Made by a program: the position numbers and the translations under genes
The notes under the pieces: generated by a model
Told to the model about the DNA's origin: nothing
The model's input: the letters and a program-made list of their open reading frames with translations, nothing else
Databases searched by the model: none
Shown: positions 1 to 64,000 of the stretch, one piece after another
Position numbering within the stretch: the first letter of the stretch is position 1
Layout of the letters: every line of letters starts with the position of its first letter
DNA from: Oscillospiraceae bacterium
GTDB lineage: Bacteria; Bacillota; Clostridia; Oscillospirales; CAG-272
Length of the DNA: 64,000 nt
Assembly: GCA_015064855.1 (NCBI GenBank)
Contig: SVRK01000001.1
Span: 14,196 to 78,195, forward strand
Direction of reading: 5' to 3'

Positions 1-1886
1 ATTCTTCTCTTCAAGCTTCCTATATAAACAGTTGGGAATTTGAAGACACTAACGGGAAAAAGATTGTCCAATATCTTGAAAAGTTCACTCATCCTTTGTT
101 TTACCGTGATTCCGATTTTGGAGTTCTTGTTTCCCCTGCATCAATTTTTAATTCCTATGAGGTGGCAGTTAACATCGGTTTACCCAAAAAATCTATAAAA
201 GGATTGCCTGTTTTTGAATCTGTATCGTTTGGTAGAGATGTTCATTACTTGGAGGCCGACCGTAATACAGCATCTGCCCTTTCACTCGGAAATATATTCC
301 ACATGGGTGAGGAAGACAAACAAACACCAGTTATGCTCGATGTAAAAAGCCTTGCAATGCACACTTTCGTAACGGGTTCCACGGGTTCAGGTAAATCTAA
401 TACGGTTTATCAAATACTGCGTGAATTAGATGGACAAGGGGTTAAGTTCCTTGTTGTCGAGCCCGCCAAAGGCGAATATAAACATATTTTTGGCAATGGA
501 ATTGCAAGTGTTTATGGAACAAACCCTGCTATTACTCCCATTTTGAAAATAAACCCGTTTAGGTTTCCAAAAGGCATTCACGTTTTAGAACACATAGACC
601 GATTGGTAGAAATATTTAATGTTTGTTGGCCCATGTATGCTGCGATGCCAGCAGTATTAAAAGATTCCGTCGAACGTGCTTACGTGTCTGCGGGTTGGGA
701 TCTCACAGATTCCAACAATCGCTATTCTGAAAGTCTGTTCCCAACATTTGTTGACGTGTTAGATGAACTGAATAATGTAATCTCGCAGTCTGCCTTTTCG
801 CAAGAAGTAAAGGATAATTACATAGGTGCCCTTTCAACGAGAATTAAATCATTGACCAATGGTATATATGGTAAAATCTTTGGGAACGACGAAATAGGTG
901 ATGAATCTCTCTTCGATAACAATGCTATTGTTGATTTGAGTCGTGTCGGTTCAGTAGAAACTAAGTCTCTGATAATGGGAATCTTGGTTATGAGACTTCA
1001 GGAATACAGAATGACATCAGGAAAAATGAATGCTGATTTGAAACACGTTACAGTGCTTGAAGAAGCTCATAATTTGCTCAAGCGTACTTCTACAGAACAA
1101 AGCAGCGAGTCCTCTAACCTGCTTGGAAAGTCGGTTGAAATGTTGGCAAACGCAATAGCAGAAGTAAGAACGTATGGAGAAGGTTTTATAATTGCCGATC
1201 AAGCTCCTGGATTGCTTGATTTGAGTGTTATTAGAAACACCAACACTAAGATCATTATGCGACTTCCCGAAGAAGAAGATCGGCAATTGGTCGGCAAGGC
1301 GGCAAATGTGTCAAATGAACAGATTGCGGAGCTTTCCAAACTTCCCACTGGTGTTGCAGCCATATACCAGAATAACTGGATAGAGCCCATACTTTGTCAG
1401 GTGACATACAAGGGTAATGACAATGTATGCTATAATTATTGTCCATCCCAGGGTACTACGATTGAGCATCATCAAAAACAGTCATTGATTAAGGCGCTGG
1501 TCCAGAAGCAAAGTGGCGAAAAAATGGAAATGACCATCGGTGAGCTTGTTAAGATGATTATTAACATGGCAATACCAACGTCAATTAAAATCCAAGCAAT
1601 TAGAGCTCTTAGCAAAAACGGAAGATGTTCTAAGACTGACATAGCTTCTGTGCTTTCCAAACTTGTCTTTACCGCAGAAACCGAGAAACTTTCTCAAGAG
1701 ACAGAATCGCTTGACGAATGGAAAGAAGAGATTGTTTATTCGATTGACTCACCGCTTGACTATCTCGCAGAGGATGATCAGAATCTTGTCATCGAATGCA
1801 TTTTAATCGACCTGATTGCGCAAAAAAGAAGACCACCCGAATACTTAGATCAGTGGCGCAAATACCTTGAAGGGACGGTGATATAA
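1..1886 (+). CDS. HerA/FtsK-like P-loop ATPase (DUF87-type), 5-prime end outside window
   Basis: The frame is open from base 3 up to the listed start at 96, so the gene is cut by the window edge. Walker A is HTFVTGSTGSGKSNTVYQILREL and Walker B is VTVLEEAHNLL. The stop overlaps the next start (TAATG, 1884-1888). Confidence 0.7.
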   Translation, partial: SSLQASYINSWEFEDTNGKKIVQYLEKFTHPLFYRDSDFGVLVSPASIFNSYEVAVNIGLPKKSIKGLPVFESVSFGRDVHYLEADRNTASALSLGNIFHMGEEDKQTPVMLDVKSLAMHTFVTGSTGSGKSNTVYQILRELDGQGVKFLVVEPAKGEYKHIFGNGIASVYGTNPAITPILKINPFRFPKGIHVLEHIDRLVEIFNVCWPMYAAMPAVLKDSVERAYVSAGWDLTDSNNRYSESLFPTFVDVLDELNNVISQSAFSQEVKDNYIGALSTRIKSLTNGIYGKIFGNDEIGDESLFDNNAIVDLSRVGSVETKSLIMGILVMRLQEYRMTSGKMNADLKHVTVLEEAHNLLKRTSTEQSSESSNLLGKSVEMLANAIAEVRTYGEGFIIADQAPGLLDLSVIRNTNTKIIMRLPEEEDRQLVGKAANVSNEQIAELSKLPTGVAAIYQNNWIEPILCQVTYKGNDNVCYNYCPSQGTTIEHHQKQSLIKALVQKQSGEKMEMTIGELVKMIINMAIPTSIKIQAIRALSKNGRCSKTDIASVLSKLVFTAETEKLSQETESLDEWKEEIVYSIDSPLDYLAEDDQNLVIECILIDLIAQKRRPPEYLDQWRKYLEGTVI

Positions 1887-2416
1887 TGAGCAATCCTATG
1901 GGAATTCACGAAACAAAGGAAATAGCTAAGAAAGTTACCGGAGAAGGTACTTCGACTAAGGCCTTTGAAAATACCGGGAAAACCGAAACGCCTCGAAGAG
2001 ATTTACATACAATTAACGAGCATTTGGAAGGAAAAACATACCCCGGTACTGATGTCAAATACGAACGGCAAAAGTTCACTGTTAATGGCGAAAAGGTTGA
2101 GGGAGTGTTTCCAAAATTTGAAAGCAAGTTCGATACTCGATTGCCGCGCGATATGTGGAACGCCTCAGACGATGCGCAGTTTAAGCAATGCACAAAGAAT
2201 TTAGCTCGACAAATTGAGGCAAACCCTGATATGGCATCGAAGTTCACCCCTCGACAATTAGAGCAAATAAAAAATGGTGAACCTCGCATCTCAGGTTTAA
2301 CCTGGCATCACAACGAAAGACCGGGAACAATGCAATTAGTAAATGCCGATACACATAGTACTTGTAGGCATACCGGAGGACGCTCTATATGGGGCGGTGG
2401 CTCCGATTGTAGATAA
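1886..2416 (+). CDS. Free-standing HNH/EndoVII-fold nuclease toxin of the WHH type
   Basis: C-terminal ISGLTWHHNERPGTMQLVNADTHSTCRHTGG matches the WHH toxin nuclease signature. The protein is only 176 aa with no delivery domain. Its ATG overlaps the upstream stop. Confidence 0.75.
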   Translation: MSNPMGIHETKEIAKKVTGEGTSTKAFENTGKTETPRRDLHTINEHLEGKTYPGTDVKYERQKFTVNGEKVEGVFPKFESKFDTRLPRDMWNASDDAQFKQCTKNLARQIEANPDMASKFTPRQLEQIKNGEPRISGLTWHHNERPGTMQLVNADTHSTCRHTGGRSIWGGGSDCR

Positions 2417-2426
2417 GGAGGTTTTT

Positions 2427-2822
2427 ATGAACAATTGGAAATATAAGATTGATATTCAATCTGCATCTGTATTTGATGAAATTGAAAAACAGTATAAAGT
2501 AAAATTTTCAAATGAACTCCGTGAGTTTATTGCCGAGAATAATGGCGCAACTCCGGAAAAGTATCATTTTATGATTGAAAACACCGAAAAGGTATTTGGG
2601 GCAGTCCTGTCTGTAAATCAAGGTGAGTCTGATGTGGATACGATTTACCCTGCGCTTTCTTGTATCGAGAATACAGAAATTGTTCCTTTTGCAATCGATC
2701 CGTTTGGAAACTATATTTGTTATTCCATCACTGATAAGACGGTTGTTTTTTGGGATCACGAGACAAGTGCGGTTTTCTCTTCTGGCAAAAGCCTTAGTGA
2801 ATTTATAGACTCGTTGTATTAA
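2427..2822 (+). CDS. SMI1/KNR4 (SUKH-1) family immunity protein
   Basis: The internal ATG at 2427 is preceded by AAGGAGG (2415-2421). The motif VPFAIDPFGNYICYSITDKTVVFWDHETS is typical of SUKH immunity proteins that follow polymorphic toxin nucleases. Confidence 0.7.
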   Translation: MNNWKYKIDIQSASVFDEIEKQYKVKFSNELREFIAENNGATPEKYHFMIENTEKVFGAVLSVNQGESDVDTIYPALSCIENTEIVPFAIDPFGNYICYSITDKTVVFWDHETSAVFSSGKSLSEFIDSLY

Positions 2823-2846
2823 ATATCTATGGCAGGAGGTAGTCTT

Positions 2847-2894
2847 ATGAAGGCTGCCTCTGTGCCCATTTATGCTATAGGAGATAACGAATGA
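2847..2894 (+). CDS. Candidate 15-codon upstream ORF (MKAASVPIYAIGDNE) coupled to the DUF262 gene
   Basis: AGGAGG at 2834-2839 lies 7 nt before the ATG at 2847. The TGA stop (2892-2894) overlaps the ATG of the next gene (2891-2893). There is no homology evidence. Confidence 0.25.
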   Translation: MKAASVPIYAIGDNE

Positions 2895-4603
2895 GTGAGA
2901 TAGAAGTAGGAATAAAGCTTGAGACAAAACTTGTAGGCTCCATCCAAGGAGACTTTTACATTCCCTCGTATCAAAGAGGATACCGTTGGGGCAAAGACGA
3001 AGTAACACGTCTTTTGGACGATATTTATTCAAACGGTAACAACAATTATTGCTTGCAACCTGTTGTCGTGAAAAGAGACGGCGAAAGATTTGAGTTGATT
3101 GACGGTCAACAGAGATTGACTACTCTTTTCATTTTGCTTCAGTATATCAAAAAGGAATTCAAACCGCGAATTGATTTGAAGTATAGCCTTACGTATGAAA
3201 CCCGCTTGAACTCTGCAACCTTTTTGCAGAACATAGATCCCGCATTGGCTAACGACAATATTGATTATTTTCATATTGCACAAGCTTACCAAACCATCGA
3301 TGAGTGGTTTAGAAAGCAAGACGATGATGTTGTTGCTGCGGACGATGTTTACGGCTATCTTGTAAAGCACGTTAAAATCATCTGGTATGAGGTTGGAGAA
3401 GAAGAGGATGCCATAGGACTATTTACACGTCTGAATATTGGTAAGATTCCGTTAACAAGCGCCGAGCTTGTAAAAGCGATGTTCTTGAGCCGCGATAATT
3501 CCAAGACGATGACTCGTGAAAAACAGGAAGAAATCGCGTTGCAGTGGGACAACATTGAAAAAGAGCTGCACAATAGTAGTTTTTGGGGCTTTTTGTCCGA
3601 TAAGGATTACCAAACAAGGATTGATTTAATTCTCGATCTTATAGCAAACAAGCCATCAAATAGCAAGGATAAGTATTTTACCTTCTTTTACTTTGATGGT
3701 CTAAGAGGTGATCTGGACGCAATATGGAAGAAGATTCAGCATACTTTTCTTATATTGAAAGATTGGTATGAGGATCACAATCTGTACCATCAGATTGGTT
3801 ATTTGATTGCTTCAAAGGATCCTAATTGGACGCTTCAAAGCATCTTTTCTGCCTCCGTTGGAAAGACCAAGACCAACTTTGCCAGTCTGCTCGACGATGC
3901 TATTGCGGACACTATCAAACTTAAGAACGGAAACTATGCCGATCTTAGCTATGAAAAGCCAAATGATTATGCCCGTATCAGCAGACTCTTGCTGCTTTAT
4001 AACGTAGAAACCGTTCGCAACATAGCTGGCAAGTCACAAAGGTTTCCTTTCGACCAGTTCAAGAGCACAAAGGGCGGAGCTTGGAGCTTAGAGCATATAC
4101 ATGCTCAACAATCCGAAGGTATGCAGAAACAAGAGCAGTGGAAAAAGTGGTTAGAATTGCACATTCCTTCTGTTGAATCGCTCCAAATTGATTCTGCAGA
4201 GCTGATTGCTCGCATGAAGGACGCCATCGCCAAAGAGAAACTCGAACGTACTGAATTTGAAGACATCCAAGATGCTGTTGTTGCAGTGTTGTCAGCCGAA
4301 GGAAACGTGGAATTTTTGCATTCCATTGCAAATTTGGCGCTGCTCAGAACAAGTGATAATGCAGCGCTTAACAACTCGACCTTTGACGTTAAGCGGAATG
4401 AAATAATTAAGATGGATAAGGCCGGTCAATATATTCCTTTCTGCACAAGGATGGTGTTCCTCAAATACTATACACCTTCTGCAGATAACCAGCTTCACTT
4501 CTGGGGGCAGGCAGATAGAGTTGCGTATGTTAACGATATCAATAGAGTTCTCGGCAAATATCTTGGCGACAATTTAATTTTGATTGAAAAGGAGGCTGAA
4601 TAA
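2891..4603 (+). CDS. GmrSD-like type IV restriction protein (N-terminal DUF262, C-terminal DUF1524 HNH-like nuclease)
   Basis: DUF262 motifs are YIPSYQRGYRWGKDEV and LIDGQQRLTTLFILLQY. DUF1524-type motifs are GAWSLEHIHAQQ and NLALLRTSDNAALNNSTFDVKRNEI. Confidence 0.8.
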   Translation: MSEIEVGIKLETKLVGSIQGDFYIPSYQRGYRWGKDEVTRLLDDIYSNGNNNYCLQPVVVKRDGERFELIDGQQRLTTLFILLQYIKKEFKPRIDLKYSLTYETRLNSATFLQNIDPALANDNIDYFHIAQAYQTIDEWFRKQDDDVVAADDVYGYLVKHVKIIWYEVGEEEDAIGLFTRLNIGKIPLTSAELVKAMFLSRDNSKTMTREKQEEIALQWDNIEKELHNSSFWGFLSDKDYQTRIDLILDLIANKPSNSKDKYFTFFYFDGLRGDLDAIWKKIQHTFLILKDWYEDHNLYHQIGYLIASKDPNWTLQSIFSASVGKTKTNFASLLDDAIADTIKLKNGNYADLSYEKPNDYARISRLLLLYNVETVRNIAGKSQRFPFDQFKSTKGGAWSLEHIHAQQSEGMQKQEQWKKWLELHIPSVESLQIDSAELIARMKDAIAKEKLERTEFEDIQDAVVAVLSAEGNVEFLHSIANLALLRTSDNAALNNSTFDVKRNEIIKMDKAGQYIPFCTRMVFLKYYTPSADNQLHFWGQADRVAYVNDINRVLGKYLGDNLILIEKEAE

Positions 4604-4605
4604 TA

Positions 4606-6849
4606 ATGAGCACTGCATTGCATACTTTTATGGATATCTTTACTGCTGATTTTGCAATCGATGAAGAAACTGTTGTTCAGCTTCGCAAAATTGTCATACC
4701 GATCATTCAGCGTGACTATGCGCAAGGGCGAACCGACTCGGACGTTCAGAGGGTTCGCAAACGTTTTCTTAATTCATTGCACAAGGCAATAACTGAAAGC
4801 AATATCACGCTTGACTTCGTGTACGGTGACATCGACAAAGATGGAGTAATGACTCCTCTTGATGGTCAGCAACGTCTTACAACGCTATTCCTTTTGCATT
4901 ATTATGCAGCAAAGAAAGAAGGCGTCGCAAAGGAAGACTATTCTTTCTTGATGAATTTCAGCTATGAAACGCGGTATAGCGCAAGAGATTTCTGCGAATA
5001 TCTGGTTGATCACCACGAACCAACATTCACCTGTGCTCTTTCTGAAGAAATTAAGGATCAGGCTTGGTTTCCTTTGGAATGGAAAAAGGATCCTACGATC
5101 AGTTCAATGCTCGTGATGCTTGATGCAATTGCAGATGTATTCAAAGATACGGATGGCATTTGGGAGAGATTAAAGGATGGCGCAATCTCGTTCTATTTCC
5201 TCCCCATCAAGGATATGGGGCTTACCGATGAGCTGTATATCAAGATGAACTCTCGTGGAAAGCCTTTAACTCAGTTTGAACACTTTAAGGCCGAACTTGA
5301 GCACGGACTCCGTGAAATCGATGAGAGCATATCAAAGCGTATTATGCGTAAGATCGATATTGATTGGACGGATATGCTTTGGCATTATAGAGGAACTGAT
5401 AACGTTATCGATGATGAATTTCTCAGATATTTCCGCTTTGTTTGTGATATTATTTGTTATCAAAGCGGTGGCACAACGCAAGGCAAGAGCAATGATGAAT
5501 TCGACCTCCAGAGAGAATATTTTTCAAAGGATACTGAGAATGTGGAGAACAACATCCTCAAACTCGAGAGTTTCTTTGATTGTTGGTGTAACCTTGGCGG
5601 CAAAACACCTACCGAGTTCATTTCTCAGTTCATTTCGTATGATCACGAGCCCGGCAAGATTAAAATCGAAAAAAGGTACGCCCTTGATATATTCGAGGAT
5701 TGTATGAGAACCTATGCAGACGTATCCGGAAACGGAAACAGAAGCTTCCCGTTGAATAGAATTATCCTCTTGTTCGCCATTGTAACCTATCTGCAGAACA
5801 AGGACACTGTAACCGAGGATGAGTTTGCACGTCGCTTGAGGATTGTTAATAACCTCATACAGAATTCCGAAGACGAGATCAGTGATAGTGAGCACAGAAC
5901 CAGTGGTAACAGAATGCCCGCAATTCTTAAGCAGGTTGAGATTTTGATACTTACAGGTACCATTGATACAAGCATCGAAAAATCTTTGAATACCTTCCAG
6001 CTTCAAGAGGAAGTTGAGAAAATAGATTGGGTAATTGCAAATCCTCAGTTCGCCGAGACACTGTACGAGCTTGAAGACCATGAGCTGCTCCAGGGCCAAA
6101 TTGCTATAATTGGATTGGAACATCCAGAGTATTTCCCGCGCTTTGCTGATTTGTTTAAGTGCAAACGAGATCTTATCGATTGTGCTATGATGAGTTTTGG
6201 CAATTACGCGCAGCAAGAAAAGGGCTGGAGACATCAGCTTGGTTCAAGTAACACCAATGCAAAACCGTGGAGAACACTATTCCATAAGAGTTCTAACAAG
6301 GGATTTGACGTTACCAAAGCCATTCTTGCACAGATTCTTGATGTATCAAGCCCTATTACAGATGATTTTCTTCGCGCTTGCGCCGATAAGTACGTAGCAG
6401 ACTGCGAGGTAGCTTCCACATTTGATATCAGATACTACTACATCAAGTATTCTTTGTTCCGCCCTGGTTATTACGGCAAGTACACGTGGGAAAGTCTCCA
6501 GGACAAACCTTACGATCTCGCTGTAATGATTACCGAAACGAAGTGGTCTGAAAATACATACCAACCGTTCCTTAAGGCGGTGGATGATAAGCGTATCTCT
6601 CGCGAGCATTGTGGTCAGAGAATTATTTTCGATGACAGATATCTCAAGTGCGAAAACAATGCTTACGTTGTACGTCTTACAGCAAATGACGCAGAGATAT
6701 ACAGACTTTTAATTTCCCAAAATGAGTCTGGAGTAGACGTTGAAGACCGTATCATAAAGCTTAGAGCAGTATATCAGGATATTTTGTCGCAGCAGTTAGC
6801 TCCGATTCCCGTAGTTTCCGATGATGAATCGGAGGACGGAAATGAGTGA
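4606..6849 (+). CDS. Second DUF262 (ParB-like NTPase/nuclease fold) protein with a large uncharacterised C-terminal region
   Basis: Motifs IPIIQRDYAQGR, PLDGQQRLTTLFLLHYY and YIKMNSRGKPLTQFEHFKAEL. It starts 2 nt after the previous stop. I recognised no DUF1524 motif. Confidence 0.7.
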   Translation: MSTALHTFMDIFTADFAIDEETVVQLRKIVIPIIQRDYAQGRTDSDVQRVRKRFLNSLHKAITESNITLDFVYGDIDKDGVMTPLDGQQRLTTLFLLHYYAAKKEGVAKEDYSFLMNFSYETRYSARDFCEYLVDHHEPTFTCALSEEIKDQAWFPLEWKKDPTISSMLVMLDAIADVFKDTDGIWERLKDGAISFYFLPIKDMGLTDELYIKMNSRGKPLTQFEHFKAELEHGLREIDESISKRIMRKIDIDWTDMLWHYRGTDNVIDDEFLRYFRFVCDIICYQSGGTTQGKSNDEFDLQREYFSKDTENVENNILKLESFFDCWCNLGGKTPTEFISQFISYDHEPGKIKIEKRYALDIFEDCMRTYADVSGNGNRSFPLNRIILLFAIVTYLQNKDTVTEDEFARRLRIVNNLIQNSEDEISDSEHRTSGNRMPAILKQVEILILTGTIDTSIEKSLNTFQLQEEVEKIDWVIANPQFAETLYELEDHELLQGQIAIIGLEHPEYFPRFADLFKCKRDLIDCAMMSFGNYAQQEKGWRHQLGSSNTNAKPWRTLFHKSSNKGFDVTKAILAQILDVSSPITDDFLRACADKYVADCEVASTFDIRYYYIKYSLFRPGYYGKYTWESLQDKPYDLAVMITETKWSENTYQPFLKAVDDKRISREHCGQRIIFDDRYLKCENNAYVVRLTANDAEIYRLLISQNESGVDVEDRIIKLRAVYQDILSQQLAPIPVVSDDESEDGNE

Positions 6850-7027
6850 TACGCAAATTGAATGGGAAAAGCTCACTCCCGAAGAAAAGAAGAAGCAGCT
6901 TTTTCTGAAGCAAAAACAAACGCTTGACACGTTCCTCTCACGGAATGCAATCAGTCAAGTGCAATACGATAAAAGTCTTGGAGATCTCATTGAAAAAATG
7001 GGGATGCAAGATGTTTTTAACGGATAG
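6842..7027 (+). CDS. Small hypothetical protein (61 aa)
   Basis: The ATG at 6842 is preceded by GGAGGA (6831-6836) and overlaps the upstream stop. A terminator hairpin follows. Confidence 0.4.
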   Translation: MSDTQIEWEKLTPEEKKKQLFLKQKQTLDTFLSRNAISQVQYDKSLGDLIEKMGMQDVFNG

Positions 7028-7032
7028 AAAAA

Positions 7033-7060
7033 ACGGGATGCCGCCTCTGCGACATCCCGT
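7033..7060. terminator. Hairpin terminator between convergent genes
   Basis: ACGGGATG (7033-7040) pairs with CATCCCGT (7053-7060). There is a T-run on the minus-strand side and a weaker one on the plus side. Confidence 0.6.
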
Positions 7061-7066
7061 CTTTCA

Positions 7067-7774
7067 TTATTCAGCTACAACACCAATAACACGACCACAG
7101 CAGAAAATGCTGTCGTCTGCCTTCAAAGAAATGGGTTTGTATTTTTCGTTGTGAGAAATCAGCTTGCCATTGCCAAGCTCTTTGACGTATGCATCACCGT
7201 TAATGATGAAAATGCCGATATCACCAACATCGATGGCATCCTGCTTGCACACGTAGATTTTATCACCATCGTGGAAGGTAGGCTCCATACTGTCTCCGCT
7301 GACACTCAGAACGAAGTCGGCCTCTTCAGCTTCAGCGCACTCAGGAACAAAGATGTCGATGGCTTCCTCGCTGTCAAGGAAGGTTCCTGTTCCGGCTGAA
7401 GCAGGCATTGTGTAGTAATCGAGTCTGATAACGCGAGCCTTCTTCTTTTGCGCAGCAGCACAAACAATTTCGTACTCTGTATTGAGAACGTTATTCACTA
7501 CCGTTCTTCCGCGATCGTCCAGAGCACGATACTTATGAATTACACTGATCTCGCTGGTAGAGTAGGCATCGCTTTGGAAACCAAGCAAGGCATCCGGTGT
7601 TACGCCTAAAACGTGGCAGATGGCAGATAGGCGTTCGCAATCGGGTTTAGCTACACCCATTTCCCACGAGGAAACAACACTCGCACTTTTTGCGCCGATC
7701 AGTTTGGCAAACTCACCTTGCGTAAGGTTTTTATTGGCTCTTGCCGCCTTTATTCTTTCTCCAATTTGTTTCAT
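7067..7774 (-). CDS. CI/LexA-like repressor (XRE HTH plus S24 self-cleaving peptidase domain)
   Basis: N-terminal HTH is LTQGEFAKLIGAKSASVVSSWEMG. The S24 motif VLSVSGDSMEPTFHDGDKIYV and the downstream AYVKEL supply the Ser/Lys dyad. Confidence 0.85.
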   Translation of the reverse strand: MKQIGERIKAARANKNLTQGEFAKLIGAKSASVVSSWEMGVAKPDCERLSAICHVLGVTPDALLGFQSDAYSTSEISVIHKYRALDDRGRTVVNNVLNTEYEIVCAAAQKKKARVIRLDYYTMPASAGTGTFLDSEEAIDIFVPECAEAEEADFVLSVSGDSMEPTFHDGDKIYVCKQDAIDVGDIGIFIINGDAYVKELGNGKLISHNEKYKPISLKADDSIFCCGRVIGVVAE

Positions 7775-7804
7775 AGTAGTAAGCCTCCGCTGTTCATTGG
7801 TTAT

Positions 7805-7923
7805 ATTTTATCATATTTAGAATGGAATGTCAAGATAAAATTCCAATTAAAATGTAATTTTGCTGTTGACATTCAAATTAAAATGTAGTATAATATACTC
7901 GTTTCCAATGAAAATGTAATTTT
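7805..7923. promoter_or_regulatory. Divergent promoter region with three 21-bp operator-like repeats
   Basis: Plus promoter: TTGACA (7866-7871), 17 nt, TATAAT (7889-7894). Minus promoter: TTGACA (complement of 7828-7833), 17 nt, TAAAAT (complement of 7805-7810). The repeat TTCMAATKAAAATGTARTWTW occurs at 7841-7861, 7872-7892 and 7903-7923, exactly 31 bp apart; the middle copy fills the plus-promoter spacer. Confidence 0.7.
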
Positions 7924-7941
7924 AAGCAATAAGGAGGCAAA

Positions 7942-9180
7942 ATGTGTCGCACCATTCTGCATTGTGATATGAATAACTTCTACGCATCCGTCGAATGTTT
8001 CAAGAATCCGAAGTTAAAACCGTATCCTGTTGCAGTATGCGGTGAAGTCGAAGAGCGTCACGGAATCGTACTTGCTAAAAACTATAAGGCGAAAGCGTAT
8101 GGCGTTGCAACCGGAGAAGCAATATGGCAGGCGAAGCAAAAATGCCCGGACTTAGTAATTGTGCCTCCGCATTACGACGAGTATATGTCCTTCTCAAAGG
8201 CGGCGCGTGAGATCTACGAGCATTATACCGATCAAGTGGAACCATTCGGTATGGATGAATGCTGGCTTGATTGCACCGGCTCCACAGGAATTATGGGAAG
8301 CGGCGAAAAGATAGCCAACGAAATACGAGAACGCATCAAATTTGAACTGGGGTTAACCATTTCTGCGGGTGTTTCGTTCAATAAAATCTTTGCCAAGCTG
8401 GGCAGCGATATGAAGAAGCCCGATGCAGTAACCGTGATTCCCGAGGATCGCTTCAAGGAAATGATATGGCATCTTCCTGCTTCTGAAATGCTCGGGGTTG
8501 GTAGAGCCACAGAAAAGAAACTGTCGTCATGTGGCATCAGAACGATTGGAGACATTGCAAACTGGCCTGTAGACTTCTTCACACGAAGGCTCGGAAAATG
8601 TGGAACGGATCTGTGGCGTTTTGCAAATGGATTGGATAATAGCCAAGTAATGACTAGGGATACCGAAGTGCCGGAAAAGACGGTAGGACACGGCATCACC
8701 ACACTTCAAGACCTTGAAAGTCCCGCTGAAGTATGGAAAGTAATGCTCGCTCTTTCGCAAGATATTGGGCACCGTCTTTATCTCTTCAATCGGAAAGCGA
8801 CCGGAATTGCCATCGACGTAAGAGACAACCAGCTCTATTTCAAACAATGGCAAAGGAGTATTTCGCTACCCACACAGAGCCCTTCTTGGATAGCAAAAGA
8901 AGCATTTGCTCTGTTTTGTGAAAGGTACGATTGGAAACACCCCATCAGATCGATCACAGTCAGAGCAATCGGGCTTACGTCTATGGATACACCCTCACAG
9001 TTATCTGTCTTTGTAGACGCGGAAAGAATCGCAAGGAGCGAGAAACTTGATGCTTGTATAGAGGATATCCGACGTCGTTATGGAAAAGCGAGTATTATTA
9101 ACGCTTGTCTCTTGGATAATCCAAAGATGCCACAGCATCACGAAAATAAAGTCATAATGCCGACAGGCATACCGATATAG
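7942..9180 (+). CDS. Y-family translesion DNA polymerase (UmuC/ImpB/DinB-like)
   Basis: Motifs ILHCDMNNFYASVECF and SAGVSFNKIFAKLGSDMKKPD. It is divergent from the S24 repressor, as in SOS-type cassettes of mobile elements. Confidence 0.9.
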   Translation: MCRTILHCDMNNFYASVECFKNPKLKPYPVAVCGEVEERHGIVLAKNYKAKAYGVATGEAIWQAKQKCPDLVIVPPHYDEYMSFSKAAREIYEHYTDQVEPFGMDECWLDCTGSTGIMGSGEKIANEIRERIKFELGLTISAGVSFNKIFAKLGSDMKKPDAVTVIPEDRFKEMIWHLPASEMLGVGRATEKKLSSCGIRTIGDIANWPVDFFTRRLGKCGTDLWRFANGLDNSQVMTRDTEVPEKTVGHGITTLQDLESPAEVWKVMLALSQDIGHRLYLFNRKATGIAIDVRDNQLYFKQWQRSISLPTQSPSWIAKEAFALFCERYDWKHPIRSITVRAIGLTSMDTPSQLSVFVDAERIARSEKLDACIEDIRRRYGKASIINACLLDNPKMPQHHENKVIMPTGIPI

Positions 9181-9190
9181 GAGGATGAGT

Positions 9191-9445
9191 ATGGAGTACA
9201 GAAAAGAATACGTTACCGTAAAGCTCAGGGTAGATCCCGATGGTTCGATACGTCCATTGAGCTTTGTTTGGGTGGACGGGATACAGTATAAGATTGACAG
9301 ACTGATTCAGCGAACTCGCGCAGCTTCAACCAAGGTAGGCGGACGTGGCATGAGATATACGATCCGCGCCGATGGCAAGGAAACCTATCTGTTTGAGGAA
9401 GACGGCAGATGGTTTATGGAAGTTCCAATAATAAATAATCCGTGA
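9191..9445 (+). CDS. Hypothetical protein downstream of the polymerase
   Basis: AGGAGG at 9179-9184 lies 6 nt before the ATG at 9191. The listed start at 9185 is too close to the SD. Confidence 0.5.
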   Translation: MEYRKEYVTVKLRVDPDGSIRPLSFVWVDGIQYKIDRLIQRTRAASTKVGGRGMRYTIRADGKETYLFEEDGRWFMEVPIINNP

Positions 9446-9459
9446 CAAAAAAATACGAC

Positions 9460-9489
9460 GTGGCAAGGAGAAATCCCTGCCACTTTTTT
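9460..9489 (+). terminator. Intrinsic terminator
   Basis: GTGGCAAGG pairs with CCCTGCCAC, followed by TTTTTT. Confidence 0.65.
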
Positions 9490-9574
9490 ATGGCGATTTT
9501 TTGGCAGAGGTGTGCCGATGACAGCAGAAAACTTCCGTGGTAAAATGAGAGCACCTAACGAAAGGAGGTTTTCT

Positions 9575-9889
9575 ATGAAAGAATGTATTAAATGTCAAAA
9601 TCCATTGCCAATTAAGGCAGAACGCTGTCCGAACTGCGGGCAAGAGCAACCCAAACCGAATGAAAAGGTTTCAAAAAAGAAGCGGCGCAAGGAAGCGAAC
9701 GAGCATCCTGTACACCAGACCGATTTTGGATCGTATTACGATGATATCGTACCGGAGGACGCTGAAGAGCTGAAGAACCGCCGAGCAGATAACCCTATGG
9801 TACTCAGATTGATTTTGCTTGGTTTCGGAGTTGCAATTGTACTGGCAGCGTGCGTTGCGATCATGATCTTTTTAGGGGGTGAGCTATGA
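9575..9889 (+). CDS. Zinc-ribbon protein with C-terminal transmembrane helix
   Basis: AAAGGAGG lies upstream of the ATG at 9575. Motif CIKCQNPLPIKAERCPNCG. The hydrophobic tail is LILLGFGVAIVLAACVAIMIFL. Confidence 0.55.
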   Translation: MKECIKCQNPLPIKAERCPNCGQEQPKPNEKVSKKKRRKEANEHPVHQTDFGSYYDDIVPEDAEELKNRRADNPMVLRLILLGFGVAIVLAACVAIMIFLGGEL

Positions 9890-10332
9890 AGAATCGATCA
9901 AAGATGCCAAGCTCACTATCCAAGTTGATTATCACCAAGTTTATTGTTGGTGGTATATTTCTCATTGGCTTGATTCTTATATGCATTTTCTTTAATGACA
10001 AAATGTTCTTAGCACTCGCCCCTGGTGCGTTCGCAATGTTTATTCTTGGGGATGCGGTCGTTACCCTTTACAACTGTCTAACCGATAATTATGTGGTGGT
10101 TGAAGGAAAATGTATTGAAATTGAAACCACGAGGATTAAAAAAAGGATCAAGTCGGTGTGTTTAGATACGAGGAAAGGCAGAGTTCGCGTTATCGTGCAC
10201 TTTAAGCTGAACACTGTAGGATCCGGCGATTACGTAACCGTATATATGCCCTTAAGTGCATCCGTATATGAGCATAATCGGGAATTCGTTGTAAACGAGT
10301 ATTACGCAGTTGATATCGTCAGAAAAACTTGA
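9886..10332 (+). CDS. Hypothetical membrane protein
   Basis: ATGA start/stop overlap with the upstream gene. There are two predicted TM helices at the N-terminus. Confidence 0.5.
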   Translation: MKNRSKMPSSLSKLIITKFIVGGIFLIGLILICIFFNDKMFLALAPGAFAMFILGDAVVTLYNCLTDNYVVVEGKCIEIETTRIKKRIKSVCLDTRKGRVRVIVHFKLNTVGSGDYVTVYMPLSASVYEHNREFVVNEYYAVDIVRKT

Positions 10333-10389
10333 GAAATAAGAAGGTTTGCCACAATTGTGCCATCGCACTGCCGTATCGGGCTGAAAGCA

Positions 10390-10513
10390 TTGACGAGGCA
10401 AAATGCATCTGGTATAATGTGTACATAACCTTCATGTTTGCCTCGAGCAAAAATAGTTGATCCGTGTTACATAGTGTCAGTGCTGCCCCTTTGGGCGTAT
10501 TGGCACTTTTTTT
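10390..10513 (+). promoter_or_regulatory. Promoter-leader-terminator module, copy A
   Basis: Promoter TTGACG (10390-10395), 17 nt, TGgTATAAT (10410-10418). Bases 10409-10470 are identical to 20464-20525. The stem is 10474-10483 with 10497-10506, plus an inner GCCC/GGGC helix, followed by 7 T (10507-10513). Confidence 0.7.
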
Positions 10514-10588
10514 ATTCTGGTTTCACCCCGAGAAAATCGGGTGGAAATAAATTTTTATTGCAGGAACCCCCTGCGGAAAGGAAATTTT

Positions 10589-11059
10589 ATGTTCAAAGTA
10601 TTCGCAACCGACGTCGTTGTATCCAAGGGATATGACAACAGCAGCGCACTCAAGTATTCCGACGATGGTACTTCTGTGCGATTCCGTATTGGCAAGAAGG
10701 TCTATGACACTCGCGCCGAAAACAACACCCGTTGGGTAAACGTCTCTGTGAAGGCGTTTGGAACCGTTTGTGAGCGCATCAAGAAGATGCAGCTCAAGGA
10801 GGGCTCCTTCATTCACATTGCGGGACGTCTCGACGAAGACAACTGGGTTGACACCACAACGAACGAGAAGAAGAGTCAGATCGTTATCATTCTTGATGAG
10901 ATCGAGTATGCTTCCGGTGGTGGAAACAAGTCCAAGGACAATCAGCAGGCAAACGCAGCACCCGCTACTACTCCTGCAGCCCCCGCAAGCACCCCCGAGA
11001 GCTCTCCCAACTTCGAAGGATATACGCCCTTTGGTGGCGGTTCGTTCTTCGACGCATAA
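10589..11059 (+). CDS. ssb: SSB-like OB-fold single-stranded DNA-binding protein
   Basis: The internal ATG at 10589 follows GGAAAGGA. OB-fold-like pattern RWVNVSVKAFGTVCERIKKMQLKEGSFIHIAGRLDEDNW. It has a low-complexity Pro/Ala tail ending FGGGSFFDA, which is not the canonical DDDIPF tip. Confidence 0.6.
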   Translation: MFKVFATDVVVSKGYDNSSALKYSDDGTSVRFRIGKKVYDTRAENNTRWVNVSVKAFGTVCERIKKMQLKEGSFIHIAGRLDEDNWVDTTTNEKKSQIVIILDEIEYASGGGNKSKDNQQANAAPATTPAAPASTPESSPNFEGYTPFGGGSFFDA

Positions 11060-11152
11060 GGAGCACAACACAACCGAGCGATTAAGGCGCACATATTTTA
11101 CGTAGCAGTAATCTATGTGCGCCTTTTTTGCGCTTTCAGAAAGGAGTTCAAA

Positions 11153-11899
11153 ATGAAAAAAGACTGGGTTAGAAGTATGACCTATGAAGCAATCGTAATC
11201 CTCGGAGTCATCGCACTCCTGACGTTCATCTGCCGCCTTTGGCCACTGTTGTTACTGGTGATGCTTTGCTTGATTGGAGCAGCTATCAGATTGCTGTTTC
11301 TTAAGGTGAAGGATGCAACCACGCAGCAGGAACCGGAAGCAGTTTCTGTTCCGGAGCCAAAACCGGCGACAGAGCACGACGTGATGGATCTGGCGTTCTC
11401 CGTCATACTCACTCGCATAACCGAGCTGGTAGAGGCGGAGTATCCGAAAGCAAAATGGGTATGGGAAAAACCTAACGCAAAGGCATTGGTCCTCGCAGGA
11501 GATGAAGCCTACATCATACTGAGTGGCGCAGGTGGTTATCGCCGTGCTCGACCGGTAGTTGAAAACCTTCAGTTGAAGTCTCTTGACTATATGACCTCGA
11601 AGGAAAAGCCCAAAGAGATCGAAACGGATCCCTCAGAGGATATCGATGATGATGAAGACGATACCGAAGTTCCCGTCAATTATGAGCTTATGGCTTTTGA
11701 ATGGGCGGAAGCTAATGTTATCGGACTCAACGAAAGATGCAACAACGCGGTCGGGGAAGGCAAGGAAGAAATGCTAATCCCCGCAGACGAGCTTCCCGTG
11801 CCCGAGAGCTGGGAATCCATCTGCACCGAGCTCAACCGCGCAGGCCTCGAGAATCTCGAAATTGTTCCGGAAGGAATCAAAATAAAATTTATGCATTAA
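11153..11899 (+). CDS. Hypothetical membrane-anchored acidic protein
   Basis: AAAGGAG lies upstream of the ATG at 11153. Two N-terminal TM helices. There is an acidic run, DPSEDIDDDEDDTE. Confidence 0.5.
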   Translation: MKKDWVRSMTYEAIVILGVIALLTFICRLWPLLLLVMLCLIGAAIRLLFLKVKDATTQQEPEAVSVPEPKPATEHDVMDLAFSVILTRITELVEAEYPKAKWVWEKPNAKALVLAGDEAYIILSGAGGYRRARPVVENLQLKSLDYMTSKEKPKEIETDPSEDIDDDEDDTEVPVNYELMAFEWAEANVIGLNERCNNAVGEGKEEMLIPADELPVPESWESICTELNRAGLENLEIVPEGIKIKFMH

Positions 11900-11920
11900 A
11901 TGCAGAAAGGAAATTGAAAC

Positions 11921-13792
11921 ATGAGCTTAGCAATCAACAACTTATTTAACTTTGGTAGGAGCCTCCCTGCGCCTTTTGATTCTCTTGGAAGCAAGAAGGT
12001 CAAGGTTACGTCTATGTATGGCGAAGGCACCGAATCAACCCTCTGCGCAACCGTTATCAAGGCGATTCACGCAATCTGTCATTGTATGGACGGTAGCGGA
12101 GACGGCGCGGTAGGTGTTCTCGACAAGAAGACGGTTGCCGAATACAAATCCTCGGCAGGACCGAATCAGTATCATCTCGTAGTATACGACAGCACCAATG
12201 GACAGGTACTCGCAAGCGTATATGACAAGGATACGGAGGTAATGGAAACCTATACCGCAAACCCATCCGCAAGAGACGGTTCAGCCATTATGATGGCACT
12301 CTTTCCCGTCCTTATGAACGACAAGGAATTCAGCGATAAATTCGACGAGTATTTCAAGGAATACAGCGCGGGATATCCTGATATGAATCACGCAAAAGAG
12401 TGCATGGCATATATGTGTGACAACGCATACCGCCGTGTTAAAAACGAAACCATTCCTCAGCATATCAAGGTCGAGATTGAAAGATCCGGCAATCTGATGC
12501 GTATTTCCCCTTCGCATATTGACTCCGGAACGTTTACACCAAAGGATGTCATTGCGGGAGAGTTTTCAATCTTTGCCAGTGTCGGAGCCGCTACCGTTAT
12601 TGGAAGCGCTTCAGTCATTGTTGAGCACTCGGATTTCGAAGGACAGTATGTGCTTCAGCCGAGAACCTTCAATCCAGTAGAACAGTCCCTTATCCCCAAG
12701 CTTCCTTCTTGGTATATCATTCCGCAGGAGGTGGTGGATATTTGCAAACACGCTAAGGCAACCACAGGCAAGCCCACACAAATGCGCAACTTCCTTCTGA
12801 GAGGTCCCGCAGGCACGGGTAAGACAATGGGTGCTAAAGCGATTGCAGCCGGACTTGGTTTGCCTTATATGAAGTATACCTGCTCGGCGGGAACAGAGAT
12901 CTTCGATTTCATCGGTCAGGTCTTTCCCAACACAGACGGATTCTCTTCAAGTAATCCTCAGATTGCAAGCGAACGCGAAATGCTCAAGGCAATGGGTGGA
13001 ATCAATTATGCAAACGTAGCTAAGCTTATGTCCCTTCCTGATCTTGATGATATGGATTATGATCCTGCAGGTGTTTATCACCGCCTTACGGGAATCGAGA
13101 AGCCGACAGCATCCTCCCAGGATTGTATGGCGGTCGTTCTTGATATTGTAACCGCAAAGGTGCAGGAACTCTCGAAGAGCGACGAAAGCGCTACGGAAAA
13201 AGGACAGTCGTTTAGATACGTAGAAACCGATTTCATCAATGCACTCCGCAATGGTTTCGTTGTTGAAATTCAGGAACCCACCACTATCGTTCAGCCGGGT
13301 GTTATGGTTGGCCTTAACTCCCTCCTTGAACAGGATGGCTCAATCACGCTCCCTACCGGAGAGATCATTAAGCGTCATCCCGATGCTGTTGTCGTTGTAA
13401 CTACTAACGTCAGCTACGAGGGGTGCCGAGGAATGAACCAGTCTATTATCGACAGAATGAGTCTGGTACGTGACGTAGAGCTTCCCGAACCCGAGGTGAT
13501 GGTACAGAGAGCGATGAGCGTTACCGGAGCTACCGATGAGCTGATGGTTTCCGATATGGTAAAGGTCGTAAACGATATGGCTGATTACTGCAGAAAGAAC
13601 AGCATCACCGACGGTTCTGTTGGTATGCGTAGTTTAATCGACTGGATTGTAAGTACAGAGATCACGGGAGACGTTTATTCCTCTGCTTTGCAAACTATTG
13701 TTAGCAAAGCAACGGCTGATGAGGATGACCGTGAGGCTCTTATTGCTACGGTCCTTGAGCCGATCTTTGCAAGAGGTCGCAAAAAGAAATAA
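11921..13792 (+). CDS. MoxR/CbbQ-like AAA+ ATPase with a roughly 270-aa unknown N-terminal region
   Basis: Walker A is FLLRGPAGTGKTMGAKAIA, Walker B-like is GFVVEIQEPT, and AVVVVTTN is present. It is paired with a downstream VWA protein. Confidence 0.75.
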   Translation: MSLAINNLFNFGRSLPAPFDSLGSKKVKVTSMYGEGTESTLCATVIKAIHAICHCMDGSGDGAVGVLDKKTVAEYKSSAGPNQYHLVVYDSTNGQVLASVYDKDTEVMETYTANPSARDGSAIMMALFPVLMNDKEFSDKFDEYFKEYSAGYPDMNHAKECMAYMCDNAYRRVKNETIPQHIKVEIERSGNLMRISPSHIDSGTFTPKDVIAGEFSIFASVGAATVIGSASVIVEHSDFEGQYVLQPRTFNPVEQSLIPKLPSWYIIPQEVVDICKHAKATTGKPTQMRNFLLRGPAGTGKTMGAKAIAAGLGLPYMKYTCSAGTEIFDFIGQVFPNTDGFSSSNPQIASEREMLKAMGGINYANVAKLMSLPDLDDMDYDPAGVYHRLTGIEKPTASSQDCMAVVLDIVTAKVQELSKSDESATEKGQSFRYVETDFINALRNGFVVEIQEPTTIVQPGVMVGLNSLLEQDGSITLPTGEIIKRHPDAVVVVTTNVSYEGCRGMNQSIIDRMSLVRDVELPEPEVMVQRAMSVTGATDELMVSDMVKVVNDMADYCRKNSITDGSVGMRSLIDWIVSTEITGDVYSSALQTIVSKATADEDDREALIATVLEPIFARGRKKK

Positions 13793-13819
13793 ATAATCAA
13801 GAAGGAGGTTGTACCCTAT

Positions 13820-16096
13820 ATGGCAAGGGTGAATCACAAATTAGTTAAGCAGCGTCTAAACGAAAAACGCAGCAAAATAACCGACCGACAGTTCTTTTCT
13901 TCAAGGCTTCTTGCAGGCCATTTTGAGGATATGGCGGCGGCGCAGACAAGACGGTATAAGTATAACCGTCGCATTCACGTGCAGCTTTTTTGGAAGCCAA
14001 AGGAAGATTTTGTGGCCGCTACAAACAACGAGTACATCCGAATCAACTCCGGTAACAAGATGGTAACGACCGTAAAAGGACGTGAAAATCGGTACTGGAT
14101 CGTATGCGGACTGTTTGCTCATGAAGCCGGGCACGTACTTTATACCGACTTCCTTGCGCAGCAAAGCTACTGCAACTACTTCTTGAGAAAGAAGTGGTAT
14201 CCTTTGGCACCTCCCCTCACCACCCTCGATCAGAAGATAGCTGAGCGTGAGATCTGGGATTACGTTGATGACGATCCCAGAAACGCTGAGGTCCTTCTGC
14301 AGGTAGCAATGACGATTAACAACGTAATTGAGGACGGTTACATTGAGAATCGTGTTCTTAACGCATTCCCGGGTTCGCTCGGGTATGCGCTTGAGACCTT
14401 GCGCGAAAAGCACTTCTGTGATATGCCGACAGTAACGGAGCTTATCGAGCAGGAAAACGATGGCGAATGTCATATTTTCCAGAGCATTATGCAGCTTATG
14501 CTTTCTTACGCAAAGTTCGGTGAAATCAAGTATGGTGAAGAACCTCTCAGCGACGAGAGAATTCAGACCGTATTCAGCCTGATTGGAGATATCGATTCGG
14601 CTCTATTCAATCGTTCTGGCAAGGAAAGGTTAATGGCGACCAATGCGGTTCTTATCAAATGCTGGAAGTACGTTAAGGATTTCTGCGAATATAGCAAACA
14701 AAAGCAGGATGAAGCTGCCGCAAACGGTTCCACAATGAGTATTTCCGAGAAGCTTGCCGAACTGTTCGGTAAGATGATTGGTGGCTCTGCAGGTGCTTCC
14801 GGAAGCGGAAGCCCTGTTCCCGAAGCATCCGGTGTTCCTATTCCTTCCGCAACAGCAGCAAATCGTTCCAAAACCAAGAATGATGCAGGCGAAAAAGCAG
14901 ACGAAGAGGAATCTGGATCCGGCGCAGCAGGGGCAGAAACACCCGAAGAGGCACCTTCAGGCGAGTCTGGAGAAAAATCTTCAAATTCATCTGAGTCTGG
15001 AGAGGAATCAGGCGGACAGGATGGTGACGAAGGCGATGGTGGCAAGGATGATGTAACATCGTCTGAAGGCAAACGAATTCCGTATCACCAGACCGAGAGT
15101 GTTGAAACCAGCGGCAGCGGAAAAATGGAGCGAAACGATACCTATGAGCGCGAAATGTACGACAAAGCCGCAAGTGATATCGAGAGAGTTCTTGAGAGGA
15201 TGGCAGAAAAAGCCGCTTGTCAGGAGCTTGAAAACGAAAGACTTCGCGAGCTGAACGAGGTTGCGCAGAACATATCTTATGGCGATGTACATCAAGGGAT
15301 AGACATCTGTGTGAATCGAATCAACGACGTAGATACCGAGCTAATAGATCAGTACAATTACATTGCAGCTCCTCTTCTGACCATTTCCAGACAGTTGCAG
15401 CGCAGTCTTGTGCGGCAGCTTAAGGAAAGCAGACGCGGAGGAAAGCAAACCGGTCTTATGATGGGTAGACGCTTGGATTCACATGCGTTGCATAGAAACG
15501 ATGGGAAGATCTTTTATAAGAACGCCCTTCCGAACGAAATCCCCGAGCTGTGTGTTGGTCTTCTGATTGACGAATCCGGTTCTATGGGGTGTAGCGACAG
15601 ATGCACCTATGCGAGAGCTGCAGCAATCATTCTTTATGACTTCTGCAGGAGCCTTGAGATACCTGTTATGGTATACGGCCATTCAACGTCAGGCGGTGAG
15701 GTCGAGCTGTTTTCTTATGCAGAATTCGAAAGCTACGACAATGATGACAAATATCGCATGATGGACATTGGAGCCAGAGGCAGTAACCGTGACGGTGCCG
15801 CACTTCGATTCGTTGCAGAACAAGTATCAAAGCGCCCAGAGGAGATAAAGCTTCTCATATTGATTTCTGACGGTCAGCCCGCGCATTACGGTTATTCCGG
15901 TACTGCTGCAGAGGAAGATTTGAGAGGAATCAGAAAAGAATATATGAAAAAAGGAATCCTCTTTATCGCGGCTGCTATTGGAGACGATAAGCAGAATATC
16001 GAGCGAATTTATGAGGACTCGTTCCTTGACATAACAGATCTCAATCAGTTGCCCGTAAAGCTTACCGCAGTTGTTAAGCGTCATATTCGGGTATAA
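13820..16096 (+). CDS. CobT-like protein: N-terminal HExxH (zincin-like) region, acidic disordered linker, C-terminal VWA domain
   Basis: HEAGH is encoded at 14120-14134. The Ser/Gly/Glu-rich linker is encoded at about 14790-15070. The MIDAS-like motif is GLLIDESGSMG, and LLILISDGQPA is also present. Confidence 0.75.
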   Translation: MARVNHKLVKQRLNEKRSKITDRQFFSSRLLAGHFEDMAAAQTRRYKYNRRIHVQLFWKPKEDFVAATNNEYIRINSGNKMVTTVKGRENRYWIVCGLFAHEAGHVLYTDFLAQQSYCNYFLRKKWYPLAPPLTTLDQKIAEREIWDYVDDDPRNAEVLLQVAMTINNVIEDGYIENRVLNAFPGSLGYALETLREKHFCDMPTVTELIEQENDGECHIFQSIMQLMLSYAKFGEIKYGEEPLSDERIQTVFSLIGDIDSALFNRSGKERLMATNAVLIKCWKYVKDFCEYSKQKQDEAAANGSTMSISEKLAELFGKMIGGSAGASGSGSPVPEASGVPIPSATAANRSKTKNDAGEKADEEESGSGAAGAETPEEAPSGESGEKSSNSSESGEESGGQDGDEGDGGKDDVTSSEGKRIPYHQTESVETSGSGKMERNDTYEREMYDKAASDIERVLERMAEKAACQELENERLRELNEVAQNISYGDVHQGIDICVNRINDVDTELIDQYNYIAAPLLTISRQLQRSLVRQLKESRRGGKQTGLMMGRRLDSHALHRNDGKIFYKNALPNEIPELCVGLLIDESGSMGCSDRCTYARAAAIILYDFCRSLEIPVMVYGHSTSGGEVELFSYAEFESYDNDDKYRMMDIGARGSNRDGAALRFVAEQVSKRPEEIKLLILISDGQPAHYGYSGTAAEEDLRGIRKEYMKKGILFIAAAIGDDKQNIERIYEDSFLDITDLNQLPVKLTAVVKRHIRV

Positions 16097-16153
16097 GAAT
16101 AAAGGAAAGGGTGGCCGAATGGTTGCCCTTTCTGCGCATAGAAAGGAAGCAAT

Positions 16154-16672
16154 ATGAAAACATTAGTCCAATTAAAACAGGATGCGAAATCCGGCAGAAT
16201 GAGTATGGAGATGACCGAACGCTATGGAGCTTATGGCGAACAGATCCCCGAGAAGCTTCGAGGTATCAGACGTGTCTTAGGAGCCAATACGGTCGCCTTG
16301 CATCTTCAAAACAACGATGGCAATATCAGCGAACTGCAAGTCAAGTGCGCAAGCCTTGTTGAATATGACGCCGATACGCTTGTTGTTTACGAAGCAGGAC
16401 TCAGGGATCTTACCGATGAGGAAAGAACAATTCTTGCCGAGTGGAAACGCATAGAAGACGAGCATATCAAACAAAACCCGTTTGGAGATACATATTGGAA
16501 ACGGAAAAACTACTTTGCCACGTGCACGTGTCCCTGGCTCGATGGCGGAGATGCCGTAAGAGGCAAACGTCTTGAGTATGTCTGCGGAACGCCTAAGATC
16601 CGTGACAATTCTATAAAAGGCGAAGCTATCCTCAAATACAGAGTGTATTTTAATGAGGAGGTGGCAGTATGA
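16154..16672 (+). CDS. Hypothetical protein
   Basis: GAAAGGAAG lies upstream of the ATG. It is co-oriented inside the long operon and overlaps the next gene by 4 nt. Confidence 0.5.
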   Translation: MKTLVQLKQDAKSGRMSMEMTERYGAYGEQIPEKLRGIRRVLGANTVALHLQNNDGNISELQVKCASLVEYDADTLVVYEAGLRDLTDEERTILAEWKRIEDEHIKQNPFGDTYWKRKNYFATCTCPWLDGGDAVRGKRLEYVCGTPKIRDNSIKGEAILKYRVYFNEEVAV

Positions 16673-16926
16673 GAAAATTCGTAGTATGTATGAACTCCCA
16701 TTACATTCGCGATAGCCAGATGTTTGATCCGTCTGATCTCAGCGATGAGGAGTTTGAAAACGCAGATATCCACGACGAAATGATGAACGGACATTGGCAC
16801 GATATAGAGCCAAGCGCCTTCATTGGTATTTTTGAGGCTATCAACGAGGAGATGGCTTGTCAAATAGCAGGCAAAAAAAGAAGATACGATTCCCGAACAT
16901 TGTTCGCAATAGAAATTCAAGCTTAG
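16669..16926 (+). CDS. Small acidic hypothetical protein
   Basis: ATGA overlap coupling to the upstream gene; acidic composition. Confidence 0.45.
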   Translation: MRKFVVCMNSHYIRDSQMFDPSDLSDEEFENADIHDEMMNGHWHDIEPSAFIGIFEAINEEMACQIAGKKRRYDSRTLFAIEIQA

Positions 16927-16949
16927 ATAAGCAGAAAGGAAATTGATTT

Positions 16950-17837
16950 ATGTTTTTAGACAAAGTGGGCGAAGCCTTTTATTACGAAGGCAAAAAATAT
17001 GTTATAGGTGAGCAGGTTCTCGCCAATGGCGCAAGCGAGTACGAGGGGCTTATCGGAAGAATTCTTGAGATTCGCGACGGAGATGATAAAGAAACCGAAA
17101 ACGATGCTCCGGATATTTATTGTGAGTTTGAGGAACCGGTGTTGAAATCAGATATTTGGAACCTTGAGCAGCGTATGTCCGGTCTGTACGGTAAGCGAAT
17201 GACTCTTGAAGACATTTCGTTGGATCTCGTCATTATGGGCCCCGATATGATTACTACCATCGCAGACATCGAAGACTCCAGCCCAACTGCGGAGATCTAT
17301 ATTCTCACCGAGGATTGGGCAGTTAATGATGATTACGGTCATAGCACCGGAGCCTTTACCAGTCTGGAAATGGCTAAATTCAGCATGAGGCAAATGCTGG
17401 CCAAAGAAAAACAAACCGGTTGCATTCCTGTATGGGAGGATGAGGCAGATTTCAAAGAAGATGAGTCTGACATGAGCTATTCAGCATACCGAGAGGGATT
17501 TTGGTGCGAGAGTCATTATGAACTCACTATCCAAAAGCTCGATATACGGATGAGCCCCTCATTTCTTCGTGAAGCTGCGGATCAGTATGATATCCAAACA
17601 AAGCAAAATGACTTTGTTGAGCAAACTGAGGCATGGGGAGACAAATACAATCTTTCGGATGAAGTGGTTTACAACCTTCGGCACTCCAAAGATATTTCCC
17701 CGAGAGTGCAAAACAAACTCAATAAAAACGATGCCTATTGGGAAGCTTATTGGGAGAGCTTTTCGGAAGTTGCGCACGAAATGTGTAAGGAAGCAGAAGG
17801 AGGGCTCAAAGATGGATGCAAAGATAGTACGACTTGA
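16950..17837 (+). CDS. Acidic hypothetical protein (295 aa)
   Basis: GCAGAAAGGAAATTGA lies upstream of the ATG. The protein is strongly acidic, and I recognised no motif. Confidence 0.5.
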   Translation: MFLDKVGEAFYYEGKKYVIGEQVLANGASEYEGLIGRILEIRDGDDKETENDAPDIYCEFEEPVLKSDIWNLEQRMSGLYGKRMTLEDISLDLVIMGPDMITTIADIEDSSPTAEIYILTEDWAVNDDYGHSTGAFTSLEMAKFSMRQMLAKEKQTGCIPVWEDEADFKEDESDMSYSAYREGFWCESHYELTIQKLDIRMSPSFLREAADQYDIQTKQNDFVEQTEAWGDKYNLSDEVVYNLRHSKDISPRVQNKLNKNDAYWEAYWESFSEVAHEMCKEAEGGLKDGCKDSTT

Positions 17838-18057
17838 AATCAATGATACCGATCCTCTGTATCGGTCAAACACTGTTGCTTGTTTTTATCTGCTCAATCC
17901 CGATATGGAGAAGCTCAAAGCAATCAGGACAATGATTGAAACAAGATTTGATGATCTTGAAGCGGATCCAACATTTGGATGTATCAGTGAGATCGAGGAT
18001 CTCCTGAACGCAAACTTTTCCCTCATACCGGTTTCGACGGAATCGATAGATTGGTAG
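17812..18057 (+). CDS. Small hypothetical protein
   Basis: The internal ATG at 17812 is preferred over the listed 17569 start, which would overlap most of the previous gene. Confidence 0.4.
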   Translation: MDAKIVRLEINDTDPLYRSNTVACFYLLNPDMEKLKAIRTMIETRFDDLEADPTFGCISEIEDLLNANFSLIPVSTESIDW

Positions 18058-18064
18058 GTGCACT

Positions 18065-18982
18065 ATGGATAGAAAACTTACAAGCATCGTATCCTATCCC
18101 GAGAGAGGCGAAGGCGGTAACAACCGTTACCGTGGCAATTGCTCTCCCAAGCTTATTGAGGATCTCATCGGTTTCTTCAGACCGACTGAGATTTGCGACT
18201 ATATGTGCGGCAGTGGGACGACCAAGGCTGCTGCAGATAAATGCGGTATCCAAAGTAAGCTCTACGACCTGCACAGCGGGTTCGATATAATGAATAGCGA
18301 CATCAAAGAGCGACCGGAATTCATATTCTGGCATCCTCCATACTGGGATATCATCGTTTATTCGGACGTTATGTATAAGGCATCTGAAGTTCAGAGTCAG
18401 TATGGGTACGATCCGCGCAAGCTGGATCTCTCCAGAATTCCAAGCTGGGAGAAGTTTGTTGAAGCAATGAATTACGCGATGATGAAGCAGTTCAGCTCCC
18501 TTGAAAAAGGAGGTCGTATGGCAGTCCTGATGGGCGATATCAAGAAACGTGGCAAGCTCTACAGTATGCTTTCTGAGATTGTAAAGCCGGGAACGCTTGA
18601 GAACATTATCATCAAAGCGCAGCACAATTGCTTCTCGGATAACACTCAGTACAGTGGCAAATTCATTCCAATACTTCACGAGTATGTGATGATTGTCCGT
18701 AAGGATTCGCCCCTTCTTGTTCCGGTTATCGTTGCAAAAGAGATGCAGGTTGATACAAGGGATATGGCAGGAGCTACGTGGAGAGATGTGGTTGCCGCAG
18801 TCCTTGAGGAGTGCTCCGAAGCTGTAACGCTTACATATCTCTATGAGCAGATAGAGTCTCATAAGAAAGCCAAGGCAAATAAACACTGGCGTGAGAAGAT
18901 CCGTCAGACTTTGCAAATCAATCCAAATCATTTCGCCCACACCGACCGTGGTATGTGGGTGCTCAGAAGAAAGGAAGCGTAA
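18065..18982 (+). CDS. Putative orphan DNA methyltransferase (motif I then motif IV, gamma-like order)
   Basis: The AdoMet motif is CDYMCGSGTTKAAA. About 40 aa later comes FIFWHPPYWDII, an xPPY catalytic motif with an unusual His. No restriction enzyme partner is seen. Confidence 0.55.
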   Translation: MDRKLTSIVSYPERGEGGNNRYRGNCSPKLIEDLIGFFRPTEICDYMCGSGTTKAAADKCGIQSKLYDLHSGFDIMNSDIKERPEFIFWHPPYWDIIVYSDVMYKASEVQSQYGYDPRKLDLSRIPSWEKFVEAMNYAMMKQFSSLEKGGRMAVLMGDIKKRGKLYSMLSEIVKPGTLENIIIKAQHNCFSDNTQYSGKFIPILHEYVMIVRKDSPLLVPVIVAKEMQVDTRDMAGATWRDVVAAVLEECSEAVTLTYLYEQIESHKKAKANKHWREKIRQTLQINPNHFAHTDRGMWVLRRKEA

Positions 18983-18983
18983 T

Positions 18984-19466
18984 ATGGATTACAAAAAGAT
19001 GGTCAACAATGCGTATAACAAGTACGTCAAAGATTGGTGCGGCGTGCGTGGTTACACTCCTTCGAACGTCGATCCCGAAATCGGTATCAACGGAGAATGC
19101 TACGTTTGCATCAGTGAGTTTGAGAGAAACGAGTTTCAGGATGAAGAATATATGTCAAGCATTCTTTCGGATTCCGAATTTGCACTTTGGCAATGCCGTG
19201 GAGAGTTTAAGAATATTTTTCTGAATAGCCTGATTTCTCGAATCTATTTCAGACAAAAAGCCGGACAGTTTTCGGAATGCCCCAGATGCGGAAGGACAAT
19301 GGATTCTCACCTGTCTCATAATTCCCTCAGCAGGCGTGCGACAATCTACGTTTGCTCCTCCTGCGGAACGCTTGAGGCCCTTGAGGATGCTCCCTTTGCG
19401 GAAATCGCAAAAATGCCGATTGAAGATTGGGAATTTGCTCAGAACGTGTCGTATGATATTGATTGA
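18984..19466 (+). CDS. Hypothetical zinc-ribbon protein
   Basis: The ATG at 18984 comes immediately after the MTase stop. Motif CPRCGRTMDSH...YVCSSCG. Confidence 0.5.
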   Translation: MDYKKMVNNAYNKYVKDWCGVRGYTPSNVDPEIGINGECYVCISEFERNEFQDEEYMSSILSDSEFALWQCRGEFKNIFLNSLISRIYFRQKAGQFSECPRCGRTMDSHLSHNSLSRRATIYVCSSCGTLEALEDAPFAEIAKMPIEDWEFAQNVSYDID

Positions 19467-19491
19467 CAAAACCCGATAAATATGTTATAAT
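19463..19491 (+). promoter_or_regulatory. Consensus sigma-A-type promoter
   Basis: TTGACA (19463-19468), 17 nt, TGtTATAAT (19483-19491). Confidence 0.65.
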
Positions 19492-19517
19492 TTCATAAAG
19501 AAACGAGGTAAATCAAT

Positions 19518-20348
19518 ATGGCTAAAAAAAGAGTTTGTGCGTATGTAAGATTGGCACCGCATCCTATGCCCGGTACACCGGACACAAGAGCTCTTCCTGC
19601 TTACTATGAAGCACTTATAAAACAGAATAAAGAGTGGGAGTTTGTTGGTGTTTATGTTGAAGCTGCAAACTCTATAAGCACGAAGCGTCCTGAACTCGAC
19701 AGATTGGTTACGGATTGCAAGGACCATAAGATTGATATCATTATGGTCCATCACCTTTCGGTTATCAATCACAATCTCCCCAAACTCAAGCGCTTTATCG
19801 ATGAGATGAAGGAGCTCGGCGTAACTGTGATCAGTGAAACCGAAGACGTTGAAAAGGTTCTGAGAACCGCTACGATGGCTCGCAATATGACTCACGCGAT
19901 GGAAGCACGAGAGCTGGAATTGGCAGAAGAAAACGTCCCCTTTGGATATAAACTCGTTGATGGCGAGCTTGTCATTGATGAATTTGAGTCCAAGATAGCA
20001 AAATATGTGTTCGACAAGAACTACGAGTACTATATGAATCCTCCCGAGGAAATCATTGAGGGTATCCTTGCAGAGCACGCAAATGATAATCCTCCGATGA
20101 CAAGAGAGAAAGCGTTCGAGAAGGCTCGTCTCAGTCCCTTGATTGGGCACTACATTACACGTGGAATTTACGAAGAATTCGGCGACGAAATTCGTGAATG
20201 GGCAAAAAAACAACCTGGCGCATCGGAGATTGAAAAGCAAGTTAAAGAGCTTCAGGGATATGCGTCGGTACATGGATTTACAACTTCCGAACCGATCATA
20301 TCGCCATCAGTCTACGAGCGTGTGCAGCGTATTCTGAACAAAAAATAA
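19518..20348 (+). CDS. Resolvase-domain homologue lacking the catalytic serine and arginines (pseudo-recombinase)
   Basis: RVCAYVRLAPHP stands where serine recombinases have Y-x-R-x-S. KRPELDRLV is retained, but the D-R-x-S-R region reads VHHLSVINHNL. For comparison, see the three intact recombinases at 38164-43074. Confidence 0.6.
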   Translation: MAKKRVCAYVRLAPHPMPGTPDTRALPAYYEALIKQNKEWEFVGVYVEAANSISTKRPELDRLVTDCKDHKIDIIMVHHLSVINHNLPKLKRFIDEMKELGVTVISETEDVEKVLRTATMARNMTHAMEARELELAEENVPFGYKLVDGELVIDEFESKIAKYVFDKNYEYYMNPPEEIIEGILAEHANDNPPMTREKAFEKARLSPLIGHYITRGIYEEFGDEIREWAKKQPGASEIEKQVKELQGYASVHGFTTSEPIISPSVYERVQRILNKK

Positions 20349-20364
20349 GTTCTAAATCACAATG

Positions 20365-20400
20365 GGGTTGAGGTCAATTACGGCTTCAACCCTTTTTGTT
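20365..20400 (+). terminator. Intrinsic terminator
   Basis: GGGTTGAGG (20365-20373) pairs with CTTCAACCC (20384-20392), followed by a T-run. Confidence 0.6.
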
Positions 20401-20444
20401 TTGTCATCATTGTGCCACGGCTCTGCCATATCGGGCAGAAGCCA

Positions 20445-20625
20445 TTGACGATGCTTTTTTGTTCTGGTATAATGTGTACATAACCTTCATGTTTGCCTCG
20501 AGCAAAAATAGTTGATCCGTGTTACTTAGTGTCAGTACTACCCCTTTGGGAGTGTTGGCATTTTTTGTTTCCGGGCCTTATAATTTGGGCATAAACCATC
20601 AATCTTTCGGGATTGGTGGTTTTTG
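20445..20625 (+). promoter_or_regulatory. Promoter-leader-terminator module, copy B, plus a second terminator
   Basis: Promoter TTGACG (20445-20450), 17 nt, TGgTATAAT (20465-20473). The 62-nt block 20464-20525 is identical to copy A. The first stem is 20529-20538 with 20552-20561 plus a T-run. The second hairpin is CCATCAATC/GATTGGTGG (20596-20619) plus TTTTT. Confidence 0.7.
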
Positions 20626-20671
20626 TTATATATTAAGCGGATTACCGCAATAAACGAAAGGAGCATGTATT

Positions 20672-21811
20672 ATGCAAAAATGTCAGGACAGCTACTACGC
20701 AACCTTCACGTCCTACCCGATGATGCTTGATTATCACAGAGAGCAGACGAAGAACAGCCAGTGGAAGAAAAGCCAGGTGAAATTGCTTGGCGTAGAACCG
20801 CTTGACCGTTCGTCCCCCCTTTTTACTGATTTGAGCGCATTTGCGGCAGGTACCTCGCAAGAGGCCGTACAGGATACGGCGTGCAATCTCGGGCTCGCGA
20901 TGAGAGTGGACGGTGAGCTTTATCCCGTTCGTATGACGGCTTACAAAAGCCTTCTCGACAGAGCCAAAATCGGAGGCACGGCACTTCCGAAATTACCGAG
21001 GAAGATTCTTGCCGAAACCCTCAATGCATGTCTTCAGCTCTATTCCTCGGATGCCCTCGTTCTTATCAGAGACGAAAAGATCTCTGCTGTTCACTCAGGT
21101 GATACGGTAGATTATTCCGTCCTCCCGATAGACGAGCTGATCGAGACGCTGAAGAGAAAACTCGATGCGCGTTTCCCGGACAATGAATTTGACACGGGTT
21201 ACTGCGATCACTCCTTGACAGGAGCAGCTTGGAGAATGCCGAAGCAGAAGGATGACCTTCTCGGAACCTATTCAAGAATGCTTGCGGCTCAAGGAAAAAC
21301 CAAGCTCGCCGACAAACTGATACCCGGAGTGAGATTCATCACATCAGATACCGGAATTGCATCGGCAAAAGTATCTGCCTTGCTTGTAGGCGGTGCGCAT
21401 CCCATCCATATTGGTGGATGCATTTCCGTTGACCACAGACACGGCACCAAAATTTCCGACTTTGAAAAGGAGCTTGACCAGCTCTTTGCGCAGTTCGGAA
21501 AAAGCATCGGTCAGTTGCAAAATCTGCTTAATATTCAGCTCGATTATCCGATCAACGCCATGACGCGCATTTGCAAGAAGTTCAGTATGCCCAAGAAGGC
21601 AGCACTTGAAGCAATTGCAATGTTTGAAATGGCAATAGGATCCTCCGGCGCAACCGCACACGACGTGTTTATGGCTATGCAGGAGATCCCCTTCATTCTC
21701 AAGACCGAGAATACTCCCGAAGCGAAGATGCTTACCATAGAGGAAAATATGGCAAGGGCTCTGACGATCAACTGGAAGGAGTATGATCTTGCAAAGGCGG
21801 TGACGTACTAA
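20672..21811 (+). CDS. Hypothetical protein (possibly a DUF932/DUF945-like phage/plasmid protein; not verifiable here)
   Basis: AAGGAG lies 8 nt upstream of the ATG. It is the first gene after leader copy B, and its stop overlaps the next start. Confidence 0.5.
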   Translation: MQKCQDSYYATFTSYPMMLDYHREQTKNSQWKKSQVKLLGVEPLDRSSPLFTDLSAFAAGTSQEAVQDTACNLGLAMRVDGELYPVRMTAYKSLLDRAKIGGTALPKLPRKILAETLNACLQLYSSDALVLIRDEKISAVHSGDTVDYSVLPIDELIETLKRKLDARFPDNEFDTGYCDHSLTGAAWRMPKQKDDLLGTYSRMLAAQGKTKLADKLIPGVRFITSDTGIASAKVSALLVGGAHPIHIGGCISVDHRHGTKISDFEKELDQLFAQFGKSIGQLQNLLNIQLDYPINAMTRICKKFSMPKKAALEAIAMFEMAIGSSGATAHDVFMAMQEIPFILKTENTPEAKMLTIEENMARALTINWKEYDLAKAVTY

Positions 21812-22845
21812 TGGCAGCACCGATTCTTCTTTGCGATACCAAAGGAATGAGTAACGAAAGATGGCTTCAGTGCAGAGCGCACGGACCGAAAGGAGATATT
21901 CCATACACGGTTGGTGGCAGCGACGTCGCGGCAATCTTTGGCGTCTCTCCCTGGACAACACCTCTTGAGCATTGGATGGTCAAAAAAGGCAGAATTAAGA
22001 ATCCCCCTAAACCCAATCCCGATCAGCTTCAGATGGGACATCTCCTCGAGCCGATAGCAGCCTATTGGTACGAAAAGAAAACCGGTCACACAGTCATTGA
22101 TGATACGAATATGTATCAGCACGCAGATTTTCCCTTTGCGCTTGCTGACTTTGACAGACGGTTTATACGTGCTGACGGTGAGCCCGGCATACTCGAGTGT
22201 AAAAGCTGTTCTTATCACAAAGCGAGTTCTTGGGCAGATGGACAAATCCCTTTGTACTACGAGCTTCAATTGCGCTTTTATCTTGCCGTTGCAGACGTAA
22301 ACCACGGAGCATTTTCTGCAGTCTGGGGAAACAACCCTGAAACAGATCTTGCACTTCCCACACTGGAACGAGATAAAGCGAAGGAAGATATGATTTTCGA
22401 GCGCCTTGAACAATGGATCTGGAGTCTTGAGCACGACGTTCCTCCCACGATGGAAGGAATCGCTCCCAAACTGGCTTTGGATTCGCTTGCAAAAATCTAC
22501 GGTGCAAGTCAACCTGCGCTTCCTACAATTGAGTTCCCGATGAAGTACGAAAAATACCTGCGCCGAATGGTCGCTCTTCAGGGCGAGATCGGCGAACACG
22601 AAGAAGAAATTAAAAGACTACTGAAGGAGGTAGAAGCACATTCAGTGCGAATTGCCGAAGTTATGAAGGCACACGAACACGGCGTTCTTGAAACGACCAC
22701 CGATAAGTTCCTGATTGACTTCGTTACCAAAACAAGTACACGAACGGATACGACCGGCCTTAAAAAGAAGTATCCACTTATCTATGACGAGTTCAGAAGC
22801 TCGTCAACGAGCCGAAAGATGAAAGTCTCCGTTCAACCATTATAA
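21811..22845 (+). CDS. YqaJ-like (lambda-exonuclease fold) recombination exonuclease
   Basis: Motifs TVGGSDVAAIFGVSPWTTPLEHW and PGILECKSCS (the ExK of the PD-(D/E)XK core). It has a C-terminal coiled-coil extension. Confidence 0.75.
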   Translation: MAAPILLCDTKGMSNERWLQCRAHGPKGDIPYTVGGSDVAAIFGVSPWTTPLEHWMVKKGRIKNPPKPNPDQLQMGHLLEPIAAYWYEKKTGHTVIDDTNMYQHADFPFALADFDRRFIRADGEPGILECKSCSYHKASSWADGQIPLYYELQLRFYLAVADVNHGAFSAVWGNNPETDLALPTLERDKAKEDMIFERLEQWIWSLEHDVPPTMEGIAPKLALDSLAKIYGASQPALPTIEFPMKYEKYLRRMVALQGEIGEHEEEIKRLLKEVEAHSVRIAEVMKAHEHGVLETTTDKFLIDFVTKTSTRTDTTGLKKKYPLIYDEFRSSSTSRKMKVSVQPL

Positions 22846-22860
22846 GAGAAGGAGTTTTCT

Positions 22861-23415
22861 ATGTTCGATTTTAAGCTCACAAATCACAAAATGCTTGAGT
22901 CCTATTGGGCTCAGCTTATGATGTACAACATGATGCTCACAGGCGATAAAACACCCACGGCATACGTATGCTCGCCACTCAGAGCCGACACTCAACACGG
23001 AGTTGAAATGAATATGTCGGCTGTGAGAGCTTATATGTGCTATGCATTTGTCCAGCTCGGCATCAACGCGCAAGCACCGCACGCTTTTCTTCCGTACTTT
23101 TTGGATGACAATAATCCTACGGAGAGGCAGCTTGCACTCGATGTCGGTCTCGCAATGTTGCGCAAGTGTAGTATCCTGCTTGTGTGCGGAAACAGAATCA
23201 GTATGGGTATGAGAGGCGAAATCCGAGAGGCTGCTAAGCTCGGAAAGGAGATACGGGTTTATTCCCGCGACATCTTAGACGAAGTAATTGCTATTGTCAA
23301 GGAATCGGGACTTACTCATGGCTCCGTAACGATTGAAGAAGAGCATTCTTATCTTGCACTCCCGGCAGAAGCAATCATACCGACTGATCGGAAAGGAGCA
23401 GACGATGTTATGTGA
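22861..23415 (+). CDS. Hypothetical protein, possibly nucleoside 2-deoxyribosyltransferase-like (DUF4406-type)
   Basis: There is only a weak pattern resemblance (YVCSPLRAD..., ILLVCGNRISMGMRGEIREAAKLGKEIRVY). Confidence 0.35.
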   Translation: MFDFKLTNHKMLESYWAQLMMYNMMLTGDKTPTAYVCSPLRADTQHGVEMNMSAVRAYMCYAFVQLGINAQAPHAFLPYFLDDNNPTERQLALDVGLAMLRKCSILLVCGNRISMGMRGEIREAAKLGKEIRVYSRDILDEVIAIVKESGLTHGSVTIEEEHSYLALPAEAIIPTDRKGADDVM

Positions 23416-25585
23416 ATTCCAAAGGCTCATATACCCACAAAGCGTACAGCTTGCCAATCCCGGAACCTATATGGTGGCTGTTTATAACCCCTGCGAAAAG
23501 GTCTACGATGGCGCAGGCAAACTCGTTACGCAGATAAAGGCAGTTGGCTATTGTTTGCCTCTGTCTGACAAACTCAGATACGATATTCAAGGTCGTTGGA
23601 GCAAAAGTGCTAAGCACGGCGTTCAGTTTGAGGTTGAAAACTACGATGAGATAATCATTCCATCCAAGGAAGGCATCATAGCTTATCTTTGTTCGGGACA
23701 GATTAAAGGCATCGGTCCGAAGACCGCAGAGCGAGTGTATGATGCATTTGGAGATCTTGCGCTTGAGGTGTTGGATAAGGAACCCGAAAGGTTCCTTTCC
23801 ATCCCCGGCATCAGCACAGGAAAGCTCCAAAAGATTATCGATTCGTATCTTATGAATCGAGGCGCACGCGACGTTGTTGCATTCCTCACACCTTATGGCA
23901 TAACAGCAAACCGAGCAGTTAAGTTCTATCGTCAATATGGCAAGAACACTCTCGAGATCGTCAAGAATCACCCCTACAAGCTCTGCGAGATTTCTGGTAT
24001 AGGTTTTCTAACTGCCGACAAAATCGCACTGAGTATGGGGATGAGCAAGCTTGCTCCCGAGCGAGTTGACGAGGGTTTGCTATACACGTTGGTGGAAGCT
24101 GAAGGTAAAGGACATTTGTGCCTTGAAAAACACGCATTTATCAAGGCTTGTTTGAAGCTTCTTGATACCGAAGGGCTTACCGAGGATATGGCAGCAAACC
24201 GCGCTATGAGGCTCGTTCAGGAAGGTGATCTTCTGTGCTATGACGGAAACGTTTACCGTGCAAAGACGGCCCGTACCGAGTTCCAACTCGCAAAGGCTGT
24301 TCTGGGGCAAATTAAGAGCCCTCACGGGCGTTTTTACGCAAACCTTGAGCAAGACCTCGATCTCGAAGAAAAGCGCTTAGGATTTAGATTAGCGCCCGAG
24401 CAGAGGGATGCTGTAAAGGTAGCCCTAACCAGTGGACTTTCCATCATAACCGGAGGTCCCGGTACAGGAAAAACCTGCGTACAGCGTGCAATCCTTGATA
24501 TTTATCAAAAGTATTATCCTAACGCAGAAATATGCTGCTGTGCTCCGACCGGACGTGCTGCAAGAAGGATGAATCAGTCCACCGGACATGAGGCGTCCAC
24601 CGTTCACAAAGCGCTTTGCTTATATGCAGGGGACGACGGAATGTTTTGTTCACCCAAAGATATGGATGCAGACCTCATTCTCGTAGACGAGGTATCTATG
24701 CTCGATATTTATTTGGCGAACCACTTGTTCTCCGCAGTTAAGAATGGCGCTCAGCTTGTTCTTATTGGAGATGCGGATCAGTTACCTTCGGTAGGTCCCG
24801 GCGCAGTACTCAGTGAGCTAATCGCTTCGGGATGTGTTCCTACCGTAAGACTCGACCGAGTATTTCGTCAGAACGCAGGCAGCAGAATAGCGACAAACGC
24901 AAAGCTCATCCGTCACGGTAATCTGAGTCTGGAGTATGGAAGCGATTTTCAGTTCATAGATTCTCCCGAACTGGCTGAATCAGCGAACACCATAGTCGAT
25001 CTGTATATGCGAGAGGTCGCATTGCACGGAGTAGACAACGTGGCGCTCCTTACTCCATACCGACAAAGAACCGAAACGGGTGTAAATGCACTCAACGAAC
25101 TTATTCGGGATAAGGTTAATCCTCCCGACAGTTCAAAAAAAGAAACCCCTGATGGCAAGCGCAAATTCCGTGAGGGTGACAAGGTTATGCAATTCCGAAA
25201 CCACGAAGACGTTAGCAATGGTGACATCGGTTATATCACCAAGATAGTAACCGTAAATAATGACGTGATTGTGCAAATAAATTTCGGAGATGGTAGAATT
25301 AAGGAGTATGACTCGTGTGATTTAGATATGATAGACCTTGGATATGCATCCACCGTCCATAAATCACAGGGGGATGAATACAAAACCGTAATTCTCAACC
25401 TTCAAACCGCCCATTTCATTATGCTTACAAGACCTCTGATATATACCGCGATCACTCGTGGGAAATCGAAGGTTATTATTGTAGGCGAGCGAAAGGCGCA
25501 ATGCATTGCCATCAACAAAACTGATACCGAACGACGCGGGACCTGCCTTGCGAAACGAATGCAGGAATTACAATTAAAGGAGTAA
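23405..25585 (+). CDS. recD2: RecD2-like SF1 DNA helicase
   Basis: HhH regions are IKGIGPKTAERVYDAFG and ISGIGFLTADKIA. Helicase motifs are SIITGGPGTGKTC, ILVDEVSMLD, LIGDADQLPSVGPG and ASTVHKSQGDEY. The start at 23405 follows AAAGGAG. Confidence 0.85.
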   Translation: MLCEFQRLIYPQSVQLANPGTYMVAVYNPCEKVYDGAGKLVTQIKAVGYCLPLSDKLRYDIQGRWSKSAKHGVQFEVENYDEIIIPSKEGIIAYLCSGQIKGIGPKTAERVYDAFGDLALEVLDKEPERFLSIPGISTGKLQKIIDSYLMNRGARDVVAFLTPYGITANRAVKFYRQYGKNTLEIVKNHPYKLCEISGIGFLTADKIALSMGMSKLAPERVDEGLLYTLVEAEGKGHLCLEKHAFIKACLKLLDTEGLTEDMAANRAMRLVQEGDLLCYDGNVYRAKTARTEFQLAKAVLGQIKSPHGRFYANLEQDLDLEEKRLGFRLAPEQRDAVKVALTSGLSIITGGPGTGKTCVQRAILDIYQKYYPNAEICCCAPTGRAARRMNQSTGHEASTVHKALCLYAGDDGMFCSPKDMDADLILVDEVSMLDIYLANHLFSAVKNGAQLVLIGDADQLPSVGPGAVLSELIASGCVPTVRLDRVFRQNAGSRIATNAKLIRHGNLSLEYGSDFQFIDSPELAESANTIVDLYMREVALHGVDNVALLTPYRQRTETGVNALNELIRDKVNPPDSSKKETPDGKRKFREGDKVMQFRNHEDVSNGDIGYITKIVTVNNDVIVQINFGDGRIKEYDSCDLDMIDLGYASTVHKSQGDEYKTVILNLQTAHFIMLTRPLIYTAITRGKSKVIIVGERKAQCIAINKTDTERRGTCLAKRMQELQLKE

Positions 25586-25589
25586 CGAT

Positions 25590-26030
25590 ATGAAATTGAT
25601 CGATCAATATAAGGGCTTACACAAGCAGCTCGAAGAAAAGCTTTCTGCAGGTACAATCAAGCTTGAGGAACTCTGTGTTCTTCAGGAGGTGAAGTATCGC
25701 ATTTGTGTGCTGGACACGCTCAGAGCATTCTGCACGTCCGCACCGAAGACAACGGATACCACTCAGCTCTGTTATCACTACCAACTTGTCGCTTCTTACC
25801 TGAAGTTCATCTGCTGCGAGCGCAGACTCGGTACCAAGACGGATGACGATGGTCAAAAGAAGCGTGAGACCGCAGGAGTGAGTCTGGAGCGAGTTGTCAC
25901 AGACTGGACGAAGCGCTTTGGAAGCTTCAAAGCAGATAACGAAGAGATTTACAAAACCAGAATTGTCGAATTCATCAATGCGGTCCTGAGCGTCTGGGTT
26001 CAGTATCGTAACACCTATATCAACATTTAA
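25590..26030 (+). CDS. Hypothetical protein
   Basis: AAAGGAG lies upstream of the ATG; the gene is co-oriented in the operon. Confidence 0.5.
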   Translation: MKLIDQYKGLHKQLEEKLSAGTIKLEELCVLQEVKYRICVLDTLRAFCTSAPKTTDTTQLCYHYQLVASYLKFICCERRLGTKTDDDGQKKRETAGVSLERVVTDWTKRFGSFKADNEEIYKTRIVEFINAVLSVWVQYRNTYINI

Positions 26031-26041
26031 GGAGGCTTATT

Positions 26042-26797
26042 ATGAGTCAGAACAATGATACAATGCAGGCTATGCTTCAAAAGATAGGAACCATAAACGC
26101 GGTGGACGGCTTTGATCCCTCTGTGTTTGCGGTTGAGTTTACCGATATGAACACCAACGAAAAAAGGATGCGTCTCCCGGTCGTTATCCAAATTTCTTGG
26201 TTCAGACTGATGTACCCGCAAGGTAGAATTGCCGTAAAGGTCGAGCCCGGTCGTGATTGCTTTGTAGCAACCGCGAGGATCTACCTTGATCGCAACGATG
26301 CTGCAGACAATTACGTTGCCGAGGCAACAGCTTCGAGGGGAAAGTGTCCCGAGAAGCCCTCTGTTTCCCCTCGAGAGTGGGCGCAGACGGCGGCAATCGG
26401 CATTGCGCTTAAAAACGCGGGCTTCGGATTGCAATTTGCTCTCGCAGGAGAAGACTTCGCAGCAATTGCACCCGACGAGTTTGGTGCAGATGAGAGCGAG
26501 GTCCCCGTAATTCGCACGGAGTCATCTGAGTCTGGAGACGAAGTATCTGCCACACAGGACGACTATGAGGTTATCACACCTGCTGCACCTGTAGAGCTCA
26601 CACCTGAGCAAAAGTATGAGGCAGCACTGAAAACAGCTTGTCCTATCACCAAGTTTGCCGGGAAAACACTCGGCGACCTTATTACACTTGATCCCGGGGC
26701 TCTTAAGTGGATTGCAACCAAATTCACGTCAGATCCCAAAATCCAGGAAGCCGCAAAATTCATCTGCGAATATGCAGTTGAGCAGGCGTCCGCGTAA
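26042..26797 (+). CDS. Hypothetical protein, possibly a Rad52/Sak-like single-strand annealing protein
   Basis: AAGGAGG lies upstream. The N-terminal half ends in AAIGIALKNAGFGLQFA, reminiscent of Rad52-type SSAPs. An exonuclease gene is in the same operon. The assignment is weak. Confidence 0.4.
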   Translation: MSQNNDTMQAMLQKIGTINAVDGFDPSVFAVEFTDMNTNEKRMRLPVVIQISWFRLMYPQGRIAVKVEPGRDCFVATARIYLDRNDAADNYVAEATASRGKCPEKPSVSPREWAQTAAIGIALKNAGFGLQFALAGEDFAAIAPDEFGADESEVPVIRTESSESGDEVSATQDDYEVITPAAPVELTPEQKYEAALKTACPITKFAGKTLGDLITLDPGALKWIATKFTSDPKIQEAAKFICEYAVEQASA

Positions 26798-26847
26798 ACT
26801 AAAACGATTCGGGGATAGCTTCGGTTATCCCCGAGAAGGAGGTAAGA

Positions 26848-27921
26848 ATGGAAATGTTCCGCATGACGGACGTGCTCCCTTTGTTAGGGATCCCGTATCC
26901 GACGAATGGACAAAAAAACTTTTATATAAAGTGTCCTTGTTGCGATGAAAAACCTCGCGATCAGCATTTGAATATTAGCTTGAAAAAAGACGTTTTTCGG
27001 TGTCCGAGATGCGGCGTTTCCGGTGGTATTTTTGACTTGTATTCGCTTTATACCGGGGTTCCTCGAGATAAGGTCTATAAGACGCTTCTCAGGTCCATGG
27101 GCAAGGTTCAAGCACAGACGGTGCCTACCAAGGTCGCTCCTCCGCATCCACCCATTGTCGAGATTGAATGCCCGATAACAGATGTTGATACAAGGCACGT
27201 AACCTATACTGCTTTCCTTTCAAAGCTATCTTTAGCCCAGGACCATAAGGAGAATCTTCTGGGACGTGGATTAACCGAAGAGGAAATTGTCAGACTGGGT
27301 TACAAAACAACACCAATGCTCGGTATGAGTGCGATAGCTAAACAGCTTCGTACTGAAGGACATTATCTTGCAGGTGTTCCGGGGTTCTATCGGAAAGATT
27401 CGGGAGAGTGGACGTTTGCTTGCGAAAAGCGCGGCATACTCATTCCGGTTCGTGATCATCAAGGAAGAATTCAGGGACTCCAGATCCGAAGAGATAATAC
27501 CGAAAAGCGCAAGTTCCGTTGGGTTTCCAGCGCAGAGCAGAAGGATGGATGTCGAGCTGAAGGCTGGACACATTTGGCAGGCCCTATTGCTGAAAGTTTG
27601 ATTCTGACAGAAGGTCCGATGAAGGCCGACGTCATACATGCGCTCACCGGAATTACCGTTCTTGCTGTCCCCGGCGTAAACACGCTGACGCAACTCAAAA
27701 TCACTCTGGAGATACTGAGAAACAATGGACTCTCCCGTATCAAAACGGCTTTTGATATGGACTTCTCCACAAATCAGCACGTTCAGAACGGCTTCAATAG
27801 CTTATTGTCCCTCCTCGATGAGATGGGCTTCAAGTACGGCACATACCTTTGGGATGCACGTTACAAGGGCCTTGATGATTATATTTGGGAAGGAATGATG
27901 GGGAAAAAAAGAAACAACTAA
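26848..27921 (+). CDS. Zinc-finger plus Toprim domain DNA primase
   Basis: Motifs CPCCDEKPRDQHLNISLKKDVFRCPRCG, LILTEGPMKADV (Toprim Glu) and AFDMDFS. Confidence 0.75.
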   Translation: MEMFRMTDVLPLLGIPYPTNGQKNFYIKCPCCDEKPRDQHLNISLKKDVFRCPRCGVSGGIFDLYSLYTGVPRDKVYKTLLRSMGKVQAQTVPTKVAPPHPPIVEIECPITDVDTRHVTYTAFLSKLSLAQDHKENLLGRGLTEEEIVRLGYKTTPMLGMSAIAKQLRTEGHYLAGVPGFYRKDSGEWTFACEKRGILIPVRDHQGRIQGLQIRRDNTEKRKFRWVSSAEQKDGCRAEGWTHLAGPIAESLILTEGPMKADVIHALTGITVLAVPGVNTLTQLKITLEILRNNGLSRIKTAFDMDFSTNQHVQNGFNSLLSLLDEMGFKYGTYLWDARYKGLDDYIWEGMMGKKRNN

Positions 27922-27932
27922 CACTCAACTCG

Positions 27933-27965
27933 AGGCATCGGTGAAATATCCGGTGCCTTTTTTTG
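27933..27965 (+). terminator. Intrinsic terminator ending the second long operon
   Basis: AGGCATCGG pairs with CCGGTGCCT, followed by TTTTTTT. Confidence 0.7.
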
Positions 27966-27974
27966 AAATTGATA

Positions 27975-28187
27975 TTGACACATTCTGGAAACAAGTGTAT
28001 AATATAAGAGTCAACAACGCTAAAAAGATGATCTCTTGACCAGCAACGTTAGTGTCTTCCGCAACATCGAGCATCGGTGATAAAAGTCAGGATAATCTAA
28101 AGTTTCAGCGGTCGTAAAAACTTTTCGTAGCGTTTGGATGATACAATAATTAAACGCAGTGATCAGAAAAGACCACTGCGTTTTGTT
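27975..28187 (+). ncRNA. Candidate roughly 180-nt non-coding transcript (promoter to terminator, no ORF)
   Basis: Promoter TTGACA (27975-27980), 17 nt, TATAAT (27998-28003). The terminator is AAACGCAGTG (28152-28161) with CACTGCGTTT (28174-28183) plus a T-rich tail. No start codon with a usable ORF lies in between. Confidence 0.35.
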
Positions 28188-28534
28188 TATGCAACATCTT
28201 GAGTAAAAAGATAAGTGAAATCAAAAAAGCAGAATAGAGAAATTTGATTGATATCTTCTTCGTCGTCTTTGAGCATCGATATGTCAGAAGAGTTGACTTC
28301 ATATTTCTCCATCATACATTCTTCAGCTACTTCAATAGCCCGTGCAATGTCCCTTAATGTTTCAAAGCATTCAGGAGGAGCATAACGATAGTCATCCCAC
28401 GAAAAATAGTCATCTCCACAACAGGGCGCCTCTTTTTCAAGCAATTCCGAGTACCTTTCTTTAAGATCATCAAGTCTCCAAATAAGTTGCTGATCAGCAG
28501 AAGGATAACTTAAGTCAATATTGTTTTCGGTCAT
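28187..28534 (-). CDS. Small acidic hypothetical protein
   Basis: GAGGAGG lies upstream. It follows the AAA+ gene by 19 nt. Confidence 0.5.
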   Translation of the reverse strand: MTENNIDLSYPSADQQLIWRLDDLKERYSELLEKEAPCCGDDYFSWDDYRYAPPECFETLRDIARAIEVAEECMMEKYEVNSSDISMLKDDEEDINQISLFCFFDFTYLFTQDVA

Positions 28535-28553
28535 TAGCCAGCCTCCTCATAAA

Positions 28554-30560
28554 TTAACAGAAACCGATCTTGCGTTTCTGAGTGTCTCGAGTAACAGGAG
28601 GAGCAATTATGTCATCAGCAGTGAGGGTAAAGACATCTCTTTCTGTTATAGATTCAAACCCTTTTTCCAAAAGTCGAGAAGCCTGATTCATTTTGGATTG
28701 TTCGAAAATATTGCGAACATATCTGCCGTTTCCAAAATCACTTTGGCTTCGCGCAACTTCGAAGATTGATTCCAGTTTGCTCATAGCTTCCGATGTAATT
28801 GTCATACCGGAACCGCGAGCAATCAATCCAGCAATTCTGCAGAGCTCTTGGGACGAATAATCCGCGAAAGGAACATGGAAGGCTATTCTGGACCGCAATC
28901 CGGGATTTTTGTTTAGAAATCCTTCCATCTTATCGGGATATCCAGCAAAAATAACGATAACCTCCTCTCGATGATTTTCCATTTCTTGAACGATTGTGTT
29001 GATTGCTTCATCTCCAAAGCATCCGTCTCGATCATCAACAAGAGAGTATGCTTCATCAATAAACAAAACTCCACCCTTTGCTGCCTTGAATTTTGATTGA
29101 ACTGTCTGCGCAGTCCATCCAACGTATTTCGCAATTAGATCTCCACGTCCAACTTCTACAAGCTGGCCTTTAGATAGCAAATTGTTTTCACGCATAATTT
29201 GTGCGAACAGTCTTGCTACCGTTGTTTTTGCTGTGCCAGGATTGCCCGTGAAAATCATGTGCATTGCAGGATGATCTTCTTTAATCCCTCGGTCTCGAAA
29301 CAACTTCTGCATTTTGTAGTAATTAAGAGCTTTATTGATTACCTTTTTTGCTTCTTCAAGGCCAATCATTTCGTCAAGCTCACTATATGCAGAACCCTTG
29401 GGCTTCGATGTTGCGATTGTCTGCTCGGCAGCAGTAATACAACTGTATTGTGGGTATACTGCACTGCGCAACTTTCCGTTGTACCACTCCTCAAAAAAAC
29501 CTTTAAGCTCAGTTGCAAGATATGTTTTATCTTCTTCGAGCTTTACAAAGAGTTTTTTGTCAACCCGAACATGCTTTCCTTTTGCCATTGAAACGAGGTA
29601 TTCCTTCGCTCGATCTGCTTTGACCAGATCCTCTTTAAGTTCAACAATAGAAATACTTCCCAAATTTTCGAAGAAGCGATCTTTGGCTTTAGAGCATTCA
29701 CGTGAGAGACAGAAAACGGTTAATACTTCATTTCTATAGCGTTTTGCTGCTTCACAAAGTATTTCAACGGTTCCTGTGTCACCAAACGCAACGTCTACAT
29801 CGTCGCGATCATCGTTATCAAGATAACGAACAACCACAGCCCCGCCGATACTTGCCTGATAGAGCGCATCATACGACATTGTTGAGAATTGTTCACCAGG
29901 TCTAATGTCACAATAAGTATATCTTTGACTCTCCAATCTGCCATTGGAATAAAGAGCATCCAAGACAATTTTATAAACTTCTCGTCGTGTTTCGCGGTCA
30001 TCAGTCTGAACCATATAATGAACTGGATGCCCTGACGCTTTTGATTGCTTTTTCCCGGCATAGATTCTTTCCAACTCAGGCAGTAGCGTTTCGTTCATAA
30101 GATATTTCTCGGATAAAGAAACGAGAGTAGGCTTGTCTCGGGAAACGGAAATGTTTTCGCCATACTCTACACTTTGACGGCCATCAATTTTATCAAGATT
30201 ATATTTTTCCAGAATTGCATCGTCATCATCAATATAATCCTCACAATGTGAAGAGTTTAATAGCGATTTTAGATTGCTAAACGTAACTTCTGAAATTGTC
30301 AAATCCCTTAGCGGCAATCCGATGTAGTTCAAATAACGATGAACATAGTTTGATATTGTAAGAACGGAATTGGAAATAACTCCAATTGTAACAACCCCTT
30401 CGGATGAATCGGATACGAAATAAAAAACATTCTTACAGTATTGCGTGTTAAACATTTCACTTTTAGTTGCAATTTTTCTTCTTGCTTCTCTTCGAGCACG
30501 TCTGTCTTCCTCCTCGACAACGGCATTTATCATTACTCCCTGAATCTTATAGAACAACAT
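28554..30560 (-). CDS. SpoVK/CbxX-type AAA+ ATPase with a roughly 400-aa N-terminal region
   Basis: Motifs HMIFTGNPGTAKTTVARLFAQIM, GVLFIDEAYSL and PGLRSRIAFHVPFADY. The N-terminal part may be a degenerate second AAA-like module. Confidence 0.8.
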   Translation of the reverse strand: MLFYKIQGVMINAVVEEEDRRARREARRKIATKSEMFNTQYCKNVFYFVSDSSEGVVTIGVISNSVLTISNYVHRYLNYIGLPLRDLTISEVTFSNLKSLLNSSHCEDYIDDDDAILEKYNLDKIDGRQSVEYGENISVSRDKPTLVSLSEKYLMNETLLPELERIYAGKKQSKASGHPVHYMVQTDDRETRREVYKIVLDALYSNGRLESQRYTYCDIRPGEQFSTMSYDALYQASIGGAVVVRYLDNDDRDDVDVAFGDTGTVEILCEAAKRYRNEVLTVFCLSRECSKAKDRFFENLGSISIVELKEDLVKADRAKEYLVSMAKGKHVRVDKKLFVKLEEDKTYLATELKGFFEEWYNGKLRSAVYPQYSCITAAEQTIATSKPKGSAYSELDEMIGLEEAKKVINKALNYYKMQKLFRDRGIKEDHPAMHMIFTGNPGTAKTTVARLFAQIMRENNLLSKGQLVEVGRGDLIAKYVGWTAQTVQSKFKAAKGGVLFIDEAYSLVDDRDGCFGDEAINTIVQEMENHREEVIVIFAGYPDKMEGFLNKNPGLRSRIAFHVPFADYSSQELCRIAGLIARGSGMTITSEAMSKLESIFEVARSQSDFGNGRYVRNIFEQSKMNQASRLLEKGFESITERDVFTLTADDIIAPPVTRDTQKRKIGFC

Positions 30561-30642
30561 TTTGATAAACCTCCTTTGGATTTCTTGAGTTAATTATAAC
30601 AAAAGGAATGTTCCAAAAGTGGTGCATAACACTTTTTGTGTA

Positions 30643-30673
30643 CTAAAAAAGGAACCGCTTTTTACGGTTCCTT
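30643..30673 (-). terminator. Intrinsic terminator after the WYL gene
   Basis: AAGGAACCG (30649-30657) pairs with CGGTTCCTT (30665-30673), with a T-run on the minus strand. Confidence 0.65.
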
Positions 30674-30680
30674 GGAAATT

Positions 30681-31667
30681 TTAGTTGTATTTAACAAGCC
30701 CTTGCGTTAGAGCTTCTTTTATTCTATCTCGTAAATGCTTCGGCGCAGTTATTTCCACATGGTTCAAGTATTGCATTGCCCAGTGTTCCATTGCATTTGG
30801 ACTTGCGAAGATAGATACCTTAATTTTACCATCCATATCGGGGATTTTCGATAATGTAACACTCTTCCCGAACCAGTCGAATATCTGATCAATGATCGCT
30901 TCCTCTGCAACAAACTCGATTCGCTCTGGTTTATCAGTATACATATATGGCATCGTTGTAGCAATTTGCTTATAATCTATACCGTTTTCGTATCCTGGAA
31001 CAGATGTCAACGGCGTTAGCGGCTTGTCATAAACCTTTATCTTTGTGATACGATCAACTCTATGAAATACAATGTGTTTCCAATAATCACTGTAACCCAT
31101 AATATAATAGCGTTGGTTATGCAGAATAAGGTGGTAGGGACTCAGACGTTGAAAGGATGATTTTTGAAGCTTTCCATCAACATCGAATTTGTTGTACTCA
31201 TATTGAATTTGCTTTCCGTCTTCAATTGCAGCGTCAATGATTTCTATGTTATAGAATAACGAGGAGTTTTCGCTTTTGCTCCAATCGTTGACAGAATACA
31301 CATTACGTATATGCGAGCGAAAATACTTGTTAGAGAGTCCAGACAGTTTCTCTATTAAGTCAGCAGAATGCTTTGCAGTAATATATTTGCTCTGCAAAAC
31401 TCCATCGATAAGTAACTTAAGCTCTGAGTCTTCAAAATCTCTTGCGCTTATATAAGTACCTGCTCGGCGTGATTCAATATCACATCCCGCCTCTTTTAAC
31501 AAGGAGAGATTTCGGCTTATAGCCTTGCGCTCGATGATAATTCCATAATCATTTTTAAGGTGTTCTGCAATGTCATCTTGTGTTAAAGGGTGATCATAGT
31601 CACTGTATTTATGGAGTATTTGCCATATTCTGATGAGGGCTAATTTTTTTGGTTCAAAGCTTTCCAT
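30681..31667 (-). CDS. WYL-domain transcriptional regulator (HTH-WYL-WCX architecture)
   Basis: The HTH is LALIRIWQILHKYSDYDHPLTQDDIAEHL. The WYL region is LSPYHLILHNQRYYIMGY...FHRVDRITKIKV. Confidence 0.8.
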   Translation of the reverse strand: MESFEPKKLALIRIWQILHKYSDYDHPLTQDDIAEHLKNDYGIIIERKAISRNLSLLKEAGCDIESRRAGTYISARDFEDSELKLLIDGVLQSKYITAKHSADLIEKLSGLSNKYFRSHIRNVYSVNDWSKSENSSLFYNIEIIDAAIEDGKQIQYEYNKFDVDGKLQKSSFQRLSPYHLILHNQRYYIMGYSDYWKHIVFHRVDRITKIKVYDKPLTPLTSVPGYENGIDYKQIATTMPYMYTDKPERIEFVAEEAIIDQIFDWFGKSVTLSKIPDMDGKIKVSIFASPNAMEHWAMQYLNHVEITAPKHLRDRIKEALTQGLVKYN

Positions 31668-31679
31668 GAAAAGCCTCCT

Positions 31680-32660
31680 TTATGAATAGTAACGTTTCAA
31701 GTATTCTTGGTGATCCACTGGAATATCAAGGGATTCAGCTAATTCCTTTGCAGACATATAAATGATTTTGATGCCTGCATTACAGTTATTATCAAAAATT
31801 GCGGGAATTTCACACCGATGCATAGTATCTATAAAGAGTTGAGCTTCGTAGCGTTCTTCCGAAAGTGCGCTTTGATACTCCCATCGCGTATCCTCATCAT
31901 CTATAAATGCTGCCGGGAACTCATTTACAACATTGGTCAAGATGTACCAGTCATACTTTCCAGCCATAGTTCTTCCAGGATCTACTTTTTCTAAAGCAGA
32001 TCTTGTGACAAACGAGGCGTAGTTGTACATTGCAAGCGTGTGCTTAAACATTTGCGATGCATCATATCTACGGAAGGATACATCTTGAAGTAGGTGAGCC
32101 CAATTTGAGAACATCTCAAATGCATCTTTTGGAAAAGGAACTGCGGCTCTGTCAGGAGTGAAGTAGTATCGTTCCATAAAGTAACTCTTGCCAAGAGCTT
32201 TTGGTGATTCGAGCCATTCAAGGTTTTTCATTTCAAAAAACAAAGCGTTTCTATTAACACTATCGCTTAAAAACGCATCTACGTTTGCCGGCATATTTCC
32301 ATAGGCACGAGTGAGGAGTTGTTTCTCATATTCAACCGTGTATGTTCCTTGAGGGAGAATGCCTTCGGGCAAGATGCTTACCGAGTCATTCCCAAAAAGA
32401 TTAAACGTCATTGCCGATGAAGAAACTATGCTTCCCATTTTAGGCGGAAGTGTATAGGTCCTGCCAAATTTAGTTATGGTGCTTTCCTTTGTTTCACTAC
32501 CGTCTCCACGATTGTATTCTGCGATGGTTTGGGAAGACATCGGGCAAAATAAATTATTTCTATAGTCCTTGTAATAAAACGGACGGTGAGAATTCTGCAA
32601 ACTTGTCGGTATTGGATGCCTTTGCAAAATTGATTGCGTAATTTTCTCTCTAAGTGACAT
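31680..32660 (-). CDS. Putative PD-(D/E)XK-fold nuclease
   Basis: The internal ATG at 32660 follows AAGGAG. Motifs are SSSAMTFNLFG and NVDAFLSDSVNRNALFFEMKNLEW (D...ExK spacing). It is coupled to the WYL gene by a 12-nt gap containing an SD. Confidence 0.5.
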   Translation of the reverse strand: MSLREKITQSILQRHPIPTSLQNSHRPFYYKDYRNNLFCPMSSQTIAEYNRGDGSETKESTITKFGRTYTLPPKMGSIVSSSAMTFNLFGNDSVSILPEGILPQGTYTVEYEKQLLTRAYGNMPANVDAFLSDSVNRNALFFEMKNLEWLESPKALGKSYFMERYYFTPDRAAVPFPKDAFEMFSNWAHLLQDVSFRRYDASQMFKHTLAMYNYASFVTRSALEKVDPGRTMAGKYDWYILTNVVNEFPAAFIDDEDTRWEYQSALSEERYEAQLFIDTMHRCEIPAIFDNNCNAGIKIIYMSAKELAESLDIPVDHQEYLKRYYS

Positions 32661-32675
32661 AACAATCTCCTTATT

Positions 32676-32757
32676 CTTGTATTTGTGTTTATTATAATAC
32701 AAGTAATGGGACTTATTTGGTACATTACATTGTAACACAAAAAAGGAGTTTTGACAA
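32676..32757 (-). promoter_or_regulatory. Promoter plus 8-bp inverted-repeat operator candidate for the nuclease/WYL operon
   Basis: On the minus strand: TTGTCA (complement of 32752-32757), 17 nt, TGtTACAAT (-10 is the complement of 32729-32734). The inverted repeat CTTGTATT (32676-32683) / AATACAAG (32696-32703) lies between the promoter and the SD. Confidence 0.55.
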
Positions 32758-32762
32758 GGTAT

Positions 32763-32807
32763 AACACAAAAAAGAAAGCGCAGCGATTACATTTCGCCGC
32801 GCTTTCT
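32763..32807 (-). terminator. Intrinsic terminator overlapping the 3-prime end of the upstream CDS
   Basis: AGAAAGCGC (32773-32781) pairs with GCGCTTTCT (32799-32807), with a T-run on the minus strand. Confidence 0.6.
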
Positions 32808-33224
32808 TCTTTCTTCGAGCTCTCCTAAGTACTTTTCTTCAAGCTCATCTGTCCAAACCTTTATTTGGGAGAAGAGTGTTTTTCTTTGATCATCCATATT
32901 ATCAAAAAAATACTCAACTGATACGCCCTTGTATCCGAATATTGCTAAAATTCTGTAATCATACTCTTCAAGTGTTTCTTCGAGAAAAGCGTGGTATCCC
33001 ATTTCATTATGTGATGCTGGATCATAGTCTGAAAAACCGGAGAATCCATCTATTGCTTCTTCAAAATACATTTCAGGTGTCATATTGAATTTTTCAATAT
33101 TTTCAATTAGCTTACAGTGAAGCCCCGCATCATCCTTAGCTTCTACACAAGCCATCATTTCGCCACGCGGATTCAGATAAAACCAAGTAAATATTGATGT
33201 GTACATTTTGTTATCCTCAATCAT
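32787..33224 (-). CDS. Hypothetical acidic protein
   Basis: It has its own extended -10 promoter (minus strand TTGAAA, 17 nt, TGgTATAAT, around 33232-33262). I recognised no motif. Confidence 0.5.
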   Translation of the reverse strand: MIEDNKMYTSIFTWFYLNPRGEMMACVEAKDDAGLHCKLIENIEKFNMTPEMYFEEAIDGFSGFSDYDPASHNEMGYHAFLEETLEEYDYRILAIFGYKGVSVEYFFDNMDDQRKTLFSQIKVWTDELEEKYLGELEERRKRGEM

Positions 33225-33267
33225 CTTCGTTCTTGTTTAGTATTATACCATATATTTCTTATCTTTT

Positions 33268-33299
33268 CAACAACAAAACGGCGATCCATGACCGCCGTT
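33268..33299 (-). terminator. Intrinsic terminator after the XRE gene
   Basis: AACGGCG (33277-33283) pairs with CGCCGTT (33293-33299), with a T-rich tail on the minus strand. Confidence 0.55.
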
Positions 33300-33304
33300 C
33301 AAAA

Positions 33305-33631
33305 TTATTTTCTATCAAATTCAATCATCGCACCAACAACTTTGTAAATCCTGTCGCGTGATGCAGGATCTAACTTTGCTATTTCCTCAGTGAGAGTGGA
33401 TGATTTGATATCATAGCCAGTAGTTAACACATCTGCGAGAAGCTGGTCTGCAGAAACTTCAAGCACGTTTGCAATCTGAATAAAGGTTTCAAGTTTAGGA
33501 ACCTTTTCGCCTCTTTCTATCATACCGGTATAGGTGACACTCAAACCAATTTTCTCAGCAAAGTCCTCCTGTCTCCAGCCTTTATGCTCGCGGAATTTGC
33601 GTATGCGCTTTCCAATTGATGAAGTATTCAT
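33305..33631 (-). CDS. XRE-family HTH transcriptional regulator
   Basis: IGKRIRKFREHKGWRQEDFAEKIGLSVTYTGMIERGEKVP. Confidence 0.8.
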   Translation of the reverse strand: MNTSSIGKRIRKFREHKGWRQEDFAEKIGLSVTYTGMIERGEKVPKLETFIQIANVLEVSADQLLADVLTTGYDIKSSTLTEEIAKLDPASRDRIYKVVGAMIEFDRK

Positions 33632-33818
33632 ATCACACCTCGTAAAAATAATGGTTATTGTCCTTAACTAATAGTATAGATTATTCCGAACGATCAATAC
33701 AGAATATATTTGGATAATACCATAACTAATGGTTGATATTTGGTGCATTTTATGATATACTGACAATTGATAAGAAATGTGGTATAATAAAAACAATCAT
33801 ACAATAGGAGGATTTAAC

Positions 33819-34352
33819 ATGGGAACAGTAGCATTCACAGGTTATAGGCCAAACAAGTTACCGTTTGTTGAAGATAAGAAGGATGAGTTGTACGTTGCGT
33901 TTCGTCAAAAGCTAAGACAAGTAATAGAACGACTTGTCGAGCGAGGATACAATGAGTTTGTTTCTGGCGTTGCTATGGGGTTTGATACTTGGGTGGCAGA
34001 AGATGTTATTGCCATCAAAAAGACGAATCCTGATATCAGACTCGAATGCGCTATACCTTGTCCCAATCAAGATAAGAATTGGCCCTTGGGAGATAAACTG
34101 CGCCGTAAGAAGATACTTCATCATGCTGATAGCAAGCCAGTTATTTGCGAGCATTACAGCGATCAATGTTTCCACATTCGAAACAGATATATGGTAGACA
34201 AAGCAGAAGTCGTTGTTTGTTGCTATGATGGGCAGAAAGGCGGAACGGCATACACGGTAAACTATGCGCTTAGGGCAGATAAGATAGTTATTCAGATCAA
34301 CCCGAATAATGCTTCTGTAACCATTATCAGCAGAAGAAATTTCGAAAATTAA
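33819..34352 (+). CDS. YpsA/YoqJ-like SLOG-family protein (DUF1273)
   Basis: The ATG at 33819 follows AGGAGG. Motifs VAFTGYRPNKLPF and FVSGVAMGFDTWVAEDVI. There are tandem extended -10 promoters at 33733-33761 and 33760-33788. Confidence 0.65.
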   Translation: MGTVAFTGYRPNKLPFVEDKKDELYVAFRQKLRQVIERLVERGYNEFVSGVAMGFDTWVAEDVIAIKKTNPDIRLECAIPCPNQDKNWPLGDKLRRKKILHHADSKPVICEHYSDQCFHIRNRYMVDKAEVVVCCYDGQKGGTAYTVNYALRADKIVIQINPNNASVTIISRRNFEN

Positions 34353-34369
34353 AAAAATCTTATCAATAA

Positions 34370-34410
34370 CAATAATTATTATTGACAAGCGAGGAAAAAT
34401 ATGTTATAAT
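34370..34410 (+). promoter_or_regulatory. Fur/PerR-type 7-1-7 box overlapping the promoter of the Fur-family gene
   Basis: CAATAAT-T-ATTATTG (34370-34384) is a perfect palindrome, and its central 11 nt equal the PerR-box core ATAATTATTAT. It overlaps TTGACA (34382-34387), which is followed by 17 nt and TGtTATAAT (34402-34410). Confidence 0.6.
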
Positions 34411-34443
34411 ACCGGAGTGCGATAACCACAGGGGAGGTTAAAA

Positions 34444-34839
34444 ATGACTACTGTAACCAGAAAAACACGTCACTCCGAAACAAGAGACAGGATATACGAA
34501 TATATGTGTTCGACCAAGGCGCACCCATCCGCAGAGACTATATATGCTGCTTTGAAGCCGGGCATTCCCAAGCTATCTCTCGCAACCGTTTATGTCAACC
34601 TTAAGCTCTTGAAGGAACAAGGAAAGATAATTCGTGTAGCGAATGTAGATGGAAACGAGCGATATGATGCTAATTGTGAGGATCACGTACACTTTGTATG
34701 TGATACTTGTGGCTCTGTCATCGACCTTATGGATTCGGATATCCAAGCTATCAAAAATTTTTGTAACATAGGCAAACTTAAAATCAACAGCGTCCAAGTC
34801 GTGCTGCACGGTGTGTGCGAAGGCTGCACTGTGAAATAA
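34444..34839 (+). CDS. Fur-family metalloregulator (Fur/PerR/Zur type)
   Basis: The winged-helix region is HPSAETIYAALK...ATVYVNLKLL. There are two CxxC pairs, HFVCDTCGSVIDL and LHGVCEGC. Confidence 0.8.
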   Translation: MTTVTRKTRHSETRDRIYEYMCSTKAHPSAETIYAALKPGIPKLSLATVYVNLKLLKEQGKIIRVANVDGNERYDANCEDHVHFVCDTCGSVIDLMDSDIQAIKNFCNIGKLKINSVQVVLHGVCEGCTVK

Positions 34840-34870
34840 TCAAAGGAGAACAGTTTCAACTCGCTATTTT

Positions 34871-35578
34871 ATGATCAATAATATTCTTATTGTTAACCAC
34901 AACATTGAAGAGGCAAAAAGTATTAAAAGCAGACTGGCTTCTTCAAACACAAACGCAGTCTGCGCTTATACTATTGAAGAAGCACTTGATGCCTTCAGTA
35001 GGATGAATTTTTGCTTAGTTGTTTTAGATGCTGCCATGTCCGCATCTGATGACCATAATATCTTGAAGGCTATGAGAGAAGCAAAGACAATGCCTATTCT
35101 GCTTCTTTCTTCTCATGCTGATCCAAATGAACGTGTACATGCATTTAATGCAGGAGCTCATGCATATATGGGAAGACCATATACTGACGAAGAGTGCCTT
35201 GCACAGGCGCATACACTTATGAGATTATATCAAGATATGAATCCGCAAAGTGAACTGTGTTACACCCTTGCGTTTGGCAAGGATCTTATTATTGATCCAG
35301 ACACTCGACAGGTTACGCTTCAAGGCGCGGAGCTGAAACTTACACGCAAAGAATACGATCTGCTTTTTTGGCTCGCAAGTAATCCAGGAAAGGTATATAG
35401 TTGCAGTCAATTATACGATCATGTTTGGGATGAATTTGCTATCGGCAATGTTGACGAGGTTGTAAAATACCATATAAAATCTTTGCGTCGGAAGCTCACA
35501 ACCACAAATGCGGAATACATTAAAAACGTTTGGGGCATCGGATACCGCTTTGCACAAACTGCGGAGCTTCGCGGCTGA
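34871..35578 (+). CDS. Atypical OmpR-family response regulator (degenerate receiver pocket), no kinase nearby
   Basis: The receiver reads ILIVNHN instead of the acidic DD pair. The phospho-site Asp is kept (VVLDAAM). The conserved Lys position reads GRPY. The winged-helix output has LTRKEYDLLFWLASNPGKVY and VWGIGYRF. Confidence 0.75.
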   Translation: MINNILIVNHNIEEAKSIKSRLASSNTNAVCAYTIEEALDAFSRMNFCLVVLDAAMSASDDHNILKAMREAKTMPILLLSSHADPNERVHAFNAGAHAYMGRPYTDEECLAQAHTLMRLYQDMNPQSELCYTLAFGKDLIIDPDTRQVTLQGAELKLTRKEYDLLFWLASNPGKVYSCSQLYDHVWDEFAIGNVDEVVKYHIKSLRRKLTTTNAEYIKNVWGIGYRFAQTAELRG

Positions 35579-35593
35579 TCAGATAATAATCAA

Positions 35594-35624
35594 CGGCAAG
35601 GAGTCACCCTTGCCGCATTTTTTT
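35594..35624 (+). terminator. Intrinsic terminator
   Basis: CGGCAAGG pairs with CCTTGCCG, followed by a T-run. Confidence 0.7.
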
Positions 35625-35673
35625 GCAAATATAAGATGTTTGAGGAGGTTGTTAATAGTTAGTTCATCAAAAA

Positions 35674-35728
35674 CTCCCGAAGTTCTCCCGATTTCCACCC
35701 CTATTTCCTCCCTTTTTTATGTTATAAT
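35674..35728 (+). promoter_or_regulatory. Four helically phased CTCCC direct repeats abutting a promoter with no -35 element
   Basis: CTCCC occurs at 35674, 35685 and 35708, and CACCCC at 35696 (spacing 11, 11, 12). TGtTATAAT is at 35720-35728. No TTGACA-like hexamer sits at the -35 position. Confidence 0.5.
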
Positions 35729-35805
35729 CTCATCACAAAAGAAAAAAGATATGAACAGAAGGCCAGACGCATGACGCCGAGCCAGCTCATATCACGAGGT
35801 GAAAA

Positions 35806-35988
35806 ATGGATAATTGTAATAAGCCCAACGATGAATCTCTTTGGCTTCGATGCCCGCATTGTGGCGCAAAAACCAGAACTAAGGTATATGCGGATACCGT
35901 ACTCGTTAAATTTCCGTTGTTTTGCTACGAGTGCAAAAAAGAAACCAAGATAGATGTTATTCAACTAAAAATGGTCTTGAGCAAATGA
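35806..35988 (+). CDS. Cysteine-rich KTR-domain protein
   Basis: WLRCPHCGAKTRTKVYADTVLVKFPLFCYECKKETKIDV. This family is typical of Tn916-like elements. Confidence 0.75.
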   Translation: MDNCNKPNDESLWLRCPHCGAKTRTKVYADTVLVKFPLFCYECKKETKIDVIQLKMVLSK

Positions 35989-36008
35989 GCCAGACGCTAT
36001 AAGCGCAG

Positions 36009-36047
36009 AGCCAGCTTTCCCATTCAATGGAGAAGCTGGCTTTTCTT
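36009..36047 (+). terminator. Intrinsic terminator
   Basis: AGCCAGCTT (36009-36017) pairs with AAGCTGGCT (36033-36041), followed by a T-rich tail. Confidence 0.6.
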
Positions 36048-36397
36048 TACCCAATCGATATAGCGTTTTTATCGCGAAGAGCATTTAGAACCGACTCCAG
36101 AACTGGAATAATAGTTGCTGCTTCCTCCTCGCTACACTCTTCAATTAAAATGCGGAGTTGATTCAATGAGGGCGTGTCTCTATGTACTTCCGGATAGAAA
36201 ATCTCAGTAGGATCAATTTTCAGAGTTCTGACAAGCGAATAGAGCACTTCGAGTTTAGGATTTCCTTTGTTGTTTTCGATATTCAAGACGGTTCGGTTAT
36301 CTATCCCCGCTTTTTCAGCAACCTGAGCTTGAGTTAAAGTAGTTTTTGACCGGGCAGCCCTCACAGCTTCCCCAAGATATTCAGAGTATTCTGGCAT
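36047..36397 (-). CDS. XRE-family HTH regulator (Tn916 orf9-like position)
   Basis: LTQAQVAEKAGIDNRTVLNIENNKGNPKLEVL. It is divergent from the sigma-like genes. Confidence 0.8.
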   Translation of the reverse strand: MPEYSEYLGEAVRAARSKTTLTQAQVAEKAGIDNRTVLNIENNKGNPKLEVLYSLVRTLKIDPTEIFYPEVHRDTPSLNQLRILIEECSEEEAATIIPVLESVLNALRDKNAISIG

Positions 36398-36618
36398 TAC
36401 AATTCACCCCCTATATATTTTACAATACACCTCGCAAAATTGGAATGAATTGCATTCCGCCTCTTTTGTGTATCAGAGTACATATAACTATGAAAGGGAT
36501 TGCATTTTATGACTAAAACCATTGAAAAACGTACTAATTTACAATCGAAAATGAATTTCATTGGTTCGTATGGGGGAACTATGCCCAGTTAAGTGTATTG
36601 CAATTCACCTCGCATTTT
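36397..36618. promoter_or_regulatory. Repeated TTRCAATWCACC motifs in the divergent regulatory region
   Basis: TTACAATTCACC at 36397-36408, TTACAATACACCTCGCA at 36420-36436 and TTGCAATTCACCTCGCA at 36598-36614. A partial copy, TTACAATCG, is at 36539-36547. Confidence 0.5.
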
Positions 36619-36631
36619 AACATAATATTCT

Positions 36632-36670
36632 GCGCCTATTTGCGTTCGCACGCGAATGGGCGCTTTTCTT
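36632..36670 (+). terminator. Strong leader hairpin with U-tract upstream of the sigma-like genes
   Basis: A 13-bp stem, GCGCCTATTTGCG (36632-36644) with CGCGAATGGGCGC (36651-36663), is followed by TTTTCTT. Confidence 0.55.
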
Positions 36671-36781
36671 ATTATACCACAAGAATATTACGATTCTGTT
36701 GCTCTGCTCGTGGTCCGCCGTTTCGGTTTTGAATTTCAACGACAACAAACAAATTCAAAATCACGATTCGGAGGATAAAAC

Positions 36782-37165
36782 ATGAATAACGAAAAAACCA
36801 GAGCTGAATTTACCAACTGGCTCGACACCCTTGCTTACAGAACGAAGCTGAACTACATAAGAGCAGAAAAGAAGCATCAAGTCAGCTTTTCCATTGATGA
36901 ATTGCCCGAGGACAGACTAGAGTCCGAGGAATTCCACGTTGCCTTTGAGTTTTCTGTTGAAGGCGAATTTAACTTCGAAGCCGAGTGGCTTGAGAAGGCG
37001 TTTGCAAAGCTTTCGGATACCTGCAAAGAGATCCTCAAGCTTATGTACATCGAAGGCAAAACAACCCAGGAAGTCGCCGTGCAAATGAAGTGTAGCGCGA
37101 AATATGTGTACAAGCAGCGGGCTAAGGCGTTTGATCTTATAAGAAAAGAAGGAGAAAAGAAATGA
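36782..37165 (+). CDS. Sigma-70 region-4-like protein (Tn916 orf7-like)
   Basis: LSDTCKEILKLMYIEGKTTQEVAVQMKCSAKYVYKQRAKAFDLIRKE. Confidence 0.7.
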   Translation: MNNEKTRAEFTNWLDTLAYRTKLNYIRAEKKHQVSFSIDELPEDRLESEEFHVAFEFSVEGEFNFEAEWLEKAFAKLSDTCKEILKLMYIEGKTTQEVAVQMKCSAKYVYKQRAKAFDLIRKEGEKK

Positions 37166-37362
37166 AAAAGGAATGCTTGAATTTCGAAGAGCTTATTATT
37201 GCCGCACAGAACGGCAGCGACGAGGCAATGACTGAGATCCTGGAGATGTATATGCCTCTGATCGACAAGCATAGCCGAATTGACGGTGTTTTGGACGAGG
37301 ATCTTCGCCAGATCATTTTGATGAAGATTATCAAAAATATCGGAAAATTTAAGGTTAAATAA
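37162..37362 (+). CDS. Sigma-70 region-2-like small protein (Tn916 orf8-like)
   Basis: ELIIAAQNGSDEAMTEILEMYMPLIDKHS. It has an ATGA overlap with the upstream gene. Confidence 0.65.
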   Translation: MKKECLNFEELIIAAQNGSDEAMTEILEMYMPLIDKHSRIDGVLDEDLRQIILMKIIKNIGKFKVK

Positions 37363-37380
37363 TTTTTTCAAAAAAATCGT

Positions 37381-37762
37381 GGGGATGGTAGAATTTTCGA
37401 TAACCTGCTGTGTGATTACATGTGAAGGCATCCCCAAAGCCTAACAAATTACAATTGAATAGTCTGATCCGGTACGTTCCGAAGCGCCGAGCGGCTATCC
37501 GTCTGTCGGCAACAGAACCAAGAGCACTGATGTGTGGGTGGCACCTGCACAACGCGATGACGCGCTGAGGGTATAATGGTACTTCCGTAAAAACGCGGCC
37601 CGGCCACAAGGAAGGCGGGGAGATGAGATTTCTATGGACCTGTTCGCCACAGGCACCGGGGAGGACGTTAAACTTAGGAAATCGATTTATGCTGTCATAG
37701 GTCGATAAGTTATCGAATAAATATTTGGTAACAGGTTAAAAATATAATCACACAGCAGGAGG
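37381..37762 (+). other. ORF-free structured segment bracketed by a perfect 15-nt inverted repeat (candidate large RNA leader or invertible DNA switch)
   Basis: CCTGCTGTGTGATTA (37404-37418) is the exact reverse complement of TAATCACACAGCAGG (37745-37759). The right arm overlaps the SD AGGAGG (37757-37762). A local helix is GGGGATG (37381-37387) with CATCCCC (37429-37435). The segment is more GC-rich than its flanks. Confidence 0.4.
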
Positions 37763-37768
37763 TTGTAT

Positions 37769-38023
37769 ATGGAAAAGAATACAATCATTACCGACGTGCG
37801 AAGTATAGATAGGACAAAGTTGCGCGACATAAACAGCGTGGTGATTGATCCCAAGCTCCCGAAGGCAGAGAAAATTCAGAGCTTCGTAAGTCAAATCGGC
37901 AATCCATACTGCTATATGGATGGCGATGTGGTAGTCAGCATTAGCTATGCAGATACCGAAGTCAGTCTGGAGGACAGACTGAAGTCCTATTTCACTGGAA
38001 TGGGAAATAATACTAACGGTTAA
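37769..38023 (+). CDS. Small hypothetical protein preceding the recombinases (DUF6870-like from memory; unverified)
   Basis: The ATG at 37769 lies 6 nt after AGGAGG. The listed 37763 start is a TTG. Confidence 0.5.
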   Translation: MEKNTIITDVRSIDRTKLRDINSVVIDPKLPKAEKIQSFVSQIGNPYCYMDGDVVVSISYADTEVSLEDRLKSYFTGMGNNTNG

Positions 38024-38046
38024 ATGTGAATTTTCAGGATTTTGCA

Positions 38047-38075
38047 TTGACTATTCAAGTCAAATGTGATATAAT
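38047..38075 (+). promoter_or_regulatory. Near-consensus sigma-A-type promoter for the recombinase operon
   Basis: TTGACT (38047-38052), 17 nt, TGaTATAAT (38067-38075). Confidence 0.6.
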
Positions 38076-38163
38076 GAATGCGTCAATGATCGTCGGTCTG
38101 GTCAACCGACATCGAGCAAAGCACTGTAACATTTTACCGTGATTTCAATCAGGAGGAAATGTT

Positions 38164-39795
38164 ATGCATCAAGTGCCTTGCAACGTCACATACCGTGCCT
38201 TAGCATATTACCGCTTGTCAAAGGAAGACAAAGGCAAGACGGTTAGTGACAGTATAGAAAACCAGCGGATGCTTATTCAGGAATACGTGAGCAAGCACGA
38301 TGAGATCGAGCTGGTTGGTGAATTTTACGATGACGGTTATTCCGGAACCAACTATAGACGTCCCGGATTCCAGGATCTTCTTGAGAAAGTCGAACAAGGA
38401 GAGATAGATTGTATCATCGTAAAGGATCTCTCGCGCCTTGGGCGTGAATATATTGAGACCGGAAGGTTCATTGAAGAACGCTTTCCGGCTATGGGAATTC
38501 GATTCATTGCTGTAACGGACGATTACGACAGTAACGCACCCAAGCAGTCTGATGATATCTTGATTCCTGTAAAAAACTTAATGAATGAAACCTATTGCCG
38601 TGATTTGTCCAACAAACTGCGTCGTCAGTTTATGGTACAAAGAAGCAATGGTGAGTGCCTTGCAGCCTTCGCAAGCTACGGATATCGTAAATCACCGGAA
38701 GATAAGCATAAGCTTATTATCGATGAGATTGCGGCCGAAGTTGTGCGGGGCATTTTTTATTCCAAATTACAAGGTTACAGCCAACAGGATATTGCTTCAA
38801 TGCTTACCTCTCAGGGCATTATGTGTCCCGCAGAATACAAGAAGCAAAACGGCATGAAATACAAGTCTGGCTTTAGTTCGACCGAAACCGGGCAATGGAG
38901 CCACATGGCTGTTACGAGAATCCTCAAAAACCGTCTTTACATTGGTGAGCTCATACAAGGCGTAAGAGGCAAGCCGAATTTTAAGGTAAAAGAGGTCAAA
39001 AAGCGTAAGCCAGAAGAATGGATTGTAGTTCCAAATAATCACGAGCCGATCATAGATCAAAAAGTCTTTGATATAGTACAAAGAATGCTTGAACGTGATA
39101 CGAGACGTTCGCCCGAGCAGGAGCTTGTTTTTCCTCTATCTGGAATGATTTTCTGCCCGGATTGCGGCAGAAATATTCGCATTCGCAGCGTTACAAGATA
39201 TAAGAGAAAATTCTACTATTATACCTGCTCAACTTATAAAAACGGCAGAGGTTGTACGAGCCACAGTATAGAAAAGTCAAAGCTCGAGGATATCGTATAT
39301 CGAGCAATAATGGTTCAAATCAATACAGTTGTTGACATCAATTCCATTTTGGATACGATTAAGAACTGCGACTTGCGTGTAGTTCGTATGAAAAAGCTGA
39401 AGGCTCAAATATCGCAGAAGGAAGCCGAACTGGAAAAATACAAGGAGTTCAAAAACAGACTTCTGGAGGCACTCAAAGATCAGCTCATCGAACGCGATGA
39501 ATATATTCAGATGCGTGACAAATACAGGGCGCAGGAAGAAGAGTGCCTTGAAGCAATCAAGGTGCTTCAGGATAAGGCTATTGAGCTTGAGTCTGAGGCG
39601 AATTTGGATAGCTCTTGGGTGGAGCAATATGCAAAGTTCCAGAACGTCCAAACGCTCACTCGTGAAATGGTTGTGTCTTTGATTGACAAAGTTATTGTAC
39701 ACGAAGGCAACGTCATAGAAATAGTCTTCAATTACAGAGACGAAATTGCCTATGTCGAAGAGCTTATCTCCGAAAGCAAAAAGGAGGTGAGCTAA
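38164..39795 (+). CDS. Large serine recombinase 1
   Basis: Motifs ALAYYRLSKEDKGK, FYDDGYSGTNYRRPGF and IIVKDLSRLGREY. It has a zinc-ribbon CPDCGRNIRIRS...YYTCSTYKNGRGC and a C-terminal coiled coil. Confidence 0.9.
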   Translation: MHQVPCNVTYRALAYYRLSKEDKGKTVSDSIENQRMLIQEYVSKHDEIELVGEFYDDGYSGTNYRRPGFQDLLEKVEQGEIDCIIVKDLSRLGREYIETGRFIEERFPAMGIRFIAVTDDYDSNAPKQSDDILIPVKNLMNETYCRDLSNKLRRQFMVQRSNGECLAAFASYGYRKSPEDKHKLIIDEIAAEVVRGIFYSKLQGYSQQDIASMLTSQGIMCPAEYKKQNGMKYKSGFSSTETGQWSHMAVTRILKNRLYIGELIQGVRGKPNFKVKEVKKRKPEEWIVVPNNHEPIIDQKVFDIVQRMLERDTRRSPEQELVFPLSGMIFCPDCGRNIRIRSVTRYKRKFYYYTCSTYKNGRGCTSHSIEKSKLEDIVYRAIMVQINTVVDINSILDTIKNCDLRVVRMKKLKAQISQKEAELEKYKEFKNRLLEALKDQLIERDEYIQMRDKYRAQEEECLEAIKVLQDKAIELESEANLDSSWVEQYAKFQNVQTLTREMVVSLIDKVIVHEGNVIEIVFNYRDEIAYVEELISESKKEVS

Positions 39796-41507
39796 TGGCA
39801 CGTAAAAGTAGGTTTGTAGATGTAAGCACTATTGAAGCCATTGAAACAGTGGTTTGGAAAACGGCATTTTATTTGCGTTTGTCAGATGAAGATGGCGAAA
39901 ACGTAGAACAAAACTCTTTGGGCAACCAACGCAAAATCTGTCAGGCTTACTTCAATAAGCTTGAAGACGTTGAGCTTGTCAGAGTATTCAGCGACAACGG
40001 TTATACCGGAATGAATTATGATCGTCCCGACTTCAACGCACTTTACGATGCAGTGATGAATGGTGAGATCAACTGTATTATCGTCAAGGATGTGTCTCGC
40101 TTTGGAAGGCACTATATAATGACCAGTGAATTCTTGCAAAGACTCTTTCCGAGTATGGGAGTTCGGTTTATTTCCGTAAATGACGATTATGACAGCCTTA
40201 ATCCTAAATCGGATGTGGAAGGTCTCTTACTGCCTTTCAAGATGATCGTAAACGATTCCTACGTTAAGGATATTGCCAAAAAGATACGTTCGAGCATTAC
40301 TTCAAAAATGAATGCCGGAGAGTATTTGCCATCAGCAAGTAGCATTCTGTACGGATACATTCGTAATCCTGAAATGAATACACTTGATATTGATGCAGAA
40401 GCGGCTCCGGTTGTTGTTCGGATATTTGAAATGAGAGCTGATGGCATCTCTTTCAACCAAATTGCAGATACTCTTAACAAAGAAGGAGTTCCATCCCCAG
40501 GAAGACTTCGTTATATGCGGGGAGTAACTCTCCATCCGAGATACGCAACTTGTCAGTGGTCGCGCTCGACGATCAGAAAATTCGTATCAGAGCCAACGTA
40601 CCTTGGCCAAAGAATTCACGGAAAAATCAAGAGAGATAAGCTGGGTGCCAAGAAGACAAAGCGTGATAGGTCGGAATGGCAGATTGTTGAGAATAGCCAT
40701 CCTGCAATCATTTCGCAGGAACTGTATGATAGAGTTCAGTTCGTTAACGAAGCCGAGCTTGAAAAACAGTCTCACTATTTCAGAAGAGCTCCGGTCACAG
40801 GTTATCGTGAAATTTTCCGCGATAAGCTATTCTGCGGGGATTGCGGATCAAGAATGATCTCTATCCGTTTTAATCACAGAATCAGTGACAATAAGCCATC
40901 TGAGATAAGGTACCAATGCAATGAGTTCCTTTACTCTGGTAGAACAAGATGCTTTAATCACTACACGAGAGAAGACGTTCTTGTTATGACGGTAAAGAAC
41001 GTTATTAACGGTCAGATTAAGGTAGCCGCGAGAATACAAACGGCACTTACGGCTTACAAAAAATCGAAGCGTGGCAATCCGATTGCAGATCAATTACAGG
41101 CAGTAAGATTGCGGCGCAAACAGCTTGAGGTTAAAATCGAAAGGTTAATCGAGGATCTAACTGAGGGCATTATCAACCACGAGGAGTATGAATATGCTAA
41201 AAGAAAATACGCTGACGAATACGATCTCGTTTTGATTGAGGAACAAGAAATCGAAAAACGCTTTAAGTCACAGCAGGAATCAGTTGACAGAGCTGAATTA
41301 TGGGTTGAATCCCTGAAAGCTTATAGTATGGTTCCAAAGCTTGACAAAGCAATCGTCGATCTGCTCATTGAAAAAATCATAGTGTTTCCGGATAATACTT
41401 TTCATATTGTCTTGAACTTTAAGGATCCTTACAAAGATTTTGCGTTCCTCTCAGACTATTTGAAGACAGGAGGAAGATCTAATGGCAGATCTAAAAAGGC
41501 GATTTGA
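39795..41507 (+). CDS. Large serine recombinase 2
   Basis: Motifs AFYLRLSDEDGEN, FSDNGYTGMNYDRPDF, IIVKDVSRFGRHY and CGDCGSRMISIR...YQCNEFLYSGRTRC. The ATG overlaps the previous TAA. Confidence 0.9.
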   Translation: MARKSRFVDVSTIEAIETVVWKTAFYLRLSDEDGENVEQNSLGNQRKICQAYFNKLEDVELVRVFSDNGYTGMNYDRPDFNALYDAVMNGEINCIIVKDVSRFGRHYIMTSEFLQRLFPSMGVRFISVNDDYDSLNPKSDVEGLLLPFKMIVNDSYVKDIAKKIRSSITSKMNAGEYLPSASSILYGYIRNPEMNTLDIDAEAAPVVVRIFEMRADGISFNQIADTLNKEGVPSPGRLRYMRGVTLHPRYATCQWSRSTIRKFVSEPTYLGQRIHGKIKRDKLGAKKTKRDRSEWQIVENSHPAIISQELYDRVQFVNEAELEKQSHYFRRAPVTGYREIFRDKLFCGDCGSRMISIRFNHRISDNKPSEIRYQCNEFLYSGRTRCFNHYTREDVLVMTVKNVINGQIKVAARIQTALTAYKKSKRGNPIADQLQAVRLRRKQLEVKIERLIEDLTEGIINHEEYEYAKRKYADEYDLVLIEEQEIEKRFKSQQESVDRAELWVESLKAYSMVPKLDKAIVDLLIEKIIVFPDNTFHIVLNFKDPYKDFAFLSDYLKTGGRSNGRSKKAI

Positions 41508-43074
41508 TTATTTAAGACTATCTTTGGAAGACGGAGATGTGGCAAGCGGCAACTCAAACGAGAGCCAGAGCATTGAGTCCCAAAGAAAATGTTGTCGTCA
41601 GTTTCGTGCAGAGTATCCAGACTTAATGGATGGCTTTGAAGAAATTGTTGATGACGGTTACTCCGGTACACACTTTGATAGGCCGGGAATAAAACGGCTC
41701 CTCAGACTTGTGGAGTTGGATATGGTGGAAGTTATTGTTGTTAGGGATCTTTCTCGTTTTGCAAGAAACTTCCTTGAGGCTGGATACTATATGGAGTTTG
41801 TGTTTCCCGCCCATGGAGTTCGTTTCATATCTATTAACGATGGATATGACAGCGCTTCGTATACTGATTCCAGCGCTGCGCTTCATATTGCGATCAAGAA
41901 CCTCGTCAATCAGATGTATAGCCGCGATATTTCGAAAAAGATCAAGAGTGCGGTCGATCTGAAAAAAATGAGAGGCGAATTTGTATATGGCACGGCCCCA
42001 TACGGATATAAAAAAGGCGCAAAGAAGAACACCATCGAGGTGGATCCAATTGCTGCCCCAACAGTATTCAGACTATTCAGTATGGCTTGTAACGGCAAGA
42101 CCATTACGGAAATTGCGAGAACTTTTAACGAGGAGAAGATTCCAACACCATCTATGCACCTTTCTGCAGTACGAAGCAAGAAGGTAAAGGTTTATCCAAT
42201 ATGGAGCTTCGAATCCGTTAGAAACATTCTGACAAATCGTATCTATACTGGAGATACTGTTCCGTTTAAGTCACACGTTGTACGTATCGGCAGTGACAAT
42301 GTGAAGTATATTCCCGAGGAAGAAAGGATTATCATACCCAATACCCACGAGGCAATTATCACTCGAGAGATGTACGAAAAAGCACAGCTTGTGATTAAGA
42401 GCACAAAGAAATCTCCGTCCAGTGGCATAAGAAGTCCATTGGCCACTTACCTTGTATGCAGTTGTTGCGGCAATCGTCTACAAAAAGGTAAACCAACAAA
42501 CAAAACATTCCTGTGTGCTACAGCGCGTTATGCTCCAGATAAAGAGTGTAAGCAGATTCGATGTGATGACCGTAAGATGCAGGAAATACTGCTCAAGGCA
42601 GTCCGCCAACAGTGTATGATGATGGATACTCGCATCAAGCATATCAAGGCTACAGCAAAAACTGTCAGAAGTGAAATTGAGATGCTGATGGCCGATATTC
42701 GTCTACAGCGTAGACTTGCGGAAAATGCTAAAGCTTCTAAGATGCGACTCTACGAGGATTATGTTGAGGGAGTAATAAACAAAGAAGAATACTCCACAAA
42801 GAAAGTAGAGCTTGCAGAGCAGGAACAGACTGCACTCAAGCAGCTTGAGCTCTTAGAAGCAAACCTTGCCGTGCTCAATTCTAATGTTGACGACAAAGAC
42901 GAGGTGGTAGAGAGTCAAGCCTTGATCGATAAGTATCTTGAGATCACCGAACTTACAGAGCCGTTAATGAGAGAACTCTTCAAAAAAATAATTGTTTATC
43001 CGGACGGCTCCATAAATATCGTTTGGAATTTCAGGGATATGACGGATGGCTCAAAAACAACCACTGTAATCTAA
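41482..43074 (+). CDS. Large serine recombinase 3
   Basis: Motifs FDYLRLSLEDGDV, IVDDGYSGTHFDRPGI, IVVRDLSRFARNF and CSCCGNRLQKG...FLCATARYAPDKEC. It overlaps recombinase 2 by 26 nt. Confidence 0.9.
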   Translation: MADLKRRFDYLRLSLEDGDVASGNSNESQSIESQRKCCRQFRAEYPDLMDGFEEIVDDGYSGTHFDRPGIKRLLRLVELDMVEVIVVRDLSRFARNFLEAGYYMEFVFPAHGVRFISINDGYDSASYTDSSAALHIAIKNLVNQMYSRDISKKIKSAVDLKKMRGEFVYGTAPYGYKKGAKKNTIEVDPIAAPTVFRLFSMACNGKTITEIARTFNEEKIPTPSMHLSAVRSKKVKVYPIWSFESVRNILTNRIYTGDTVPFKSHVVRIGSDNVKYIPEEERIIIPNTHEAIITREMYEKAQLVIKSTKKSPSSGIRSPLATYLVCSCCGNRLQKGKPTNKTFLCATARYAPDKECKQIRCDDRKMQEILLKAVRQQCMMMDTRIKHIKATAKTVRSEIEMLMADIRLQRRLAENAKASKMRLYEDYVEGVINKEEYSTKKVELAEQEQTALKQLELLEANLAVLNSNVDDKDEVVESQALIDKYLEITELTEPLMRELFKKIIVYPDGSINIVWNFRDMTDGSKTTTVI

Positions 43075-43081
43075 AAAGAAA

Positions 43082-43122
43082 ACCCCCGTTTTCGAACTGC
43101 CTTCAAGTTCGAGAACGGGGGT
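43082..43122 (+). terminator. Long hairpin terminator after the recombinase operon
   Basis: ACCCCCGTTTTCGAACT (43082-43098) pairs with AGTTCGAGAACGGGGGT (43106-43122) with one wobble pair. The U-tract is weak. Confidence 0.6.
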
Positions 43123-43319
43123 ATTTCATTAACACTGAAGTCACAAAGTTGTGTTAAAATTAGTTATCACATCCCTCCAGTTGATTTGGCTCTCAAGTAA
43201 CGCGATCCTGCGCAAGATGCGAAATGGAGAAGCCGAATTTTGTGTGTCGGTACCAGGACACATTTGCTTTCGATTAGATGGTCAATGAAAATCGAGCAAA
43301 TACACCGTAACACCTCGTT

Positions 43320-44303
43320 TTATTCGAGTTTTACTGTGTTGTCCCTATTATAACACACTCCCATTCCTTGCACAATTCCACCTGATTTATTTATAAGCTC
43401 AGTGTCAGTGACTTTTATTTTAAAATTTTTTGCACTACTGTTAGATATATCTATACTTGAAATTTGCACCTTGTATTTTTTTGGTGTTCTGCCGTCAAGT
43501 GTCGATAGAATATATGCATCTCCCTCTTTTATGTCCTCTTTAGATGCTACCTTTAGTAGCTCGCAGGATTGAGGGATAGAATTTGCCGAAAGATATCCAA
43601 AAACACCACAAGTGCAGTTTTTAGTTAATGTGCCGATTTTTTTTGATAAAAACGTTCCACGAAGCTCACCAGCTGAACCAACCTCACCTTTTATAACACC
43701 GTTGATATTTACATTCATAACAAGACCTTTTCCAACAGGAATTACTTTACCATTACTCGAATCACAAATTGCGTGTCCAAGACCACCAAACGAGAGGTCT
43801 TTTGGATTGATATAGGTTATAGTTCCTATGCCTGTTGTAGAATCCTTAACCCAAATACCGGTTTTATATTTTCCGTCCTCACTTGAATATTTCGGTTTTA
43901 CAGTGAATTTGATTTCTTTATTATTTCTAATTGCGATTATTTCTATAGGGTTTGCACCGGACTTATCAACCTCTTTAATAAAGGTATCTATTGAATTTAC
44001 TAAAACTCCGTTGATTCTTATAATTATGTCTCCCTCACGAAGTCCCGCCAGATATGCACTTGACACATTGTTTCCTCTAGTAGAAGAAAATTTTACTATT
44101 GTTAAGCCCGGAGAGGAAATTTTCACTCCGAACGGCATGCCTCCTGGGTATAATTCAATTTCAGAAATATCTTTATTTTCATTTGCATAAGAGGTTATAC
44201 TAAATAACGGTACAAAAAACAAAATAGCAATAAACGCAAAGGAAATTAATGATATATTTAATCTTGATTTTTGCATTTTTCTTGTCCTTTCATTTTTGTA
44301 CAT
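43320..44303 (-). pseudogene. spoIVB: spoIVB (S55 signalling protease), 5-prime two-thirds only, interrupted by the element
   Basis: It has a membrane anchor, a PDZ-like region GDIIIRINGVLVNSIDTFIKEV and a His region SFGGLGHAICD. It ends ...NKSGGIVQGM and then 13 unrelated codons, where the family has GM-SGSP with the catalytic Ser. The start is uncertain (ATG at 44303 or 44276; the listed 44342 is TTG). Confidence 0.8.
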
Positions 44304-44447
44304 ACTTAATTTGTGTAATCTTTTTGATATTATGTCTAACAAAATTAGAGGTGTGTGATAAAAAAATGCAAAATCGAAAAAAATAGGTTGAAATTTTTAA
44401 AAAAAATGATATAATCATTAGTAAACTAACAATTTTCGAGGTGTAAA

Positions 44448-44894
44448 ATGAAAAACGAAAACAAAGCTCTTGAAAATGGAGTAGTATCTCCTCTTGCGCT
44501 TATTAGGTGGGTAAGCAGCGAATATGAAGAATTGATTACCAAGGAAACAGAGGGACATAAAATTCTAAATCAAAAGGCTGTGCGTTCTGTTTTGAAAATT
44601 TTGACAATAAATAATGGTATTTCGCAAAATGAGTTGGCAAGAGAAGTTCATTTGCAGGGTTCAACTATTAGTGTTGCGCTTGTAAAAATGGAAGAAGAAG
44701 GACTTATAAGACGTGAAGCATCATCAAATGATAAAAGAAAAGTTAACGTTTATATGACGTCCTCCGGATACGAAATGATTAAAACGCTTGATAAAGTAAT
44801 TGACAAAATGGAAGAAAAAATGCTAGACGGCTTAACTGATAGTGAAAAATATGATTTACATTATTACTTAACTAAAATTTTAAAAAATTGCTAA
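44448..44894 (+). CDS. MarR-family transcriptional regulator
   Basis: ISQNELAREVHLQGSTISVALVKMEEEGLIRREASSNDKRKVNVYMT. Confidence 0.8.
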   Translation: MKNENKALENGVVSPLALIRWVSSEYEELITKETEGHKILNQKAVRSVLKILTINNGISQNELAREVHLQGSTISVALVKMEEEGLIRREASSNDKRKVNVYMTSSGYEMIKTLDKVIDKMEEKMLDGLTDSEKYDLHYYLTKILKNC

Positions 44895-44922
44895 AAAAAG
44901 ACTGCAAAACTGCAGTCTTTTT
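44893..44922. terminator. Bidirectional hairpin terminator
   Basis: GACTGC (44900-44905) pairs with GCAGTC (44912-44917), flanked by A-run and T-run. Confidence 0.55.
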
Positions 44923-44925
44923 CTA

Positions 44926-45207
44926 TTACATATCTTCTTTTATTGCTTGTTCCAGCCAAATTCCGCCAAGGTCAAGTGCTTCAAAAAGATCCTTTTTAAA
45001 CGCTTGCTTTCCCTTAACTATTTTATTTCTATCATTTGAGTGACATATTTGCACCATAATCATATTTGGGTTTTCTGATGCATCCTTACCCAAAATATTA
45101 AGTGTTAATATATATTTTTCGTTAAGGTTACCATAGCATAAAACGTCGCCATCTCTTACAAGAGGAAGTCCTTTATAAAGAACATATTGATTCTTATTAA
45201 GCTCCAT
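44926..45207 (-). CDS. Hypothetical protein
   Basis: The internal ATG at 45207 follows AAAGGCGG. I recognised no motif. Confidence 0.45.
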   Translation of the reverse strand: MELNKNQYVLYKGLPLVRDGDVLCYGNLNEKYILTLNILGKDASENPNMIMVQICHSNDRNKIVKGKQAFKKDLFEALDLGGIWLEQAIKEDM

Positions 45208-45288
45208 GTTAATACCGCCTTTCAATCTCAATATGTATATAATACTATATATTTGAAATTTTGTCAAGGCAGATTAAGTGTTAAAGAA

Positions 45289-45852
45289 TTAATTTTTTTC
45301 AATAATTGTTAAATCTGTTGGTAAAATACCGCTTTGGTTGTAAACAATTTCATTGATTTGAGCAACCTGACTGGCAAGTAGACCATCTGTACCTACGATA
45401 ACAGTTGCCTTTCCATCGCTTATAACAGCTATACAATCATCTATTCCTTTTGCTTGAATCAAAGTTTCAATATTTGATTCGTTTTCGATATCTTGTGCGA
45501 TTTGAGCTATATCCTTAAGTGCGGATTCAACAGCTTCCGGTAATGCGTTTTCACTCTTTGCTACTGTTTGCAAAACCTCAAGCGCCTCGTCGCGAGCCTG
45601 CTGACGTGAAAGAGCAGTTTGTGAGAAGTAATCGGATGCATTAGGGTCATTGTCTAAAACGTCGTTTAAATCAGTTCCGTCAAGGTCAATATCAACATCT
45701 GTGTCTGGGGCAGGGTTGTTATTTTTATACAATATGTAGTTCACGCATACAGCAGCGCCAATAAGAACTACTGCACAAATAACAACTAAATTTTTTGTGC
45801 CGATTTTTTTGAAAAATTGTTTGAATTTGTTTGGTTTGTTCTCTGTGTTCAT
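45289..45852 (-). CDS. spoIIIAH: Stage III sporulation protein AH
   Basis: N-terminal TM helix. Motifs YFSQTALSRQQARDEALEVL and ETLIQAKGIDDCIAVISDGKATVIV are typical of SpoIIIAH. It is the last gene of the operon. Confidence 0.8.
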   Translation of the reverse strand: MNTENKPNKFKQFFKKIGTKNLVVICAVVLIGAAVCVNYILYKNNNPAPDTDVDIDLDGTDLNDVLDNDPNASDYFSQTALSRQQARDEALEVLQTVAKSENALPEAVESALKDIAQIAQDIENESNIETLIQAKGIDDCIAVISDGKATVIVGTDGLLASQVAQINEIVYNQSGILPTDLTIIEKN

Positions 45853-45912
45853 AATTAAATCTCCTATTTTTTGATTACATTAAATTTATATTCACGCTAC
45901 ATAAAAATATGA

Positions 45913-46362
45913 CTATCCAAAGCTAACAATTTCAATTCTGTTTGAGGAAATGCCCAAATATGCGGAAACAAGCTTTGTTATTTTGTTTTTTGTTTCATCG
46001 CTCGAACCGTTTGTGCAGGCTATTGCAACTCCACGTACACTTGGGTAAATCTCTCCAACGTAAACGGGGCTTGTGTTATTGGTTATCGAAGAGAAATTTA
46101 GAGAGCTACTATTTTTGGTATATATCTCACCGCCCGAGGTATCAAGCGTTATAATAACGTTGACGTTTTTTATTCCTTCAATATTTAATATAAAATTTTC
46201 TAATTTTTCTTCAAGCATTTTTGTATAATCCTCACATGAAAACTCCTCCTTTTTCAATGCAACTTCGTTTTTTCCTTTAAACGAGCTAAAAAGAATTAAA
46301 ATAAGACCCAGTGCTAAAATGGTAATTATTATAATTTTGCTTTTGTGTTTTTTTATATTCAT
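45913..46362 (-). CDS. spoIIIAG: Stage III sporulation protein AG
   Basis: Synteny, plus C-terminal YPSVRGVAIACTNGSSDETKNKITKLVSAYLGISSNRIEIV. Confidence 0.75.
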   Translation of the reverse strand: MNIKKHKSKIIIITILALGLILILFSSFKGKNEVALKKEEFSCEDYTKMLEEKLENFILNIEGIKNVNVIITLDTSGGEIYTKNSSSLNFSSITNNTSPVYVGEIYPSVRGVAIACTNGSSDETKNKITKLVSAYLGISSNRIEIVSFG

Positions 46363-46368
46363 TCCTCC

Positions 46369-46854
46369 TTATTTTCTTTTTACTTCAATGTTTGGATCTA
46401 TGTTGTTTTTTAAAAAATCTTCTACTAGCTTTACATCACTCCAAGAAGCTTTTCCGGTTAAAGTAACGTTGATTTTGTTGATTTTCAATGATTCCATGTT
46501 GCTATCATCTAATATCAGTTGAACATATACCTCGTTTGAATCGAATTTGAATTTTTGAATAATGGTTTCCTTAATACCCTCGCAAATTTTTTCCTTGCTT
46601 GTGTTTATGATTAAAGAGTTTGATATTTCAATGCTTTCGGTTACAAAAATTTTCTCTACATAATTATTTACATTTTCTTTTATGCTTGCTATATCTGAAA
46701 TAATACTGCCAATTGGTGAAATTAGGCATACAACACATACAAGAGAAACTATGTAGTTGATGTATTTTTTTAAATGTGACTCTTTAGAAACAACAGAGTT
46801 TATAATTCCACCAGAAACTGCTACAGTAAGAATTGTTATAACATAGTTATTCAT
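46369..46854 (-). CDS. spoIIIAF: Stage III sporulation protein AF
   Basis: Operon position between AE and AG; two N-terminal TM helices. Confidence 0.6.
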   Translation of the reverse strand: MNNYVITILTVAVSGGIINSVVSKESHLKKYINYIVSLVCVVCLISPIGSIISDIASIKENVNNYVEKIFVTESIEISNSLIINTSKEKICEGIKETIIQKFKFDSNEVYVQLILDDSNMESLKINKINVTLTGKASWSDVKLVEDFLKNNIDPNIEVKRK

Positions 46855-47987
46855 ACTACCTCCGTTGAGGTTTTAATAAATATTGTTATTGCGAAAATAA
46901 ATAATGCACTTCCGGTAGCCAAAAGAGTAAGCATGTACGCGCAAAGTGAGTCTGCTTCCTCAAGAATAACGCTTTGCTTTTCACAATGCAAAAGTCTTGC
47001 TATAGATGCTAAAAGTCCAAAGCTGACTTTACTTAAAAATACATATATAATAATTGGAAGAATAATTAATGCAATTGAAATGATTGCAATAATGCCCGAT
47101 GCGTTTTTAATTAATGATAGAGATGAGGAAACCGTTCTTAATGCGTCGTTTATTGAAGCACCTACTATTGGGACAAAGCTACTAATCGCGAATTTTGCGG
47201 TTTTTATTGATATTGAGTCTGCCCCCTGTGCCAAAATATTTTTAAATGAAAAAATAAACATAAATATTGACATAATGAAAACTGTAACAGAGGTGAATGT
47301 ATTTCTTATCAGCTTAGATATACCGCCAAATTCTACACCGCCAAGAGCTTTTATACAGCTAAACATAAGACATAAATTTACCAAAGGGAGCATAAAGGCG
47401 AGAAAAAAGCTTTCAACTATGGAAATGAACAAGACCATTGAAGCATTAGTAATGGTAGCAGAGTTCACGTTCCCGCTCATTATTTGCATACTCGCCATTA
47501 TAGGAGCAAATGCGCTCATAGCATTACAAATTATTTCTAAATAAGAGCTTACATTGTTGGCTAAGGAATTACAAAGGTTAAAAACAGTCAAGGCAATACA
47601 GAGTCCGGAGCATATAGTAAAAGTATTTGAAAGTGCTTGATTAGAAAACGATGAACCAAGTATTTCAAATATTGAGCTTATTAGGATTAAAGTAAGAATG
47701 GCAGAAAAAGACTTTAAAACTATGCCAATACCGGAAAACAAATATTCGGTTATGTATTTAAAAAGGCTTTTTTCATCCAGTCCCTTGTCAAGAAGCTCTG
47801 AAAAGTCACCGTTAAATACGCCGTCCGGTAAAAAATCAATTACCTCTTGAGGCAAAGAATTTTTAAACTCCTCAAGCTCCGTTTCTATTGAAGAAATTAT
47901 CTCATCTTCAATGCTTTCAGCAAATAATGGGCGTGCAAAAGAAAAAAAGAAGAGAAGTAAAAATATAATTAAAAGTATTTTTTTCAT
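46851..47987 (-). CDS. spoIIIAE: Stage III sporulation protein AE
   Basis: It has a signal peptide, is a polytopic membrane protein of about 380 aa, and sits in the expected operon position. Confidence 0.75.
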   Translation of the reverse strand: MKKILLIIFLLLFFFSFARPLFAESIEDEIISSIETELEEFKNSLPQEVIDFLPDGVFNGDFSELLDKGLDEKSLFKYITEYLFSGIGIVLKSFSAILTLILISSIFEILGSSFSNQALSNTFTICSGLCIALTVFNLCNSLANNVSSYLEIICNAMSAFAPIMASMQIMSGNVNSATITNASMVLFISIVESFFLAFMLPLVNLCLMFSCIKALGGVEFGGISKLIRNTFTSVTVFIMSIFMFIFSFKNILAQGADSISIKTAKFAISSFVPIVGASINDALRTVSSSLSLIKNASGIIAIISIALIILPIIIYVFLSKVSFGLLASIARLLHCEKQSVILEEADSLCAYMLTLLATGSALFIFAITIFIKTSTEVV

Positions 47988-47988
47988 A

Positions 47989-48372
47989 TCATTTAATTAG
48001 GTTTTCGCACAAGGTAAACAAATTTTTGATTAGTGGCAACGACAGAACTAAAATTTGGGCTTTTCCAAAAAGCGTTATTCTGTTAGCAAGCGTGCTTTCT
48101 TGGGCATCATTGCAAACGTCTGCTGTTATTTGGACTGCAAACGCAATTCCCAATGCCTTTATTAGTGTTGGCATATAAATATAAACCGCAGTATTTTTTG
48201 AAATGTCATCTATAAATGACAATATAGGGTAAAAAATGGCAAAGGTGGCAACCGTAACAAAGCAAGTAATGAATATGCGAATAAATAAAGAATATTCAGA
48301 GCGCAAATTTTTAAAAATTATACAAACAACGAGTGCACAAAGCACAAGTCCGCACATTTTTATGTCGTTCAT
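47989..48372 (-). CDS. spoIIIAD: Stage III sporulation protein AD
   Basis: The internal ATG at 48372 (MNDIKMCGLVLCALVV...) is used. It is a small polytopic membrane protein in the expected operon position. Confidence 0.7.
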   Translation of the reverse strand: MNDIKMCGLVLCALVVCIIFKNLRSEYSLFIRIFITCFVTVATFAIFYPILSFIDDISKNTAVYIYMPTLIKALGIAFAVQITADVCNDAQESTLANRITLFGKAQILVLSLPLIKNLFTLCENLIK

Positions 48373-48373
48373 A

Positions 48374-48568
48374 TCAAAAATTGAACACCGCTGCAAGAGT
48401 ATTAAACAAATTGTCAAGCTCTGAAACAATCAAAAGCATAACAATAATTATTCCGGCTATTGAAAGCATAGTTGCTTGCTCGTCACGTCCGCTTTTAGAT
48501 AAAACCTGACAGGCGATCGAAACAAGAAGTCCAACCCCTGTAATTTTTAATATTAAAGAAATATCCAT
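48374..48568 (-). CDS. spoIIIAC: Stage III sporulation protein AC
   Basis: The ATG at 48568 follows AAGGAGAA. MDISLILKITGVGLLVSIACQVLSKSGRDEQATMLSIAGIIIVML is typical of SpoIIIAC. Confidence 0.8.
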   Translation of the reverse strand: MDISLILKITGVGLLVSIACQVLSKSGRDEQATMLSIAGIIIVMLLIVSELDNLFNTLAAVFNF

Positions 48569-48591
48569 TTTTTCTCCTTGCTTTTTAACTC

Positions 48592-49038
48592 CTAGACCAA
48601 TAAAATTACCATACAAATACCGATAAATAGCGACATTGCTCGAAAAACCTTTGTTTTGTTTGGGTATTCACGCTTTAAGGCCTCGATTTTTTTGTTTAAA
48701 AGCTCTAAATTATAGTCACAAAGTGACAGCTGTTCCTTTTTGAAGCCCTTTCCAATTGAAGAAAAGAATTCGCTAATTTTTTTGTCGGTACTTTTATCTA
48801 TTAGCATTTTTTTAGCATCATTATTTTCAATTAAATATCTAATTTCTTCGGTGTTTTTGTCGTATTTTTGATAAATTAGATCAATAGGATAAGAAAAATA
48901 ATCAATTTGAGCACGAATGTACGAAATGAAATCAAATATTTCTTCACATCTTTTTATTTTGAATTTGTAAGATTTTTCATAATAATAGCTAGCTAAAATT
49001 GAAGATGCAAGAATTAAAATTGAGCCTAAAATTTTCAT
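48592..49038 (-). CDS. spoIIIAB: Stage III sporulation protein AB
   Basis: Operon position directly after AA; matching size and N-terminal TM helix. Confidence 0.65.
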   Translation of the reverse strand: MKILGSILILASSILASYYYEKSYKFKIKRCEEIFDFISYIRAQIDYFSYPIDLIYQKYDKNTEEIRYLIENNDAKKMLIDKSTDKKISEFFSSIGKGFKKEQLSLCDYNLELLNKKIEALKREYPNKTKVFRAMSLFIGICMVILLV

Positions 49039-49956
49039 TCAAACCTCAGCTTTGTGCTCGTTTAATGTGAATTTGTATGTTTTTTCTCCGTATTTACGTT
49101 CAACACCAATAAAATAATCAAAAATTCCGCTGTTTATTAGTGGCTTGATTATTGATTTTACATCTAATTCTTCGTATCTGCTCGCATGGGTGGTTGCTAT
49201 TAGCTTGACACCGCTATGAGAGGCTTTTAAAATTGCATTCGCTTCTTGTTCACTTGAAATTTCATCACAAATTATTAACTGCGGTGTCATTGATTTGGTT
49301 GCTTGCTCAATTGCTAAGCCTTTAGGATAGGAAATATATGCATCACAGTTAGCGTTTTGGGAATAAGGAGTTATTATTTCCTCGCGTGAATCAATAACTG
49401 CAAATCTTATAGGTGATTTTTGTTTCCCCAATTTAATAACCAAATCCCTTAAAATTGATGTTTTTCCTATTCCGGGTGGAGAATATAGAAGAATTGATTT
49501 TTGAAAGCTTGTCTTTTCCAGTAAATTATAAATGTAGCTTGAAGCACCATCAATTTTTTGAGGAATTCTTATATTAATTGAAGAAACGTCTTTAATTCCT
49601 ACAATTGTTTTTCCTTCTAATACAGCACTCCCGCAAACGCCTGCACGTATTCCTTGTCCAACGCTTATATATCCGTCCTTAATTGTTTCAATATGTGCGT
49701 AAACAGAACCGTGACAGAGTGATTGAAAAATTTCATCTATTGAACTATCACTAACATAAATGTCAGTTTTTACATTTTTTGAGTCCGCTATAAGATAAAT
49801 AAAAGCATCCTTTTTAATTCTTATTTCATTTATAGCTTTGTATTTCTTTTCAAAACAAAATCCAATTAAACTTGTCCCTAAATCCTTTGGTAGAAACGAT
49901 AAAAGATAACTTAACGCCTCGTCTTTTTCTTCCTTTAATTTTATTTCGTATTTCAT
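49039..49956 (-). CDS. spoIIIAA: Stage III sporulation protein AA (ATPase)
   Basis: The P-loop is LLYSPPGIGKTSILRDL and Walker B is LIICDEI. It is the first gene of the eight-gene operon. Confidence 0.85.
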   Translation of the reverse strand: MKYEIKLKEEKDEALSYLLSFLPKDLGTSLIGFCFEKKYKAINEIRIKKDAFIYLIADSKNVKTDIYVSDSSIDEIFQSLCHGSVYAHIETIKDGYISVGQGIRAGVCGSAVLEGKTIVGIKDVSSINIRIPQKIDGASSYIYNLLEKTSFQKSILLYSPPGIGKTSILRDLVIKLGKQKSPIRFAVIDSREEIITPYSQNANCDAYISYPKGLAIEQATKSMTPQLIICDEISSEQEANAILKASHSGVKLIATTHASRYEELDVKSIIKPLINSGIFDYFIGVERKYGEKTYKFTLNEHKAEV

Positions 49957-50054
49957 TTTCAGCTCCTTAACTTGTCCTTTAGTTAATGATATTCATTTAT
50001 AAATAAAAAAATTACAAATTTAATTATGTTTTCTTAAAACGTTATTTTAAAAAC

Positions 50055-50082
50055 AAAAAAGCAAGGCGGAACCTTGCTTTTT
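50055..50082. terminator. Hairpin terminator upstream of the spoIIIA operon
   Basis: GCAAGG (50061-50066) pairs with CCTTGC (50072-50077), flanked by A-run and T-run. Confidence 0.55.
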
Positions 50083-50101
50083 CTAGATATTATGTTATAA
50101 T

Positions 50102-50602
50102 TTAATTATTAGTATTTTGTGGTATTGAGAAGGTGTGCAAAAACCCTTTTGAGTCAGCTGTGCAGATATCACCGCCAATAACTTTACCGCGGAAGGTTAT
50201 TACGTTTGCGTATACTGTGCCACTGTATCCTGGGTAGTTTGTCACTTTATACGTGTATCTTGTGGCGGTTTTCTTTCTATACTTTGAAAGATCAAGTCCT
50301 TGTTGCTTTTGTATTTCGTTATATTGAGACATAACCTTATCAAATTCATTTGGTATTGTTATTTCGCATTCTTCAATAACGTCATCCTCTACCTCCCAGT
50401 CATATTGCGCTAAAAACTTTTGCCCGTCACTTTTATTTTTCACATGGTCAAAAGAAATGTTTTCATTCATTGTTGCTATTTCTCTTGTGGTAGATTTTGT
50501 GCTTGACGGTATAAAAAACATCAACGAAACCAGACATATTACGGCAACTCCTATTATACCGAAAAATTTAAGTGTTGATGCTTTAAAAGAATAAACAAAC
50601 AT
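50102..50602 (-). CDS. Membrane-anchored protein, DUF4830-like
   Basis: N-terminal TM helix. The pattern FLAQYDWEV...ITIPNEFDKVMSQYNEIQKQQGLDLSKYRKK...YTYKVTNYPG resembles DUF4830, recalled from memory. Confidence 0.5.
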   Translation of the reverse strand: MFVYSFKASTLKFFGIIGVAVICLVSLMFFIPSSTKSTTREIATMNENISFDHVKNKSDGQKFLAQYDWEVEDDVIEECEITIPNEFDKVMSQYNEIQKQQGLDLSKYRKKTATRYTYKVTNYPGYSGTVYANVITFRGKVIGGDICTADSKGFLHTFSIPQNTNN

Positions 50603-50676
50603 TTTAAACTCCTTTTATCTTTGTTCTTACTAAATACTATTTTCAAAAAATTCAAATTATACCAAAGGAATAAAAA

Positions 50677-51369
50677 ATGATATTAATTATTGATGACAAT
50701 GAAGAAAGAGGTAAAAATACCTGCATTTGGCTTCGTGTAAAGGGTTATATTGTTTCTCATATTGGATACGAAAATATGAAGTATTATACAAAGCCCTTTA
50801 TGACAGTGTATATAAATCCTCCGCATAAATTTATTGATGAAATAAAGAATGAAGAAACTATAAGTATAATTTTTACCGAAAGAAAATCTGTAACGATACC
50901 GCAGTGGTGCATAGGTATTTTATCATTAAAGAATATCGCAAATGAGGTCGAAAGAATTTATCTAGAAAAATGTCCTTATAATAAGGATGATAAGGTTGAC
51001 GTATTAGGCTATGCATGTATGAAGAATTCACTTTTTGGCTTGGGCGGAGAGGTTTTCAAGTTAAGTAATAACCAAAAACAGTTAATTCAGTTATTTATGT
51101 ACAATTATCCTAAAAAATTCAATTTATATGATGCAATAGGCTATTTTAGATTATTAAATAATTCAGAAACCAAATTAATAAATAGAATATATAGCTTAAA
51201 TCGAAAGGCAAAATGGAGAAATAGAGAAAAGATTATAGTTTTGGAAAATGATGTATGCTATTTTAATCCCCAAATCGCCAATTATGTTTGCCAAGAGGAA
51301 GATTTTACTATAAAAGAGCTGGAAAATTCAAAGGAATTTTATTATAAAAATTTTACGAACCAAAATTAA
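50677..51369 (+). CDS. Hypothetical protein with a receiver-like N-terminus
   Basis: MILIIDDNEERGK resembles the start of a receiver domain. The remainder is unassigned. Confidence 0.4.
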   Translation: MILIIDDNEERGKNTCIWLRVKGYIVSHIGYENMKYYTKPFMTVYINPPHKFIDEIKNEETISIIFTERKSVTIPQWCIGILSLKNIANEVERIYLEKCPYNKDDKVDVLGYACMKNSLFGLGGEVFKLSNNQKQLIQLFMYNYPKKFNLYDAIGYFRLLNNSETKLINRIYSLNRKAKWRNREKIIVLENDVCYFNPQIANYVCQEEDFTIKELENSKEFYYKNFTNQN

Positions 51370-51370
51370 A

Positions 51371-51400
51371 AGGACACAATTTGAAACTGTGTCCTTTTTT
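51371..51400. terminator. Bidirectional terminator
   Basis: AGGACACA (51371-51378) pairs with TGTGTCCT (51388-51395), followed by a T-run. Confidence 0.6.
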
Positions 51401-51402
51401 AT

Positions 51403-53394
51403 TTAGTTGCTTTCGATATAGCGTTTCGCTTGTGTTGTAAATAATTCGTAGTATTTGCCCTTTGATTCCATTAGCTTTTTGTGATTGCCTTCTTCAATAA
51501 TTTCACCGTATTCAAGAACAATAATATTGTCTGCAGTAGTGGCGCTTGACAAACGATGAGAAACAAAAATAGATGTTTTATTCTCTGTAAGCTCCTCAAA
51601 TTGCTTAAATATTTGTTGCTCGGCAATTGCATCAAGAGAAGCGGTAGGCTCATCCAAAATTAATATATCAGAGTCTGAATAAAAGGCTCTGGCAACGGAT
51701 AATTTTTGCCATTGACCTATTGAAAGGTCAGTTGCGTTTTCATCAAAAAATCTAATAAGATTAGTGTCATATTGGTCGGGGAATTTCTCGATATAATCAG
51801 ACGCACCGCTTTGCTTTGCAGCGTTAATTACATCAGATTCGCAGTAACCCTTTTCAATATCGCCATAATATATGTTTTCTTTAACGCTAACCGCATATTT
51901 TCCAAAGTCTTGGAAAATAGTGCCATACATTTGATAAAGTTGAGTAAGGTCATATTTTCTTATGTCCTCACCATCTAGTAAAATAACACCATCAGTTGGA
52001 TCGTATAAGCGAGTAAGGAGCTTGATTATTGTAGTTTTACCTGCACCATTAAGACCTACTAAAACGGTTGTGGAGCCTTTTTCCAAGGTGAAGGAGACAT
52101 TTTTAAGCACTAGCTTGTCAGTTCCGGGATAAGAGAAGGATACATTTTTGAATTCGATTTTATGAGCTATGTGTCTTTGAACATTTAACGGTGGATTTAC
52201 TATAGGAACAATCTTTGGTTCTAGCTTATTAAATTCAATTACATTATTAATAAATAACGTTCCTTGATACACAGTTGCAGATGCAGCGACAACGGCACCA
52301 ACACATCCAATTATTGAATTAAGTGCGCTTGCGTAATAGGAATAATCGCCAATTTTGAAATTTGGGTCCGTAATTCCTTTGATTCCTACATAGAGGAAAA
52401 GACAAGCGTTTACCATCGCTGTGACAATACCAATTAATATATGCCATACATTTTCACGAATTACAAGTGATTTAAATCCCTTGAAATATTTTTTAAATAC
52501 AGCTTTAAATTTGCCAATAAAAGTGTCTGACAAATTAAATAATCTTACTTCCTTTACAACGTCCTTGTTGGTCATTATTTGTGAAAAATATTCCATTTGG
52601 CGTCTGTCCTTAGAACGGCGGCGCATATAGAGGAAATTTTTTCTACCATATATAAATTTGATAATAGCAGCAGGTAATGAAATAATGATTATAAGCACCG
52701 GCGCAAAAGGATTCAAGGTTATTAGTACGATTATAAACGAAATCATACTAATAAGATTGCTAATCATAGAAAACGTTGAGCTTATAATTTGTATCGGTCT
52801 AAATGATGCCTCGCGAGTAGCATTTTCAAATTTTTCATAAAACTTTGGTAAATCAAATTGAGAAATATCAATGCTTTTGGCTTTAGTGATAATTCTTATT
52901 TTTATATGATTTGCTACCTTTTCTCCGGAAACGCTTAAAAAAGCATTGTAGGCGTTTGAAACAATAGTTTGTAGAACAAGGTATCCAAGTTCAAGTACAA
53001 CTAAATATCCTATTGAATATGGAAGCCAATTAATAAAAAAGTCGTTTGAATAAAATGGTTGTTCTTGAAAAAGAACGGGAATGCTATTAATAATATCCGA
53101 AAAACTGTCTCCGTTAAAATTGAAGCTCGCTCTGTTTGCCAAAGCATCTCCGACCGCTGTTAAGAGCTCAGCTCCGATTTTTGCGCCTAGAACAGGAAAT
53201 AAACCGGTTAGGACAGTAACAATACACATTACTATCAAAATAATTGGGCTAGCTTCCCATACTAATTTGAATACAAATGCATATCTAAATATAAATGAAG
53301 AAAATAACTTCCAAATATAAGGAAAAACTTCCTTGAACGACTTCGGCTTGGGAATGTCGCTTGTATTAGGCTTTAATGGGGGAGGTCCGTACAT
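51403..53394 (-). CDS. Fused ABC exporter (permease plus ATP-binding domain)
   Basis: Six-TM N-terminal half. Motifs GLNGAGKTT, LSIGQWQKLSVARAF and ILILDEPTASLD. Confidence 0.85.
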   Translation of the reverse strand: MYGPPPLKPNTSDIPKPKSFKEVFPYIWKLFSSFIFRYAFVFKLVWEASPIILIVMCIVTVLTGLFPVLGAKIGAELLTAVGDALANRASFNFNGDSFSDIINSIPVLFQEQPFYSNDFFINWLPYSIGYLVVLELGYLVLQTIVSNAYNAFLSVSGEKVANHIKIRIITKAKSIDISQFDLPKFYEKFENATREASFRPIQIISSTFSMISNLISMISFIIVLITLNPFAPVLIIIISLPAAIIKFIYGRKNFLYMRRRSKDRRQMEYFSQIMTNKDVVKEVRLFNLSDTFIGKFKAVFKKYFKGFKSLVIRENVWHILIGIVTAMVNACLFLYVGIKGITDPNFKIGDYSYYASALNSIIGCVGAVVAASATVYQGTLFINNVIEFNKLEPKIVPIVNPPLNVQRHIAHKIEFKNVSFSYPGTDKLVLKNVSFTLEKGSTTVLVGLNGAGKTTIIKLLTRLYDPTDGVILLDGEDIRKYDLTQLYQMYGTIFQDFGKYAVSVKENIYYGDIEKGYCESDVINAAKQSGASDYIEKFPDQYDTNLIRFFDENATDLSIGQWQKLSVARAFYSDSDILILDEPTASLDAIAEQQIFKQFEELTENKTSIFVSHRLSSATTADNIIVLEYGEIIEEGNHKKLMESKGKYYELFTTQAKRYIESN

Positions 53395-53559
53395 ACAGTA
53401 CTCCTTAAAAATTTGTTTTTATTTATTATAACACTATAATATTCTAATTTCAAGTGCAAAAAATGTTGAAAATTAAATAATAAAATTGTTTTGCCTTAAC
53501 ATAAAATGACCTTTTTTTCATAAAATCTTTATTATAATTGAGAATAGGGGAGTGAAGAA

Positions 53560-54354
53560 ATGATTTTATATGCTGATATTTTATTTGCAATTAATTTCAG
53601 TATGGATTTTTTAGCGCTTTTTATCTGTTCAATTATTTTACATAAAAAACTAAATAAAAAAAGAATTATTATTGCTTCGTTAATTGGCGCACTTTTTGGT
53701 GTTTTAGACGTTATAGTTCAGTTGAATCAGGTTTTAAGCATACTTTTTTCCGTTGTAATAGCAATAGTTATGTGCTTGATTTCCTTTACTGAAATAAATC
53801 TTAAAAAGGCTATTCTTACAAACTTGACATATTGGGGAGTAAGTGCGTGCCTAGGTGGGGTAATGAGTCTTTTGTTTTCATTTTTTAATAGAATATTCGG
53901 TGAGTATATCGAAAAATATTCTCAAGAAAGTGCATACAACGGAGCGCGCTTTTTAATTATTGCATCATTAACAGCAATAGTTTCAATAATTTTTACTAGG
54001 ATTTTTACAACAAAAAAGGATGTTAAGGCGACGGAAATAACAATTAAGTTTGATAAAAAAGAATACAAGCTTGAGGCACTTTGCGATTCAGGTAATATGC
54101 TATGTGATCCAATATTGGTTAAGCCGGTTATTTTGGTAACGTGTAAAAGTAAAATAGGAAAAACAATAAAAACAAAGGATGATATAAGGAAAAGATATAT
54201 TCCGTATAGTGACGTTTCCGGCAGTGGAATATTAAAAGGTATTATTCCAGAAAGTGTATGTGTTGGGAAAAACAAAGTTGACGCTATAATAGCACCTATT
54301 GAAAAAAATGATTTTGCTGGTTACGAGGCGTTAGTGCCAAGTAACCTAATATGA
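53560..54354 (+). CDS. spoIIGA: Sigma-E processing peptidase SpoIIGA
   Basis: Polytopic N-terminal half, an ALCDSGNML aspartyl-protease motif, and a position directly upstream of sigE. Confidence 0.85.
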
Positions 54355-54367
54355 TAAAGGAGAAAAT

Positions 54368-55075
54368 ATGGTTTTAGATAGGATTAGAAAAATAATTTTT
54401 AAAATTTATTTTAAGGTTGCATCAAAAAAAGAAGTTTACTATATTAACGGACCTGAGCTTTTATGTCCCCCACTTGACCCTGAGAAAGAAACGGAAATGA
54501 TAGAACAATTAGGCACTAATCCTGAGGCTTCAAAAATTTTAATTGAACACAATTTGCGACTTGTCGTCTATATTGCAAAAAAATTTGAAAATACCGGCGT
54601 AGGGCTTGAGGATTTAACATCAATTGGAACAATAGGGTTGATTAAAGCAATAAATACATATAAAGCAGATAAAAATATTAAGTTAGCTACATATGCATCT
54701 CGTTGTATTGAAAACGAGATACTTATGTATATCAGAAAAAGCTGTAATAGGCGCTTTGAAATATCAATGGATGAGCCTTTAAACACAGATTGGGATGGGA
54801 ACGAGCTTTTGCTTTCTGACGTATTAGGTACGGACGAGGATACAGTGTATAAGAATATTGAAGCAAGTGAGGACAGTAAAATTATTGCAGATGCAATAAG
54901 TAAATTGGGAAAAAGAGAGCAGTTAATTGTCAAATTGCGATTTGGACTTGATGGTGGAGAGGAAATGACACAAAAGGAGGTTGCTGATATGCTTGGCATA
55001 TCGCAATCATATATATCAAGACTGGAAAAAAAGATAATAAAACGACTAAAAAAGGAAATAGAAACAAAAATTTAA
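54368..55075 (+). CDS. sigE: Sporulation sigma factor E (pro-sigma-E)
   Basis: Motifs [52 protein letters not shown] and [17 protein letters not shown] closely parallel B. subtilis SigE. Confidence 0.9.
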
Positions 55076-55162
55076 AATTATTTAAAAAAAGACTTGACTT
55101 TTGTATCACTTGTGTTGTATAATAAATCGAAAATTATACTTTTGCATAAAGAGGTGAAAAGA

Positions 55163-55366
55163 ATGAAGAACGGAATTCATCCAGAATATAAGGACGCAAC
55201 AATTAGATGTGCTTGCGGAAATGCGGTTGCAACTAAGTCAACAAAGGGCGATATTTCTGTTGAAATTTGTTCAAAATGCCATCCTTTCTACACAGGCAAA
55301 CAAAAATTTGTAGATGCTGGTGGACGTGTTGACAAGTTCAAGAAGAGACTTAATAACGCAAAATAA
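55163..55366 (+). CDS. rpmE: 50S ribosomal protein L31
   Basis: [20 protein letters not shown]...[27 protein letters not shown]. The ATG at 55163 follows GAGGTG. Confidence 0.9.
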
Positions 55367-55378
55367 TTCAGTTAAATT

Positions 55379-55409
55379 GGGTAAGTAGCTTTTAGTTTCT
55401 TACCCTTTT
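55379..55409 (+). terminator. Intrinsic terminator
   Basis: GGGTAAG (55379-55385) pairs with CTTACCC (55399-55405), followed by TTTT. Confidence 0.6.
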
Positions 55410-55431
55410 AATTTTTATTTGAGGAGGAGTT

Positions 55432-56679
55432 ATGGAGAAGAGAGCTATACTTGTAGGAATTTTCCCTCAAGGAAAAGAAGATGAATGCTTAAAATCTTTA
55501 AACGAGCTTGAAAGACTTGCTGATACAGCAGGAGCATATACCTTTGCTAAGGTTACTCAAATGAAAAATGTTCCAGAAACAGCTACTTGCATCGGTAAAG
55601 GTAAGCTGATTGAATTAAAAGAGCTGTGTCAAAGCAACGATATTGACATAGTAATTTTTGACTGTGAGCTAACTCCCGCGCAAATTAAGAACATCGAAAA
55701 TGAAACAGAATGTGATGTTATTGATAGAAGCATGCTTATTCTTGATATTTTTGCCTTGCACGCTGTTAGTGCAGAGGGAAAAATTCAAGTTGAATTGGCA
55801 CAATTGAAATATACAGCACCCAGACTTATAGGTAAGGGCAAGGATATGTCGCGCTTAGGTGGTGGAATCGGAACAAGAGGCCCCGGAGAAAGCAAGCTTG
55901 AAATTGACAGACGTAGGCTTTCAAGCAGAATAGCGTTTTTACAAAACGAGCTTAACGAGCTTGAAAGAAACCGCCAAATTATGCGTGCTCAACGCGAACG
56001 CTCTAATATCCCTAAAGCTTGTATTGTAGGTTACACAAATGCTGGCAAATCAAGTTTATTAAATATGCTGACTAACGCCGGAATATTGGCAGAGGACAAG
56101 CTATTTGCAACACTTGACCCAACAACAAGAAAATTCGACCTTCCAAGTGGAATATCAATGCTTGTTACTGACACGGTTGGGTTTATAAGAAAGCTTCCTC
56201 ACCATTTGGTTCATGCTTTTAAATCAACGCTTGAAGAAACCTTATATTGTGATTTTTTGATAAATGTTGTTGATGCCTCGGATGACGAATGCTATGAGCA
56301 TATGATGACAACAGAAGGAATATTAAGCCAGCTCGGAGCTCTTGACAAACCGATACTATATGTCTTTAATAAAGCTGATTTATGTACAAACGAAAGACTT
56401 TATGATTTGAGATTTTTTAACGCTAATAAGGGAAGAGTAGCTTGTATTTCGGTTAAAGAAAGGATTGGTTATGACGAGCTTATTTCACAGCTTGAATCTT
56501 TATGTAGATTTGGCAAAACAAGAGAGAGCTTTTTATTCCCCTATACAAAGCAAAGTGAGCTTAATCAGCTCTATCAATTGGCGGAAATAATATCAACAGA
56601 GTATGTTGATAACGGCACTAAAATTTACGCTTGGGTAGATACAAAAACTAAAAACAAGTTTTCTGCGTTTTTAGACTAG
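55432..56679 (+). CDS. hflX: GTPase HflX
   Basis: Motifs VGYTNAGKSSLLN, DTVGFI and NKAD, plus the N-terminal HflX domain. Confidence 0.85.
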   Translation: MEKRAILVGIFPQGKEDECLKSLNELERLADTAGAYTFAKVTQMKNVPETATCIGKGKLIELKELCQSNDIDIVIFDCELTPAQIKNIENETECDVIDRSMLILDIFALHAVSAEGKIQVELAQLKYTAPRLIGKGKDMSRLGGGIGTRGPGESKLEIDRRRLSSRIAFLQNELNELERNRQIMRAQRERSNIPKACIVGYTNAGKSSLLNMLTNAGILAEDKLFATLDPTTRKFDLPSGISMLVTDTVGFIRKLPHHLVHAFKSTLEETLYCDFLINVVDASDDECYEHMMTTEGILSQLGALDKPILYVFNKADLCTNERLYDLRFFNANKGRVACISVKERIGYDELISQLESLCRFGKTRESFLFPYTKQSELNQLYQLAEIISTEYVDNGTKIYAWVDTKTKNKFSAFLD

Positions 56680-56713
56680 TTCGACATTTGTCTAAAATCA
56701 GAAAGGATTTAAC

Positions 56714-57334
56714 TTGATAAAGAAAATTAAAAGATTAAAAAAGCCTTCTACTATTGAGTTTATAGAAAAAAAGTCAACTTTTATTGGATATTCTACGTTT
56801 GTAGAAAATGAAGAGATGGCACTTGAAATAATTAAACAAAAAAAGAAGGAATTTCAAGACGCAACACATAATGTGTATGCATATGTAATAGGTGAAAACA
56901 TAGCGCGATATTCTGATGATGGAGAACCGCAGGGAACGGCGGGAATGCCGGTATTAAACGCCATTAGAATGTCGGGTATTAGTGATGTTTTGGTTGTTGT
57001 TACAAGATATTTTGGTGGCATTTTATTAGGGGCTGGAGGCTTGGTTAGAGCGTATTCAACCGCTGCTTCTACTTCTTTAAATTCTGCTGATATACTTGTT
57101 TACGAGGATTATCGTGTATTAAAAATTGAATGCTCTTATTCAGATTATGGTAAGCTTTCGACCGAGCTTGCTACTGTTGATGCTATAATTGATGAAAGTG
57201 ATTTTTCTGATAATATTAAAATTGTTTTTGCGATTAAAGAAGAAATAGCAGATGCATTTGTTTCATCTATAACCGATATTTTTAATGGTAGAATTGTGCC
57301 TAAAGTGATTGAAAATAGGATAGACTGTAAATAA
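56714..57334 (+). CDS. YigZ/IMPACT-family protein
   Basis: Motifs DDGEPQGTAGMPVL and VVVTRYFGGILLGAGGLVRAY. It probably starts with TTG. Confidence 0.8.
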   Translation: MIKKIKRLKKPSTIEFIEKKSTFIGYSTFVENEEMALEIIKQKKKEFQDATHNVYAYVIGENIARYSDDGEPQGTAGMPVLNAIRMSGISDVLVVVTRYFGGILLGAGGLVRAYSTAASTSLNSADILVYEDYRVLKIECSYSDYGKLSTELATVDAIIDESDFSDNIKIVFAIKEEIADAFVSSITDIFNGRIVPKVIENRIDCK

Positions 57335-57404
57335 TTTTACGCAAAAAAAGTACTTGTTGCTTTTTTTGCGTATTTATATTATATATGCAAAAATGGAGGT
57401 AAAT

Positions 57405-58412
57405 ATGACAGTAAGTGAGATGTTTTGCGAAAGAGAACAGGATTTTCTTTCGGAATATGCATTTAAAACGTCTGAAACAAGAGGTAGAGAAAAGCCCAGT
57501 GAAATTTGCCCTAACAGAACAGAATTTCAACGCGACAGAGACCGTATTATTCACTCTAAATCCTTTAGAAGATTGATGCATAAAACACAAGTGTTTATTT
57601 TCCCTCAGGACGAGCATTTTAGAACGCGTATGACGCATACGCTTGAGGTTACTCAAATTGCTAGAATTATCGCAAGAGCTTTGCGTTTGAATGAGGATTT
57701 GTGTGAGGCGGCGGCGCTTGGTCACGATCTTGGTCACACTCCTTTTGGTCATTCCGGTGAGCGAGCTATGCAAATGTTTTATTCAAAGGATTTTGCACAT
57801 TATAAGCAAAGTGTAAGGGTAGTAGAAAAACTTGAAAATAACGGCAAGGGTCTTAATTTAACTTGGGAAGTAAAGGATGCGATTTTAAATCACACCGGAG
57901 ATTCCGAAGCGTCGACACTTGAAGGAAAAATTATTAAAATCGCCGATAGAATAGCGTACATAAATCACGACATAGACGATGCAATTCGCGGTGGCATAAT
58001 TTCCATTAATGATGTGCCAAAAGAGCTTATAAAAACGCTTGGAAAAGGTCATGGCGAAAGAATCAACAGAATGGTTTCGTCAGTAATTTCAGAGAGTATG
58101 GAAAAGCCATATGTTAGAATGGATGATGAAATCGGTGAGGCTACTATGGAGCTTCGTGGTTTCTTGTTTGAAACTGTATATCGCAATAAAATAGCCAAGT
58201 CGGAAGAAGAAAAGGCAATTGAAATGTTAAGGATTTTATACGAATATTTTCTTAAAAATCCAAACGAAATGCCAGGAATTTATTTTGAAAATACTAAAAA
58301 AGAGCCTGTGGAGCGTTGCGTATGCGATTATATTTCAAGTATGACCGACAGATATGCAATAGATTTATTTAGGGAGCTATATGTTCCTGGAATGTGGAAA
58401 CGACCTATATGA
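57405..58412 (+). CDS. dGTP triphosphohydrolase-like HD-domain protein
   Basis: Motifs RMTHTLEVTQIARIIA and GHDLGHTPFGH. The ATG at 57405 follows GGAGGT. Confidence 0.85.
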   Translation: MTVSEMFCEREQDFLSEYAFKTSETRGREKPSEICPNRTEFQRDRDRIIHSKSFRRLMHKTQVFIFPQDEHFRTRMTHTLEVTQIARIIARALRLNEDLCEAAALGHDLGHTPFGHSGERAMQMFYSKDFAHYKQSVRVVEKLENNGKGLNLTWEVKDAILNHTGDSEASTLEGKIIKIADRIAYINHDIDDAIRGGIISINDVPKELIKTLGKGHGERINRMVSSVISESMEKPYVRMDDEIGEATMELRGFLFETVYRNKIAKSEEEKAIEMLRILYEYFLKNPNEMPGIYFENTKKEPVERCVCDYISSMTDRYAIDLFRELYVPGMWKRPI

Positions 58413-60166
58413 GCATAATTTCACCACAAATAATAGAAGATATTAAGGCTAGAAATGATATTGAGCACGTTGTTTCATCATATATCACGTTAAAGCGTGC
58501 AGGCTCAAATTACAACGGCTCTTGTCCTTTCCACAGCGAAAGAACTCCGTCATTTACTGTATTTCCATCTACCCAATCTTTTTACTGCTTCGGTTGCGGT
58601 GCTGGTGGAGATGCCATTACGTTTGTAATGAGAATGGAGAATTTGGATTATATTACCGCGGTTAGAACTCTTGCGGAACGAAGTGGAGTTACAATACCCG
58701 AAAGTTTTTCAAGTAACACTAACGAAAACGATGTTTCAAGACAAAGAGTTCTTGAAATGAACAAAGAAGCAGCGCGCTTCTTTAGAAATGCGCTTTTTGA
58801 TACCAAGTATGGAAAAGAAGCGATGGATTATCTTGTAAACAAAAGAAAATTATCTACGTCTGTAATAAAGCATTTCGGTTTGGGATTTGCACCAAATAGC
58901 TTTGGCGCATTACATGACCACTTAAAAAAGCTCGGTTACTCCGATAACGAAATGGTTACTGCATTTTTATGTGGTAAAGGTAAAAACAATACTGCGTACG
59001 ACTATTTTAGAAACAGAATAATGTTCCCGATAATTGATGTATCCGGAAATGTTGTTGCCTTTGGTGGCAGAGTTATGGATAATTCTGAGCCAAAGTATTT
59101 AAATACTTCCGATACACCTGCATTCAAGAAAAGCAAAAATCTTTTTGCTTTAAATTATGCTAAAAATCATTGTGAAAACACTATGATTTTGTGCGAAGGA
59201 TATATGGATGTTATTTCCTTACATGCAGCCGGCTTTGAAAATGCCGTTGCTACTCTAGGCACCGCCATTACGTCTGAGCAAGCAAGAATTTTTTCAAGAT
59301 ATACAAAAAAAGTAGTCATTTCATATGATAGTGACCAGGCTGGGCAAAGAGCCGCTGATAAAGCGTTTAAGCTTTTGCAAGAGGTTGGTGTTGATGTTAA
59401 AATTTTGAAAATGGAAGGCGCGAAGGATCCCGATGAGTATATAAAAAAATTTGGCGCCGCCAAATTTAATGCAATAATTGATAGCTCAAAAACGCGCTTT
59501 GAATTTGAAATGGATAAAATCATTTCAAAATACAATATTAATAATGTTGACGAAAAGGTAAAGGCATCTCACGAGCTATGCAAGGTTATTGCATCATTTT
59601 CTTCCGAAATTGAGCGAGAACTATATTCAAGAAAAATGTCGACGTTTTTTGATATTCCACTGAGCAGTATCCAAAAGGATGTAGCTTCAATAATAAGAAA
59701 AAGAATAAGAGAAGACAAATCCAGACAGCAAAGCGAGTTGTATAGAATAACAAGCGGTATTGGTGACAGAGTTAATCCCGAAAGTGCTTCCAATATTAGG
59801 GCAAATAAGATTGAAGAAGCAATAATAGGCTTGATGTTACTTAAAGTTGAACTTCTAAAAGAGTGCTGCGATAGGTTAACACAAGAAAACTTTGTTACTC
59901 CGTTCTGTAAAAAAGTGTTTGAAAGTATTTCGTCGGTTTACAAGGAATTTGGAAAATTCGATATCGGATATATCCAAGATGAGTTTACAATCGAACAAAT
60001 TTCAAGGATTACAAAAATGCTAGCAGAACGTGAAAGGCTGTCAGTAAATGACAAGACCACGCTTGATAATCTTATAAATTCTTTAACTAGCGAGAGTGTT
60101 AAAAAGGAAGATAGTGATTCTTTTGATGACATTTTAGATGCAATTAAAAACAAAAAAAGGAACTGA
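58409..60166 (+). CDS. dnaG: DNA primase DnaG
   Basis: CPFHSERTPSFTVFPSTQSFYCFGCGAGGD zinc finger, a Toprim CEGYMDV motif, and a position upstream of rpoD. Confidence 0.9.
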   Translation: MSIISPQIIEDIKARNDIEHVVSSYITLKRAGSNYNGSCPFHSERTPSFTVFPSTQSFYCFGCGAGGDAITFVMRMENLDYITAVRTLAERSGVTIPESFSSNTNENDVSRQRVLEMNKEAARFFRNALFDTKYGKEAMDYLVNKRKLSTSVIKHFGLGFAPNSFGALHDHLKKLGYSDNEMVTAFLCGKGKNNTAYDYFRNRIMFPIIDVSGNVVAFGGRVMDNSEPKYLNTSDTPAFKKSKNLFALNYAKNHCENTMILCEGYMDVISLHAAGFENAVATLGTAITSEQARIFSRYTKKVVISYDSDQAGQRAADKAFKLLQEVGVDVKILKMEGAKDPDEYIKKFGAAKFNAIIDSSKTRFEFEMDKIISKYNINNVDEKVKASHELCKVIASFSSEIERELYSRKMSTFFDIPLSSIQKDVASIIRKRIREDKSRQQSELYRITSGIGDRVNPESASNIRANKIEEAIIGLMLLKVELLKECCDRLTQENFVTPFCKKVFESISSVYKEFGKFDIGYIQDEFTIEQISRITKMLAERERLSVNDKTTLDNLINSLTSESVKKEDSDSFDDILDAIKNKKRN

Positions 60167-60179
60167 GAAGGGGTAAATT

Positions 60180-61292
60180 ATGAACTCAGAAAAAAATTTT
60201 GATTTAAACGAGCTTATCGAAAAAGGGAAGAGCGAGGGTAGCATAACTAACGACGATTTGCTTGATGCTCTCGATGGCTATCAAGATTTCGATATGGACC
60301 AAATCGATAAGATTTATGAAACGCTTGAAAGCAATGGTATAGAGATTACCGATAGCTTCAACAGTGAGCAATTTGCCGACCTTGAAAATGAGGTTGAGCA
60401 AATGATGAATCCTGAAGAAATTGAAAAAATGCAAGAGGGCCTTGCCGTAGATGACCCTGTAAGAATGTATCTTAAGGAAATTGGTAAGGTGCCACTTCTT
60501 GATCCTGAAAAGGAACAAGAGCTAGCAAAAAGAATGATGGAGGGCGATGAAAACGCGAAAAATCAAATTGTAGAGGCCAACCTCCGTCTCGTTGTTTTTA
60601 ACGCCAAAAAGCACGTTGGAAAGGGTATGGCATTTCTTGATTTGATCCAAGAGGGTAACCTCGGTCTTATGAAGGCTGTTGAAAAATACGACTACAAAAA
60701 AGTAAACCCATTAACGCAAAAGGGTTACAAATTTTCAACATATGCTACATGGTGGATAAGACAAGCTATCACAAGAGCTATTGCCGATCAAGCAAGAACC
60801 GTTCGTATACCTGTTCATATGGTTGAAACTATCCATAAGGTGTCTAGAGTTTCGCGTCAACTTCTTCAAGAGCTTGGAAGAGAACCCACACCGGAGGAAA
60901 TTGCAGAGGTAATTGGAATGTCTGCAGATAAGGTGCGCGATACAATGAAATATGCACTTGAACCGGTATCTCTTGAAACTCCAATAGGAGAAGAGGAGGA
61001 CAGCCATCTTGGCGATTTTATTCCTGATGAAGATTCACCGGCACCATCCGAGGCAGCATCTTATACACTCTTAAAAGAAGAACTAAATAAGGTTCTCCAT
61101 ACATTAACTCCTCGAGAAGAACAGGTTTTAAAGCTCCGTTTTGGTTTGCTCGATGGCAGAACCAGAACGCTTGAAGAGGTAGGTAAGGAGTTTGATATTA
61201 CAAGAGAAAGAATTCGTCAAATCGAGGCAAAAGCATTACGTAAATTACGTCATCCTAGCCGCTCAAAGCGTTTGAGAGATTATTTAGACTAA
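60180..61292 (+). CDS. rpoD: Primary sigma factor RpoD/SigA
   Basis: Motifs [45 protein letters not shown] and [20 protein letters not shown]. Confidence 0.95.
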
Positions 61293-61389
61293 ATTTTATT
61301 TATAAATAAATGATCTTTTGCACTTGACATTTTAGTCTAAATATTTTAAAATAAATTATGTATGATGTAATTTCGGAGGAAATTTTATA

Positions 61390-63573
61390 ATGAAAAAGAG
61401 ATTATTATGCATCGTTATAGCTATGCTTATGGTTTTACCATTAGTGTTAGCTTCGTGTGGCGATGATTCTGAAAAAGATAAGATGAAGGAAATTATCTTG
61501 GGTACAAACTCAAGTACTCCCATCGACAAGGCTTATACCTTATCTATTTGGATACCTACCGATGCTATAACAATTAAGGGACAAACTGCAGATTTAAGCG
61601 AACTTACACAACAACAAAAGGATACTCTTATATCCAAGCATCCCGACGTTTATGAATTTTTAAAGCGAGTTGATGCGGTTGAAGATGCAATAAACGAAAT
61701 TTTAATTGGTAGAAGCTATTATACAAAGGTTGATATTGTCCCTGTAAATAATGAGTATTATGAGGAAACAATTTCTAATCGCTTTGCAGATATTGACGCA
61801 AATTCAAATCCTGGTGAAATGAATGCATTAGGACAAACCAGTGCGTATGATAACGAGGTTGTTGAAGAAGCAGTAGGAAATAAGGTGTTGTACGATTTAC
61901 TTTATCGTCCTGTTAGCAATAATCAGCTTGACATTTTCTTAATTAGAGATTACGGAGAGCACAGTGGTTATGCACAGTATATGTCGTACGTAAATTCCAA
62001 TTACATAATTCCGTTAAATGATCCTCAAAGCACAAACTACATTGGCGGAGACAAAAAATACGCAAGCATTAATAAATTGATTAGAGAGCCATTTTTAAAC
62101 GAATTAAAGATCAATAAGCTCATTTATGCTTTGCCAAATAATCATCTTTATGCTGACCAATATCAGTATTTACTTATAAACAAAGAAATTTTAAGTTCTT
62201 ATGAGCAGTTCAATATCAATGATATAACTGATTTTGATTCTTGCATTGATTTTATTAATGCAGTTGGCAATAGTGGCTTAAAGGGTGTTATTCCTTTGGT
62301 TGCCAATTTTGATGATGTTGCTGGATATGATTTTGCTGATAAAGCACTTGGTCTTGGAGGCACTATTACCGAGGAAACAAAAAATATTGAAAGCGTCTTT
62401 TCATCTGAAAAATTCAATAGCTTTGTAAAAGCTTATAAGGAATTGCAAGATAAGAATTATGTAAAAACTCAACTTCTAGATGGTGAAAAATCAGCAGTGC
62501 AAATTTTTAATGGTACTTCAAAGGACGCTGAAAAATTTGCTGATAAATATTATCTTGTAAAGACAGCTAATCCTGTTGCTAAATCTTCTGATGTGTATTC
62601 TTCACTATTTGCAATTAGTACATTTTCACTTAATTACGATAGATCCATGAAGATTCTTAACTTATTGCAATCTGATACTCAAATTAGAACCTTGCTACAA
62701 TATGGAATAGAGAATGAAGATTATTCTATTATAGTTGACGAAGATTCTAGTGGTAACGAGATTGAAAAAATTAAGATTAAAGATACTGCATACAAGATGA
62801 ATATTCTTTATACCGGAAATGAGTATTACACATATCCCGGCAATGATTCAGCAATTGACGATTGGCAATATGTAAAGGATACAAATCTTGACGTAACAAT
62901 TGATCCGTTTATTGGTCTTGAGTATTATCTTTTAAATAACAATTTGTCTCAAGATGACAAAAACTTTTTAGCTAACAACAGTGAAAAATATATTTCAATT
63001 ATGAGTGAAGTATATAGTGCGGTTTCTCAAATGAGCAGTAGCGAATATGAACAATTTATAAAATTGCACGATGATATACTTGGCGAGTATGCAACTATAG
63101 TTGAAAATGATAAAAAGATTGCCAATAATACTGATGAAATTAATAAGAAAACTGAAGAGAAAAACAATATTGTCAACAAATTAAGTGCTGATAAAAAGAA
63201 GCAATACTTAGAGTCAGAAGAAAGATATGATTCTATTAGTGATAGAATAGATGAGATTCAAGCTGAAATGGACAATGGTAATTTTAGTAATTTCATGGAG
63301 CAAATTACGCTTTCTGATGAAAAGATTGCACTTGAATTTGTCCTTGCTGGAGTTTCCCAAAATGCTACAGATTTAAAACTTGAGATCAGCTTATTGAAGA
63401 ACGATAATACTTTGTTGAAAAAGCAAAGTGAAGAATGTATTAATAACTGTGCTAGTTTGATAAGCAACAATGCTGATTTGATTTCCAAATATCCGTCTGT
63501 TAGCAGTCTTTTAGGCAACAGTGATTTCTCTGAAATAGTTTTAATTTATAACAAAATTCTTAAATTAATGTAA
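61390..63573 (+). CDS. Large lipoprotein of unknown function with a coiled-coil C-terminus
   Basis: Signal peptide with lipobox LVLASCGD. No other motif. Confidence 0.6.
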   Translation: MKKRLLCIVIAMLMVLPLVLASCGDDSEKDKMKEIILGTNSSTPIDKAYTLSIWIPTDAITIKGQTADLSELTQQQKDTLISKHPDVYEFLKRVDAVEDAINEILIGRSYYTKVDIVPVNNEYYEETISNRFADIDANSNPGEMNALGQTSAYDNEVVEEAVGNKVLYDLLYRPVSNNQLDIFLIRDYGEHSGYAQYMSYVNSNYIIPLNDPQSTNYIGGDKKYASINKLIREPFLNELKINKLIYALPNNHLYADQYQYLLINKEILSSYEQFNINDITDFDSCIDFINAVGNSGLKGVIPLVANFDDVAGYDFADKALGLGGTITEETKNIESVFSSEKFNSFVKAYKELQDKNYVKTQLLDGEKSAVQIFNGTSKDAEKFADKYYLVKTANPVAKSSDVYSSLFAISTFSLNYDRSMKILNLLQSDTQIRTLLQYGIENEDYSIIVDEDSSGNEIEKIKIKDTAYKMNILYTGNEYYTYPGNDSAIDDWQYVKDTNLDVTIDPFIGLEYYLLNNNLSQDDKNFLANNSEKYISIMSEVYSAVSQMSSSEYEQFIKLHDDILGEYATIVENDKKIANNTDEINKKTEEKNNIVNKLSADKKKQYLESEERYDSISDRIDEIQAEMDNGNFSNFMEQITLSDEKIALEFVLAGVSQNATDLKLEISLLKNDNTLLKKQSEECINNCASLISNNADLISKYPSVSSLLGNSDFSEIVLIYNKILKLM

Positions 63574-63577
63574 CAGA

Positions 63578-63602
63578 AAGGGCGAGTTTTCGCCCTTTTT
63601 GT
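63578..63602 (+). terminator. Intrinsic terminator
   Basis: AAGGGCGA pairs with TCGCCCTT, followed by a T-run. Confidence 0.65.
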
Positions 63603-63633
63603 TATATATTTGAATTCGCTCCAATAAATTAAT

Positions 63634-63936
63634 ATGAAGGGAGTGGATATTTTTATGGATGAAGGCATGTCTTCTTTATCAGAAAAGCAAGTTATAAATT
63701 TGTGTGATGGAAAGATACTTGGATATATTATAGATTTTAAAATTGATATTTGTTCTGGACGTCTTACCTCGATAGTTTTGCCTGGTGAAAGCGGATTTTT
63801 TGGATTTAAAAAATGTACTGATATTGTTATTCCTTGGGAAAAAATTTGTAAAATCGGAAGGGATGCAATAATTGTAGATATAGGTATATTACCGTGTTGT
63901 GATGGCGATAAAAAATCTTCAAAAAAGAAAATTTAA
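63634..63936 (+). CDS. YlmC/YmxH-family PRC-barrel sporulation protein
   Basis: Motifs VINLCDGKILGYIIDFKIDICSGRLTSIVLPG and IPWEKICKIGRDAIIVD. The start is uncertain (63634, 63655 or 63667). Confidence 0.75.
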   Translation: MKGVDIFMDEGMSSLSEKQVINLCDGKILGYIIDFKIDICSGRLTSIVLPGESGFFGFKKCTDIVIPWEKICKIGRDAIIVDIGILPCCDGDKKSSKKKI

Positions 63937-64000
63937 CAAACAATTGTAAATTTTTTGTGAACACGCAAAAAAATTCTTGCAATTATAATAATTGCGTGAT

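Follow-up and report, generated by a model that had tools for sequence, protein, structure and literature searches.

The three genes at the beginning of the window (the whole stretch of 64,000 nucleotides analysed here, from Oscillospiraceae bacterium, SVRK01000001.1) are the effector 3' end of a conserved system of about 7-9 genes, spanning approximately 9-12 kb. They lie at window positions 3-2822 of the forward strand and code for an ATPase, a WHH-type nuclease toxin and a SUKH immunity protein (Table 1). The order of genes in the complete cluster is a WYL regulator, two to three dynamin-like GTPases, a tail-anchored protein, usually a small ORF, the ATPase of about 1050 residues, the toxin and the immunity protein. 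This anatomy, together with the modular coupling described below, is held with high confidence. Literature searches gave no account of the cluster.

Table 1. Features of the three-gene region in window coordinates.
Feature	Positions	Strand	Basis or remark
ATPase, C-terminal 627 codons (residues 441-1067 of 1067)	3-1886	+	Frame open from base 3; gene start outside the window
Walker A, G-S-T-G-S-G-K-S, residues 565-572	375-398	+	Read from sequence
Walker B region, V-L-E-E-A-H, residues 791-796	1053-1070	+	Read from sequence
All-helical C-terminal tail domain, ATPase residues 924-1067	1452-1883	+	AF2 model; tail/leader co-variation
TAATG stop/start overlap of ATPase and toxin genes	1884-1888	+	Read from sequence; similarly tight junction in related loci
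Toxin, 176 residues	1886-2416	+	Colicin-DNase PF12639, E 9.3e-26; WHH PF14414, E 2.5e-12
Toxin leader and linker, residues 1 to about 65	1886-2080	+	
WHH/Colicin-DNase (HNH-superfamily) domain, toxin residues 68-171	2087-2398	+	
AAGGAGG ribosome-binding site of the immunity gene	2415-2421	+	Read from sequence; overlaps toxin stop codon
SUKH-1 (SMI1/KNR4) immunity protein, 131 residues	2427-2822	+	PF09346, E 6.1e-15; PF14568, E 2.5e-14
RNA hairpin in 68-nt spacer before the GmrSD-like gene	2827-2880	+	Fold -25.2 kcal/mol, z = -2.75

A preliminary description of this DNA had proposed the layout of ATPase, WHH nuclease and SUKH protein with a TAATG overlap, and both the coordinates and the Pfam domains (all calls above gathering scores) confirm it. 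In an ORF check of the window, frame 3 runs without a stop codon from base 3 up to the TAA at 1884-1886, and the toxin ATG at 1886-1888 uses the last A of this stop codon. The toxin ORF ends with TAA at 2414-2416. The SUKH gene follows after a 10-nt spacer (stop codon 2820-2822) behind its own ribosome-binding site, as had been described. An ORF of 159 residues at 2343-2822 was rejected as an over-extended call of the SUKH gene, the start preceded by a ribosome-binding site being that at 2427. In related loci the cluster ends at the immunity gene. The stable hairpin downstream may mark where the operon ends on its 3' side; it has no clear U-tract and was not called in a scan for the terminator consensus.

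The closest solved relative of the toxin is the C-terminal domain of an Rhs toxin (8bd1), with which the W-H-H and H-T-G-G-R-S motifs align. The protein had earlier been taken for essentially the nuclease domain alone. This view has to be abandoned because the leader and linker are conserved in the closest loci, all of which have WHH toxins.

The window part of the ATPase is 100% identical to a full-length protein of 1067 residues on a JGI contig (P0001, locus L001). The length given earlier, more than 596 residues, is corrected accordingly. Pfam places a DUF87/HerA central domain in it (E 2.5e-13). Among 24 family members, residues G565, T567, G568, G570, K571 and S572 of Walker A and L792, E793, E794, A795 and H796 of Walker B are invariant, and S566, S569 and V791 are nearly so. 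The protein has a VirB4-like N-terminal domain, an intact P-loop domain of the HerA/VirB4 clade and a helical tail at the end, an overall architecture that resembles T4SS VirB4 more closely than classical HerA. In Foldseek searches TrwK/VirB4 was the best match of the N-terminal half alone (7o42_A) and of the full-length model (8rtd_O, E 7.5e-10 over 1060 columns); these matches have low TM-scores (0.25-0.36) and about 10% identity, and the model used is of moderate confidence. HerA, DndH and the VirB4 C-terminal domain align with the ATPase domain only, and no HAS barrel was identified by Foldseek. By sequence, the closest solved relatives are HerA of anti-phage complexes and archaeal HerA (9x1l, 4d2i, 8yho, 8wiv, 9c1m, 8xau). 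Matches to the HerA models of PADLOC reach E 7.5e-20, and the NCBIfam HerA equivalogs score 35-55 bits against cut-offs of 800-970. The N-terminal domain, the two-domain architecture and the hydrophobic membrane segment set the protein apart from classical HerA.

A long Ser/Thr-rich insert within the N-terminal domain bears a hydrophobic Gly/Ala segment, with a hydrophobic stretch at residues 281-330. The long beta-hairpin insert of the ATPase is poorly modelled (pLDDT 21-35), and a search for an amphipathic beta signal in the insert gave no clear result. The tail is helical in the AF2 model with pLDDT 82-89 and is proposed as the docking site for the toxin leader. ATPase-nuclease fusions were found in none of 270 family proteins, so that in every case the toxin is a polypeptide of its own that can be released.

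Of 600 pattern matches in species-representative genomes, 575 code for a relative of the ATPase, and the analysis covered 80 loci. In nearly all these independent loci a gene of toxin size begins no more than about 20 nt from the ATPase stop codon; counting L001, the ORF directly following the ATPase is on the same strand in 79 of 81. The overlap is often 1 or 4 nt, allowing for over-extended start calls, and the +2 gene then follows. The recurrence of this arrangement is far beyond chance. It extends over Bacillota, Spirochaetota, Campylobacterota, Synergistota, Fusobacteriota and Pseudomonadota, so that the suggested linkage of this ATPase family with toxin and immunity genes withstands comparison across phyla. 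The three genes do form a conserved functional module, but the system is not three-part as suggested; it has about 7-9 genes.

The partner genes suspected beyond the window edge were indeed found, on the contig with the identical ATPase and in related loci. Upstream sequence of 8 kb or more was available for 55 loci. A dynamin-like ORF precedes the ATPase in 52 of them; at least two are present in 51 and at least three in 17. The WYL gene and the tail-anchored small ORF each occur in 33 of the 55. The regulator, of the WYL+WCX type, fits the PADLOC WYL model (E 1.6e-28), and a protein of 154 residues has a C-terminal TM segment. In its 5' part the cluster has two consecutive dynamin-like genes whose P-loops are intact. 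Monoderms and diderms (E. coli, Haemophilus, Campylobacter, Brachyspira, Treponema) have the same core gene set. No outer-membrane component was found in the diderm loci, and the system has no signal peptides or predicted extracellular proteins.

The toxins are built of a leader of 40-50 residues followed by one of several swappable domains, mostly DNases. They range from roughly 170 to 350 residues and the immunity proteins from roughly 90 to 150. The 77 proteins at the toxin position (+1) include 35 with Colicin-DNase/WHH, 12 with Endonuclease_NS_2, 12 with LHH, 1 with GH-E and 2 with HNH domains in Pfam, and those with an assignment are almost entirely DNases (63/77). Three of the remaining small classes give nuclease-like hints below threshold and the others have no assignment; one of the unassigned classes may be PoNe-like. 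The 64 proteins at +2 comprise 29 SUKH, 10 DUF6985, 3 YezG, 2 PoNi and 1 SUFU, and each toxin domain class is paired with its own matching immunity family. Toxins that T6SS and T7SS deliver likewise have immunity proteins of the SUKH, YezG and PoNi families. Arrays of orphan toxin-immunity pairs are common at polymorphic toxin loci; here they are rare, with one clear case in the 80 loci. No receptor-binding or translocation domain for entry into a target cell was found in the toxins.

The coupling of the ATPase tail to the toxin leader is seen in several comparisons. Leader HMMs, each built on one toxin class, match only +1 ORFs among 1587 ORFs (+2 in one shifted locus), and the matches include other toxin classes at E 2e-20 to 8e-4. 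Three distant ATPases (L012, L015 and L018), 26-32% identical to that of the window in the N-terminal region and 63-69% in the core, nonetheless carry the window-type tail (101-106 bits) and a full-length toxin 56-58% identical, whereas the tails of closer ATPases with other leaders reach just 25-68 bits. With the core controlled for, tail and leader correlate in a partial Mantel test (r = 0.20, with none of 500 permutations as high). In a Brachyspira trio, ATPase residues 1-900 are 91-98% identical and the last 140 residues 51-69%. L032 and L033 of this trio have the leader in common with different toxin and immunity proteins; L033 and L052 have different leaders with toxins 74% and immunity proteins 95% identical. 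In these sequence comparisons, the tail, the leader and the toxin-immunity pair recombine as separable modules, the tail following the leader independently of the core. Part of the co-variation could be due to physical adjacency in one recombination tract.

The genomic surroundings vary. A GmrSD-like pair directly adjoins the operon in the window and recurs in no related locus; it is not part of the system. The defence-island context described earlier is likewise peculiar to this locus, and 120 sampled flanking genes are mixed, commonly housekeeping, with no evident enrichment of defence genes. On the Lactococcus cremoris plasmid pF27B an Abi gene is some 7 kb away from the system, in Lachnoanaerobaculum it adjoins RelB/YoeB and in Butyrivibrio (L100) it is about 6 kb from ICE genes. 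Two of the plasmids that bear it are conjugative. Some clusters lie amid housekeeping genes with no transfer genes near. In 2.9 million viral contigs 12 loci were found.

Our best guess at the direction of deployment, tentative and slightly short of even credence, is that the system exports polymorphic DNase toxins against competing bacteria. The SUKH protein would inhibit the WHH DNase in the cytoplasm of the producer, and the toxin would dock on the ATPase tail through its leader. The ATPase, presumably anchored at the membrane by its hydrophobic insert and the dynamin-like proteins, would act as substrate selector in a role like that of EssC in type VIIb secretion; driven by ATP, it would remove the immunity protein and pass the toxin into the membrane or through it. 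The dynamins may provide membrane remodelling, for example vesicle formation or fusion. The toxin and immunity proteins behave like a polymorphic toxin cassette, and interbacterial antagonism fits at least as well as release of an inhibited nuclease upon foreign DNA, because leader, toxin domain and immunity protein are swapped between congeneric species. However, several features are awkward for export. A single core gene set in monoderms and diderms without an outer-membrane component does not sit well with a dedicated secretion machine, and no protein of the system is predicted to be extracellular. The toxins have no means of entry recognizable as a domain, orphan arrays are rare, and the repertoire is nearly all DNases, whereas interbacterial systems usually add RNases, NADases and toxins that target the cell wall or membrane. 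The low-confidence insert without a clear beta signal and the possible contribution of adjacency to the tail-leader coupling also weigh against it, as does the occurrence of WYL regulators and dynamin pairs in anti-phage systems.

These last points lead to another reading, which is essentially the model of the preliminary description with dynamins added and which we consider quite possible, if on balance doubtful: an intracellular system against phages or mobile DNA, acting by abortive infection or by degrading DNA at the membrane. Infection or DNA damage would cause the WYL protein to de-repress the operon, the GTPases would sense or repair membrane perturbation where the phage enters, as in Eleos or DynA, and the hexameric HerA/VirB4-like ATPase would engage DNA, whereupon the tail-docked DNase would be released from its immunity protein and degrade DNA. 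The regulator, the HerA relatives of the ATPase, the uniform gene set without extracellular component and the GmrSD, Abi and RelB/YoeB neighbours all favour this, and a DNase repertoire suits a DNA-translocase partner. However, HerA-effector and other NTPase-effector defence systems are not known to have dedicated SUKH-, YezG- or PoNi-type immunity proteins. The swaps between congeneric species are a signature of polymorphic toxins under kin-discrimination selection, the sampled flanks and the few viral loci speak against defence, and cytoplasmic DNA degradation needs no membrane-inserting ATPase with a VirB4-like N-terminal domain. PADLOC has no system model for the toxin, immunity protein or small proteins. 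A two-gene dynamin system, Eleos, has been shown experimentally to act against jumbo phages (Millman et al. 2022), but the dynamins here fit its models weakly and partially.

The ATPase is very unlikely to be VirB4 or the coupling protein at the end of a conjugative T4SS module, with the toxin-immunity pair as cargo of a mobile element. The Foldseek result, weak Pfam/NCBIfam matches to TrwB, TraG, TraC, TraD and VirB4 models, the ICE genes near L100 and the two conjugative plasmids point that way, but none of the NCBIfam scores for T4SS models comes anywhere near its cut-off (one is 35.8 against 590) and clusters also occur amid housekeeping genes. The check for conjugation genes upstream gave dynamin-like GTPases, small membrane proteins and WYL regulators, with no VirB3, VirB6, VirB8, VirD4, relaxase or other conjugation gene belonging to the cluster. 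The simpler alternative raised earlier, a self-standing addiction cassette beside an unrelated ATPase, can hardly be credited. WHH/SUKH pairs are found in many other contexts (Zhang et al. 2011) and the SUKH gene has its own strong ribosome-binding site, but the conservation data contradict this alternative: order and tight junction are kept in about 80 loci of many phyla despite changing toxin and immunity families, leader HMMs match toxin-position ORFs only, and the tail co-varies with the leader.

Classical polymorphic toxin systems (CdiA, Rhs, LXG, MafB, S8-PTS; Zhang et al. 2012; Li et al. 2022) also have a constant N-terminal part, variable C-terminal toxins and immunity gene directly downstream, and their toxin and immunity genes are likewise displaced by recombination among close relatives. 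The toxins here differ in being very small, without repeats, known trafficking domain or signal peptide, and with rare orphan arrays. The trafficking modes in these two papers do not include dynamins with a VirB4/HerA-like ATPase under a WYL regulator, and the word 'dynamin' is absent from Zhang et al. 2011 and Zhang et al. 2012.

SIR2-HerA, DUF4297-HerA and archaeal HerA-NurA share the P-loop clade and an ATPase gene beside a nuclease gene. However, their matches span only portions of the ATPase domain, and the present system has the VirB4-like domain and membrane segment, dynamin partners and a toxin-type nuclease with dedicated immunity protein and swappable leader. Among solved proteins only VirB4/TrwK aligns with the N-terminal alpha/beta domain as well as with the C-terminal ATPase domain; the ATPase here differs in its large Ser/Thr-rich insert with hydrophobic tip and its extra helical tail, and the cluster contains no other T4SS gene. 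Eleos (LeoA/LeoBC) also has two consecutive dynamin-like GTPase genes and occurs in variable genome regions and on plasmids, but the dynamins here are followed by ATPase, toxin and immunity genes and reach only 23-51 bits, over partial matches, against the LeoA/LeoBC models. Neither LeoA nor LeoBC is matched by the long dynamin that belongs to the window's system or by three homologues in other loci (Bacillus, E. coli, Campylobacter); homologues from Lactococcus and Lachnospiraceae match LeoBC weakly.

The T7SSb of Bacillota has EssC variants, LXG polymorphic toxins and immunity proteins. The ATPase here has one P-loop domain instead of three, lacks FHA domains and is VirB4-like in its N-terminal domain, the cluster has no WXG100, EssA, EssB or EsaA genes, and the leader is about 45 residues compared with the LXG helical domain of roughly 200. 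The present system also occurs in diderms and is accompanied by dynamin-like GTPases. However, in both systems the C-terminal region of a membrane-associated FtsK/HerA-superfamily ATPase varies together with the toxin-immunity genes directly downstream, and a constant N-terminal targeting part precedes swappable C-terminal nucleases, with SUKH and YezG immunity in common. The likeness may best be understood as one of working principle.

The three genes at the 5' end of the window are those named in the preliminary description, as confirmed by the reading frames and by Pfam, where each of the three proteins passes the curated cut-off. The first gene, which enters the window with its 3' part, encodes an ATPase matching the DUF87/HerA central domain (PF01935, E 2.5e-13; 51.1 bits, cut-off 23.2); its matches to the FtsK, TrwB and T2SSE P-loop domains are weaker. 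The second protein matches Colicin-DNase (PF12639) at residues 68-164 with E 9.3e-26 and 90.9 bits (cut-off 25), and WHH (PF14414) with E 2.5e-12 and 46.8 bits (cut-off 25.1). Its segment LTWHHNE...HTGGRS can be aligned to the Rhs toxin 8bd1. By these matches it is a member of the WHH/Colicin-DNase group with a W-H-H catalytic motif, and a predicted DNase toxin. The third protein matches SMI1_KNR4/SUKH-1 (PF09346, E 6.1e-15, 56.4 bits against 25.4), and it is assigned as a SUKH-1 immunity protein by this domain score and by its place directly 3' of a nuclease toxin. The hairpin that follows may end or stabilise the operon transcript. The coordinates are collected in the table.

Features of the window and of related loci (L001 is the JGI contig with the window's own locus; the other L numbers are related loci)
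Sequence	Positions	Strand	Feature	Remarks
Window	3-1886	+	ATPase gene, 3' part	frame 3, open from base 3; TAA 1884-1886; 627 residues
Window	1884-1888	+	TAATG overlap	toxin ATG 1886-1888 uses last A of ATPase stop
Window	1886-2416	+	toxin gene	TAA 2414-2416; 176 aa
Window	2415-2421	+	AAGGAGG	ahead of immunity gene
Window	2427-2822	+	immunity gene	true ATG 2427, 10 nt past toxin stop; TAA 2820-2822; 131 aa; the 159-aa ORF from 2343 is an over-extension
Window	2827-2880	+	hairpin between SUKH stop and GmrSD start	-25.2 kcal/mol; z -2.75; without clear U-tract
Window	2891-4603	+	GmrSD_N protein, first of tandem	570 aa
Window	4606-6849	+	GmrSD_N protein, second of tandem	747 aa
Window	7067-7774	-	HTH_3 + Peptidase_S24 (LexA/CI-like) repressor
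Window	7942-9180	+	Y-family DNA polymerase (IMS, IMS_C)	divergent from the repressor
Window	11921-13792	+	MoxR-like AAA_5 ATPase	623 aa
Window	13820-16096	+	vWA/CobT_C protein	758 aa
Window	18065-18982	+	N6_N4 DNA methylase-like protein
Window	23333-25585	+	RecD2-type helicase
L001	9778-9999		Cys-rich ORF, outside the window	73 aa; end 1 nt short of ATPase ATG
L066	8263-9385		second toxin-immunity pair
L085	1-1481		zinc-ribbon flank	L. cremoris pF27B
L099	3847-7113		first dynamin-like gene	Gemella; called as 1088-aa product
L100	1721-4649		AAA + DUF2201 pair	Butyrivibrio
L101	2714-3568		zinc-ribbon flank

The window locus is also present on L001, a JGI contig of 22 kb, and a search of 5.8 billion proteins, with at least 8000 matches, gave a full-length protein of 1067 aa (P0001) that is 100% identical to the window ATPase; the part encoded in the window corresponds to its residues 441-1067. 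The preliminary description placed any upstream partner genes outside the window, and extension through L001 found them: a WYL regulator, two dynamin-like GTPases and two small ORFs. From 5' to 3' the genes of L001 encode an HTH_17 protein, a WYL+WCX protein (322 aa), dynamin-like proteins of 336 and 767 aa, a 154-aa protein, the 73-aa ORF, the ATPase, WHH, SUKH and the two GmrSD proteins. Pfam finds the WYL and WCX domains in the regulator and Dynamin_N in both GTPases (E about 1e-17), and the 154-aa protein has a membrane segment, a transmembrane helix at its C-terminus. Small ORFs of 56-126 aa occupy the slot before the ATPase in several related loci, seven of them detected by tblastn.

Of the 600 pattern matches listed from species-representative genomes, at least 575 encode a relative of the ATPase. 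One genome per species was scanned with the family alignment and 80 loci were kept, which come from Lachnospiraceae, Oscillospiraceae, Clostridia, Paenibacillus, Bacillus and Brachyspira, and also from Treponema, Campylobacter, Wolinella, Synergistaceae, Leptotrichia and Haemophilus. The gene order is conserved. By simple ORF calling, nearly everywhere an ATPase of 1010-1150 aa is preceded by large GTPase genes, two or three in number, together with one or two small ORFs, and is followed by a gene for 140-350 aa (the toxin position) and a gene for 90-150 aa (the immunity position). The former overlaps or almost touches the ATPase stop and the latter lies close behind. An iterated HMM detects the dynamin GTPase domain in 157 of 1587 ORFs, of which 155 are in the block 5' of the ATPase. 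Upstream sequence of 8 kb or more is available for 55 loci. One or more dynamin-like ORFs occur in 52 of these, two or more in 51 and three or more in 17; a WYL-like gene and a tail-anchored small ORF each occur in 33. A variant layout, at first sight different, contains a WYL regulator, three dynamin-like GTPases, a beta-helix protein and an unknown protein.

The boundaries of the cluster are confirmed by three well annotated copies. The Lachnoanaerobaculum copy has a RelB/YoeB pair on one side and arginine biosynthesis genes on the other. The L. cremoris plasmid pF27B lists WYL, two 'dynamin family' genes, two hypotheticals, an 'ATP-binding protein', an 'HNH endonuclease' and a hypothetical, and the E. 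coli TW10590 plasmid lists two dynamins, a hypothetical, an ATP-binding protein, an HNH/ENDO VII nuclease and SMI1/KNR4. The coupling of ATPase, nuclease and inhibitor proposed in the preliminary description is real and is conserved across the 80 loci; however, the module is much larger than the three genes proposed. A chance juxtaposition of a toxin-antitoxin pair with the ATPase was considered and rejected. In the Gemella locus, precomputed Pfam lists the surface-adhesin domains Sgo0707_N1/N2, SHIRT and CLIPPER beside Dynamin_N in the first dynamin-like product, which could be a true fusion or an artefact of gene calling or annotation.

The genes 3' of the ATPase differ between loci in both families. 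The 77 proteins in the toxin position were assigned by Pfam to Colicin-DNase/WHH (35), Endonuclease_NS_2 (12), LHH (12), HNH (2) and GH-E (1), the others having single Pfam matches or none. Toxin classes without a Pfam assignment gave sub-threshold hints only: PD-(D/E)xK or NERD in one class, HNH narrowly below the cut-off in a second, and a metallopeptidase-like match in a third. Judged from the class counts and these hints, DNase folds dominate the predicted toxin repertoire. The 64 proteins in the immunity position include SUKH (29), DUF6985 (10), YezG-like (3), PoNi (2) and SUFU (1). The immunity families are matched to the toxins: in the loci examined closely the two change jointly, and a cognate immunity gene lies directly 3' of the toxin gene and changes with the toxin domain, as in polymorphic toxin systems. 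Orphan toxin-immunity arrays 3' of the cassette gave one clear case in the 80 loci, L066, whose second pair is kin to the metallopeptidase-like toxin and the immunity protein of L076; it is possibly an orphan cassette and a non-nuclease toxin class.

The toxins are modular, and those with different C-terminal domains have common N-terminal motifs. HMMs of this leader were made from about the first 45 residues of toxins of one class only and were searched against all 1587 ORFs; they match ORFs in the toxin position only, at the N-termini, with other toxin classes included. The leader trained on Endonuclease_NS_2 toxins has matches in toxins of the WHH, LHH and HNH classes, with E values between 2e-20 and 8e-4. 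One WHH-trained leader matches the unassigned class C3, which has faint PD-(D/E)xK/NERD hints only, and another matches three more classes with E down to 1.7e-10. A constant N-terminal part is combined with exchangeable C-terminal toxin domains, as in polymorphic toxin systems, and the Brachyspira loci described below show this too.

The leader also co-varies with the C-terminal tail of the ATPase (residues 924-1067). The leader type of the window is paired only with WHH domains, yet with very different ATPases. Compared with the window ATPase, those of L012, L015 and L018 are only 26-32% identical over the N-terminal region and 63-69% over the core, and these loci have the window-type tail (101-106 bits), full-length toxin (56-58%) and immunity protein, whereas nearer ATPases (core 70-79%) with other leaders have tail scores of 25-68 bits. 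With core similarity controlled, tail and leader similarity over 1540 locus pairs gave a partial Mantel r of 0.20, which was reached by 0 of 500 permutations. At low core similarity the median tail score is 101-144 bits in leader-similar pairs and 17-21 in the others. In three Brachyspira loci (L032, L033 and L052) residues 1-900 of the ATPase are 91-98% identical, while the last 140 residues are 51-69% identical. Here L032 and L033 have the same leader with a different toxin domain and immunity protein, L033 retaining the first residues of the displaced domain, while L033 and L052 are alike in toxin domain (74%) and immunity protein (95%) and differ in their leaders. It should be noted that tail and leader are neighbours in the DNA, and therefore part of the co-variation could be due to hitch-hiking in one recombination tract. 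Under either export or defence, the co-variation offers a simple rule to predict which toxin fits which machine.

The ATPase has a HerA/FtsK-superfamily P-loop domain with intact Walker A (GSTGSGKS) and Walker B (LEEAH) motifs, in which almost every residue is invariant. Its N-terminal half, judged by sequence searches, marks a distinct family, with at least 562 clusters at 50% identity for E <= 1e-30 and 1254 for E <= 1e-10; almost all members have 1010-1200 aa. By sequence, the nearest solved proteins are HerA proteins, including several of anti-phage complexes, and the archaeal HerA; all these matches are local. The NCBIfam HerA models give 34.7-54.6 bits against cut-offs of 800-970, VirB4_plasma gives 35.8 against 590, TraC 16.9 against 567, and CedD is also far under its cut-off.

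The AF2 models (pLDDT 64 for the N-terminal half and 67.5 for the full length) contain a confident alpha/beta N-terminal domain of residues 10-230 and 382-486, interrupted by an insert, residues 230-381, predicted with low confidence as a very long Ser/Thr-rich beta-hairpin. The Gly/Ala-rich tip of this hairpin (281-330) is the sole strongly hydrophobic stretch of the ATPase. The P-loop domain follows, and then the tail, which is confidently all-helical. In Foldseek searches of the PDB, TrwK/VirB4 of the R388 type IV secretion system ranks first for both the N-terminal half (7o42_A, E 2.4e-3, probability 1.0) and the whole ATPase (8rtd_O, E 7.5e-10 over 1060 columns, with TM-scores of 0.25-0.36 for models of pLDDT 64-68). 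HerA (4d2i, E 1e-9) aligns to the ATPase domain alone, and DndH, the HerA of SIR2-HerA, the VirB4 C-terminal domain and TrwB are likewise matches to the ATPase domain only. The TM-scores are low, and the VirB4 likeness is therefore a lead and not a membership. The HerA-like ATPase of the preliminary description holds at the level of the clade; the modelled architecture, however, appears VirB4-like, and the protein is predicted to be membrane-bound. The insert was also examined as a possible amphipathic transmembrane hairpin like those of pore-forming toxins, but its beta hydrophobic moment does not exceed that of the globular parts, and one of its faces is Ser/Thr/Asn/Gly while the other is mixed or charged; for these reasons no pore is claimed.

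The cluster is common in gut, oral and rumen anaerobes, and plasmids of dairy Lactococcus and of an enterotoxigenic E. coli strain carry it as well; the TW10590 copy is the sole one in 5426 complete E. coli genomes. It is rare in viral contigs (12 loci). Megablast of window positions 1-7000 against plasmid and phage collections gave no match, and a search at the protein level, by tblastn, was required. The defence-island context seen in the preliminary description proved incidental: the GmrSD pair is absent from every other related locus among the 80, and the flanks are heterogeneous. Pfam gave 160 different families for the 120 flanking proteins sampled; housekeeping genes are common among them, and defence genes are not clearly enriched, as judged without a background control. 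The commonest flanking family, with 5 of the 120 proteins, is that of zinc-ribbon-domain proteins, which in several loci lie directly 5' of the WYL gene; they may be an overlooked accessory component.

Within the window, the GmrSD pair looks like a separate modification-dependent restriction-type unit; its first protein has a weak GmrSD_C match and also matches the PADLOC HEC-06, Orf5 and SspE models. The repressor and the Y-family polymerase are an SOS-type mutagenesis cassette. Such cassettes are frequent cargo of mobile elements. The MoxR-like/vWA pair is possibly a second conflict system or a recurrent neighbour, and in Butyrivibrio a similar pair lies directly 5' of the dynamin-ATPase cluster. 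No tRNA genes were found in the 64-kb window.

As to the mode of action, the ATPase tail would dock the toxin via its leader, SUKH would neutralise the WHH DNase inside the producer, and the ATPase, at the membrane with the dynamins, would part the toxin from its immunity protein and deploy it. We tentatively consider it quite possible that the toxin is exported against competitors; if the ATPase does export it, the cluster would be a new route of toxin delivery. Such export is consistent with the polymorphic-toxin behaviour among congeneric species, with the variable domain on the substrate side of a secretion-type ATPase, which EssC also has, and with the membrane insert on a VirB4-like N-terminal domain. 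The immunity families also serve toxins delivered by T6SS and T7SS. In addition, the toxin is always a separate polypeptide: no ATPase-nuclease fusion, which would have argued for an intracellular effector, occurs in 270 family proteins, the longest of which have bigger helical tails or N-terminal extensions and no fused nuclease. Intracellular defence can be proposed with some doubt. It is suggested by the WYL regulator (PADLOC WYL, E 1.6e-28), the Eleos precedent for dynamin pairs, the HerA clade of the ATPase, the almost exclusive use of DNases as toxins and some defence-type neighbours; moreover, no extracellular or outer-membrane component is present, despite the same gene set in diderms. 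The remaining probability belongs to other roles. The preliminary description had the inhibitor released when the ATPase engages foreign DNA, and the evidence suits toxin delivery at least as well.

A less likely proposal, though one with a real chance of being correct, is a hitherto unrecognised protein-delivery pathway of a categorically new kind. Here a VirB4-like hexameric ATPase would select small leader-bearing DNase toxins by its variable C-terminal domain, strip the immunity protein and pass the toxin through or into the membrane, and the dynamin-like GTPases would give membrane fission or fusion, for example in toxin-loaded vesicles or transient cell-cell fusion. If true, it would represent a new antibacterial toxin secretion in monoderms and diderms alike, and would for the first time assign a cellular function to a large class of bacterial dynamins. 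Dynamin-like proteins are widespread in bacteria, and for most of them no cellular role is established. In this cluster they are bound into a conserved operon with a membrane ATPase and exchangeable DNase and immunity genes, which makes their function testable by toxin location, competition and phage assays. If the action is instead intracellular, the cluster would be a new multi-component defence system with toxin-grade nucleases controlled by immunity proteins, and a link between Eleos-type dynamins and HerA-type effector complexes.

Of the known systems, membership in HerA-NurA/SIR2-HerA, T4SS, Eleos and T7SSb was rejected on their defining features. HerA-effector complexes, like this system, join an ATPase to a nuclease. 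However, the ATPase here has 1067 aa against about 500-600 and an N-terminal domain that matches that of VirB4, where HerA has the HAS barrel, and it is adjacent not to NurA, SIR2 or DUF4297 but to dynamin-like GTPases 5' and WHH and SUKH 3'. The VirB3, VirB6, VirB8, VirD4 and relaxase genes of a T4SS are absent from the cluster. Compared with Eleos, the match of the short dynamin to LeoA (E 2.4e-8, 31.5 bits) is confined to positions 103-223 of the 559 in the model, the 767-aa dynamin matches neither LeoA nor LeoBC, and the dynamins of five other loci either align to part of the model, at 23-51 bits, or give no match. A passage of PMC13335696 (2026) lists 'dynamins LeoABC and a toxin-antitoxin system' on one ICE of Pseudolactococcus laudensis (ICE cluster 44). 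As far as that passage goes, this may be the same cluster, reported by defence-finder tools as two separate annotations, in which case some database 'Eleos' calls could belong to the larger dynamin-ATPase system.

PADLOC 2.0 has no model of the cluster as a system, the lactococcal plasmidome study does not cover it, and the reference papers on SUKH and polymorphic toxins (Zhang et al. 2011; Zhang et al. 2012) do not mention dynamins. A description was not found in the literature covered, from which subscription journals are mostly missing, and an earlier report is possible. The system is a polymorphic toxin-immunity system with partner machinery that we have not found described. The leaders have no Pfam match at all, and none to a trafficking domain of polymorphic toxins (such as LXG/WXG, PAAR/VgrG, TPS, RHS or MuF), the toxin N-terminus is not hydrophobic as a signal peptide would be, and the loci annotated contain no T5, T6 or T7SS genes. 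The Pfam-annotated loci lack WXG100, EssA, EssB and EsaA, and nothing beyond dynamin, hypothetical, ATP-binding, nuclease and immunity genes is annotated in the plasmid copies. EssC of T7SSb has FHA domains and three P-loop domains, while the ATPase here has a single P-loop domain. However, with its EssC variants, leader-bearing nuclease toxins and immunity proteins, T7SSb is the system that this one works most like.

Follow-up and report, generated by a model that had tools for sequence, protein, structure and literature searches.

A REase-ARP nuclease gene and a WYL regulator gene form one operon on an Oscillospiraceae mobile element and look like a swappable piece of a larger, probable defence locus

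The DNA analyzed here (hereafter the window) is a stretch of 64,000 nucleotides of contig SVRK01000001.1 from an Oscillospiraceae bacterium (assembly GCA_015064855.1, positions 14,196 to 78,195), and all coordinates refer to it. The locus under study, whose genes and promoter elements all lie on the minus strand, includes a gene coding for a predicted PD-(D/E)xK-type nuclease of the REase-ARP family (326 aa; 31680..32660), as judged from Pfam, invariant residues and an AF2 model, followed by a gene coding for a predicted HTH-WYL-WCX transcription factor (328 aa; 30681..31667). The two make up a bicistronic operon that has a promoter region and a terminator of its own. The nuclease ORF runs from an ATG at 32660 to a stop codon at 31682-31680 and has a Shine-Dalgarno sequence, AAGGAG (32667..32672), 6 nt before the ATG, while the 12-nt gap between the two genes holds the Shine-Dalgarno sequence of the WYL gene, AGGAGG (31674..31679). 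A consensus scan identified an upstream promoter, P1, of the form TTGTCA-17-TACAAT (32757-32729; -35 hexamer at 32752..32757, -10 hexamer at 32729..32734), with 10 of 12 consensus matches and a TG before the -10, and an equivalent TTGAAA-17-TATAAT could be read by eye at the P1 position of the related locus L004. A second promoter, P2, has its -10 hexamer TATAAT at 32691..32696. The WYL gene is followed by an intrinsic terminator made of a 10-bp stem with 5 GC pairs and a T run (30649..30673). This anatomy agrees with a first-pass annotation made from the letters of the window, which had described the 326-aa ORF with the motifs SSSAMTFNLFG, NVDAFL and FFEMKNLEW, a WYL partner 12 nt downstream with its own Shine-Dalgarno sequence, the P1 promoter with its TG, and the terminator; all of these are present.

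Judged from its sequence, the 326-aa protein is a PD-(D/E)xK-type nuclease, by predicted activity, and a member of Pfam REase-ARP, which agrees with the nuclease class initially proposed. It matches PF22558 with 31.0 bits over a gathering cut-off of 27 (residues 23-216 on profile positions 21-202 of 270), and most of its homologues carry the same label in precomputed annotations. In an alignment of 31 homologues, down to 26% identity, the D128, E143 and K145 residues of the D...E-x-K motif are invariant, together with E112, SSSAM80-84, Q203 and H207. The AF2 model (pLDDT 96.2) places D128, E143 and K145 on strands 124-133 and 138-145, and its order of elements, beta1(E112)-beta2(D128)-beta3(E143xK145)-helix-beta4, fits the PD-(D/E)xK fold. 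Searching the PDB and BFVD with this model in Foldseek gave no significant match, the best being HamA in the PDB (E = 0.1) and a viral model in BFVD (E = 0.005), with TM values of 0.15-0.2. The weak, non-significant matches are rich in PD-(D/E)xK nucleases (HamA, Can2, McrC, Shedu, MunI, DUF2800, RecE-like), and the fold is consequently assigned from the Pfam family together with the motif. When PDB sequences were searched with a profile, the sole match was a spurious one to SAP30 (E = 0.46). PADLOC-DB v2, which together with Foldseek had been named at first pass as a means to place the protein, contains no family matching at E <= 0.1 and none of its known-system models was matched; searches of NCBIfam and PHROGs, and of plasmid and phage databases, gave no match, and IMG/VR holds only three weak relatives. 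Homologues number 92 by word index (E <= 1e-3) and 1457 as cluster representatives.

The 328-aa protein scores above the cut-offs of Pfam WYL (33.2 bits; cut-off 21.8) and WCX (26.7 bits; cut-off 23.9), and its N-terminus (residues 16-73) gives sub-cut-off matches to HTH_11 (18.4 bits; cut-off 25) and HTH_12 (15.9 bits). In PADLOC it matches generic CRISPR-associated WYL models only (E = 2.7e-22). Comparison with solved structures revealed no significant sequence match, the best being 7u02/7tzv (E = 0.7) over the WYL-WCX part only; these entries, deposited as 'WYL domain-containing protein', presumably represent CapW. The WYL family is Clostridial and very large: its 3462 homologues at E <= 1e-20 greatly outnumber those of the nuclease.

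Concerning the control of the operon, a perfect 8-bp inverted repeat between the promoter and the Shine-Dalgarno sequence had initially been put forward as a plausible WYL operator. The repeat is present as described, CTTGTATT-12 nt-AATACAAG (32676..32703; arms at 32696-32703 and 32676-32683), but its proposed role did not hold. Perfect inverted repeats of at least 8 bp with a loop of 3-20 nt turn up in 5.3-7.3% of shuffled versions of the 100-nt region, and 5.2% of all 100-nt segments of the 64 kb contain one. The fold of the present repeat as RNA is unremarkable (z = -0.93), and orthologous loci show no conservation of its sequence. For these reasons we rejected it both as an operator and as an RNA hairpin. 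At the same place, no inverted repeat was found in L004 and L005-7 have a different one, ATCAAAACTG/CAGTTTTGAT; different small inverted repeats lie just before the Shine-Dalgarno sequences of L005-7, L046 and L056. A hairpin conserved in position before the Shine-Dalgarno sequence is thus conceivable, but in the window its left arm overlaps the P2 -10 hexamer. A match to Rfam rli40 on the opposite strand is sub-threshold (30.6 bits; gathering 100) and was taken as chance.

What is conserved is a different promoter element, an 18-nt box, ATGYACCAAAAATGTCCC. The window holds three copies, which precede, respectively, an XRE-type regulator gene, REase-WYL, and the AAA+ gene downstream, and in every case 29 nt separate the start of the box from that of a -10 hexamer. 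The copy before REase-WYL (ATGTACCAAATAAGTCCC; 32708..32725) is the best operator candidate; it closely follows P1 and overlies the -35 region of P2, whose TATAAT starts 29 nt after the start of the box. Its core, A-T..ACCA.....G.C, is invariant in 11 otherwise diverged REase upstream regions, and the same alignment conserves TGnTAnAAT-like columns at a fixed distance from the box, the P2 copy of the window being without TG. This copy has a PWM score of 25.6, and in other loci too the top scores are found before REase genes. The copy in the AAA+ promoter (ATGCACCACTTTTGGAAC; 30610..30627), with a -10 TATAAT (30593-30598) that is preceded by TGt and starts 29 nt after the box start, is in register with the boxes of seven other AAA+ promoters (eight aligned in all). 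However, it scores only 6.1 on the REase-derived PWM, which counts against the explanation that we favour below, as does the presence in L056 and L009 of a box before a REase gene with no WYL gene nearby. The third copy (ATGCACCAAATATCAACC; 33731..33748; PWM 12.7), with a -10 TATTAT (33714-33719) preceded by TGg and again starting 29 nt after the box start, lies upstream of an XRE-family HTH gene of 108 aa (33305..33631; Pfam HTH_3, E = 6e-15; terminator 33276-33300), which may belong to the same regulon. In L005 and L007 there is a strong box (PWM 27.1), in the latter on the strand of the XRE homologue, and box variants occur in five DUF2779 promoters. We infer that the WYL protein, and not the XRE protein, binds the box.

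Seen from the nuclease side, the pairing with WYL is conserved, as the first-pass annotation had anticipated. Of the 11 close clusters that could be evaluated (12 are listed at >= 180 bits), at least 9 have WYL next after REase, and 12 further, more distant clusters have WYL then REase, or a WYL gene within 2 kb upstream, giving an association in about 23 of 73 clusters overall. WYL is the commonest Pfam family among immediate REase neighbours, followed by calcineurin-like and HD phosphoesterases (Metallophos 5 and HD 5 among 127 immediate neighbour proteins). Moreover, the genes near relatives are defence-like, in line with the defence role suggested at first pass, with an ADP-ribosylglycohydrolase in L016 and L029, an HsdR-like helicase in L016, GmrSD, and a dGTPase-like HD protein; in L030, REase is followed by an AddB-like gene. 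Methyltransferase families are absent from the 25 commonest Pfam families of the 127 immediate neighbours (73 non-redundant loci), and the nearest methyltransferase in the window (18065-18982) is 13 kb off. In six contigs, an intact REase adjoins a WYL gene that breaks off some 27 codons in, indicating that the nuclease is not obligately toxic without an adjacent regulator and weakening the case for a strict dependence on WYL.

Seen from the WYL side, the picture is different. All six sampled WYL homologues (69-70% identity) have downstream a 669-aa CbbX-like AAA+ gene, and none of the six has REase-ARP beside WYL, the slots being taken by GmrSD, DUF2779, or proteins without a Pfam match; in most of these loci WYL precedes both the variable effectors and the AAA+ gene. 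The nuclease slots around the WYL family appear interchangeable on sequence grounds, among DUF2779 (Cas4-like), GmrSD pairs, PDDEXK_4-like and REase-ARP, the last lying in the window just upstream of WYL. A literature search found no paper joining DUF2779 with WYL, and nothing relevant on DUF2779 alone.

The window has the AAA+ gene as well (668 aa; 28554..30560; Pfam AAA and AAA_lid_6). Its product is 56-59% identical to the AAA+ proteins adjoining the WYL homologues and is likely the constant partner of the WYL family. It matches NCBIfam SpoVK, CbbX and EccA (E = 4.5e-78 to 6e-61, all sub-cut-off) and, weakly, IetA, TRIP13 and PDC-M37B in PADLOC. By Foldseek its C-terminal AAA+ module resembles CbbX (E = 3.9e-23, 41% identity), while the whole chain aligns to double-ring AAA+ proteins, including the N-terminal region of about 390 aa, which has no Pfam match and includes a second alpha/beta tier. 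Searches with these 390 aa retrieved no independent homologues, the region being always fused to the AAA+ module. The protein differs from CbbX, SpoVK and EccA by this extra N-terminal region and by its partner, a WYL gene and not Rubisco, sporulation or type VII secretion genes. It is followed by a 115-aa ORF, p115 (28187..28534; terminator 28152-28183), with no Pfam match and with homologues only in near-identical contigs.

The operon is cargo of a mobile element that encodes three serine recombinases, and its host is an Oscillospiraceae/Ruminococcaceae bacterium of the gut or rumen. The window has no second AAA+ fragment, which would be a sign of element insertion into a chromosomal AAA+ gene, as in L121. 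Also in the window is a gene for a Y-family polymerase, and genes for a YqaJ exonuclease and a RecD2-like protein are found on the element.

These contexts bear on the stand-alone minimal module of the first-pass annotation, in which REase and WYL would need no other gene to work as an inducible nuclease or abortive-infection module; on this view the AAA+ gene would be an unrelated neighbour. Such a module would fit the operon's own promoter and good terminator. It would also fit the distant lineages L067 and L096, where the WYL gene runs into or directly adjoins the REase gene that follows it, with the next ORF, by crude ORF calls, on the other strand, as well as L005-7, where REase and WYL overlap by 8 nt and the AAA+ gene is absent. 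However, the constant partner of WYL is AAA+ in six of six contexts, with REase-ARP in none, the WYL family far exceeds that of REase in size (3462 vs 92), and the AAA+ promoter has the box in the same register as the others. A self-sufficient pair of genes is thus unlikely.

Although the module could not be assigned to a named system at first pass, the nuclease does have a named family and a matching published context. Literature searching on 'REase-ARP' found no paper. Anti-ADP-ribosylation conflict systems that are centred on ARG and include a 'rapidly evolving REase' have been predicted computationally in Actinobacteria, Planctomycetes and Proteobacteria (Iyer, Burroughs, Anantharaman and Aravind, 2022; PMC9503650), and we infer from name and context that PF22558 is this REase. 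Several components listed in section 3.8 of that work also occur near REase relatives, namely WYL, HD and calcineurin-like phosphoesterases, ADP-ribosylglycohydrolase and the HsdR-like helicase (PMC9503650). The regulator of these systems, a one-component WYL or Nudix protein, has its counterpart in the window in the WYL gene 12 nt downstream of REase. In contrast, no ADP-ribosylglycohydrolase core is present among the window gene products scanned, no coupled phosphatase (rhodanese-phosphatase, calcineurin-like, HD or HAD) lies beside the pair, and the window differs further by the absence of the listed chaperones and the presence of a CbbX-like AAA+, a mobile element and a Clostridial host.

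On the regulator side, the closest known cases are BrxR and CapW, wHTH-WYL-WCX proteins that repress defence operons (PMC9122601; also PMC9122588), CapW being released from DNA by ssDNA (PMC11662680). The BrxR family as defined is 97% proteobacterial and binds inverted repeats of 11 bp separated by 5 bp (PMC9122601). The window's regulator shares with them the WYL and WCX domains, apparently behind an N-terminal HTH, a gene next to nuclease/defence genes, and a conserved promoter-proximal DNA element. Unlike them, it is encoded by the second gene of its operon and has no significant sequence similarity to solved CapW, and the candidate element has the appearance of two GT(A/C)CC half-sites at a distance of 11-12 bp, at variance with the 11-bp repeats of BrxR. 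Concerning the nuclease, the D...ExK core is shared with HamA of Hachiman, Shedu SduA, Can2/Cdn1 and McrC, the structural matches being all non-significant; unlike Hachiman, the system has no helicase partner, and no CARF or SAVED sensor domain is present in it. A restriction-endonuclease-type catalytic motif is also shared with classical type II restriction-modification, from which the locus differs by having no methyltransferase within 13 kb in the window.

Taken as a whole, REase-WYL looks like one swappable piece of a larger, probable defence locus, as far as can be judged from gene content. The explanation that we favour, with moderate confidence, is that of an REase-WYL operon carried by a mobile element, forming part of a WYL/AAA+ locus with swappable nucleases and controlled through the box. 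The WYL protein would bind the 18-nt GTACC/GTCCC box that overlaps the promoters of the REase-WYL, AAA+-p115 and XRE operons and would keep the three repressed until a signal bound by the WYL domain releases it from DNA. By analogy with CapW, this signal could be single-stranded DNA; for the ARG-linked relatives, an ADP-ribose or nucleotide product would be a candidate. Once expressed, the nuclease would cut invading or cellular DNA, with the AAA+ protein acting as a remodeller or chaperone partner.

A broader version of the same explanation, which we put forward only tentatively, is that REase-WYL fills one effector slot of an undescribed defence platform that would be very common among Clostridia of the gut and rumen. 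Such a platform would have a WYL sensor-repressor and a two-tier CbbX-like AAA+ as its fixed core, interchangeable nucleases on either side of WYL, all operons wired by the GTACC/GTCCC box, and copies also on serine-recombinase elements. Current ideas are not overturned by these data: WYL regulators are well known to adjoin defence nucleases, and both a Pfam entry and a published computational context already exist for the nuclease family. Rather, they indicate that the REase-ARP family also occurs without the ADP-ribosylglycohydrolase core of its original description, and that gut Clostridia commonly appear to possess a core of WYL and CbbX-like AAA+ combined with swappable nucleases, judging by the thousands of WYL homologues. 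Should this core prove to be a defence platform, it would serve as a useful model of one sensor-regulator governing exchangeable effectors. In practical terms, the window offers a compact and intact REase-ARP operon with a concrete candidate operator, namely the 18-nt box and not the inverted repeat.

The position of the box, in the -35 region and at a fixed distance from a -10 hexamer, is one used by activators and would also suit a regulator of the PafBC or DriD type. These WYL proteins are activators of the damage response, and the locus might accordingly be a DNA-damage/repair or element-maintenance module in which WYL acts as such an activator and the nuclease processes host or element DNA. 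This would accommodate the polymerase of the window and the YqaJ and RecD2-like genes of the element, the AddB-like gene of L030, and the tolerance of REase without an adjacent WYL. We consider it improbable nonetheless. The neighbours of REase and WYL are mostly of defence type with rapid turnover (GmrSD, dGTPase-like, ADP-ribosylglycohydrolase, HsdR-like), gene order and content differ among close relatives in the way typical of defence islands, and the -10 elements are near consensus, usually with an extended TG, so that they should fire without an activator.

Compared with our favoured explanation of a box-controlled REase-WYL operon, a constitutive, methylase-independent (type IV-like) restriction enzyme, with WYL regulating only the downstream AAA+-p115 as does BrxR when first gene of an island, would make sense of the effectors and AAA+ genes downstream of WYL in most sampled loci, of the scarcity of methyltransferases around the nuclease, and of the survival of REase after WYL loss, yet it is quite implausible given that it is REase genes that have the strongest and best-conserved copies of the box directly before them and that the 12-nt gap between REase and WYL, or their 8-nt overlap in L005-7, implies co-transcription, through which WYL would autoregulate from that very promoter.

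The predicted nuclease (REase) gene and the gene for the WYL regulator form a real, tidy operon on the minus strand. The REase ORF (326 aa), preceded by AAGGAG, runs from an ATG at 32660 to a stop at 31682-31680, and its translation contains the strings SSSAMTFNLFG, NVDAFL and FFEMKNLEW, all three as first reported; the 328-aa WYL ORF (31667 to 30681), preceded by AGGAGG, follows after 12 nt. A consensus scan also recovered the promoter proposed by the first-pass annotation, TTGTCA-17-TACAAT with a TG ahead of the -10 (32757-32729), and a clean terminator after the WYL gene (30673-30649). The 145-aa ORF lying upstream (32787-33224, minus strand) is served by a strong promoter of its own (33270-33242), which with 11/12 matches is the region's best for sigma-70, and a terminator-like hairpin, judged by eye, directly precedes the REase promoter, which together indicate a separate bicistronic REase-WYL unit. 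This ORF and a 115-aa ORF (28187-28534, minus strand), which flank the block, gave no match in a Pfam search and have homologues in near-identical contigs only.

The 326-aa protein matches the Pfam family PF22558, "Restriction Endonuclease associating with ARP" (REase-ARP), at 31 bits for a gathering cut-off of 27, while searches of PADLOC, NCBIfam and PHROGs gave no match. When 31 homologues with identities as low as 26% are aligned, E112, D128, E143, K145, Q203, H207 and the SSSAM motif do not vary; a very confident AlphaFold2 model (pLDDT 96.2, pTM 0.93) places D128 on one strand and E143-x-K145 on the next. Foldseek searches of this model against PDB and BFVD gave no significant match, and the weak ones are mostly PD-(D/E)xK nucleases (HamA, Can2, Cdn1, McrC, Shedu, MunI, DUF2800, RecE-like). 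By family and motif we accept the protein as a putative PD-(D/E)xK-type nuclease, as first proposed, with a fold that is consistent with this assignment. A word index yielded 92 homologues, and at E <= 1e-3 there are 1457 representatives of clusters formed at 50% identity. The identical nuclease appears among the annotated proteins of Ruminococcaceae/Oscillospiraceae metagenome-assembled genomes; it was not found in plasmid and phage collections, and IMG/VR holds nearly no relatives. Some REase-ARP relatives carry C-terminally fused HNH_3/NUMOD4 modules (P0466, P0471), and others N-terminal extensions of 240-370 aa that have no Pfam match (P0334, P0359, P0398, P0410).

Concerning the partner, its assignment as an HTH-WYL-WCX regulator stands: the WYL and WCX domains exceed the Pfam cut-offs, and the N-terminal HTH match is weak. 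The sole match to a solved structure is a "WYL domain-containing protein" deposit (7u02, 7tzv; E = 0.7), which we take to be CapW. The architecture is like that of BrxR and CapW, which makes the protein at most a candidate member of those families. A search at E <= 1e-20 gave 3462 homologues, and among the 120 listed all except the top dozen are about 70% identical to the protein.

We gathered 39 genome and 78 metagenome loci with nuclease relatives, searched the ORFs of these loci with the WYL protein and an HMM iteratively built from its matches, and collapsed the nuclease genes at 90% identity into 73 clusters. WYL lies immediately 3' of REase (gap of 7-19 nt, or an 8-nt overlap) in nine of the 12 clusters scoring at least 180 bits to our REase (~36% identity or more); it is absent after REase in two (L056, L009), and in one (L049) the contig ends too near REase to judge. 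For two further listed clusters, the sequence on either side is too short. More distant clusters have the opposite order: WYL comes first and overlaps or abuts REase (L029, L035, L062, L063, L067, L071, L093-97), or lies up to 2 kb upstream (L016, L019, L030, L036). In the remaining clusters, many from Coriobacteriia, neither protein nor HMM search detected WYL nearby. The commonest Pfam families among 127 immediate REase neighbours are WYL/WCX, calcineurin-like phosphoesterase, HD and DUF2779. In six contigs REase is intact and the adjoining WYL is cut off after ~27 codons, which argues against an obligately lethal nuclease restrained only by its neighbour. In these contigs (L010, 9044-9247; L052-L055; L058) only the first ~80 nt of WYL are homologous, and a 67-aa ORF remains beside a full-length REase; L051, L069 and L099, from the same 90%-identity REase cluster, have an intact WYL.

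The first-pass annotation had suggested a stand-alone two-gene module, a view that does not survive inspection of contigs encoding six WYL homologues that are 69-70% identical (P0106, P0154, P0190, P0197, P0200, P0210; L121-L133). All six carry a 669-aa AAA+ gene downstream of WYL, with varied genes between, whose product is 56-59% identical over its full length to the AAA+ protein encoded next to our operon. A DUF2779 (Cas4-like) gene lies upstream of WYL in five of six, directly adjacent in four and separated by a 307-aa gene in L129, and a 273-285-aa protein follows the AAA+ gene in four, directly in three. The recurrent order is DUF2779, WYL, variable nuclease slot, 669-aa CbbX-like AAA+ and ~273-aa protein, the variable genes being a GmrSD pair, a 446-aa protein with a faint PDDEXK_4 match, 380-aa or 307-aa proteins that have no Pfam match, or none. 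REase sits between DUF2779 and WYL in L005-7; in the window it is the gene upstream of WYL, and WYL is followed directly by the AAA+ gene. A literature search for DUF2779 together with WYL found no paper. The C-terminal module of the AAA+ protein is CbbX-like (41% identity, E = 3.9e-23), and over its whole length the protein aligns with double-ring AAA+ unfoldases, which suggests a remodeller, in the functional niche of the "chaperones" of ARG systems. In L121 the AAA+ match (11408-12984) ends after residue 165, being up to there 100% identical to L122 (11408-12984), and beyond it lies the gene of a large serine recombinase, so the AAA+ gene appears to have been interrupted by a recombinase element. 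L124 has just a 74-aa ORF at the AAA+ position.

Alignment of 11 diverged REase upstream regions revealed an 18-nt box, ATGYACCAAAAATGTCCC, with the invariant core AT..ACCA.....G.C; a -10 element resembling TGnTAnAAT follows at constant spacing, and the surrounding sequence is otherwise unrelated. The REase-WYL copy (32708-32725, minus strand) lies 3 nt downstream of the originally proposed -10, with 29 nt from its start to a perfect TATAAT (32696-32691). Of the five ATGYACCA 8-mers in the window, three lie in minus-strand promoter regions, with an identical 29-nt offset from box start to -10 hexamer; besides the REase-WYL copy, these are the copies before the XRE-type HTH gene (33731-33748, minus strand; -10 TATTAT) and before the AAA+ gene (30610-30627, minus strand; -10 TGtTATAAT). 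AAA+ promoters from different loci (n=8) align the box in the same register, and DUF2779 promoters carry the variant ATGTCCCnAATTTGTCnC, tandemly duplicated in L125 and L129. Overall, the box and variants such as GTCCCCTTTTGCGTACA precede REase, AAA+, DUF2779 and XRE genes in L004-L009, L043-L049, L056 and L121-L133. WYL is the sole DNA-binding protein common to box loci, which makes it the most parsimonious candidate for binding the box; in L056 and L009 the box is present and a nearby WYL absent. A YpsA/SLOG-family gene (33777-34352, plus strand) is divergent from the box-bearing XRE gene and is followed by FUR-like and response-regulator genes. SLOG proteins are proposed binders of nucleotides or ADP-ribose.

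The perfect 8-bp inverted repeat first put forward as a WYL operator (32676-32703) does exist, as CTTGTATT/AATACAAG at 32696-32703 and 32676-32683, and TATAAT overlaps its left arm. We rejected it as a conserved cis element, since 5-7% of shuffled sequences and 5% of all 100-nt windows hold a repeat of equal quality, its fold is no better than that of shuffled sequence, and the 18-nt box is conserved instead. A perfect 13-nt direct repeat (TAACACAAAAAAG, plus strand; 32733-32745 and 32762-32774, 29 nt apart) overlaps the upstream promoter, and its 8-mer core recurs inverted in the spacer of the inverted repeat (32682-32689). A match to the Listeria sRNA rli40 in Rfam (32588-32809, plus strand, opposite the REase promoter strand; 30.6 bits for a gathering score of 100, E = 1e-4) is probably an AT-rich chance match.

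Most likely, WYL would bind and repress the three box-bearing promoters until its WYL domain binds a nucleic-acid or nucleotide signal that frees it; for CapW, the releasing signal is ssDNA (PMC11662680). This would allow synthesis of both the nuclease and the AAA+ protein, and the nuclease would attack DNA. Built on anatomy and comparative genomics, this scheme predicts the binding, the signal, the activity and any phenotype.

Although the first-pass annotation could not assign the module to a named system, its nuclease family already carries a Pfam name, and its earlier description is by computation only. In L016 the gene order is WYL, a 108-aa gene, an ADP-ribosylglycohydrolase (ARG), REase, a 77-aa gene and an HsdR-like helicase, and an ARG also occurs in L029. 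Section 3.8 of Iyer et al. (2022; PMC9503650) lists the components of "ARG-centric" systems, predicted there to counter viral ADP-ribosylation, and these include the neighbours of REase relatives (WYL, calcineurin-like, HD, ARG, HsdR-like helicase). From that section we infer that PF22558 is the REase domain of such systems, "ARP" probably denoting ARG and rhodanese-phosphatase. In contrast to them, the window itself has neither ARG nor phosphatase; its new arrangement is a REase free of both, joined to the WYL-AAA+ core on a mobile element.

This element has three serine recombinases (38164-43074) and also carries DUF3854, RecD2-like and YqaJ genes. At the start of the window are genes for a HerA/FtsK-like ATPase and for a GmrSD-type pair (96-1886, 2891-4603, 4606-6849); the same element also encodes a Y-family (ImpB/MucB) polymerase (7942-9180), a MoxR-like AAA_5 ATPase together with a VWA protein (11921-16096) and an N6/N4 DNA methyltransferase (18065-18982). 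The GmrSD gene type also fills the variable slot beside WYL in L005, L121 and L131.

What the first reader, a model, noticed from the sequence alone, without database searches (positions are those of the whole stretch)
37381..37762. ORF-free 380-bp segment closed by a perfect 15-nt inverted repeat, directly upstream of the recombinase operon
There is no plausible plus-strand ORF between the stop of the orf8-like gene (37362) and the SD of the 84-aa gene (AGGAGG, 37757-37762). CCTGCTGTGTGATTA (37404-37418) is the exact reverse complement of TAATCACACAGCAGG (37745-37759), and the right arm overlaps the SD by 3 nt. Further local helices lie inside: GGGGATG 37381-37387 with CATCCCC 37429-37435, and GCCGA 37486-37490 with TCGGC 37506-37510. 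The segment is visibly more GC-rich than its flanks. I see two readings. (i) It is a large structured RNA leader whose closing helix gates translation of the small gene and the recombinases. (ii) It is a DNA inversion switch. Segments of a few hundred bp bracketed by inverted repeats next to recombinase genes are how phase-variable switches are built, and this element carries more serine recombinases than a simple integrase function needs. There is also a weak hint: the right-arm context TATAATCACAC (37743-37753) resembles TATAACACAC (43349-43358) at the putative element/host junction. That would fit the arms being recombinase half-sites, but a 10-nt match in AT-rich DNA may be chance. I could not match the segment to T-box, cobalamin-riboswitch or hammerhead signatures by eye.
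Basis: seen in the sequence. Interest (0 to 1): 0.65.

Follow-up and report, generated by a model that had tools for sequence, protein, structure and literature searches.

The report
Antiterminator RNA leader of a mobile element
The gene-free 400-bp stretch is most likely a folded RNA leader related to canT of the transposon Tn916, which lets RNA polymerase ignore stop signals; the 15-base inverted repeat is an extra RNA stem specific to this lineage, with no sign of DNA flipping.

Summary
37404-37418 is the exact reverse complement of 37745-37759, and it is the only such repeat in the 64-kb window. The segment is ORF-free and GC-rich.

The repeat is not the main feature. The segment holds a conserved structured core of about 190 nt (37469-37659, + strand) with 11 helices and strong covariation. 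Its 3' part is the only Rfam hit in the window: the function-unknown pemK motif (RF02913, 37573-37637, 64 bits).

The same motif, and the whole core, lie in the same slot in Tn916 and Tn1549: after the orf7-like sigma gene and the orf8-like HTH_16 gene, before the recombination genes. In Tn916 this slot is canT, an experimentally shown cis-acting, orientation-specific, processive antiterminator RNA. Both published canT loss-of-function alleles map onto the pemK motif.

The 15-nt repeat lies outside the conserved core and occurs only in this lineage. Its left arm changes only in ways that keep + strand RNA pairing. About 18 contigs that span both arms and the interior show one orientation. One recombinant lineage keeps the right arm without the left.

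Verdict: a new member of a known kind, a canT/pemK-type antiterminator leader. It has a lineage-specific closing stem that probably masks the Shine-Dalgarno of the DUF6870 gene. The inversion switch is not supported.

The parts
36782..37165 (+). orf7-like gene (sigma-70 region 4 protein, 127 aa)
   Evidence: Pfam Sigma70_r4_2/r4. 29% identical to Tn916 Orf7, E 2e-9.
37162..37362 (+). orf8-like gene (HTH_16, 66 aa)
   Evidence: Pfam PF12645, E 3.6e-17. Tn916 Orf8 and the Tn1549 homologue belong to the same family. No pairwise BLASTP match to Tn916 Orf8.
37363..37768 (+). Whole ORF-free leader, positional equivalent of the 452-nt Tn916 canT region
   Evidence: No + strand ORF. GC-rich. The MFE fold has z = -3.6 and uses the inverted repeat as its closing helix.
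37365..37394 (+). Promoter-like site (TTCAAA/TTTTCA, then TG-n-TAGAAT). If used, transcripts would start just before the left arm.
   Evidence: Consensus scan only, 9 of 12 matches. A TAGATT-like hexamer recurs at this place in relatives, seen by eye. Not tested.
37404..37418 (+). Left arm of the 15-nt inverted repeat; 5' strand of the lineage-specific outer RNA helix
   Evidence: Variants carry 37402 A>T, 37403 A>T, 37405 C>T, 37415 A>G and 37419 C>T. All of these keep or extend + strand pairing.
37426..37442 (+). Small hairpin with a C-rich loop (AGGC...GCCU)
   Evidence: Seen by eye in the alignment, where the stem varies as AGCAU/AUGCU, GGCA/UGCC and AGGC/GCCU. Not scored formally.
37448..37466 (+). 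Conserved 5' box (family consensus CUUUGAAAAnUGAAUAGUC; degenerate here)
   Evidence: Alignment A3. Also present in Tn916 and Tn1549.
37469..37659 (+). Conserved structured core: closing helix 37469-37473/37655-37659 plus 10 internal helices
   Evidence: RNAalifold predicts 53 pairs, 23 with compensatory changes. 94.8% of cells are paired against 36-46% in slid controls, and 0 of 500 shuffles reach the observed values. Model R1 hits Tn916 canT and Tn1549 over its full length.
37471..37480 (+). Box A, GGUACGUUCC (near-invariant, probably single-stranded)
   Evidence: A3 conservation. Its predicted pairing with box B shows no covariation (helix 2).
37570..37586 (+). Box B, GGUAUAAUGGUACUUCC (the invariant 5' box of the pemK motif). 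37573-37575 (AUA) corresponds to the Tn916 canT(S3) loss-of-function substitution.
37573..37637 (+). Rfam pemK motif (RF02913)
   Evidence: 64 bits against a gathering score of 34.8, E 1e-10. It is the only Rfam hit in the 64-kb window.
37660..37744 (+). Lineage-specific 3' spacer with two local hairpins
   Evidence: Present only in the window/L001 lineage in the alignment. Hairpins appear in the MFE fold.
37745..37759 (+). Right arm of the inverted repeat; 3' strand of the outer helix. Overlaps a TATAAT-like hexamer (37743-37748) and the first 3 nt of the SD.
   Evidence: Invariant in all close variants, including the L096/L099 recombinants that lack the left arm.
37757..37762 (+). Shine-Dalgarno AGGAGG of the DUF6870 gene
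   Evidence: Read from the sequence. P(unpaired) of 37757-37759 is about 0 when the left arm is present and 0.5-0.97 when it is absent.
37769..38023 (+). 84-aa DUF6870 gene, in the position that xis occupies in Tn916
   Evidence: Pfam PF21757, E 2.8e-28. Function unknown.
38047..38075 (+). Strong sigma-70-like promoter site ahead of the first recombinase
   Evidence: TTGACT-17-TATAAT with TG, 11 of 12 matches.
38164..43074 (+). Three large serine recombinase genes (543, 570 and 530 aa)
   Evidence: Pfam Resolvase + Recombinase (all three); Zn_ribbon_recom in the first two only.
43082..43122 (+). Long-stem (17-bp) terminator-like hairpin right after the last recombinase. Candidate target of, or barrier to, antitermination.
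   Evidence: Terminator scan; sequence.

Best explanation
The segment is the DNA for a long structured 5'-leader or intercistronic RNA of the canT type. This is the cis-acting processive antiterminator of Tn916-family integrative conjugative elements. Its conserved core includes the Rfam pemK motif.

**Proposed mechanism.**
1. Transcription comes from upstream: through the orf7-like and orf8-like genes, and possibly from a promoter-like site at 37365-37394.
2. It copies the segment on the + strand.
3. The nascent RNA folds into the multi-helix core (37469-37659), which has two near-invariant boxes, GGUACGUUCC and GGUAUAAUGGUACUUCC.
4. By homology with canT, this RNA stays with the transcribing RNA polymerase and makes it resistant to terminators. 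Transcripts can then run through DUF6870, the three recombinase genes and the hairpin at 43082-43122. After excision they could run across the circular junction.

**The 15-19 bp outer helix.** It pairs 37404-37418 with 37745-37759. It is an RNA feature added in this lineage. It encloses the whole antiterminator domain and pairs with the first 3-5 bases of the DUF6870 SD. It probably lowers translation of DUF6870 from full-length read-through transcripts.

**Shown here.**
- The sequence features.
- The covariation-supported fold and its strand.
- Homology and synteny with Tn916 and Tn1549.
- The mapping of the canT loss-of-function alleles onto the pemK motif.

**Inferred.** Antitermination activity in this particular element, and SD gating by the outer helix.
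For: 1. Rfam pemK (RF02913) matches 37573-37637 at 64 bits. It is the only family hit in the window.
2. A core of about 190 nt around it is conserved upstream of DUF6870 in 13 or more loci. It has 53 predicted pairs, 23 of them with compensatory changes. 94.8% of cells are paired against 36-46% in slid controls, and 0 of 500 shuffles reach the observed values. G-U 55 versus A-C 7 places the fold on the + strand.
3. Synteny matches the Tn916 regulatory module: Cys-rich KTR, HTH on the minus strand, sigma region 4, HTH_16, then the segment, then recombination genes.
4. The Tn916 copy on pCF10 has pemK at L081 2823-2923 (55 bits), inside the orf8-xis interval. Tn1549 has it at L091 3941-4038 (57.8 bits), in the same slot.
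5. Model R1, built only from the window's family, hits Tn916 canT (L081 2653-2956, 36.9 bits, E about 1e-10) and Tn1549 (40 bits) over its full length. In the combined 21-sequence alignment, 41 of 53 pairs show compensatory changes and 94.7% of cells are paired, against 35-44% in slid controls. The closing helix and the last hairpin take ten or more different sequences.
6. canT is experimentally a cis-acting, orientation-specific, processive antiterminator lying between orf8 and xis (PMC11658703). canT(S3), an ATA>TGC change at nt 283 after the orf8 stop, falls on L081 2823-2825, the first three bases of the pemK hit. canT(delta162), nt 229-390, corresponds to L081 2769-2930 and removes the whole hit.
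7. Outer helix: five left-arm substitutions in close variants all keep or extend + strand pairing, two as G.U pairs and three as new pairs. The right arm is invariant. Duplex energies are -24.8 to -28.5 kcal/mol. The modelled SD bases 37757-37759 are paired only when the left arm is present.
8. An architectural precedent exists. The antiterminator RNA conAn2 of pLS20 lies in a 383-bp intergenic region whose 238-bp centre is flanked by 20-bp inverted repeats (PMC8191782).
Against: - There are no transcript or reporter data for this element.
- No T1-like terminator at the element's far end could be located. The left end was not found in the window, and no conjugation genes were recognised in 1-37 kb.
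- In Tn916, a 400-bp sub-fragment retained activity despite the S3 change. The canT authors found no simple link between structure and function. The pemK box is therefore not strictly essential in every context.
- The outer helix is absent from canT, from Tn1549 and from most relatives. It is also missing in the L096/L099 recombinants. In conAn2 the analogous repeats were dispensable for antitermination. Its role is therefore uncertain.
- Only about 24 of the 80 DUF6870 loci carry the core.
- The alignment used was fitted to the model, which inflates pair counts somewhat.
Confidence: 0.8

Rival explanations
1. DNA inversion switch. One of the neighbouring serine recombinases flips 37419-37744 between the 15-bp arms. 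This would turn an orientation-specific element on or off.
For: A perfect 15-bp inverted repeat brackets 326 bp next to recombinase genes, and it is unique in the window. canT function depends on orientation, so flipping would have a phenotype.
Against: - Every contig that spans both arms and the interior (about 18) has the same orientation.
- No inverted junction was found in metagenome or viral contigs. Power was low: only one native junction turned up in the metagenome set and none in the viral set.
- The arms diverge asymmetrically, with G.U on the + strand and up to 2 of 15 DNA mismatches.
- L096 and L099 keep the right arm but have no left arm.
- Relatives with the same core lack the repeat.
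- The recombinases are large integrase-type enzymes.
- The proposed half-site resemblance at 43349 is at chance level.
Confidence: 0.03
2. Primarily a translational or attenuating riboregulator. The leader senses a ligand, protein or temperature, and the closing helix opens or closes the DUF6870 SD. There is no antitermination function.
For: The helix overlaps the SD and is kept by pairing-preserving substitutions. Rfam files pemK as cis-regulatory. The fold is large and conserved.
Against: - The homologous Tn916 RNA has demonstrated antitermination activity without any other element genes.
- The helix is lineage-specific while the core is widespread.
- No known riboswitch family matches.
Confidence: 0.08
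3. Read-through insulator of the EGeRS1 type. On pLS20 these are GC-rich, repeat-rich regions of 420-750 bp lying directly upstream of the ribosome-binding sites of establishment operons. They block expression driven from upstream promoters.
For: Size, GC excess, multiple inverted repeats and position immediately upstream of an RBS are similar to the description in PMC8708921. SD masking could explain low reporter output.
Against: - Sequence and structure homology here is to canT, which promotes read-through.
- Homology to EGeRS1 could not be tested because pLS20 and pBS72 are not in the collections.
- The EGeRS1 mechanism is itself unknown.
Confidence: 0.05
4. Single-stranded DNA element active during transfer, either a single-strand origin or an Frpo-like ssDNA promoter.
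For: It sits on a mobile element, is a large hairpin-rich GC-rich region, and contains an internal TATAAT (37572-37577). Weinberg et al. note that such motifs could act as ssDNA.
Against: - canT works from a chromosomal double-stranded reporter driven by Pspank, and only in one orientation.
- G-U far outnumbers A-C, which puts the fold on the sense strand. That strand cannot be the template for the downstream genes.
- No relaxase or oriT was recognised in the window.
Confidence: 0.03

Closest known systems
canT, the processive antiterminator RNA of Tn916 (Wirachman & Grossman 2024, PMC11658703)
   Same: - Same slot: after the orf7-like sigma gene and the orf8-like HTH_16 gene, before the recombination genes, on the same strand.
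- Similar length: 406 nt here against 452 nt.
- Both contain the Rfam pemK motif.
- The whole-core model R1 aligns over its full length with covarying helices.
- A spurious antisense ORF of about 84 codons overlaps both.
   Different: - The downstream genes are DUF6870 plus three large serine recombinases, not xis and a tyrosine integrase.
- The internal variable domain differs, and the first pemK hairpin lacks the insertion of about 38 nt seen in Tn916.
- The window lineage has a 15-19 bp outer helix reaching the SD, which Tn916 lacks.
- Activity has not been tested here.
Rfam pemK RNA motif, RF02913 (from Weinberg et al. 2017, PMC5737381; filed as cis-regulatory, function unknown)
   Same: Full-length match to the 61-position model at 64 bits: the 5' box AUAAUGRUACUUC plus three hairpins.
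   Different: - The Rfam model covers only 65 of about 190 conserved, covarying nucleotides.
- In this family the motif is enclosed by further helices.
- The papers searched do not link pemK to antitermination.
conAn2 RNA of the pLS20 conAn antitermination system (Miguel-Arribas et al. 2021, PMC8191782)
   Same: It is a large intergenic antiterminator RNA (383 bp) on a Gram-positive conjugative element. It has a GC-rich part, and a long central region bracketed by terminal inverted repeats (20 bp flanking 238 bp).
   Different: - conAn2 works with a protein partner, ConAn1, for processivity. No such partner was identified here.
- Its inverted repeats were dispensable for antitermination.
- Sequence and structure homology was not tested because pLS20 is not in the collections.
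Tn1549 (vanB element) orf8-xis intergenic region
   Same: The gene order is sigma-70, HTH_16, pemK motif (57.8 bits), then xis and int. The R1 core matches at 40 bits.
   Different: It uses a tyrosine recombinase module. It has no outer helix equivalent. To my knowledge it has not been characterised experimentally.
Invertible promoter or 'inverton' switches (fimS, hin and similar)
   Same: An inverted repeat brackets a few hundred bp next to recombinase genes.
   Different: No second orientation was observed. The arms are not conserved and are not symmetric. The arm variation fits RNA pairing rather than protein-binding half-sites.

Membership tests
Rfam pemK motif (RF02913) | Covariance-model score at or above the curated gathering score (34.8 bits) over the full model | tested here: met
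   64 bits, model positions 1-61 of 61, at 37573-37637 on the + strand.
Rfam pemK motif (RF02913) | Conserved 5' box AUAAUGAUACUUC followed by three hairpins | tested here: met
   The alignment shows both. The hairpins covary in relatives (helices 8-10).
canT-type processive antiterminator RNA (Tn916) | Located between the orf8 (HTH_16) gene and the recombination genes, co-oriented with them | tested here: met
canT-type processive antiterminator RNA (Tn916) | Sequence and structure homology to the functional 452-nt canT region, including the sites of the loss-of-function alleles | tested here: met
   pemK is present in both. R1 matches L081 2653-2956 over its full length. S3 (L081 2823-2825) and delta162 (2769-2930) fall on the pemK motif. 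The window equivalent of S3 is 37573-37575.
canT-type processive antiterminator RNA (Tn916) | Cis-acting, orientation-specific, processive read-through of terminators | not testable with these tools
   This needs reporter assays. It is known only for Tn916.
canT-type processive antiterminator RNA (Tn916) | Terminator(s) downstream in the transcription path that must be bypassed, such as T1 near the other end of the element | tested here: inconclusive
   A 17-bp-stem terminator-like hairpin lies at 43082-43122, after the last recombinase. The left end of the element and any T1 equivalent were not located.
Invertible DNA switch | Inverted repeats flanking the segment | tested here: met
   A 15-nt perfect inverted repeat.
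Invertible DNA switch | Both orientations present in natural populations | tested here: not met
   All contigs that span the arms and interior (about 18) are in the native orientation. No inverted junction was found. Assemblies have low power against a minority orientation.
Invertible DNA switch | Arms conserved as matching recombinase sites | tested here: not met
   The left arm varies and the right arm does not, giving G.U-type mismatches. The left arm is absent in L096 and L099. Other relatives with the core have no repeat.
conAn (pLS20) bipartite antitermination system | conAn2 RNA homology and an adjacent ConAn1 processivity protein | not tested
   pLS20 and pBS72 are not in the collections. 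Only the architectural resemblance comes from the paper.
ssDNA promoter (Frpo-like) | The structure forms on the strand that serves as template for the downstream genes | tested here: not met
   G-U 55-76 against A-C 7-13 places the fold on the sense strand.
Known riboswitch, T-box or ribozyme classes | Match to any Rfam family other than pemK | tested here: not met
   Only a sub-threshold match to the related dinG motif (26 bits against a gathering score of 46.9) and a chance snoRNA hit.

The most novel reading that the evidence does not exclude
The function-unknown Rfam family pemK (RF02913), and probably its look-alike dinG, may be the conserved core of canT-class processive antiterminator RNAs. 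These would be spread through Tn916/Tn1549-type and serine-recombinase mobile elements of Firmicutes.

The functional unit would be the covarying domain of about 190-260 nt defined here. It consists of a closing helix, two repeated GAUAC(N)UUCC boxes, the three pemK hairpins and a terminal hairpin.

This would give canT the comparative structure model that its discoverers said they lacked. It would also assign a function to an orphan motif.

A rarer and more exotic reading is not excluded. In this lineage the 15-bp arms might also allow low-frequency inversion of the orientation-specific antiterminator. I put that at about 0.03.
Probability: 0.6. Interest if true: 0.55.

Novelty: new member of a known kind. 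Interest (0 to 1): 0.4.

Why it matters
**For the window.** It explains an odd non-coding block as the regulatory RNA of a Tn916-like control module. That module has been coupled to serine recombinases instead of xis and int.

**More generally.** Three things appear not to have been connected in the literature I could search:
- an orphan Rfam motif (pemK);
- the experimentally defined Tn916 antiterminator canT;
- a covariation-supported secondary structure that spans both.

Together these give testable predictions. Boxes A and B and the closing helix are candidates for the RNA polymerase-interacting module. There is also a search model for finding antitermination control in gut Firmicutes mobile elements that spread resistance genes, including Tn916 with tet(M) and Tn1549 with vanB.

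**The outer stem.** The lineage-specific stem over the SD suggests an added layer that separates transcription read-through from translation of the first downstream gene.

Tried and rejected
- **BLASTN of the segment.** Against plasmids and phages it found almost nothing: one 83-nt hit over the pemK part.
- **A strict regex for the pemK box.** It found only 9 of 80 loci and was replaced by nhmmer and covariance-model searches.
- **RNAduplex z-scores for 5'/3' pairing in relatives.** These were noisy and uninformative (one search timed out). A longest-helix statistic showed a significant long-range helix only in the window/L001 lineage. Helices of about 10 bp at similar positions in L021 and L042/L046 are not above shuffle levels.
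- **Inverted-junction scans.** Metagenome: 0 inverted against 1 native. Viral: 0 and 0. Too little power to decide anything.
- **ssDNA promoter or single-strand origin idea.** Considered because of the internal TATAAT and the pLS20 literature. Rejected on strand asymmetry and on the dsDNA reporter data for canT.
Not supported by covariation or by chance statistics.
- **Fetching pLS20 (AB615352) and pBS72 (KX711616).** This was meant to test conAn2 and EGeRS1 against pemK and R1. It failed because neither record is in the collections.
- **tblastn with the window's orf8-like protein.** It did not reach Tn916. Tn916 was reached through its Xis sequence, which I recalled from memory and confirmed at 100% identity.
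- **Antisense ORF 37355-37609 against Tn916 orf5.** No meaningful similarity.
- **Weinberg 2017 supplement.** The supplement that describes pemK is not held.
Full report
**1. The observation.**

The sequence is as described. CCTGCTGTGTGATTA (37404-37418) is the exact reverse complement of TAATCACACAGCAGG (37745-37759). The repeat finder extends it to 18 nt at 94%. It is the only inverted repeat with a 13-nt or longer exact seed and 1 kb or less spacing in the whole 64-kb window. No shuffle out of 100 produced a helix as long.

The right arm overlaps the Shine-Dalgarno (SD) AGGAGG (37757-37762) of an 84-aa gene that starts at 37769. The segment has no credible + strand ORF. Its GC is 0.48-0.57 against 0.33-0.36 at the edges.

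Two details need correction:
- The downstream 84-aa gene is a DUF6870 protein. A near-consensus promoter-like site (38047-38075) separates it from the three large serine recombinase genes.
- The suggested 10-nt resemblance to 43349-43358 is at chance level.

**2. What the segment contains.**

An Rfam scan gives one hit in the whole window: the pemK motif (RF02913) at 37573-37637 on the + strand, at 64 bits against a gathering score of 34.8. Rfam files pemK as cis-regulatory. The papers I could search attach no mechanism to it.

A scan of one genome per species for DUF6870 relatives returned 80 loci. In 13-15 of them a block matching 37451-37676 lies upstream of DUF6870 at 73-83% identity.

Alignment and RNAalifold give a multi-branched structure of 53 pairs in 11 helices. 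In window coordinates it spans 37469-37659.
- 23 pairs show compensatory changes.
- 94.8% of cells are paired, against 36-46% when partners are slid by 1-3 columns.
- 0 of 500 column shuffles reach the observed values.
- G-U pairs (55) far outnumber A-C (7), so the fold belongs to the + strand, the sense strand of the downstream genes.

The Rfam motif is therefore only the 3' third of a larger conserved domain. One predicted helix pairs ACAUUCC with GGUAUAAUG and shows no covariation. These two near-invariant boxes, which resemble each other (GRUACRUUCC and GRUACUUCC), are more likely single-stranded functional sequences.

**3. The link to a known function.**

The genes upstream of the segment form the Tn916 regulatory module:
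- a Cys-rich KTR protein;
- a divergent HTH repressor-like gene;
- an orf7-like sigma region-4 protein, 29% identical to Tn916 Orf7;
- an orf8-like HTH_16 protein, in the same Pfam family as Tn916 Orf8.

In Tn916, the 452-nt interval between orf8 and xis is canT. Wirachman and Grossman (PMC11658703) showed it to be a processive antiterminator. It acts in cis and only in one orientation. It works with heterologous promoters and terminators and needs no other element gene.

I fetched a Tn916 copy from pCF10 (L081). It carries a pemK hit at 2823-2923 (55 bits), inside that interval. The vanB element Tn1549 has the same arrangement: sigma, HTH_16, pemK at 57.8 bits, then xis and int.

A covariance model built only from the window's family (R1) matches over its full length:
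- Tn916 canT at L081 2653-2956 (36.9 bits, E about 1e-10);
- Tn1549 (40 bits);
- about 24 of the 80 DUF6870 loci.

In the combined 21-sequence alignment, 41 of 53 pairs show compensatory changes. 94.7% of cells pair, against 35-44% for slid controls. The closing helix and the terminal hairpin take ten or more different sequences, including CGAAU/GUUCG in Tn916 and CGGAC/GUCCG in Tn1549. This alignment was fitted to the model, so the counts are somewhat generous. The independent MAFFT-based result points the same way.

**4. The published canT mutations fall on the pemK motif.**

The paper's methods place canT(S3), an ATA to TGC change, at nucleotide 283 after the orf8 stop codon. They place canT(delta162) at nucleotides 229-390.

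With the orf8 stop at L081 2538-2540:
- S3 is L081 2823-2825, the first three bases of the pemK hit. It lies in the invariant box AUAAUGAUACU.
- delta162 is 2769-2930, which removes the whole hit.

Both alleles cut antitermination to below 5% and conjugation about 100-fold. The window equivalent of S3 is 37573-37575.

One caveat: a 400-bp sub-fragment stayed active despite S3.

The canT paper does not mention pemK or Rfam. No other paper in the searchable library links them.

**5. The inverted repeat itself.**

The arms lie outside the conserved core. Relatives with the same core, Tn916 and Tn1549 have no comparable long-range helix.

Among close variants from 20-odd metagenome contigs, the right arm is invariant while the left arm varies. 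The changes are 37402 A>T, 37403 A>T, 37405 C>T, 37415 A>G and 37419 C>T.
- Two convert Watson-Crick pairs to G.U.
- Three create new pairs that extend the helix to 18-19 bp and further into the SD.
- None disrupts pairing.
- Duplex energies are -24.8, -26.8 and -28.5 kcal/mol.

This is the pattern expected for a + strand RNA helix. It is not the pattern expected for a pair of recombinase sites, because the DNA arms become non-identical.

In a partition-function model, SD bases 37757-37759 are paired (P unpaired about 0) when the left arm is in the transcript. They are mostly free when it is not.

The helix is not indispensable. L096 and L099 are natural recombinants with an identical 3' half and right arm but a different 5' half that has no matching left arm.

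A close architectural precedent exists. The pLS20 antiterminator RNA conAn2 has a 238-bp centre flanked by 20-bp inverted repeats, and mutating them did not affect antitermination.

**6. The inversion hypothesis.**

Every contig that spans both arms and the interior (about 18) has the native orientation. An inverted-junction pattern found nothing in JGI metagenome contigs. The native control found only one contig, and viral contigs held neither, so these scans have little power.

Taken with the asymmetric arm divergence and the one-armed recombinants, inversion is unlikely. Assemblies cannot exclude it at low frequency.

**7. Most likely mechanism.**

1. Transcripts enter from the orf7/orf8-like genes. 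No terminator follows the orf8-like stop. They may also start at a promoter-like site at 37365-37394, which would place the left arm at the very 5' end.
2. These transcripts fold into the canT-like core.
3. By homology, the core modifies the transcribing polymerase so that it reads through terminators. The path runs through DUF6870, the recombinase genes and the long-stem hairpin at 43082-43122. After excision it presumably continues across the joined ends.
4. The outer helix encloses the domain and masks part of the DUF6870 SD. This is an added, lineage-specific layer.

Shown here: the sequence features, the fold and its strand, the homology, the synteny and the allele mapping. Inferred: antitermination activity in this element and SD gating.

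Rivals and rough probabilities: a translational riboregulator without antitermination 0.08, an EGeRS1-like insulator 0.05, an inversion switch 0.03, an ssDNA element 0.03.

**8. Novelty and score.**

The element in the window is a new member of a known kind: a canT/pemK-type leader attached to a serine-recombinase module. The wider by-product appears to be new in the searchable literature and is testable. It has two parts:
- an orphan Rfam motif is the core of an experimentally defined antiterminator;
- a covariation-supported structure of about 190-260 nt spans both.

The finding as posed is largely explained by known biology, so I score interest at 0.4.

Noticed in passing
window 43082-43122: A 17-bp-stem, GC-rich terminator-like hairpin lies 8 nt after the stop of the third recombinase and has a weak U-tail. 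Long stems have been reported to make terminators resistant to processive antitermination (title of PMC10325885). It could mark either the end of the operon or the barrier that the leader RNA overcomes.
   Followed up: partly
window 38047-38075: A near-consensus sigma-70 promoter-like site (TTGACT-17-TATAAT with TG) lies between DUF6870 and the first recombinase. The recombinases may therefore be transcribed independently of the leader.
   Followed up: no
window 36598-36663: A promoter-like site is followed immediately by a strong terminator-like hairpin (14-bp stem, then a T-run). It sits in the gap between the divergent HTH gene and the orf7-like gene and looks like an attenuator guarding entry into the orf7/orf8/leader unit.
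   Followed up: no
window 37769-38023: The DUF6870 gene occupies the place that xis holds in Tn916: first gene after the antiterminator and directly before the recombinases. Judged by position only, it is a candidate recombination directionality factor. Only about 24 of the 80 DUF6870 loci have the canT-like core upstream.
   Followed up: partly
window 37355-37609 (minus strand): An 84-codon antisense ORF overlaps the structured core, just as the discredited 83-codon orf5 overlaps canT in Tn916. The two translations are not similar, so both are probably artefacts of GC-rich structured DNA.
   Followed up: yes
L096 150-640 and L099: These are natural recombinants within the leader. The 3' half, from about window 37600 onward, is near-identical to the window. 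The 5' half is a different variant of the same core and is preceded by a terminator rather than an orf8-like gene. The leader therefore appears to recombine in modules.
   Followed up: partly
L102-L104: A DUF6870 variant at 88% identity (P0002) sits about 100 nt downstream of an unannotated 131-aa gene, with too little upstream space for a full-length leader (only the last ~65 nt of the interior are matched, at 88%; not scanned with R1 or Rfam).
   Followed up: no
L091 3941-4038 (Tn1549 on pMG2200) and 13 other Enterococcus plasmids: pemK-like sequence lies in unannotated intergenic DNA of conjugative vanB plasmids. In the one plasmid examined it sits between the orf8-like gene and xis of Tn1549.
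   Followed up: partly
window 1886-6849 and 11921-16096: The left part of the window carries a run of defence-like or toxin-like genes: a colicin-DNase/WHH nuclease, two GmrSD-type endonucleases, and a pair made of an AAA ATPase and a VWA-domain protein. No conjugation machinery was recognised in 1-37 kb.
   Followed up: no
L026 110-610 (minus strand): Two tandem cobalamin riboswitch aptamers lie in an unrelated Oscillospiraceae locus.
   Followed up: no
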